A program made the position numbers and the translations under genes. A stretch of DNA of 17,257 nt from a virus (lineage: Duplodnaviria > Heunggongvirae > Uroviricota > Caudoviricetes): IMG/VR virus record IMGVR_UViG_2778261676_000002. One strand, given 5' to 3'. Below the pieces are notes generated by a model. It saw nothing but the letters and a program-made list of their open reading frames with translations, made no database searches and had not been told where the DNA came from. This document shows positions 1 through 17,257 of the stretch, piece after piece; the first letter of the stretch is position 1; the number at the start of each line of letters is the position of its first letter.

Positions 1-411
1 ATGGATCAGGTAGTCATTTTTAAACAAATATTTGATAAAGTTCGAAACGATTTAAACTATCAATGGTTTTATTCTGAGCTAAAACGTCACAATGTCTCAC
101 ATTACATTTACTATTTAGCCACAGAGAATGTTCATATTGTATTAAAAAATGATAATACAGTGTTATTAAAGGGCCTAAAAAACATTGTGTCTGTCAAATT
201 TTCAAAGGATAGGCATCTTATAGAAACGACCTCTAATAAGCTGAAATCCAGAGAGATCACATTTCAGGAATACAGAAGAAACCTTGCTAAAGCAGGAGTT
301 TTTCGGTGGGTTACAAATATCCACGAACAAAAAAGATATTACTATACCTTTGATAATTCATTACTATTTACTGAAAGCATCCAGAAAACTACACAGATCT
401 TACCACGCTAA
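1..411 (+). CDS. ydfO: Prophage protein YdfO (DUF1398 family), 136 aa
   Basis: Complete ORF ATG(1)..TAA(409-411); translated sequence recognised from memory as Qin-prophage YdfO; not verified by search. Confidence 0.8.
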
Positions 412-420
412 ACCATAACG

Positions 421-447
421 TCCGGCTTCTCTCACTCCTGAGCCGGA
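421..447 (+). terminator. Hairpin downstream of ydfO (7-bp stem TCCGGCT/AGCCGGA, 13-nt loop); possible terminator or processing site
   Basis: Perfect inverted repeat 421-427/441-447 beginning 10 nt after the ydfO stop; no clear U-tract follows, so weak. Confidence 0.25.
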
Positions 448-511
448 CTGCATTGGTTTAATAAAAACCATCAACAATTGTGATTTAGATATTCGGAACC
501 ATTCAAATATA

Positions 512-534
512 ACAAAACCCCGTAAAAACGAGGT
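512..534 (-). terminator. Putative intrinsic terminator of gnsB
   Basis: Minus-strand RNA CCUCG-UUUUUA-CGGGG (one G:U pair) followed by UUUUGUU, about 30 nt downstream of the gnsB stop. Confidence 0.4.
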
Positions 535-562
535 TTATGGATAAATTTTATTATTGAATACA

Positions 563-736
563 TCAGATTAAATTAATCTTGACATCATAGCTTTCAAGAC
601 CCGTCATTTTTTCCCGTGCGGTAAACTGAATACTGGTAACTTCTTTCCCGGTCTTTTTCTTAAGTTCAATAATTTTTTTTGTTATATATTCAGAAATATC
701 TGCTTCTGCTTTTGTTTTTAAGTTTTCAATATTCAT
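563..736 (-). CDS. gnsB: GnsB, 57 aa (multicopy suppressor of secG/fabA phenotypes)
   Basis: Hand-translated minus-strand ORF below the 60-aa ORF-track cutoff: MNIENLKTKAEADISEYITKKIIELKKKTGKEVTSIQFTAREKMTGLESYDVKINLI, stop TGA at 563-565; SD AGAGGA upstream; an extra in-frame ATG lies at 737-739. Confidence 0.85.
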   Translation of the reverse strand: MNIENLKTKAEADISEYITKKIIELKKKTGKEVTSIQFTAREKMTGLESYDVKINLI

Positions 737-907
737 CATTTCCTCTTTTAGTCTGTTATGACTTTCCAGTTACACAGTAAGTCGATTATATGGTGCAAAC
801 GTGTAAAAGATAAGATGAAACATCGCAATAATCAACATACGATAGTCTAAATTTTACACAAACAGACAAAGAGAATTTTCCTGAATTATCAATGCAATAG
901 CATCAAA

Positions 908-1063
908 TCAACTCAAGAGCCTTATTGCTGCTTCCAGAATTTCTTCTGAAGTAACATGTCGATCCGCGGCTACATAAATGACTTTATGATCTCCGGTCAG
1001 AGATGGAAACCCTGCGGCCATTACAGTAAGGTGTGTTTTTTCGCCATTTGGATATTCACGCAT
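908..1063 (-). CDS. ynfN: YnfN, cold-shock-induced small protein (51-aa form; in-frame alternative start at 1138 gives 76 aa)
   Basis: ORF track 908..1180; C-terminal 51 aa MREYPNGEKTHLTV...AAIRLLS recalled as K-12 YnfN; GGAG about 11 nt upstream of the ATG at 1061-1063; start choice uncertain. Confidence 0.6.
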   Translation of the reverse strand: MREYPNGEKTHLTVMAAGFPSLTGDHKVIYVAADRHVTSEEILEAAIRLLS

Positions 1064-1180
1064 GATGGTGTTAACTCCAGTCATCGCTGGCACTACCACT
1101 GCTGGTTCAGAGTTAAAAAAAACTATGATTTTTTTCATGATGTTACCGTAGTATGTGAGTATCCATCGAATAGACACCAA

Positions 1181-1202
1181 GCAAAAAAGCTCCCGAAGGA
1201 GC
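1181..1202 (-). terminator. Intrinsic terminator downstream of cspI
   Basis: Hairpin GCTCC-CGAA-GGAGC (1189-1202) followed on the minus strand by UUUUUUGC (rc of 1181-1188). Confidence 0.45.
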
Positions 1203-1409
1203 CTTCATTTTCACTTTTTTAAATCCAACGACAGACGGCTGGCATTTAAGTATTGTGAAATATTATCAAATGTAATCATCATTGATTTACAAAAGATACA
1301 TTTTGCCCCGAAAGGATTCATGTCAGAAACATCAAAAGATGATGTTCTATACTGGGAACCATGACAACACGGGCATCTAAAGTGAATATGGTTTGTAATA
1401 TTGTCTACC

Positions 1410-1622
1410 TCAAAGCGCCACTACATGAACAGCGGCAGGACCTTTAGGTCCGTTCTCAATACCAAATTCAACTTCCTGATTCTCAGTTAATGTTTTGAAA
1501 TCGTTGCTCTGAATTGCTGAGAAATGGACAAACACATCTTTGCTGCCATCTTTCGGCGTGATGAAACCAAAACCTTTTTCAGGGTTAAACCATTTCACTA
1601 AACCAGTCATTTTGTTAGACAT
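1410..1622 (-). CDS. cspI: Cold-shock protein CspI, 70 aa
   Basis: [26 protein letters not shown]... with the RNP1/RNP2 cold-shock-domain motifs (KGFGFI, VFVHF); long upstream leader (1623-1980) as expected for csp genes. Confidence 0.9.
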
Positions 1623-1984
1623 AATTATTACCTTTTGAAGAAATTAGCCCTTGGGCAGAATGGTCCGAAAAAAAATATCAGAGAGAAAAACCAACAAGGA
1701 AATCTCAAGAGGTACAAATAATAAAATTATAACAATGACTGCTTCAGATAAATTTGTAACAAACCAGAACACCATTAACGCATGATTAACCACCCATAGC
1801 AAGGATTACTTTTGTAAAGAAAAACACAGCAATGAAAGAATAGCTTTATTTATTAATAAAACGTGTCATTCTGATTAAGACCTTTTATCTTACCCTTAAG
1901 ATTTCAGGAATTTTGGCTCATGGAAGAGTCCTTTTTATTTAAATTTTACATTCCGCGATGTAAATGTTCCGATTTAATATTACC

Positions 1985-3008
<1,024 letters not shown>

Positions 3009-3012
<4 letters not shown>

Positions 3013-3320
3013 AGATATTTATGATGAGGACGCTCGTGCTTATTGGCAGGATTTTCAATCTTAAAGGAGTACTGATGCTGCAGATAAGACTCAACTTTTT
3101 CTGACAATTTTTCTGCTACTTCCAGGAAGACTTGCCGGACGCTCCTTCTGGCTGCTGCCTCATAAAACTCCAGCGCAGCTCCTTCAACACGGTCCATGGC
3201 GACATCCAGGTCAAAAATTTCACCGTCAAAGCGTTCTTTGTCCTGTAAGGCTACAGTTACCGTAACTTTATTCTCAAAATTACGGACTCCTTTCACAACC
3301 AGTTCATAGTCTTGAGTCAT
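3009..3320 (-). CDS. ydfR: YdfR (DUF1327), 103 aa, between holin and endolysin
   Basis: ORF MTQDYELVVKGVRNFENKV...; SD GAGGAG 9 nt upstream; recalled as K-12 YdfR. Confidence 0.8.
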
Positions 3321-3324
3321 TGGA

Positions 3325-3540
3325 TTACTCTCCTCTCGCAGCCTTACGCCTGTCTTCTTTAATCTTGAAATAAAGATTTGTCAGATACGTCAGCAGGCCA
3401 AAAACCAGGCTACCCAGCACACCGATTGCAGCCCACTGTGACGGAGTTACTTTATCGAGTAACTGCAATGCCCAGAAACCAGCATTACCCGCCGATGTGC
3501 CATAGGCAACACCTGTTGTTAACTTATCCATTGATTTCAT
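3325..3540 (-). CDS. essQ: Phage-21-type class II holin (pinholin) with dual-start motif, 71 aa
   Basis: [28 protein letters not shown]...[13 protein letters not shown]; two in-frame starts (M1, M4); two TM segments; close to the phage 21 S protein as I recall it. The ORF track extends it to 3615, which I reject. Confidence 0.85.
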
Positions 3541-3759
3541 ATCCTCACCCCGATGTACACGGATGGTGCAATATGTTTGAAAAGATCGGAGTCTACGGGG
3601 TAGTTTTGACAGCACACGTTGTTCTCAACGGCGCTAAAAAAACATACACATTAAAAATGTGGGTAATTATTTTGAAAGAAAGTCATATATAAAATAATAA
3701 TACGAGAAATGTTTTCATATTTAGTGTACTGTATACGGCCATTTATACAGGAAAAGCCT

Positions 3760-3930
3760 ATGTCAGAACGTAAAAACTCAAAATCACGCCGTAATTATCT
3801 CGTTAAATGTTCCTGCCCAAACTGCACCCAAGAGTCAGAACACAGTTTTTCAAGAGTACAAAAAGGTGCCCTTTTGATCTGCCCTCATTGCAACAAAGTA
3901 TTCCAGACAAATCTTAAAGCTGTAGCCTGA
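3760..3930 (+). CDS. Small zinc-ribbon-like protein, 56 aa (CxxC...CxxC); possibly the K-12 Qin small protein YnfU
   Basis: MSERKNSKSRRNYLVKCSCPNCTQESEHSFSRVQKGALLICPHCNKVFQ...; AGGA 8 nt upstream of the ATG at 3760; AT-rich context. The ORF-track start at 3709 lacks an SD. Confidence 0.55.
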   Translation: MSERKNSKSRRNYLVKCSCPNCTQESEHSFSRVQKGALLICPHCNKVFQTNLKAVA

Positions 3931-3987
3931 TTGATTTTATTAGTAACAAGTATTTTTTATATTTTAATAATATATTTAAAGCAGATA

Positions 3988-4011
3988 ATAAAAAACCCGC
4001 CTGAGCGGGTT
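3988..4011 (-). terminator. Intrinsic terminator (minus strand) between cspB and ynfU-like gene
   Basis: Stem AACCCGC (3994-4000) / GCGGGTT (4005-4011), loop CTGA; on the minus strand followed by UUUUAUUAUCUGC. Confidence 0.5.
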
Positions 4012-4293
4012 TGAGATTGTGGTGCTTTTTGTGGGAGTCATCCACTTACGCACTTTGTTTTGCCATGCCAGCAGTTAGCTTCTGCTGTAAAACTATTCAT
4101 GCAGCAAACCTGCACTTCACCACAATGGTTAGCATACTTTTCCTGATTAAGATTTTGCCAAATATGCTAGCCATTGTTTCATGTATTGGACCTCCTTACT
4201 TTTTATTAAAGAGATCCAATATTCACTACTCTGTCCGTATCTCTACTCAGGCATCAGCCTTCTTCGTTATCGTATACAGACGAGCGATGAATT

Positions 4294-4509
4294 TTAATCA
4301 GTAATGATGACATTTGCTGCTGCAGGACCTTTAGCACCACTCTCTATAGAGAAGGTAACCTTTTGACCTTCAAATAAGGTTCGATAATTATCATTCTGAA
4401 TCGCAGAAAAATGCACAAACACATCTTTACTACCATCAACAGGAGAAATAAAGCCGAAACCTTTATCAGCGTTAAACCATTTTACTAAACCAGTCATTTT
4501 ATTTGACAT
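4294..4509 (-). CDS. cspB: Cold-shock protein CspB, 71 aa
   Basis: [38 protein letters not shown]...; cold-shock-domain motifs; long upstream leader. Confidence 0.9.
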
Positions 4510-4809
4510 TCTACATTCCTTAACTTGAGCCTTTCGGCATAAATGGTTTGCATAACAGAAACGACTTCGTACTTAATTGGAGAGACTCAAAGAAGGAATA
4601 AGTGAATAACACCTGAAATGAGAACTGCTTTAGTAAACTACTTCGTATATCGTCTGTTCTTCAAACCGACGCAATCATTAACGCATAGTTGAACATATGA
4701 AGCAATGTTTATTTTAGACATCCAGCCATCTTCAACCCCATCAAAAAACTATAGCTTTCTTCAGGAACGTGTGTATAGTGCGCCAAGTTATCAGTATTAA
4801 GGAATTTTT

Positions 4810-5022
4810 TTGTCCCGTAAAATGACAGGAATTGTCAAAACCTTTGACGGCAAAAGCGGCAAGGGTCTTATCACCCCATCCGATGGTCGTATCGATGTCC
4901 AGCTTCATGTTTCAGCGCTCAATCTCCGCGATGCAGAAGAAATTACCACCGGATTACGCGTGGAATTTTGCCGGATAAATGGTCTGCGTGGCCCTTCAGC
5001 TGCCAATGTTTACCTTTCATGA
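4810..5022 (+). CDS. cspF: Cold-shock-domain protein CspF, 70 aa (TTG start; alternative ATG at 4822)
   Basis: [37 protein letters not shown]...; AAGGA 7 nt upstream of TTG at 4810-4812; divergent from cspB. Confidence 0.85.
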
Positions 5023-5314
5023 GCTATATTAAAGCTTTAATTTCAGGCCCCATCGGATCACACATGGAGAGTTTTTATGAATAACCCCGTCTGTCTTGAT
5101 GACTGGTTGATTGGCTTTAAAAGCTTATGCTGTACTTTGGCCGTAATAGCTCTGCTAATAATATAATAAGCAGACTCATTGTGTTTAGGGACATTGTACT
5201 GGAAGAAAACATTTTAAACATCAGGCAAATAACCAAGTCACCAGCTAAATAATAAGTTAACAGACATGAGTCCCGGGATGAGATTCAACATTACCATTGC
5301 CCCATTTAAAGCAC

Positions 5315-5338
5315 AAAACCCGCTCATCAGCGGGTTTT
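5315..5338 (-). terminator. tR'-like intrinsic terminator just downstream of the late promoter (also hairpin-competent on the plus strand)
   Basis: Stem AACCCGC (5317-5323) / GCGGGTT (5330-5336), loop TCATCA; U-rich on both sides (minus strand ...UUGUGCUUU; plus strand UUUUCUACUUUUU). Confidence 0.5.
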
Positions 5339-5383
5339 CTACTTTTTCTTAACGTCGGGTATACAAAGCCCATCGTTGAAAAA

Positions 5384-5412
5384 ATTTTATCCATATTTTT
5401 TGAAAAATGCAA
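5384..5412 (-). promoter_or_regulatory. PR'-like late promoter immediately downstream of the Q gene (minus strand: TTGCAT -17 nt- TAAAAT); expected site of Q engagement (qut)
   Basis: -35 TTGCAT = rc of 5407-5412, -10 TAAAAT = rc of 5384-5389, 17-nt spacer; 32 nt downstream of the quuQ stop and about 45 nt upstream of the terminator hairpin, matching lambdoid PR'-tR' organisation. Confidence 0.45.
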
Positions 5413-5443
5413 ACATCATGTCGCCATCTTCAGCAAAAATCAT

Positions 5444-6196
5444 TTATCTCGTCACCTTCCTCAATTGCGCTTCCGCGTATGCTTCTTCCTGCCAGCACTT
5501 TGTTACCAGTTTACCAATGACGTCCGCATACCCCTTATACCACTGATAATCGGTCAGGTCTGGTACCAGCTTCTGGACATGACGTCGTGCCAGCGTGGTC
5601 GGTAAACGACTAAACCGGTTTCCATTACAACGCCCACAAATCTTATATACCGGTACGCCATGAAACCGGGTTCTTTTTTCATCCAGAACAATCCCTTTAC
5701 CCTTACACCCTCTGCACGCTGTGCTGGCTTCGCCCTTACCATGGCAATGCTGACATAGTTCCTTCACCCATTCTTCCTTGATTACAGATTCCCCGCGTCT
5801 GTAGTGTTTCACCACTTCGCGCAATACATTATAAAATCCCGTACCTGAACAATGCTCACAGCGAGCCTTACTTGCCGCAGACCTGGAGTAATCAGCAAAG
5901 GCAAAACTCACGAGGTAAGGAATAATCTGTAACCGGATTTCTTCACTCAATTTGTTCAATGTCGGGTTATCCAGTGCCATCGCGTAATTTAGCAGGCCTT
6001 CAATCGCAAACTGAGGGTCCTGAACACCAACTTTTGCCAGAAATAAGGCCAACCCAAGTGGTGCTTTCGACTGCACCATCCCCTGCGCTGCCATTACATC
6101 CGTAATTGTTAAACAACCGGTGCCTGTCGCTGGAGCGTCATCGCTCAATTTTGGAGATTTTGGGGAGTAATATTTTGGTAAGGCTTCAAGGTTCAT
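5444..6196 (-). CDS. quuQ: Late-gene antiterminator Q, 250 aa
   Basis: MNLEALPKYYSPKSPKLSDD...; several CxxC pairs (zinc-binding); GGAG 9 nt upstream of the ATG at 6194-6196. The ORF track's longer 260-aa start is rejected. Confidence 0.85.
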   Translation of the reverse strand: MNLEALPKYYSPKSPKLSDDAPATGTGCLTITDVMAAQGMVQSKAPLGLALFLAKVGVQDPQFAIEGLLNYAMALDNPTLNKLSEEIRLQIIPYLVSFAFADYSRSAASKARCEHCSGTGFYNVLREVVKHYRRGESVIKEEWVKELCQHCHGKGEASTACRGCKGKGIVLDEKRTRFHGVPVYKICGRCNGNRFSRLPTTLARRHVQKLVPDLTDYQWYKGYADVIGKLVTKCWQEEAYAEAQLRKVTR

Positions 6197-6209
6197 GCTC
6201 GTTCTCCAC

Positions 6210-7259
6210 TTACGCCAGTACGCCAATTGTCAGCGCGCGATCGATAAAACGAAATATCAGCTCCAGTTGGGAGCCATACTTATCTTCAAATGCCACTGTA
6301 TCCGTATGCAGCTCGTTGTGATGCTTTCTGCACAAAGGCAACACAAAGAGATCATGTGCTTTTGTTCCCATTCCGCCCTGCCCGTGACCAATCAGATGAT
6401 GCGGATCGTCGGCTGGCATACCGCAGCAAGCACACGGCTGTGTCTTAACCCAACGTGTGTATTTCTCCTTAACCCAGCGGCGACGTTTAGGCAGCTTCAT
6501 GAAAGATTCCGGAGACTCTGGATCAACGGTGATGCTTACCACCGTCTTTTCCTGTGGTGATTTTTGTTGCTGGTGGGCGTAAGGCAACGGTGCAAGATTT
6601 TTTGTGCGTTGTTTCAATATGCTGGTGGCGGTCTGCTCTCCCGGTACGATGTCGCTTTCGCGGTACACCGAGCAGATTTTTTCCGCTGGTAATCCCAGCG
6701 AACGACGCGATACAGCCTCAGGTAGTGCATCCACCACCTGATTGCAGACCGCCCACCAGGATAATTCAGCCAAAGATAATTCCCGCTCCTGCGTACCGCT
6801 TATTGCGTGACGGATGACGTCAATCACCCATGCTGTCAGATTTTGTTGAGCAAGCAGCTCCAGTGATTCCGATGTCTGGTCACGCAGTTGGTTGTCGCAG
6901 TGCCAGCACAACACCATTGCGCCGGTACCATAACGGTGAATGACTGTTTCAGTGTGATGGTAATCGCCATTAGGCCACTGGCAGGATGTAACATGACGTA
7001 ATAGCCAGTCGGACAATGCGCCAACGCCGCCAGCAGCACGAATCACCCGTTCGTTACTAAAAAACGGCAGCAATGTTTTGTCTTCCGCCAGCGGCTGGCG
7101 AACGGCAGGAACGACTCCGGATGGCAGATTACGCATGCTTTTTGGTTCCGGTTCCACCAGCACTCGAGGATTATGAAATATCTGTATGGATTCACGGCCC
7201 GGCTTAAGGACCACCAGCCCAAGCTCAGGCACCAGAACAGGTCTAAGTAATACCCGCAC
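6210..7259 (-). CDS. ydfU: YdfU (DUF968), 349 aa, with C-terminal Cys/His HNH-like motif; GTG start
   Basis: GTG at 7257-7259 preceded by GGAGG (4-nt spacer) and immediately following the stop of the upstream 92-aa ORF; C-terminus CACCGMPADDPHHLIGHGQGG...CRKHHNELH. Confidence 0.8.
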   Translation of the reverse strand: MRVLLRPVLVPELGLVVLKPGRESIQIFHNPRVLVEPEPKSMRNLPSGVVPAVRQPLAEDKTLLPFFSNERVIRAAGGVGALSDWLLRHVTSCQWPNGDYHHTETVIHRYGTGAMVLCWHCDNQLRDQTSESLELLAQQNLTAWVIDVIRHAISGTQERELSLAELSWWAVCNQVVDALPEAVSRRSLGLPAEKICSVYRESDIVPGEQTATSILKQRTKNLAPLPYAHQQQKSPQEKTVVSITVDPESPESFMKLPKRRRWVKEKYTRWVKTQPCACCGMPADDPHHLIGHGQGGMGTKAHDLFVLPLCRKHHNELHTDTVAFEDKYGSQLELIFRFIDRALTIGVLA

Positions 7260-7260
7260 G

Positions 7261-7539
7261 TTACCTCCAGATCCGTTGCTGGAAAGTGCGGGACGCACGT
7301 GGTGGGCGTTCGGAATAAGGCAGCCTGACAGAGATTATCCAGTGCCGATAGTCGAGACTGAGAGCTTTCTTAACCTCGAACCCGCGCCTGCGGTAAGAAT
7401 GAATCAGCCATTCGGCCTGTTCTGCAGTGCATGGAGGGTGCTGGAACCATTCAGACTTGAATGCGTGAGAATACCGCCCGTGCGTGCAGGCAAGAACGGG
7501 CGAATTATCAGAATTGTAATATTTTGCGTTGCGTGCCAT
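7261..7539 (-). CDS. Hypothetical protein, 92 aa, Cys/His-containing, translationally coupled to ydfU
   Basis: MARNAKYYNSDNSPVLACTHGRYSHAFKSEWFQHPPCTAEQAEW...; GGAG 7 nt upstream of the ATG at 7537-7539; its last codons (TGG AGG TAA) form the ydfU SD. Confidence 0.5.
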   Translation of the reverse strand: MARNAKYYNSDNSPVLACTHGRYSHAFKSEWFQHPPCTAEQAEWLIHSYRRRGFEVKKALSLDYRHWIISVRLPYSERPPRASRTFQQRIWR

Positions 7540-7605
7540 TGGTTTTCTCCGGTGGCACGGTGTTACTCAGCGGGAGTTCAGCCCCGCGCAAGATTGTAGA
7601 TGAGT

Positions 7606-7857
7606 TTATTCTCCTGAAAAAGCAGAAAAGCCAGCTTTTATTCCGATCTCTTTCAATGCCTGTAATGAAGTGACAAACTCACCTTCGCGCAAGATAAATC
7701 CGTCCGTGACCCGAGCATCCACAAAATTAATTAACGCAGCCCCATTCTTTCGCAAACACATAATGCGGTAATGACTAACAAGATTTCCATTTTCAACGCA
7801 CACAGCATAGAGGCCATCTTCACAAAAAATTTTACGCAGTTCTTCGATGTTCATCAT
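7606..7857 (-). CDS. rem: Rem, 83 aa, function unknown
   Basis: MMNIEELRKIFCEDGLYAVCVENGNLVSHYRIM...; AAGGA about 7 nt upstream; length matches my memory of K-12 Rem (83 aa). Confidence 0.65.
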   Translation of the reverse strand: MMNIEELRKIFCEDGLYAVCVENGNLVSHYRIMCLRKNGAALINFVDARVTDGFILREGEFVTSLQALKEIGIKAGFSAFSGE

Positions 7858-7935
7858 CAGAATCCTTCCGGATAATTAGCTCTCCCCTTTAAGGGACCAT
7901 CCCTCTTATCCCTGCGCGCTACTTAAGTATTTTTG

Positions 7936-7965
7936 ATTCTATTCCGGCACCGTCCAGAACTTCAA
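7936..7965 (-). promoter_or_regulatory. Candidate sigma-70 promoter for rem (minus strand: TTGAAG -18 nt- TAGAAT)
   Basis: -35 = rc of 7960-7965, -10 = rc of 7936-7941; about 80 nt upstream of the rem ATG; sequence-only prediction. Confidence 0.3.
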
Positions 7966-7974
7966 ACGCGTTGA

Positions 7975-8005
7975 AAATAAAAACAAAAACCCGCCGAAGC
8001 GGGTT
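7975..8005 (-). terminator. Intrinsic terminator downstream of hokD (end of relB-relE-hokD operon)
   Basis: Stem AACCCGC (7988-7994) / GCGGGTT (7999-8005), loop CGAA; followed on the minus strand by UUUGUUUUUAUUUU. Confidence 0.55.
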
Positions 8006-8073
8006 AAGTGCGGGTGCGTTGAGGATGCCTGCCACATCAGAGGTGGCGAGGGATTTCTCCCCCGCCGGGTCTC

Positions 8074-8229
8074 TTACTCCTCAGGTTCGTAAGCTGTGAA
8101 GACAGCGACCTCCGTCTGGCCGGTTCGGATTCGTACCTCGCAGAGGTCTTTCCTCGTTACCAGTGCCGTCACTATGACGGTTAAACAGATGACGATCAGG
8201 GCGATTAACATCGCCTTTTGCTGCTTCAT
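8074..8229 (-). CDS. hokD: Hok-family small membrane toxin HokD (RelF), 51 aa
   Basis: Hand-translated: MKQQKAMLIALIVICLTVIVTALVTRKDLCEVRIRTGQTEVAVFTAYEPEE; below the ORF-track cutoff; 71 nt downstream of relE. Confidence 0.85.
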   Translation of the reverse strand: MKQQKAMLIALIVICLTVIVTALVTRKDLCEVRIRTGQTEVAVFTAYEPEE

Positions 8230-8300
8230 AGCCTGCTTCTCCTGTCAACGCAAAGCAGAAGTGTCACCTTCGGTGCGAAACAGAGATGTCATGCTTTGGT

Positions 8301-8588
8301 TCAGAGAATGCGTTTGACCGCCTCGCTATATACTTCCGAGCGTTCTCTTTTCCCAACAGAAATCACGAAAACGACAACTTTCTCGTCTATAACCTGGTAT
8401 ACAAGGCGATAGCCTGAAGACCGGAGCTTAATCTTGTAACAATCAGGCATACCACGGAGCTTGTTTGCTTCAATCCGGGGTGACTCAAGTACTTCAACCA
8501 GCTTCTTTTTCAACTGTTCACGTACCGTCGAGCCCAGCTTTCGCCATTCCTTTAGTGCCCGCTCGTCAAAATCCAGAAAATACGCCAT
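8301..8588 (-). CDS. relE: RelE mRNA-interferase toxin, 95 aa
   Basis: MAYFLDFDERALKEWRKLGSTVREQLKKKL...; start overlaps relB stop. Confidence 0.9.
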   Translation of the reverse strand: MAYFLDFDERALKEWRKLGSTVREQLKKKLVEVLESPRIEANKLRGMPDCYKIKLRSSGYRLVYQVIDEKVVVFVISVGKRERSEVYSEAVKRIL

Positions 8589-8827
8589 CAGAGTTCATCC
8601 AGCGTCACACGTACTGGCTTAGGATTACGAAGCCGTTCTTTCACTATCTCCACAAGTTCAGCATCTTCATCACTCAGGAGTGTCTGTTTGAACGGCAAGC
8701 GTTCATTGTCAGCGATATACTCGAGCATGAGACGAAGCGCTTCAGAAGGAGTTACACCCATTTTTTCAAGCGCGGCGTAAGAACGCGCTTTAAGTTCATC
8801 GTCAATACGCAGGTTAATGCTACCCAT
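8588..8827 (-). CDS. relB: RelB antitoxin, 79 aa
   Basis: MGSINLRIDDELKARSYAALEKMGVTPSEALRLML...; SD GAGGTG upstream. Confidence 0.9.
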   Translation of the reverse strand: MGSINLRIDDELKARSYAALEKMGVTPSEALRLMLEYIADNERLPFKQTLLSDEDAELVEIVKERLRNPKPVRVTLDEL

Positions 8828-8838
8828 GTCTTACACCT

Positions 8839-8864
8839 CTTGTAATTACAAATGTCATTACAAG
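8839..8864 (-). promoter_or_regulatory. relO operator / relBE promoter region
   Basis: Minus-strand CTTGTAATGACATTTGTAATTACAAG: near-palindromic TTGTAAT/ATTACAA repeats 12 nt upstream of the relB ATG, matching the RelB2E-binding operator as I recall it. Confidence 0.6.
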
Positions 8865-9157
8865 TATCGCACTACAACATGCTTAGGGCAAGTCACGAAG
8901 GAAGTCAGAAAGTAGTCGTAAGAACGGTGATCACTGTCCGCTTTGTGCCAGGAGCAGCCATTGCTAAGTCCATCCTGTATTGTGCAGGTCAGCTCGTTTT
9001 TAAAGAGTCCGGCCATCATCTTACTGGTACAGACACCATATACTTTGTGACGGTCAGGCTACATATGCACAACTCAACTTATTCATCTATTTTTTGCTTT
9101 AGCATGTCAGTGTTGCTTTCTCGTCGGCGGGTGAGCGGTGACCTGACCTGTCGATAA
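8852..9157 (+). CDS. ydfV: YdfV-like ORF, 101 aa; doubtful as a protein-coding gene
   Basis: Length and position match the K-12 annotation ydfV, but the ORF starts inside relO and the translation is Cys/Ser/Val-rich with no clear SD. Confidence 0.3.
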   Translation: MSLQVSHYNMLRASHEGSQKVVVRTVITVRFVPGAAIAKSILYCAGQLVFKESGHHLTGTDTIYFVTVRLHMHNSTYSSIFCFSMSVLLSRRRVSGDLTCR

Positions 9158-9309
9158 AGGAACGTAACACGTTTTATGCAACACCCGCATGCGGCAGAAA
9201 ATTATTGCCGAACGTTTACCCCTGTCAACAAGCTTTACTTTCTGAGGCGCGCCAGCCCGCGAGGAAAACAATCTGAACATCAAACAATTAATGACACAAG
9301 AAATACGAT

Positions 9310-9336
9310 TAAAGATTTTTTTGTGCATGCCGATAG
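9310..9336 (+). promoter_or_regulatory. Sigma-28 (FliA) class-3 flagellar promoter of flxA
   Basis: TAAAGATT (9310-9317) -11 nt- GCCGATAG (9329-9336), close to the consensus TAAAGTTT-N11-GCCGATAA; 24 nt upstream of the flxA ATG. Confidence 0.6.
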
Positions 9337-9359
9337 TGCTTTTTTAAAAGGAGAAATCT

Positions 9360-9692
9360 ATGTCTGTCACAATTCAGGGAAATACCTCAACCGTTATTTC
9401 AAACAACTCCGCCCCGGAAGGAACATCAGAAATAGCCAAAATCACAAGACAAATTCAGGTGCTGACTGAAAAGCTTGGGAAAATCTCATCGGAAGAGGGG
9501 ATGACGACACAGCAGAAAAAAGAAATGGCTGCATTGGTACAGAAGCAAATTGAAAGCCTCTGGGCTCAACTGGAGCAGTTGTTAAGGCAGCAGGCAGAGA
9601 AAAAGAATGAAGACGCGACAGTTCAGCCTGATAAAAAAGAAGAGAAAAAAGACGATACAAATACCGCTGGCACCATTGATATTTACGTCTAA
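9360..9692 (+). CDS. flxA: FlxA, FliA-regulated protein, 110 aa
   Basis: MSVTIQGNTSTVISNNSAPEGTSEIAKITRQIQVLTEKLGK...; AAGGAG 7 nt upstream. Confidence 0.9.
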   Translation: MSVTIQGNTSTVISNNSAPEGTSEIAKITRQIQVLTEKLGKISSEEGMTTQQKKEMAALVQKQIESLWAQLEQLLRQQAEKKNEDATVQPDKKEEKKDDTNTAGTIDIYV

Positions 9693-9706
9693 GTGACAGC
9701 CGTATT

Positions 9707-9730
9707 GTGGCCCTCATCGGGCCACTTTTC
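9707..9730 (+). terminator. Intrinsic terminator of flxA
   Basis: Stem GTGGCCC (9707-9713) / GGGCCAC (9719-9725), loop TCATC, then TTTTC. Confidence 0.6.
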
Positions 9731-9779
9731 GCCATCAGCCTTTTCTTTAAAGACATATTATCTTTGTATCATTTCTGAT

Positions 9780-11628
9780 AGTTAACATTACAAGATATAA
9801 GTAATGGACGCACTCCCAATTAGTCTATTTAAATCGCCACGAGTTTAACTGACAACCCATGATCAATTATGAATTGCAACTATTTCTGTAGTCACTTTTG
9901 TGGGGACAGTCCACAAAACTGCCAACTTCCGCTTCTTGCTCTTAGCGGACATTAGCATAGGCTATTTACCATAACGCCTCATTACGCGCACCGCCCAGAC
10001 TGACTCAGCGCGTTTCTGGCATATCCCCGGTAAAACAAGTAACAAACCACCCGAAAATGAACACCAGAAACGCGACTTAAGAATCTACCCTATGAATGGA
10101 TATGCACTCAACCGAATCGATCTTGGTTTCAATCTTTTTTATCGGGATCAGGCTTCTTTTTAGGTAACTTCGGGGGCTTAACTTGCTGATGACTTTGCGT
10201 TCGGCGCGTAAGCCAGGGATGGTCAGCTTTAGGTTTAACATAGTATTTTGAGCGTAAATCAATACGGGCATTATCCACTCGTTCATGGACACTCTTTTCA
10301 TCATCCAGTGGTATAGGCTCCGGGCCATCAACATACTTTTCCCAGCCCAGCGCTTTCCCGTCATACAGAACGTTAATTTCACCGTCAAAGTTCTCGCATA
10401 CAGTAACAACCGAATGCCTAAGTCGATATCCCCGGCCCTCACTGCGTACCTGAAACGCACTGCTTTTGTACTGGAAAGTGAGATTTTTAGACAGAACGCG
10501 CTTCGCCTGTAGGCTGAAGATATAACCCAGTTCCTCTTCAGAATGGTGCACATCAAGATGAGCATTATCAGTAGTACGAGGCGACGTAGCGAACCGGTTG
10601 TTATAGGCTTCAATAAAGGTCGGCAACCATGCATTTGCTGTTTCAATATCACTGATATTCTGAAGCCGCATTTCTTTGACCAGCCTGTCCTGTAGTGTCT
10701 GATTGGCGCGCTCTACCCGCCCTTTTGCCTGCGGGCTGTTGGCATGGATTGGCTCGATGCCCAGTGTCTTTATCGCACGAGTGAACTGGGTCAGCTCACC
10801 TTCCCGCTCTGGGCTATTTACCCTGAATATACTGTGTCTATCAGAGTAGAGAGCGAGCGGTACGCCATGATCATTAAGGTAACCCCGGAGGGTTTCCATG
10901 TAAGCCCGGGTTGTTTCAGCAGGCACAAAACGCAACGCCATCAACGCACTGGTGGCATCATCAATGAAAACGATCAGTGTACATCTGGGGCCTCGATTTT
11001 CAAACCAGTCATGAGGTGAGCCATCAATCTGGATCAGTTCACCGTAAGATGGTCGTCGCATGCGGCGTTGATATATACGGGCAATTTTACGACGGCGTTC
11101 ACGCCATAACCCCTCTTCTATCATCCACTTTCTGAGAGTTTCAACGGATAAAGATAAACCGTGTATCTCGCGCAATTTTTCGCACGCAAACGTAGGTCCA
11201 AAATCAGCGTAACGGCCTTTGAGGAGTGAAATTACTGTTGCTCTGAATTCAGTAGAAAAGGAATTATTAGGACGCTTTCCACGTCGGTGGGAAACCAGAC
11301 CAGAAGGCCCTTCATTTCTATACCGTTGCACCAGACGTTTAACCTGCCGAATAGAAATGCCAATGCGTGCCGCAGCTTGTTCCTGAATAATCTGAAGTCG
11401 GTGGAGTTCCTTATGACTCATCGTAACAGTCTCTTTGATCATGAAAAATCCCCCAGAGAATTGTCTGGGGACATTTTAGAATGGTTCAAAGGGGACATTA
11501 CAGCTTGGTGTTAACAATAGCCTGCTTCTCCGTGCCTTTCGGCACGTAAGAGGCTAACCTACATGTGTCTAGCATGAAATTGGCCTCAGATTAATGTTAA
11601 GCGTCTTGCAGGACGCGTAATGTTAACT
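9780..11628 (-). mobile_element. Insertion-sequence-like element carrying a DDE transposase; boundaries tentative
   Basis: Transposase CDS 10129-11442; a perfect 12-bp inverted repeat AGTTAACATTAC (9780-9791) / GTAATGTTAACT (11617-11628) brackets it, but it contains a GTTAAC palindrome, does not extend, and has no flanking direct repeats. Confidence 0.3.
10129..11442 (-). CDS. DDE transposase (rve/integrase-core fold), 437 aa; ISNCY/IS481-like by appearance
   Basis: N-terminal HTH-like region then DDE triad context ...LIQIDGSPHDW..., ...LALYSDRHSIF..., ...AKGRVERANQTL...; family assignment from memory only; alternative start at 11419-11421. Confidence 0.8.
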   Translation of the reverse strand: MIKETVTMSHKELHRLQIIQEQAAARIGISIRQVKRLVQRYRNEGPSGLVSHRRGKRPNNSFSTEFRATVISLLKGRYADFGPTFACEKLREIHGLSLSVETLRKWMIEEGLWRERRRKIARIYQRRMRRPSYGELIQIDGSPHDWFENRGPRCTLIVFIDDATSALMALRFVPAETTRAYMETLRGYLNDHGVPLALYSDRHSIFRVNSPEREGELTQFTRAIKTLGIEPIHANSPQAKGRVERANQTLQDRLVKEMRLQNISDIETANAWLPTFIEAYNNRFATSPRTTDNAHLDVHHSEEELGYIFSLQAKRVLSKNLTFQYKSSAFQVRSEGRGYRLRHSVVTVCENFDGEINVLYDGKALGWEKYVDGPEPIPLDDEKSVHERVDNARIDLRSKYYVKPKADHPWLTRRTQSHQQVKPPKLPKKKPDPDKKD

Positions 11629-11776
11629 GGGGCTTTTCTCTATCTGCCGTTGGTGTCCATGCCCGAGGCAGATAGCCTCAAGCACCCGCAGTCATTCTAC
11701 TTAACTAAGATTTCCCCGCAAACCGTTTTTGTCCAGCACAGTAAATATCCAACTAAACCAATGGAGTTCGCTGTAT

Positions 11777-11956
11777 TTACCGCCAGTATTCAATGCACAT
11801 GACCGCCATGAACACCCCTAAAAAAAGGGCATTTATATATCCAAATATTAATATCAAAACATCAACTTTTTCCATATACCTTGCTGTGAAGATGATGGGC
11901 ATACATGATGCGAACAACCAGAACGCAACAAACAAAAACTGCAATGCGTTTTTCAT
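11777..11956 (-). CDS. Small two-TM membrane protein, 59 aa, AT-rich gene of unknown function
   Basis: MKNALQFLFVAFWLFASCMPIIFTARYMEKVDVLILIFGYINALFLGVFMAVMCIEYWR; AGGAGG 4 nt upstream of the ATG at 11954-11956; the ORF-track start at 11995 is rejected. Confidence 0.5.
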   Translation of the reverse strand: MKNALQFLFVAFWLFASCMPIIFTARYMEKVDVLILIFGYINALFLGVFMAVMCIEYWR

Positions 11957-12210
11957 TATTCCTCCTACAATCAATGTGCAATTACATTTAAACACACCTC
12001 AATTTGGCCGGACATATAAATATCTAAACCAGAAAAAATCACTTACATAGCGTTACAAACTCTTTAGTCTAAAGGTTCATCGTAAAACATTCCCCATACT
12101 TATCAGTCCGTTCCGCGCCAGGTAGCTCATTGCCTTATCTGGCAACCTGTAATCAGGTTTCCGCTTTTTCAGTTGGCTGGTCGTTTAACCGACATAGTTA
12201 ATCCATTAAT

Positions 12211-12498
12211 CTAGTTGCCGGATGTTGGTGGATTTTCGCGTTTTAGTTGTTCATAAAAGTGCACAGCTTTAACCAGTTCTTCTGATGTAACTGGGACTGG
12301 TGAGGCAGTGAATAAGGCCTGAATTTGATAGTTCGGCCTGTCGTTACAATCCTCTTTTTTCGGTACATATTTCCAGTCACCAGACCACTACTTCCCCTGA
12401 AAGTCCGTAACGCCTTTTTTCACGTAGCGATATCGCCATGCCACTGGTTTTGCTTGCCCCGCCGTTTCATGCCCTTCCTGATAATTAATCTCGCTCAT
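12211..12498 (-). pseudogene. 95-codon ORF interrupted by one in-frame amber (TAG) codon at 12388-12390; function unknown
   Basis: MSEINYQEGHETAGQAKPVAWRYRYVKKGVTDFQGK-[TAG]-WSGDWKYVPKKEDCNDRPNYQIQALFTASPVPVTSEELVKAVHFYEQLKRENPPTSGN; protein-like composition on both sides of the stop; GGGG about 8 nt upstream of the ATG. Confidence 0.4.
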
Positions 12499-12677
12499 TC
12501 ATCGCCCCACTCATCACAATATGCTTCGACCGGAGTTTTTCCCGCTTCATAGTCATCACGCTAGGATTCGACATCAGCAGCACTTCCACCGCGTATCCGG
12601 CGTTAATTGTTAACTGGTTAACGTCACCTGGAGGCACCAGGCACTGCATCACAAAATTCATTGTTGAGGACGCGATA

Positions 12678-12866
12678 ATGAAAACGTTATTACCAAACGT
12701 TAATACGTCTGAAGGTTGTTTTGAAATTGGTGTCACTATCAGTAACCCAGTATTTACTGAAGATGCCATTAACAAGAGAAAACAAGAACGGGAGCTATTA
12801 AATAAAATATGCATTGTTTCAATGCTGGCTCGTTTACGTCTGATGCCAAAAGGATGTGCACAATGA
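12678..12866 (+). CDS. dicB: DicB, 62 aa, cell-division inhibitor (acts via MinC)
   Basis: MKTLLPNVNTSEGCFEIGVTISNPVFTEDAINKRKQERELLNKICIVSMLARLRLMPKGCAQ, recalled as K-12 DicB; GAGGA 7 nt upstream. Confidence 0.7.
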   Translation: MKTLLPNVNTSEGCFEIGVTISNPVFTEDAINKRKQERELLNKICIVSMLARLRLMPKGCAQ

Positions 12867-13054
12867 ATTCAGCATTTGTGCTTGTTCTGACAGTTTTTCT
12901 TGTTTCCGGAGAGCCAGTTGATATTGCAGTCAGTGTTCACAGGACAATGCAGGAGTGTATGACTGCAGCAACCGAACAGAAAATTCCCGGTAACTGTTAC
13001 CCGGTCGATAAAGTTATTCACCAGGATAATATCGAAATCCCGGCAGGTCTTTAA
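12863..13054 (+). CDS. ydfD: YdfD, 63 aa, small lysis protein with N-terminal TM segment
   Basis: MNSAFVLVLTVFLVSGEPVDIAVSVHRTMQECMTAATEQKIPGNCYPVDKVIHQDNIEIPAGL; ATG overlaps the dicB stop (ATGA). Confidence 0.7.
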   Translation: MNSAFVLVLTVFLVSGEPVDIAVSVHRTMQECMTAATEQKIPGNCYPVDKVIHQDNIEIPAGL

Positions 13055-13146
13055 AACAGTTCCGTAATAAATATCCGGTTTCATTCTTATATGCCAGCAA
13101 TGGCAGGGATTTGTTCATCCTTAAATCTGTCATGAGGTTAAAACAA

Positions 13147-15618
13147 ATGAGTAAAGTCTTTATTTGCGCCGCTATTCCTGACGAACTGGCAACAAGGGAA
13201 GAAGGCGCTGTGGCTGTAGCCACAGCCATTGAAGCTGGCGACGAACGCCGTGCTCGAGCAAAATTTCACTGGCAATTCCTGGAACATTATCCGGCTGCTC
13301 AGGACTGCGCTTATAAATTTATTGTCTGCGAGGATAAACCTGGCATACCCCGCCCTGCCCTCGATTCATGGGATGCTGAATATATGCAGGAAAACCGCTG
13401 GGATGAGGAGTCTGCTTCTTTTGTCCCGGTTGAGACTGAATCCGATCCGATGAACGTCACTTTTGACAAGCTGGCCCCTGAAGTACAGAACGCTGTCATG
13501 GTTAAGTTCGACACATGTGAAAACATCACCGTTGATATGGTTATTAGCGCACAGGAATTGTTGCAGGAAGACATGGCAACATTCGACGGACATATCGTTG
13601 AAGCGTTGATGAAAATGCCAGAAGTTAACGCCATGTATCCGGAGCTTAAGTTGCACGCCATTGGGTGGGTTAAGCATAAATGTATTCCTGGTGCTAAATG
13701 GCCCGAAATTCAGGCAGAGATGCGCATCTGGAAAAAACGTCGCGAAGGTGAACGCAAGGAAACCGGAAAATACACGTCTGTTGTTGATCTCGCCCGCGCC
13801 AGAGCCAATCAACAGTACACTGAAAATTCAACAGGAAAAATCAGCCCGGTCATTGCTGCCATTCATCGCGAATACAAGCAGACATGGAAAACACTGGATG
13901 ACGAACTGGCCTACGCTCTCTGGCCTAGTGATGTGGATGCCGGAAACATTGACGGCAGCATCCATCGCTGGGCAAAAAAAGAAGTTATCGACAACGACCG
14001 CGAAGACTGGAAGCGTATCTCGGCATCAATGCGCAAACAGCCTGATGCCCTTCGCTACGACCGCCAAACTATTTTTGGCCTTGTCCGTGAGCGTCCGATC
14101 GACATTCACAAAGATCCCGTAGCACTGAACAAATATATCTGCGAATACCTGACGACAAAGGGCGTGTTTGAGAATGAAGAAACAGACCTGGGCACTGTTG
14201 ATGTTCTCCAGTCATCAGAAACACAAACTGATGCAGTGGAAACTGAGGTATCTGATATCCCAAAAAATGAAACCGCGCCGGAAGCTGAACCATCTGTAGA
14301 GCGTGAGGGGCCGTTCTATTTCCTCTTCGCAGATAAGGACGGAGAAAAATACGGTCGCGCAAACAAACTCTCTGGTCTGGATAAGGCACTGGCTGCTGGC
14401 GCCACTGAAATCACAAAAGAAGAATATTTTGCCCGAAAAAATGGCACATACACGGGCTTACCGCAAAATGTAGATACCGCTGAAGATTCAGAACAACCAG
14501 AGCCGATAAAAGTTACCGCTGACGAAGTAAACAAAATTATGCAGGCAGCCAATATCAGCCAGCCTGACGCCGATAAGTTGCTTGCTGCATCACGTGGTGA
14601 ATTTGTTGAAGGGATTAGTGACCCGAATGATCCGAAATGGGTTAAGGGGCTCCAGACCCGCGATTCTGTGAACCAGAACCAGCATGAATCGGAACGGAAC
14701 TACCAAAAAGCGGAACAAAACAGTCCAAATGCGTTACAAAACGAGCCAGAAACGAAACAGCCTGAACCAGTAGCGCAACAGGAAGTGGAAAAAGTCTGCA
14801 CCGCCTGCGGTCAGACCGGCGGCGGCAACTGCCCTGATTGTGGCGCGGTGATGGGCGACGCAACATACCAAGAAACATTCGATGAAGAGTATCAGGTTGA
14901 AGTTCAGGAAGATGATCCGGAGGAAATGGAAGGCGCTGAACATCCACACAAGGAGAACACTGGCGGCAATCAGCATCACAATAGCGATAATGAAACTGGC
15001 GAGACGGCAGATCACCCAATTAAGGTGAACGGTCATCACGAAATCACATCCACCAGCAGGACGTGTGACCATCTAATGATCGACCTTGAAACCATGGGAA
15101 AAAATCCTGATGCCCCGATCATCTCAATAGGTGCAATATTTTTCGATCCGCAAACCGGAGATATGGGACCGGAATTTAGTAAGACTATCGATCTGGAAAC
15201 TGCTGGCGGAGTCATTGATCGGGACACCATTAAATGGTGGCTTAAGCAATCACGCGAAGCGCAATCTGCCATTATGACCGATGAAATCCCGTTAGATGAT
15301 GCACTGTTACAATTGCGAGAATTTATCGACGAAAACTCCGGTGAATTTTTTGTTCAGGTTTGGGGAAATGGAGCCAACTTCGACAACACGATTTTGCGCC
15401 GTTCATACGAACGGCAGGGGATCCCCTGCCCGTGGCGTTACTACAACGATCGCGATGTACGCACAATCGTTGAGCTGGGGAAAGCCATAGACTTCGATGC
15501 CAGAACGGCTATTCCATTCGAAGGTGAGCGCCATAATGCACTTGATGACGCCCGTTACCAGGCAAAATACGTTTCAGTTATCTGGCAAAAACTGATCCCG
15601 AGTCAGGCTGATTCTTAA
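13147..15618 (+). CDS. 823-aa RecE-like protein with C-terminal DEDDh (DnaQ/RNase T-like) 3'-5' exonuclease domain
   Basis: ATG at 13147 with GAGG 9 nt upstream (ORF-track TTG at 13111 rejected). Middle region KLLAASRGEFVEGISDPNDPKWVKG and CTACGQTGGGNCPDCGAVMGDATYQETFDEE matches RecE as recalled; C-terminus (from 15061) has MIDLET, VWGNGANFD and HNALDDARY motifs. K-12 ydfE may be the N-terminal remnant of this gene (memory only). Confidence 0.8.
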   Translation: MSKVFICAAIPDELATREEGAVAVATAIEAGDERRARAKFHWQFLEHYPAAQDCAYKFIVCEDKPGIPRPALDSWDAEYMQENRWDEESASFVPVETESDPMNVTFDKLAPEVQNAVMVKFDTCENITVDMVISAQELLQEDMATFDGHIVEALMKMPEVNAMYPELKLHAIGWVKHKCIPGAKWPEIQAEMRIWKKRREGERKETGKYTSVVDLARARANQQYTENSTGKISPVIAAIHREYKQTWKTLDDELAYALWPSDVDAGNIDGSIHRWAKKEVIDNDREDWKRISASMRKQPDALRYDRQTIFGLVRERPIDIHKDPVALNKYICEYLTTKGVFENEETDLGTVDVLQSSETQTDAVETEVSDIPKNETAPEAEPSVEREGPFYFLFADKDGEKYGRANKLSGLDKALAAGATEITKEEYFARKNGTYTGLPQNVDTAEDSEQPEPIKVTADEVNKIMQAANISQPDADKLLAASRGEFVEGISDPNDPKWVKGLQTRDSVNQNQHESERNYQKAEQNSPNALQNEPETKQPEPVAQQEVEKVCTACGQTGGGNCPDCGAVMGDATYQETFDEEYQVEVQEDDPEEMEGAEHPHKENTGGNQHHNSDNETGETADHPIKVNGHHEITSTSRTCDHLMIDLETMGKNPDAPIISIGAIFFDPQTGDMGPEFSKTIDLETAGGVIDRDTIKWWLKQSREAQSAIMTDEIPLDDALLQLREFIDENSGEFFVQVWGNGANFDNTILRRSYERQGIPCPWRYYNDRDVRTIVELGKAIDFDARTAIPFEGERHNALDDARYQAKYVSVIWQKLIPSQADS

Positions 15619-15629
15619 TGTTCAACTGT

Positions 15630-15661
15630 CGCCGGTTGTGACTGGTATTCTGCAACCGGCG
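15630..15661 (+). other. 9-bp-stem hairpin immediately after the exonuclease gene (CGCCGGTTG / CAACCGGCG, 14-nt loop)
   Basis: Perfect inverted repeat 15630-15638/15653-15661; no U-tract, so not a canonical intrinsic terminator. Confidence 0.3.
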
Positions 15662-15690
15662 CTCGTCTGATGTAAGAGATAAAGAAATCG

Positions 15691-15942
15691 ATGAGCGAAG
15701 TAATCATGATTGTCTCTCCCGGCAAATGGGTATCCGAAGAGCAGTTAATTGCGCTGAAAGGAATAAAAAAAGGTACGTTAAAAAAGGCCCGGGAAAAATC
15801 GTTTATGGAAGGAAGGGAATATAAGCATGTCGCTCATGACGGTATGCCATGGGATAACAGTCCATGCTTTTACAACCTGGAAGAAATTGATCGCTGGATT
15901 GAGCGCCAGGCATCAGCGAGACCAAGACGTCATCTTACTTGA
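15691..15942 (+). CDS. Excisionase-like (Xis) small DNA-binding protein, 83 aa
   Basis: MSEVIMIVSPGKWVSEEQLIALKGIKKGTLKKAREKSFMEGREYKHV...; basic, sits directly upstream of the integrase; family assignment from memory and position only. Confidence 0.55.
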   Translation: MSEVIMIVSPGKWVSEEQLIALKGIKKGTLKKAREKSFMEGREYKHVAHDGMPWDNSPCFYNLEEIDRWIERQASARPRRHLT

Positions 15943-15976
15943 CTAAAAGCCACACTAACTAATGAGAGAAGTTGAA

Positions 15977-17257
15977 ATGAAATATCCGACAGGCGTGGAA
16001 AACCATGGAGGGAAATTACGTATCTGGTTTGTTTATAAAGACGTAAGAGTCAGGGAAAATCTGGGGGTTCCTGACACAGCAAAAAACAGGCGCGTTGCAG
16101 GTGAACTACGCTCCTCTGTTTGTTACGCAATAAAAACTGGTGTTTTCGACTATGCAAAACAGTTTCCCTCCTCACGCAATCTGGAAAAATTTGGTGAGGC
16201 CCGACAAGATTTAACCATAAAAGAACTGGCTGAAAAATTTCTGGCACTGAAAGAAACTGAAGTCGCCAAAACATCACTCAACACATACCGTGCCGTCATC
16301 AAAAATATCCTGAGCATAATCGGTGAAAAAAATCTTGCCTCATCGATTAATAAAGAAAAATTACTGGAGGTTCGTAAAGAGTTACTGACTGGATACCAGA
16401 TCCCCAAAAGTAACTATATTGTTACACAACCAGGGAGATCGGCTGTAACTGTAAATAATTACATGACAAATCTTAACGCCGTGTTCCAGTTTGGTGTTGA
16501 TAACGGTTACCTGGCAGATAATCCGTTTAAGGGGATCTCGCCATTAAAGGAATCAAGAACCATTCCGGATCCTCTTTCGCGGGAAGAATTTATCCGTCTT
16601 ATCGATGCGTGCAGAAATCAGCAAGCAAAAAATTTATGGTGTGTTTCTGTTTATACTGGAGTTCGCCCTGGTGAGCTGTGTGCACTTGGATGGGAGGACA
16701 TAGATCTGAAAAATGGAACAATGATGATCAGGAGAAATTTAGCAAAAGACCGTTTCACGGTACCAAAAACACAGGCGGGAACCAATCGGGTCATTCATCT
16801 TATTAAGCCAGCAATCGACGCTCTCCGGAGTCAGATGACATTAACGAGACTGAGCAAAGAGCATATCATTGATGTTCACCTCAGAGAGTATGGCAGAACA
16901 GAAAAACAAAAATGCACCTTTGTTTTTCAACCTGAAGTGTCAGCGAGAGTAAAAAATTATGGTGACCATTTTACCGTTGACTCAATAAGGCAGATGTGGG
17001 ACGCAGCGATAAAACGTGCCGGACTCCGCCATCGAAAATCATATCAGTCGAGACATACTTATGCCTGCTGGTCGCTGACAGCTGGTGCTAACCCGGCATT
17101 TATAGCAAACCAGATGGGCCATGCAGATGCGCAAATGGTATTTCAGGTATACGGAAAATGGATGTCTGAAAACAATAATGCACAGGTAGCTTTGTTAAAT
17201 ACACAGTTAAGCGAGTTTGCCCCAACCATGCCCCATAACGAAGCAATGAAAAATTAA
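15977..17257 (+). CDS. intQ: Tyrosine-type phage integrase, apparently full length (426 aa from ATG 15977)
   Basis: MKYPTGVENHGGKLRIWFVYK...; C-terminal catalytic region with R (YTGVRPGEL), HTYACW and downstream Tyr; GAGAGAAG 5 nt upstream of ATG 15977; stop TAA at the last three bases of the window. Confidence 0.85.
   Translation: MKYPTGVENHGGKLRIWFVYKDVRVRENLGVPDTAKNRRVAGELRSSVCYAIKTGVFDYAKQFPSSRNLEKFGEARQDLTIKELAEKFLALKETEVAKTSLNTYRAVIKNILSIIGEKNLASSINKEKLLEVRKELLTGYQIPKSNYIVTQPGRSAVTVNNYMTNLNAVFQFGVDNGYLADNPFKGISPLKESRTIPDPLSREEFIRLIDACRNQQAKNLWCVSVYTGVRPGELCALGWEDIDLKNGTMMIRRNLAKDRFTVPKTQAGTNRVIHLIKPAIDALRSQMTLTRLSKEHIIDVHLREYGRTEKQKCTFVFQPEVSARVKNYGDHFTVDSIRQMWDAAIKRAGLRHRKSYQSRHTYACWSLTAGANPAFIANQMGHADAQMVFQVYGKWMSENNNAQVALLNTQLSEFAPTMPHNEAMKN

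Follow-up and report, generated by a model that had tools for sequence, protein, structure and literature searches.

The window, the whole 17,257-nucleotide stretch of DNA analyzed here, aligns to the Qin prophage of Escherichia coli K-12 MG1655 (NC_000913.3) on both sides of the interval between flxA and dicB. Positions 1–10313, which run from ydfO through flxA and ydfW, are 99.96% identical to K-12 Qin, and positions 12593–13913, which hold dicB, ydfD, and the start of the exonuclease gene, are 100% identical; the two prophages are colinear and nearly identical from ydfO to flxA and from dicB to int. Within the interval, the transposase gene (tnp) is an open 437-aa ORF at 10129–11442 on the minus strand. 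On the same strand, a 59-aa hydrophobic ORF (11777–11956) is preceded by a strong AGGAGG Shine–Dalgarno sequence, belongs to no Pfam or PHROG family, and has homologs solely in E. coli and Shigella. The next minus-strand ORF (12211–12498) encodes a remnant phage protein of unknown function (phrog_660) and is interrupted by TAG at codon 37, an amber codon also found in ATCC 8739, E. coli C, KL53, and AST46; this ORF belongs to the decayed early-right (nin-like) operon of Qin. It adjoins the C-terminal stump of a DUF7167/phrog_519 ORF (12495–12593, minus strand), which was cut by a deletion and carries an amber codon of its own. On the plus strand, dicB (12678–12866; Pfam DicB, 1.9e-40) and ydfD (12863–13054; Pfam DUF1482, 3.9e-26) are both intact, and the 82 bp retained upstream of dicB (12596–12677) align identically to K-12.

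The genes dicA, dicC, ydfX, ydfA–C, and dicF are all missing from the window, and the DicA/DicC immunity switch and dicBp promoter of K-12-type Qin are likewise not present. Searching the whole 17-kb window by tblastn with DicA, DicC, YdfA, YdfC, and YdfX returned chance matches only, and the ORFs of at least 40 aa in 11287–12814 contained no HTH and no other significant Pfam domain. DicF gave zero Rfam matches in the window, at the gathering threshold and at E ≤ 1 alike, and K-12 dicF compared by blastn-short with all 17 kb produced only chance 8–10-mers. A sequence-only reading of the window had described much of this: the gene order of K-12 Qin through flxA, which the alignment of 1–10313 bears out; a transposase, a small membrane-protein gene, and an amber-interrupted ORF between flxA and dicB, all three of which were confirmed; no DicA-like or Cro-like ORF, in agreement with alignment, tblastn, and Pfam; and no recognizable dicF upstream of dicB, as upheld by Rfam and blastn-short.

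The transposase gene is part of a larger element of 3,274 bp (8243–11516, minus strand), defined by inverted repeats, a target duplication, and empty sites, which is an IS1202-family (ISEsa1-like) transposon with cargo. The transposase matches Pfam HTH_32/HTH_29/HTH_28 and rve_3 and passes NCBIfam transpos_ISNCY_2 with 456 bits against a cut-off of 250; the cargo comprises relE (8301–8588, minus strand), relB (8588–8827, minus strand), ydfV (8852–9157, plus strand), and flxA (9360–9692, plus strand). The terminal inverted repeats, which start with TGTCAACGCAAAGC at 8243 and finish with GGTGTTAACA at 11516, match at 21 of 28 positions, have TGT...ACA ends, and abut the target duplication exactly; a subterminal repeat, GGGGACATT, occurs twice (direct-repeat family D3). 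The target duplication of 15 bp, ATAGCCTGCTTCTCC, is found at 8228–8242 on the left and 11517–11531 on the right (direct-repeat family D4, 100% identical, spacing 3289). Two candidates for an inner left end were set aside and 8243 was kept: one near 9780, giving an ISEsa1-like IS of ~1.6 kb, was gapped and weaker than the match at 8243, and the palindrome at 9888–9926 matched the right inverted repeat poorly base by base. The transposon also contains a candidate cer/dif-like Xer recombination site (9962–9992, minus strand; GGTGCGCGTAA-TGAGGCG-TTATGGTAAAT), assigned by its likeness to the cer/dif consensus, and ~110 bp around it match small plasmids of 2–4.6 kb at 74–82%.

In size and domain order, the transposase agrees with those of the IS1202 family (394–507 aa, N-terminal HTH, and DDE/RNaseH core), and so do the ends, which are imperfect TGT...ACA inverted repeats with an internal second repeat. 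A simple IS of this family has a single gene in ~1.4–1.75 kb, whereas the element in the window has four passenger genes in 3,274 bp; its relatives measure 4.3–6.1 kb, and distant Hahella relatives are simple ISs of 1,449 bp. The most fitting name for the window element is transporter IS or small transposon of the IS1202 family. In all two-ended enterobacterial relatives, the distance from the left end to relBE is fixed at 61 bp, and the cargo in the middle differs. Compared with the 446-aa plasmid copies, the Qin transposase lacks nine residues (SINRHITQE) of the N-terminal HTH, and the Qin copy may be immobile given this deletion.

The two flanks of the transposon hold the two parts of a hok locus. 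To the left is the coding sequence of hokD (relF; 8074–8229, minus strand), taken from the ORF list and annotated as HokD WP_000813254.1 in the 99.9%-identical AST46. To the right is an orphaned hok mRNA leader with the Sok target region (11516–11687, minus strand; Rfam RF01794, E = 4e-23), which reaches 104.1 bits where the gathering score is 59, covers model positions 1–157 of 157, and is complete to the start-codon position. This full-length leader had gone unnoticed in the first reading. The 3,274-bp element lies between the leader and hokD, and hokD instead follows relE. Read on the hok strand, the duplication is GGAGAAGCAGGCTAT, which extends from the Shine–Dalgarno sequence through the AT of ATG, and hokD keeps its Shine–Dalgarno sequence and ATG because both lie within the duplicated 15-bp target.

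Comparison with other replicons supports an insertion at this position. In two empty sites, one in a related prophage (L006) and one in the Qin allele of MRE162, the leader is contiguous with hokD and the target is present in a single copy, and a third kind of empty site is provided by more than 800 IncI plasmids that match the reconstructed site at 300/300. Copies on IncI and IncF plasmids share at least 99.6% identity with the transposon, and each has its own 15-bp duplication; among three insertions with different duplications, the flanks are 54–58% identical, whereas the unit is at least 99.6% identical. The flanks of close relatives are hok leaders in 11 of the 15 distinct cases, the other four sitting elsewhere (one of them inverted), and in the five relatives with a leader detected by Rfam, the leader ends exactly at the element terminus. 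On these alignments, the element and relatives with other cargo would have hit the same position of different hok loci repeatedly and behave as a hok-specific transposon; selection or sampling could have inflated this preference. Conserved leader DNA probably specifies the target: a small alignment points to TTGCC...GGCA beside the duplication and AAGAGGCTA 31 nt away.

This first event would be old, and the insertion is common to K-12 and ~785 complete genomes. A 3.3-kb IS1202-family transposon, laid out as tnp, variable cargo (here flxA and ydfV), and relB-relE reading outward, would have entered the prophage hok/sok locus and duplicated 15 bp spanning the hok Shine–Dalgarno sequence and the first two bases of ATG. 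The locus would thereby have been split, the hok promoter and leader (11516–11687) now facing tnp and hokD lying directly behind relBE, which created the relB-relE-hokD operon. It was already known that hokD lacks a regulatory leader of its own and is cotranscribed with relBE. Cotranscription of relBEF is attributed to Gotfredsen and Gerdes (1998) as cited in PMC5120126, and Ramisetty and Santhosh (2016), as cited in PMC6379469, noted that relBE had integrated at hokD.

The remainder of the interval is also resident Qin DNA. The transposase gene, the hok-leader remnant, the 59-aa ORF, and the amber ORF are colinear with the Qin prophages of ATCC 8739, E. coli C, KL53, AST46, and others at 99.5–100% identity, and in ATCC 8739 and E. 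coli C these same ORFs coexist with dicC-dicA-ydfABC-dicF. On this comparison, the transposase and small ORFs represent ancestral Qin content, and there was no replacement. The fullest version is the Qin of ATCC 8739, which has an O-like phrog_391 gene, the CII-like ydaT, dicC, dicA, and ydfABC. K-12 has a 4.8-kb deletion of its own, corresponding to positions 3142–7940 of the ATCC 8739 locus, which joins the 3′ end of tnp (ydfW) to a stump of ydaT (ydfX); its left breakpoint corresponds to window position 10313, and ydfW is the last 49 codons of the tnp ORF. The reference picture is corrected by this analysis: the K-12 form of Qin is itself derived by deletion, ydfW being what is left of the transposase gene and ydfX what is left of ydaT.

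Relative to ATCC 8739 (locus L005), the window lacks positions 5424–10107, or 4,684 bp, and its breakpoints were defined by colinearity with five Qin variants, in the kind of alignment to K-12 and other Qin-like prophages that the sequence-only reading had proposed. The lost segment comprises the N-terminal part of the DUF7167 ORF, a methyltransferase gene, DUF977, the O-like replication gene, ydaT (CII-like), dicC, dicA, dicBp, ydfA, ydfB, ydfC, and dicF, the end of K-12 dicF falling ~90 bp inside it. Alignment to the Qin variants places the junction at GTA (12593–12595, with the break between 12595 and 12596). In ATCC 8739, both parental sites contain this GTA; the window retains a single copy with no foreign DNA, as in a microhomology deletion, and the left breakpoint truncates the DUF7167/phrog_519 ORF, which gives the polarity of the change. 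The immunity/early-regulatory module of the window was lost by a deletion separate from that of K-12.

These alignments decide between the accounts offered in the sequence-only reading, which saw the region as replaced by a transposase insertion and unknown small genes through IS-mediated adjacent deletion or mosaic replacement. Loss of the module by deletion stands; the replacement, the IS-adjacent origin, and the mosaic do not. That reading had named two findings that would speak against it, a DicA-like gene or dicF in the interval and a rearranged K-12; the former was not found, whereas the latter was. A mosaic origin, in which a module of tnp and small genes came in from another lambdoid prophage by recombination and took the place of the immunity module, would suit the mosaicism of immunity modules across E. 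coli, where K-12-type dicC-dicA is present in only 848 of 5,426 genomes and the dicB-proximal sequence in 4,476, and where many genomes have other HTH/Cro pairs beside ydfA. However, each base of 9757–12595 is colinear with the dicA-carrying Qin variants of ATCC 8739 and E. coli C, and the junction contains no novel or foreign DNA and truncates an ORF, which makes such a swap highly improbable.

We give equally little credence to a transposase that deleted outward from its own end and so removed the immunity region. The transposase gene does sit on the flxA side of the gap, and in other strains IS elements have remodeled the locus, with ISSen4 in E. coli C, an IS66 remnant where LR-58-1 has its junction, and IS2 in GmM062. 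However, the transposon terminus at 11516, its inverted repeat, and its target duplication are all intact, and the breakpoint at 12595 lies 1,079 bp past this terminus, inside the DUF7167/phrog_519 ORF. These 1,079 bp match E. coli C at 99.9% and are ordinary Qin sequence, the GTA microhomology joins two non-IS sequences with no IS end at the junction, and the right breakpoint bears no likeness to the inverted repeats.

The exact junction was found in 0 of 5,426 complete E. coli genomes and in none of the JGI metagenome contigs, and the junction-spanning ORF has no match in the gene-position index. Either the junction is very rare, or, less likely, it is an assembly error. The rarity would fit an assembly or cloning artefact or a deletion acquired in the laboratory, with no natural allele behind it, but we regard this account as improbable in view of the related junctions. 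Three natural isolates, AST46, TOE17, and DLI.5a, have the identical two breakpoints plus a 50-bp filler copied from the O-like gene (positions 7003–7052 of the ATCC 8739 locus); the window itself was rejected as the source of this filler. From their sequences, these strains are plausible precursors of the window junction via a CGTA repeat. GmM062 has the left breakpoint of the window joined via an 8-bp repeat, GTATCCGG, and the window has GTATCCGG at 13635; its junction is most simply derived from the window type, and GmM062 looks like a derivative of a window-type ancestor. Moreover, no repeat that could mislead an assembler flanks the site, the shared sequence being 3 bp.

The right breakpoint is shared by six different junctions, and TA occurs in nearly all of them, a reuse that plain random microhomology deletion does not account for. 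As a weaker possibility, the reused breakpoint 82 bp upstream of dicB and the TA junctions may stem from an activity that breaks DNA at specific sites, and not from random slippage. Folding indicated no DNA hairpins at either breakpoint (z-scores of −1.1 and +1.1), and the breakpoint had no convincing match to the transposon inverted repeats or to Gin/Hin-type crossover sites. The insert at the LR-58-1 junction is an IS66 end and is irrelevant to the window.

How dicB and ydfD, both growth-inhibitory, are kept silent had been raised as a question from the sequence, and the concern is legitimate. In K-12 Qin, the dicB operon is ydfABC-dicF-dicB-ydfDE, the dicBF transcript starts at dicBp upstream of ydfA, with no further promoter detected, and deletion of dicA was studied in a dicBF-deleted background, dicBF induction being growth-inhibitory (PMC10448788). 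The simplest explanation is that the deletion removed dicBp together with DicA and dicF, which would leave dicB-ydfD promoterless and hence tolerated; dicB and ydfD are presumably silent since repressor and promoter went together. A crude consensus scan of the plus strand over 11400–12677 predicted no sigma-70-like promoter, which argues against low, tolerated expression from a minor promoter in the 82 bp or by read-through, as does GmM062, which has deleted dicB and ydfD too. Expression kept for a benefit, proposed to be DicB protection against phages using ManXYZ, would nonetheless explain why both ORFs are intact and identical to K-12 and why at least six independent deletion junctions end at one point just upstream, preserving dicB. 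In addition, a second promoter upstream of dicB was proposed in an older study cited in PMC10448788, a paper that also summarizes the role of DicB in phage exclusion. We consider such expression unlikely, though not negligible, and prefer the loss of the promoter with its repressor.

Overall, it is very probable that the interval consists of resident Qin DNA and took its form from two unrelated events, an old transposon insertion and a recent microhomology deletion. The second event, recent and rare, would have taken by a 4,684-bp deletion at GTA the lambdoid immunity switch (dicC = cro, dicA = cI, and ydaT = cII), the O-like replication gene, the dicBF promoter, ydfABC, and dicF, and the new junction would connect a cut nin-region ORF with the position 82 bp upstream of dicB. 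Both the 59-aa and the amber ORF would be remains of the early-right operon, itself now without a promoter, and the antirepressor Rem would have lost its target with the immunity switch. Cryptic prophages decay by such nested deletions, and a deletion that removes the repressor is viable when the promoter of the toxic operon goes too.

The transposon explains the origin of the much-studied relB-relE-hokD operon and locates the "missing" hokD leader, with a bearing on how relBE and hokD phenotypes are interpreted. We lean slightly toward a broader reading, in which the paradigm relBE would be cargo of IS1202-type transposons that home to the hok Shine–Dalgarno sequence and start codon in prophages and IncI/IncF plasmids, thereby putting hok behind the auto-regulated relBE promoter. 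If true, hok is cut off from its promoter and from Sok/mok control, one toxin–antitoxin system capturing the toxin of another, and a mobile element spreads a type II toxin–antitoxin pair and variable cargo (e.g., a metal-efflux gene) by homing to type I loci. On IncI and IncF plasmids, the stability loci affected are hok, pnd, and flm, a point of importance for plasmid biology. Within the IS1202 family, the ISEsa1 branch would also gain an end structure, a duplication length, and a target, its first defined target specificity and target duplication. No description of this transposon turned up in the literature searched on ISEsa1, on hok beside a transposase, on relBE at hokD, and on flxA together with relE.

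Compared with K-12 Qin (PMC10448788), the window has dicB, ydfD, rem, relBE, hokD, and the late-gene order in common, with flanks more than 99.9% identical. It lacks dicC, dicA, dicBp, ydfABC, dicF, and the ydaT stump, whereas it keeps 2.3 kb that K-12 lost (most of tnp, the hok leader, the 59-aa ORF, and the nin-like remnants). The exonuclease, xis, and int genes are intact in the window but IS2-disrupted pseudogenes in K-12 Qin. Pedersen and Gerdes are said to have described in 1999 chromosomal K-12 hok loci with adjoining insertion sequences, likewise hok/sok loci disrupted by mobile elements. Beyond those cases, the present comparison places the missing leader 3.3 kb upstream, names the vehicle, and shows the insertion to be recurrent and position specific at plasmid and prophage hok loci.

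The element resembles the ISEsa1 subgroup of the IS1202 family (IS1202 group of ISNCY; Harmer and Hall 2023, PMC10132070) in its HTH and DDE transposase of 437/446 aa, its PGAP name (IS1202-like element ISEsa1 family), its imperfect inverted repeats of ~26–28 bp (5′-TGT...ACA-3′), and a second subterminal repeat at each end; the long target duplication comes near that of the IS1202 subgroup. Target duplications in the family are 3–5 bp, 16–28 bp, or, for ISEsa1, none (PMC10132070). The duplication of 15 bp in the window, and of 13–16 bp in relatives, at Qin, IncI, IncF, and other sites is by that description near the long-duplication group and conflicts with "none" for ISEsa1. The element further differs from ISEsa1 in its 3.3-kb length and in passenger genes that always include relBE, and it strongly prefers the translation-initiation regions of hok genes; for the long- and no-duplication IS1202 groups, no target had been identified (PMC10132070). 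The ISAjo2 group and Tn7 (TnsB-like; dif/pdif and attTn7) likewise combine a related transposase with insertion at a fixed distance and in a mostly fixed orientation by a conserved sequence. In contrast to these systems, no accessory targeting protein is evident here, the duplication is 15 bp rather than 5 bp, and the target is a type I toxin locus instead of an Xer site or glmS.

The 17.3-kb window covers the right two-thirds of Qin, a cryptic Escherichia coli prophage, extending from ydfO as far as the integrase gene. Alignment revealed 99.96% identity with K-12 MG1655 over window positions 1-10313 and 100% identity over 12593-13913, as well as 99.5-100% identity with other E. coli Qin copies. 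The sequence-only reading had placed a transposase, a small hydrophobic ORF, and an amber-interrupted ORF between flxA and dicB, and ORF, domain, and NCBIfam evidence confirms all three. The 437-aa transposase ORF (10129-11442, minus strand) carries HTH and rve_3 domains and scores above the NCBIfam ISNCY transposase cut-off, the 59-aa hydrophobic ORF (11777-11956, minus strand) is preceded by an AGGAGG Shine-Dalgarno sequence, and the third ORF (12211-12498, minus strand; phrog_660 in ATCC 8739) is interrupted by an amber at codon 37. In addition, a complete hok mRNA leader, which that reading did not list, occupies 11516-11687 on the minus strand (Rfam RF01794, 104 bits). A weak second RF01794 match on the opposite strand (11629-11810, plus; 18.9 bits, E = 0.35) overlaps the real leader, is probably due to its palindromic stems, and was treated as chance. 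Upstream of cspI and cspB lie two thermoregulator 5′ UTRs of the cspA type (1383-1768 and 4278-4670, minus strand; RF01766, 113 and 159 bits), as expected for Qin. The reported absence of an HTH repressor, a Cro-like ORF, and dicF also held: Rfam found no DicF in the window, direct searches with K-12 dicF, DicA, DicC, YdfA, YdfC, and YdfX gave no match across its whole length, and no ORF within 11287-12814 has an HTH or other significant domain.

The fullest Qin found is that of ATCC 8739 (locus L005). From flxA, its gene order is tnp (the transposase gene), a hok-leader remnant, the 59-aa ORF, the amber ORF, a DUF7167/phrog_519 ORF that also has an amber codon, a SAM methyltransferase, DUF977, a 321-aa O-like replication initiator (phrog_391), full-length ydaT (CII-like, phrog_163), dicC, dicA, ydfA, ydfB, ydfC, dicF, and then dicB; dicF has no annotation in that record, and its position was transferred from K-12 coordinates. 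This interval is a normal lambdoid layout, in which cro, cII, O, and then nin-like genes and hok run on the minus strand away from the dicC-dicA switch, while dicA and the early-left operon run in the opposite direction. In ATCC 8739, the flxA-tnp spacer contains an extra 25 bp, ATTTCTGATAGTTAACATTACAAGA (window 9770; L005 about 2573-2597), which apparently repeats local sequence identical to window 9762-9786; this insertion is found in neither the window nor K-12 nor the plasmid copies of the transposon.

The Qin copies of other strains are deletion derivatives of the ATCC 8739 layout, and alignment to K-12 and these copies defined their breakpoints. In L005 coordinates, the window lacks 5424-10107 (4,684 bp), K-12 lacks 3142-7940 (mid-tnp to inside ydaT), and E. 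coli C lacks 5542-7795, with an added ISSen4 insertion and the immunity region kept. Likewise, the missing segments are 7108-10110 in KL53, about 6533-10110 in MB19, 6595-10112 in CFSAN061772, about 6920-10100 in MRE162, 5434-9062 in SCU-118, and 5618-9616 in SW07091, and LR-58-1 is deleted through 9960 with an IS66 remnant at the junction. K-12 ydfW and ydfX are the two stumps of the 4.8-kb K-12-lineage deletion (window 10313; NC_000913.3 1647359), representing the last 49 codons of tnp and the N-terminal part of ydaT, respectively; in other strains, PGAP calls the open 437-aa ORF a "partial" transposase, with ydfW separate. The transposase and small ORFs, proposed earlier to have replaced the immunity region, are thus resident Qin DNA that ATCC 8739 shares and the K-12 reference has lost, so nothing was replaced in the window. 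For these genes, the condition that the sequence-only reading had itself named as refuting holds: the window keeps the ancestral organization, and the rearrangement is in K-12. The missing immunity region, however, is a derived loss in the window, with a clear polarity because the left breakpoint truncates an ORF. On the other side of dicB (13111-17257), the exonuclease gene (an 835-aa ORF with an Rv2179c-like 3′-5′ exoribonuclease domain), xis, and int are all uninterrupted, whereas K-12 ydfE and intQ are IS2-disrupted pseudogenes; here K-12 is more decayed than the window Qin.

The window junction reads CACTTCCACCGCGTA followed directly by TCCGGCGTTAATTG at 12595/12596, with GTA present in both parental sites. 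Of the explanation offered by the sequence-only reading, namely an IS-mediated adjacent deletion or a mosaic replacement, only the deletion survives: the left breakpoint lies 1,079 bp past the intact transposon terminus, so the event was not IS-adjacent, and the lack of foreign DNA at the junction rules out mosaic replacement. Neither breakpoint resembles transposon or IS ends, and neither has hairpin potential. The right breakpoint, CTGTA/TCCGGCG, lies about 90 bp after dicF and just upstream of dicB (window 12593-12595; L005 10108-10112) and is common to six junctions with different left partners (window, AST46 type, KL53, MB19, CFSAN061772, and MRE162), while the left breakpoint (L005 5423) is common to three. 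Microhomology of 2-4 bp containing TA (GTA, TA, TATC, or ATAC) was found at 10 of the 11 Qin junctions examined. The immunity loss is in itself ordinary prophage decay.

A search of 5,426 complete E. coli genomes did not find the exact window junction, nor does it occur in any JGI metagenome contig, and a search with the junction-spanning ORF also gave no match. Its relatives nevertheless argue for a natural allele. AST46, TOE17, and DLI.5a share both window breakpoints and carry, between these points, 50 bp of filler copied out of the O-like gene; a CGTA repeat could have converted this form to the window form. In GmM062, the same left breakpoint is joined to GTATCCGG inside the exonuclease gene. 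Because GTATCCGG occurs twice in the window, at the junction (12593) and at 13635, the simplest origin for GmM062 is a window-type ancestor that underwent a second deletion between these 8-bp repeats.

Transcription of dicBF begins upstream of ydfA, at dicBp; this promoter is repressed by DicA, deletion of dicA raises its activity 22-fold, and toxicity is presumed for high induction in dicBF+ cells (PMC10448788). The window deletion takes dicA along with dicBp, ydfABC, and dicF, so that 82 bp matching K-12 exactly remain in front of dicB. On the plus strand from 11400 to 12677, a consensus scan found no sigma-70-like site. Judged from sequence, dicB and ydfD would be promoterless and essentially silent, and the same would apply to the minus-strand remnants, since the operon promoter next to dicC is also gone. 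Low-level expression of dicB and ydfD is a less likely alternative to silence, prompted by an older claim, cited in PMC10448788, that a second promoter lies upstream of dicB. Although DicA and dicBp are deleted, the gene for Rem, an antirepressor that lifts DicA repression of dicBp (PMC10448788), is intact at 7606-7857, so Rem would be left without a target.

The main side result, uncovered while explaining the "transposase insertion", is a hok-targeting, relBE-carrying transposon. The window transposase belongs to a discrete 3.3-kb unit. The hok leader ends in GGAGAAGCAGGCTAT (11516-11531, minus strand), and the same 15 bases recur at 8228-8242, directly before the G of the hokD ATG. The 3,274 bp that the two copies enclose carry relE, relB, ydfV, flxA, and tnp. 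This segment is bounded by imperfect inverted repeats (TGTCAACGCAAAGCAGAAGTGTCACC and TGTTAACACCAAGCTGTAATGTCCCC, 21/28 matching) that begin exactly at the duplication, with a second subterminal repeat at each end, and their outer TGT...ACA is typical of the IS1202 family (PMC10132070). Two empty sites were found. One is in a related prophage (L006), where rem, hokD, and the leader form one uninterrupted stretch to which the two window segments align with a 16-bp overlap; the other is the MRE162 Qin, which lacks the element at the same chromosomal locus. In E. coli C and WG5 derivatives, ISSen4 (IS3 family) sits within the orphaned hok leader (window 11643-11650; E. coli C locus L002, 5652-6868), making the leader remnant an insertion site for other IS elements also.

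The unit is also present on plasmids at ≥99.6% identity, flanked by ATCATAGCCCCTCCA on a Salmonella IncI plasmid and by ATGGCCTTCTTCTCC on an Enterobacter asburiae IncF plasmid. As in Qin, both duplications run from the Shine-Dalgarno sequence through the AT of a hok-family start codon. The Qin, IncI, and IncF flanks are only 54-58% identical to each other, and the insertions are therefore independent. Without the element and one of the repeat copies, the IncI site becomes a 300-bp sequence with perfect matches in >800 IncI plasmids, including ColIb-P9. Compared with the 446-aa transposases of the plasmid copies, Qin tnp has a 27-bp gap in its N-terminal HTH at window 11380, which removes 9 aa (SINRHITQE), in every Qin copy examined (window, ATCC 8739, E. 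coli C, and AST46), and the Qin transposon is probably an inactivated fossil that may be immobile.

Related elements with transposases of 86-98% identity were found in Enterobacter, Kluyvera, Citrobacter, Pantoea, Klebsiella, Leclercia, and other genera. Their distinct right-end flanks are hok leaders in 11 of 15 cases, and in the five with an Rfam-detected leader, the match stops precisely at the terminus of the element. Most hok-leader sites have a conserved AAGAGGCTA 31 nt from the insertion point, which itself adjoins a TTGCC...GGCA motif; one relative is inserted in the opposite orientation. All relatives with both ends captured carry relBE (97-100% identical protein), reading outward, 61 bp inside the left end. 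The middle cargo varies: flxA and ydfV in Qin, cytochrome b561 and a cation-diffusion-facilitator efflux protein, with an IS110 insertion, in one sister element, and two YdcZ exporter subunits with a LysR regulator in another. These sisters (L008, an Enterobacter adelaidei plasmid, and L025, Kluyvera sp.) have tnp and relBE at their ends, and their transposases differ by ~8% while RelB and RelE remain 97-100% identical. Distant Hahella relatives are multi-copy 1,449-bp insertion sequences without cargo, and a distant Chromatiales relative has a perfect 15-bp duplication.

Between flxA and tnp, GGTGCGCGTAA-TGAGGCG-TTATGGTAAAT (9962-9992, minus strand) resembles a cer/dif-type XerC/XerD site, and a region of ~110 bp surrounding it is 74-82% identical to small 2-4.6 kb plasmids. 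Just upstream (9901-9962), the motifs GGGGACAGT and GCGGACATT resemble the right end of the same IS family. The pairing is suggestive because another IS1202-family branch targets dif-like sites.

Compared at the DNA level, the occupied and empty sites show an element of the cut-and-insert type, whose staggered target duplication is 15 bp and which strongly prefers a single hok-locus position. The transposase would read conserved leader DNA and insert at a fixed distance from it. The insertion parts hok from its promoter, mok, and the Sok target and puts it behind relBE, where the duplication has restored its Shine-Dalgarno sequence and ATG; the orphaned hok promoter and leader are left facing tnp. 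Such placement accounts for the relB-relE-relF(hokD) co-transcription reported in work cited in PMC5120126. The literature accessible to search yielded no account of this transposon, of its ends or duplication, or of its preference for hok. ISEsa1, in contrast to the unit described here, is 1,609 bp long, encodes a 439-aa transposase, and was reported with no detectable duplication and no identified target (PMC10132070). The integration of relBE at hokD was itself put forward by Ramisetty and Santhosh in 2016, as cited in PMC6379469.

Follow-up and report, generated by a model that had tools for sequence, protein, structure and literature searches.

The locus described here lies in a stretch of 17,257 nucleotides of tailed-phage DNA (IMG/VR record IMGVR_UViG_2778261676_000002), which we call the window. 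It represents a cryptic lambdoid prophage of the Qin type from an E. coli other than K-12. Our subject is orf59, a reading frame for a small two-helix membrane protein situated between a decayed gene of the nin region and the leader of a hok/sok locus. The features of the window and of the paralogous locus discussed below are collected in Table 1.

Table 1. Features of the orf59 region, its prophage setting and the paralogous locus (window positions unless a locus is named)
Feature	Position	Strand	Basis or remark
Lysis genes	about 1985-3615		left end of plus-strand map
EssQ-like holin of the window	within 3325-3615	minus	
ydfT (Q-type antiterminator), ydfU, then rem	between lysis genes and hokD		
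hokD (relF) toxin ORF	8229..8074	minus	translation; joined to leader in IS-free loci
Transposed block: relE, relB, ydfV, flxA, ISEsa1-type transposase	8243..11516	minus	3,274 bp; outside orf59 cassette
relE and relB	8301-8827	minus	
ydfV and flxA	9360-9692		
ISNCY/IS1202-family (ISEsa1-like) transposase, 437 aa	11442..10129	minus	NCBIfam NF033594, 456 bits
Orphaned hok/sok leader	11691..11517	minus	Rfam RF01794; plasmid hok similarity
Inferred hok promoter	11721-11694	minus	-35 TTGCGG 11721-11716, 16-nt spacer, -10 TAGAAT 11699-11694
AT-rich cassette, 342 bp, 35.7% GC	11735..12076	minus	GC values; indel relative to related phages
orf59, 59-aa two-helix membrane protein, CDS with stop	11956..11777	minus	translation, paralogue, AF2
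Shine-Dalgarno AGGAGG	11966-11961	minus	4 nt 5' of orf59 ATG
Antisense 85-aa ORF	11793..12050	plus	phage-record annotation; judged spurious
Decayed nin-region gene	12077..12498	minus	PGAP pseudogene at equivalent L001 position
dicB, ydfD, 3'-5' exonuclease gene, xis, int	right of orf59 region		
Paralogue of orf59	L093 5001-5180		also in L094-L098 and L128-L142
hok pseudogene fragment beside paralogue	L093 5236-5301		

Compared with fuller relatives such as locus L001, the window lacks about 4.7 kb of immunity and replication genes, with the junction at 12593-12595. The missing interval corresponds to L001 9097-13780 and holds a DUF7167 pseudogene, a methyltransferase, a DUF977 gene, an O-like gene, a ydaT-like gene, dicC, dicA and ydfA-C; from comparison with K-12, and not from a direct check, we take the dicF region to fall within it as well. 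At the junction the decayed nin-region gene is fused to the sequence just upstream of dicB, and the pR-type promoter from which orf59 would normally be expressed has thus been lost. In K-12 MG1655 the whole of window 10314-12592 is missing, so that orf59 is absent from the reference strain.

The cassette, made up of a leader of about 120 nt, orf59 and a trailer of about 40 nt, has a GC content of 35.7% against 46-49% in its flanks and 44.3% in the window; the 120-nt leader reaches 32.5%. It starts directly after the TGA (12079-12077) of the decayed nin-region gene and ends at the putative hok promoter. PGAP annotates the L001 counterpart of the decayed gene as 'hypothetical protein, frameshifted; internal stop', and the 3' end of this gene shows homology to the terminal part of ORF23 in phage pPE4. 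In that phage (vB_Apl-pPE4, L092) about 74 unrelated nucleotides stand between the same flanks in place of the 342-bp cassette, and in Stx phages and plasmids hok is present without it.

The hok promoter region (11721-11694) is conserved in pPE4 and in 640R1. We recognised the promoter by reading the sequence; our consensus scan did not report it, which shows that the scan is insensitive. The same scan found no sigma-70-like promoter or terminator on the minus strand of the cassette and no promoter-like site on its antisense strand. Reading the cassette by eye gave weak -35/-10 candidates only, and we claim no promoter from them. Downstream of the promoter the leader matches the Rfam model RF01794 'sok' (104 bits, E=1e-23, 11516-11687, minus), and over 11517-11691 it is 85-89% identical to plasmid hok loci. 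An Rfam scan inside the cassette gave nothing and the predicted fold of its transcript was no better than that of shuffled sequences (z=-1.25), and we rejected the idea of the cassette as an RNA-structure element.

Three smaller features of the neighbourhood may be recorded here. A truncated mok' ORF (11575..11498, minus; MLDTCRLASYVPKGTEKQAIVNTKL) runs from the hok leader into the end of the transposon, and PGAP names its plasmid equivalent 'DUF5431 family protein' (L004 4339-4404). Downstream of hokD there is a sub-threshold Rfam match to isrK (7984-8065, minus; 25 bits against a gathering threshold of 50, E=0.02). At the 5' edge of the cassette, at about 12058-12072 on the minus strand, lies the inverted repeat CTTTAG-A-CTAAAG, which has the counterpart CTTCAG-T-CTGAAG beside the paralogue (L093 about 4878-4895), the two differing by one compensatory pair change. 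With just one covarying pair, the repeat may form a small hairpin or serve as a boundary element.

The orf59 product and its paralogue

The frame of orf59 opens with an ATG at 11956-11954, closes with a stop at 11779-11777 and translates as MKNALQFLFVAFWLFASCMPIIFTARYMEKVDVLILIFGYINALFLGVFMAVMCIEYWR. The combination AGGAGG-N4-ATG occurs once in the whole window, both strands counted, where shuffles would lead us to expect 0.08 occurrences. T makes up 52% of codon position 2, against 38% and 23%, and this bias is specific to the frame; the remaining frames across the region are crowded with stops. Length by itself is not significant, since 8% of shuffles of a 401-nt region give an ATG-started frame of at least 59 codons. 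What places orf59 beyond chance is its Shine-Dalgarno sequence, the T bias at the second codon position and, most of all, the existence of a diverged homologue.

This homologue was found by a phmmer search of 1.84 billion cluster representatives, which returned one other family (P0041/P0046, E=1.2e-8). The protein, which we call the paralogue, also has 59 residues and is 41% identical to orf59 over residues 1-59 without a gap; tblastn gives 5e-16, and the similarity has z=17 over shuffles that preserve the hydrophobic layout. Some GenBank records carry a 72-residue model of orf59 extended to a GTG, which we reject: the L093 sequence shows a stop in frame, 6 codons 5' of the ATG of the paralogue, and the conserved product is therefore the 59-residue form.

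The surroundings of the paralogue are a prophage remnant of 2 kb that occupies the Rac attachment site and reads ttcA, integrase fragment, paralogue, hok pseudogene fragment, ABC-3 fragments and uspF. The hok fragment begins 55 nt 3' of the paralogue, covers codons 24-45 and has an internal stop. The paralogue is the sole intact ORF with coding evidence in the remnant, the other ORFs of at least 35 residues having none. Its cassette and that of orf59 share DNA homology over about 12087-11745. Both lineages thus place a member of the family upstream of hok, and this adjacency is therefore ancestral to both.

At 95% identity or more orf59 is present in 1568 of 5426 complete E. coli genomes (29%). 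The paralogue is found in 1045 of the same 5426 (19%), including the type strain ATCC 11775, EC958, NC101 and NRG 857C, and at least one genome holds both subfamilies; ATCC 8739 also figures among the matches of the family. Among the sequences searched the family is confined to E. coli and Shigella. A word-index search with orf59 returned only proteins of these bacteria, nearly identical where they align and in many cases truncated or frameshifted. No third subfamily came out of a profile word-index search, a degenerate-pattern scan of metagenomes or a scan of GTDB species representatives, in which Shigella and E. coli alone gave matches. The last of these includes a genome labelled 'E. coli' in which an orf59 allele carries three 1-nt deletions and a 3-nt insertion (L088 3001-3180, CP178302.1). 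We rejected it as a 53%-identity homologue, as it is the same orf59 allele with indels that lie partly in T runs and are probably assembly errors; the locus was therefore excluded as evidence.

Three phage records carry orf59 (PhiR42_1, 640R1 and 813R8), and tblastn against 50,697 phage records gave nothing but noise beyond these three near-identical phages. Neither Pfam, PHROGs, NCBIfam nor PADLOC scans matched orf59, and PADLOC did not match the paralogue. A profile search of PDB sequences found no relative, Foldseek of the predicted hairpin against BFVD gave only matches with E>1, which are uninformative for a hairpin of 59 residues, and literature searches with orf59 peptide strings found no match. 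PGAP/RefSeq annotation beneath the orf59 and paralogue matches was 'none' in every sampled row; GenBank submissions name orf59 'hypothetical protein' or 'membrane protein'.

A Kyte-Doolittle scan shows two hydrophobic segments at about residues 4-24 and 33-55, linked by TARYMEKVD. AlphaFold2, run on a 9-sequence alignment, predicts a hairpin with helices at 2-26 and 28-58 (mean pLDDT 74). The hairpin would insert into the inner membrane, with both termini probably in the cytoplasm and the TARYMEKVD loop probably in the periplasm. We infer this topology from the positive-inside rule; the paralogue carries +2 at its N-terminus and -2 in its loop. Between the subfamilies 21 columns are invariant, including W13, S17, C18, P20, T24, F38, G39, N42, A43, L44, E56, W58 and R59, and G47 is kept except in two minor cluster variants. 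The invariant small and polar helix residues (S17, C18, P20 and G39-x2-N42-A43), with the mostly kept G47, point to possible oligomerisation. The earlier note, made from the letters of this stretch, had put forward the 59-residue frame with its strong Shine-Dalgarno sequence, the two-helix membrane architecture around this loop and the AT-rich island, and all three stand.

It is tempting to ask whether such a protein perturbs the membrane, as a toxin or as an accessory of lysis or killing, made from the early-right transcript on induction and depolarising or permeabilising the inner membrane, alone or with Hok. It is small, has two hydrophobic helices, and combines a G39-x3-A43-x3-G47 spacing with a buried N42, as is typical of oligomerising helices; in both subfamilies hok follows directly on the same strand, and no terminator intervenes. 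GhoT, a type V toxin of E. coli with 57 residues and two transmembrane segments, has a similar length and the same kind of helical-hairpin architecture. But an unregulated toxin is hard to square with a frame that stays intact in cryptic prophages and in a remnant whose hok has decayed, and neither an antisense RNA nor an antitoxin was detected, given the blank Rfam scan and the fold z of -1.25 in the cassette, though an uncatalogued sRNA may be encoded there. GhoT was not among the phmmer matches of orf59, and no GhoS-like antitoxin gene adjoins it. We consider a membrane-perturbing product unlikely.

Two further kinds of small membrane protein deserve comparison. Class II holins or pinholins (S21/EssQ-like) are likewise small with two transmembrane helices, but orf59 lies outside the lysis cassette and ends merely in ...IEYWR, without a charged cytoplasmic C-terminal tail. 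The prophage, moreover, already has its own holin. Against this EssQ-like holin hhalign gave orf59 a probability of 0.2%, and there was no Pfam or PHROG match. With the Hok/Gef proteins orf59 shares a small size, a hydrophobic inner-membrane character, the same prophage module and an adjacency kept in both subfamilies. It differs from them in having two helices rather than one and in lacking a periplasmic tail with a Cys, a mok/sok-type leader and, as far as Rfam can tell, an antisense RNA; hhalign against HokD gave a probability of 1.3%, and there was no Pfam match of the PF01848 type.

Coding conservation and polymorphism

One of the more telling results is the way in which the two subfamilies differ. 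Their DNA is 59% identical, with 58, 72 and 48% identity at codon positions 1, 2 and 3, and the two frames share their start and stop positions, but several gaps are needed to align the homologous flanks. From pN 0.34 and pS 0.72 we obtain a dN/dS of about 0.19, with dS near saturation. As just two subfamilies were found, the evolutionary test amounts to one deep comparison at near-saturated dS. Among the fetched loci that cover the whole ORF, to which the counts were confined, the frame is intact in 106 of 107 for orf59 and in all 21 for the paralogue. We conclude that orf59 is very probably a genuine protein-coding gene.

It could be argued that orf59 has stayed open by chance within a non-coding spacer that is rich in AT and skewed towards T, for example a part of the hok leader or promoter region, and that its helices simply reflect T-richness. 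None of the sampled records has a PGAP call for it, frames of this length turn up in the 8% of shuffles mentioned above, the family is an orphan within one species complex, no promoter emerged from the consensus scan and all ten of its polymorphisms change an amino acid. A chance frame would hardly remain free of gaps and stops across 41% amino-acid and 59% nucleotide identity, with the same start and stop, while its flanks become gapped. The identity order of codon positions (2 > 1 > 3) and the strong, unique and correctly spaced Shine-Dalgarno sequence also speak against it, the other five frames are filled with stops or broken in natural variants, and the hok loci of plasmids and Stx phages function without any such spacer. 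We therefore give the chance frame a small probability.

The polymorphism within the subfamilies merits closer attention. There are 10 nonsynonymous and 0 synonymous changes (7:0 and 3:0), which, given a dN/dS of about 0.19 between the subfamilies, is very unlikely under continued strong purifying selection. The pattern fits relaxation in cryptic prophages or diversifying selection, and not ongoing purifying selection; the within-population dN/dS rests on 10 variable sites, too few to separate neutrality from diversifying selection. In subfamily A, 3 of the 7 changes (I37M, Y40H and Y57C) give the residue present in subfamily B; this suggests that the tolerated states are limited in number.

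A different candidate for the real gene of the island is the antisense ORF of 85 residues. It is the longest ORF of the island and the choice of the gene callers in PhiR42_1, 640R1 and 813R8, where it is annotated in place of orf59 (for instance at L089 5907-6158 and L090 4907-5158) under the name 'hypothetical protein' and once as 'hornerin'. This candidate is very improbable: it has premature stops in many natural haplotypes, no Shine-Dalgarno sequence and no counterpart opposite the paralogue, and its low-complexity, N/K/T-rich product is typical for the antisense strand of a membrane-protein gene.

The relBE transposon and the hok start codon

The earlier note had placed orf59 next to a transposase, a neighbourhood that proves incidental. 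The transposase belongs to a block whose extent can be read from related loci: in 43 of 82 that lack it, window 11517 runs straight to 8243 (hokD), which marks the 3,274 bp in between as inserted. On either side of the block stands the same 15-bp direct repeat, ATAGCCTGCTTCTCC (8228-8242 and 11517-11531), and the terminal inverted repeats of the block are imperfect (24 of 40 positions matching). The insertion splits the hok start codon between AT and G and has duplicated the 15-mer that runs from the Shine-Dalgarno sequence to the AT. This target duplication remakes a Shine-Dalgarno sequence and an ATG for hokD, hence hokD (relF) as the third gene of relBEF.

The same block is found at the same position of another hok, the R1-like hok of Enterobacter IncF plasmids (L004), with the target site duplication (TSD) ATGGCCTTCTTCTCC. 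In a Salmonella IncHI2 plasmid (L091) an IS with 89% identity adjoins a third hok leader, again at this point. These cases suggest that the ISEsa1-type unit has a target specificity for the Shine-Dalgarno-ATG region of hok. The left boundaries at 9924 or 9934 of a 1.6-kb IS in plasmids apparently derive from other IS insertions; plasmid copies of the transposase are annotated 'IS1202-like element ISEsa1 family transposase'. In the literature we searched, no description of the 15-bp duplication or of a hok-start target specificity was found. The integration of relBE into hokD was already noted by Ramisetty and Santhosh in 2016, according to PMC6379469, which cites them. Harmer and Hall describe ISEsa1 as 1609 bp long with no detectable TSD (PMC10132070).

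The history of the block also bears on the annotation of K-12. There 'ydfW' corresponds to the 3'-terminal 49 codons of the ISEsa1-type transposase ORF (window 10129-10278), with the same stop codon. Homology between K-12 and the window stops at 10313, so ydfW is the transposase relic of a K-12 deletion that also removed orf59. The gene formerly named 'intK' in K-12 is, we presume, likewise a transposase relic.

That orf59 should be a passenger or accessory of this insertion sequence is extremely improbable: although the transposase, on the same strand, starts 335 bp downstream of it, it stands 245 bp outside the block, beyond the direct and inverted repeats that bound it and separated from it by the hok leader, it persists unchanged in the 43 of 82 loci without the block, and it is missing from plasmid copies of the block. 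The nearby transposase is thus a red herring for orf59. The earlier note would have given up its reading if both expression in ribosome-profiling or proteomic data and conserved homologues were wanting, or on identification as a known IS passenger gene; the 41%-identical paralogue is a conserved homologue, and the persistence in IS-free loci tells against a passenger.

A prophage cassette upstream of hok and its possible role

Taken as a whole, we think it likely that orf59 is a real small-protein gene, encoding an inner-membrane hairpin, on an AT-rich cassette upstream of hok and independent of the transposon. In Qin-type phages and prophages of E. coli and Shigella the cassette fills the interval between the last gene of the nin region and the hok/sok promoter, with orf59 on the strand of the rightward early operon (dicC to O and on to Q). 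A sister cassette occupies the equivalent place upstream of the hok fragment in the Rac-site remnant, and the relBE-carrying transposon would have landed later in the hok start codon. From its strand and position among the delayed-early nin genes, with no terminator before hok, orf59 would most simply be transcribed from the early-right operon on induction. It may also have a promoter of its own within the 120-nt leader with its 32.5% GC.

The earlier note had further called the gene a moron. Morons, in the concept of Hendrix and Juhala, are known from lambdoid phages in such examples as bor and lom of lambda and gp15 of HK97. The cassette resembles them as an extra segment of deviant, AT-rich composition between genes that are adjacent in pPE4, with a single small gene of accessory type, and to this extent the name can be kept. 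It differs from them in having no recognisable promoter or terminator of its own, as far as an insensitive scan can tell, in its early-operon orientation and in its place in the nin region.

What such a protein might do can at present be addressed from its sequence and setting. The earlier note had named superinfection-exclusion factors, holin-like toxins and immunity proteins as candidates; orf59 resembles neither holins nor Hok nor any defence model in sequence. Small membrane proteins of superinfection exclusion include Imm of T4 and the Sie factors of prophages. Like these, orf59 is prophage-borne, small, probably located in the inner membrane, dispensable to the phage and variably present among related phages; unlike known defence proteins it matches no PHROG or PADLOC model. 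Our tentative guess, more apt to fail than to hold, is that it serves as an accessory inner-membrane protein to the benefit of the lysogen, in which it would block or abort infection by incoming phages much as superinfection-exclusion proteins do. Such a role would explain both the retention of orf59 in decayed prophages and its amino-acid-changing polymorphism. Next to exclusion the likeliest role would be the membrane-perturbing one discussed above, itself unlikely, and a modulation of Hok by orf59 would be improbable. What probability remains goes to a gene that is by now functionless and decaying.

A bolder view is that the family may have been domesticated by its host, either as a functional partner of the adjacent hok or as a stand-alone and new exclusion determinant. 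As a partner, orf59 might gate or neutralise Hok, or the two might form a membrane module for abortive infection or prophage maintenance. Domestication would explain why the paralogue is the sole intact ORF in the Rac-site remnant, and also the exclusively amino-acid-changing polymorphism. We regard it as rather improbable.

As a species-restricted family of small proteins, so far uncharacterised, orf59 belongs to a familiar kind and will not surprise a specialist. Three annotations can nevertheless be put right, namely the missing orf59, the spurious antisense 'hornerin' ORF and the over-long model of 72 residues. The family provides a concrete case of the hidden small proteome of prophages, in 29% (orf59) and 19% (paralogue) of complete E. 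coli genomes. That two diverged lineages keep it immediately 5' of hok offers a testable link to the biology of membrane toxins and phage exclusion.
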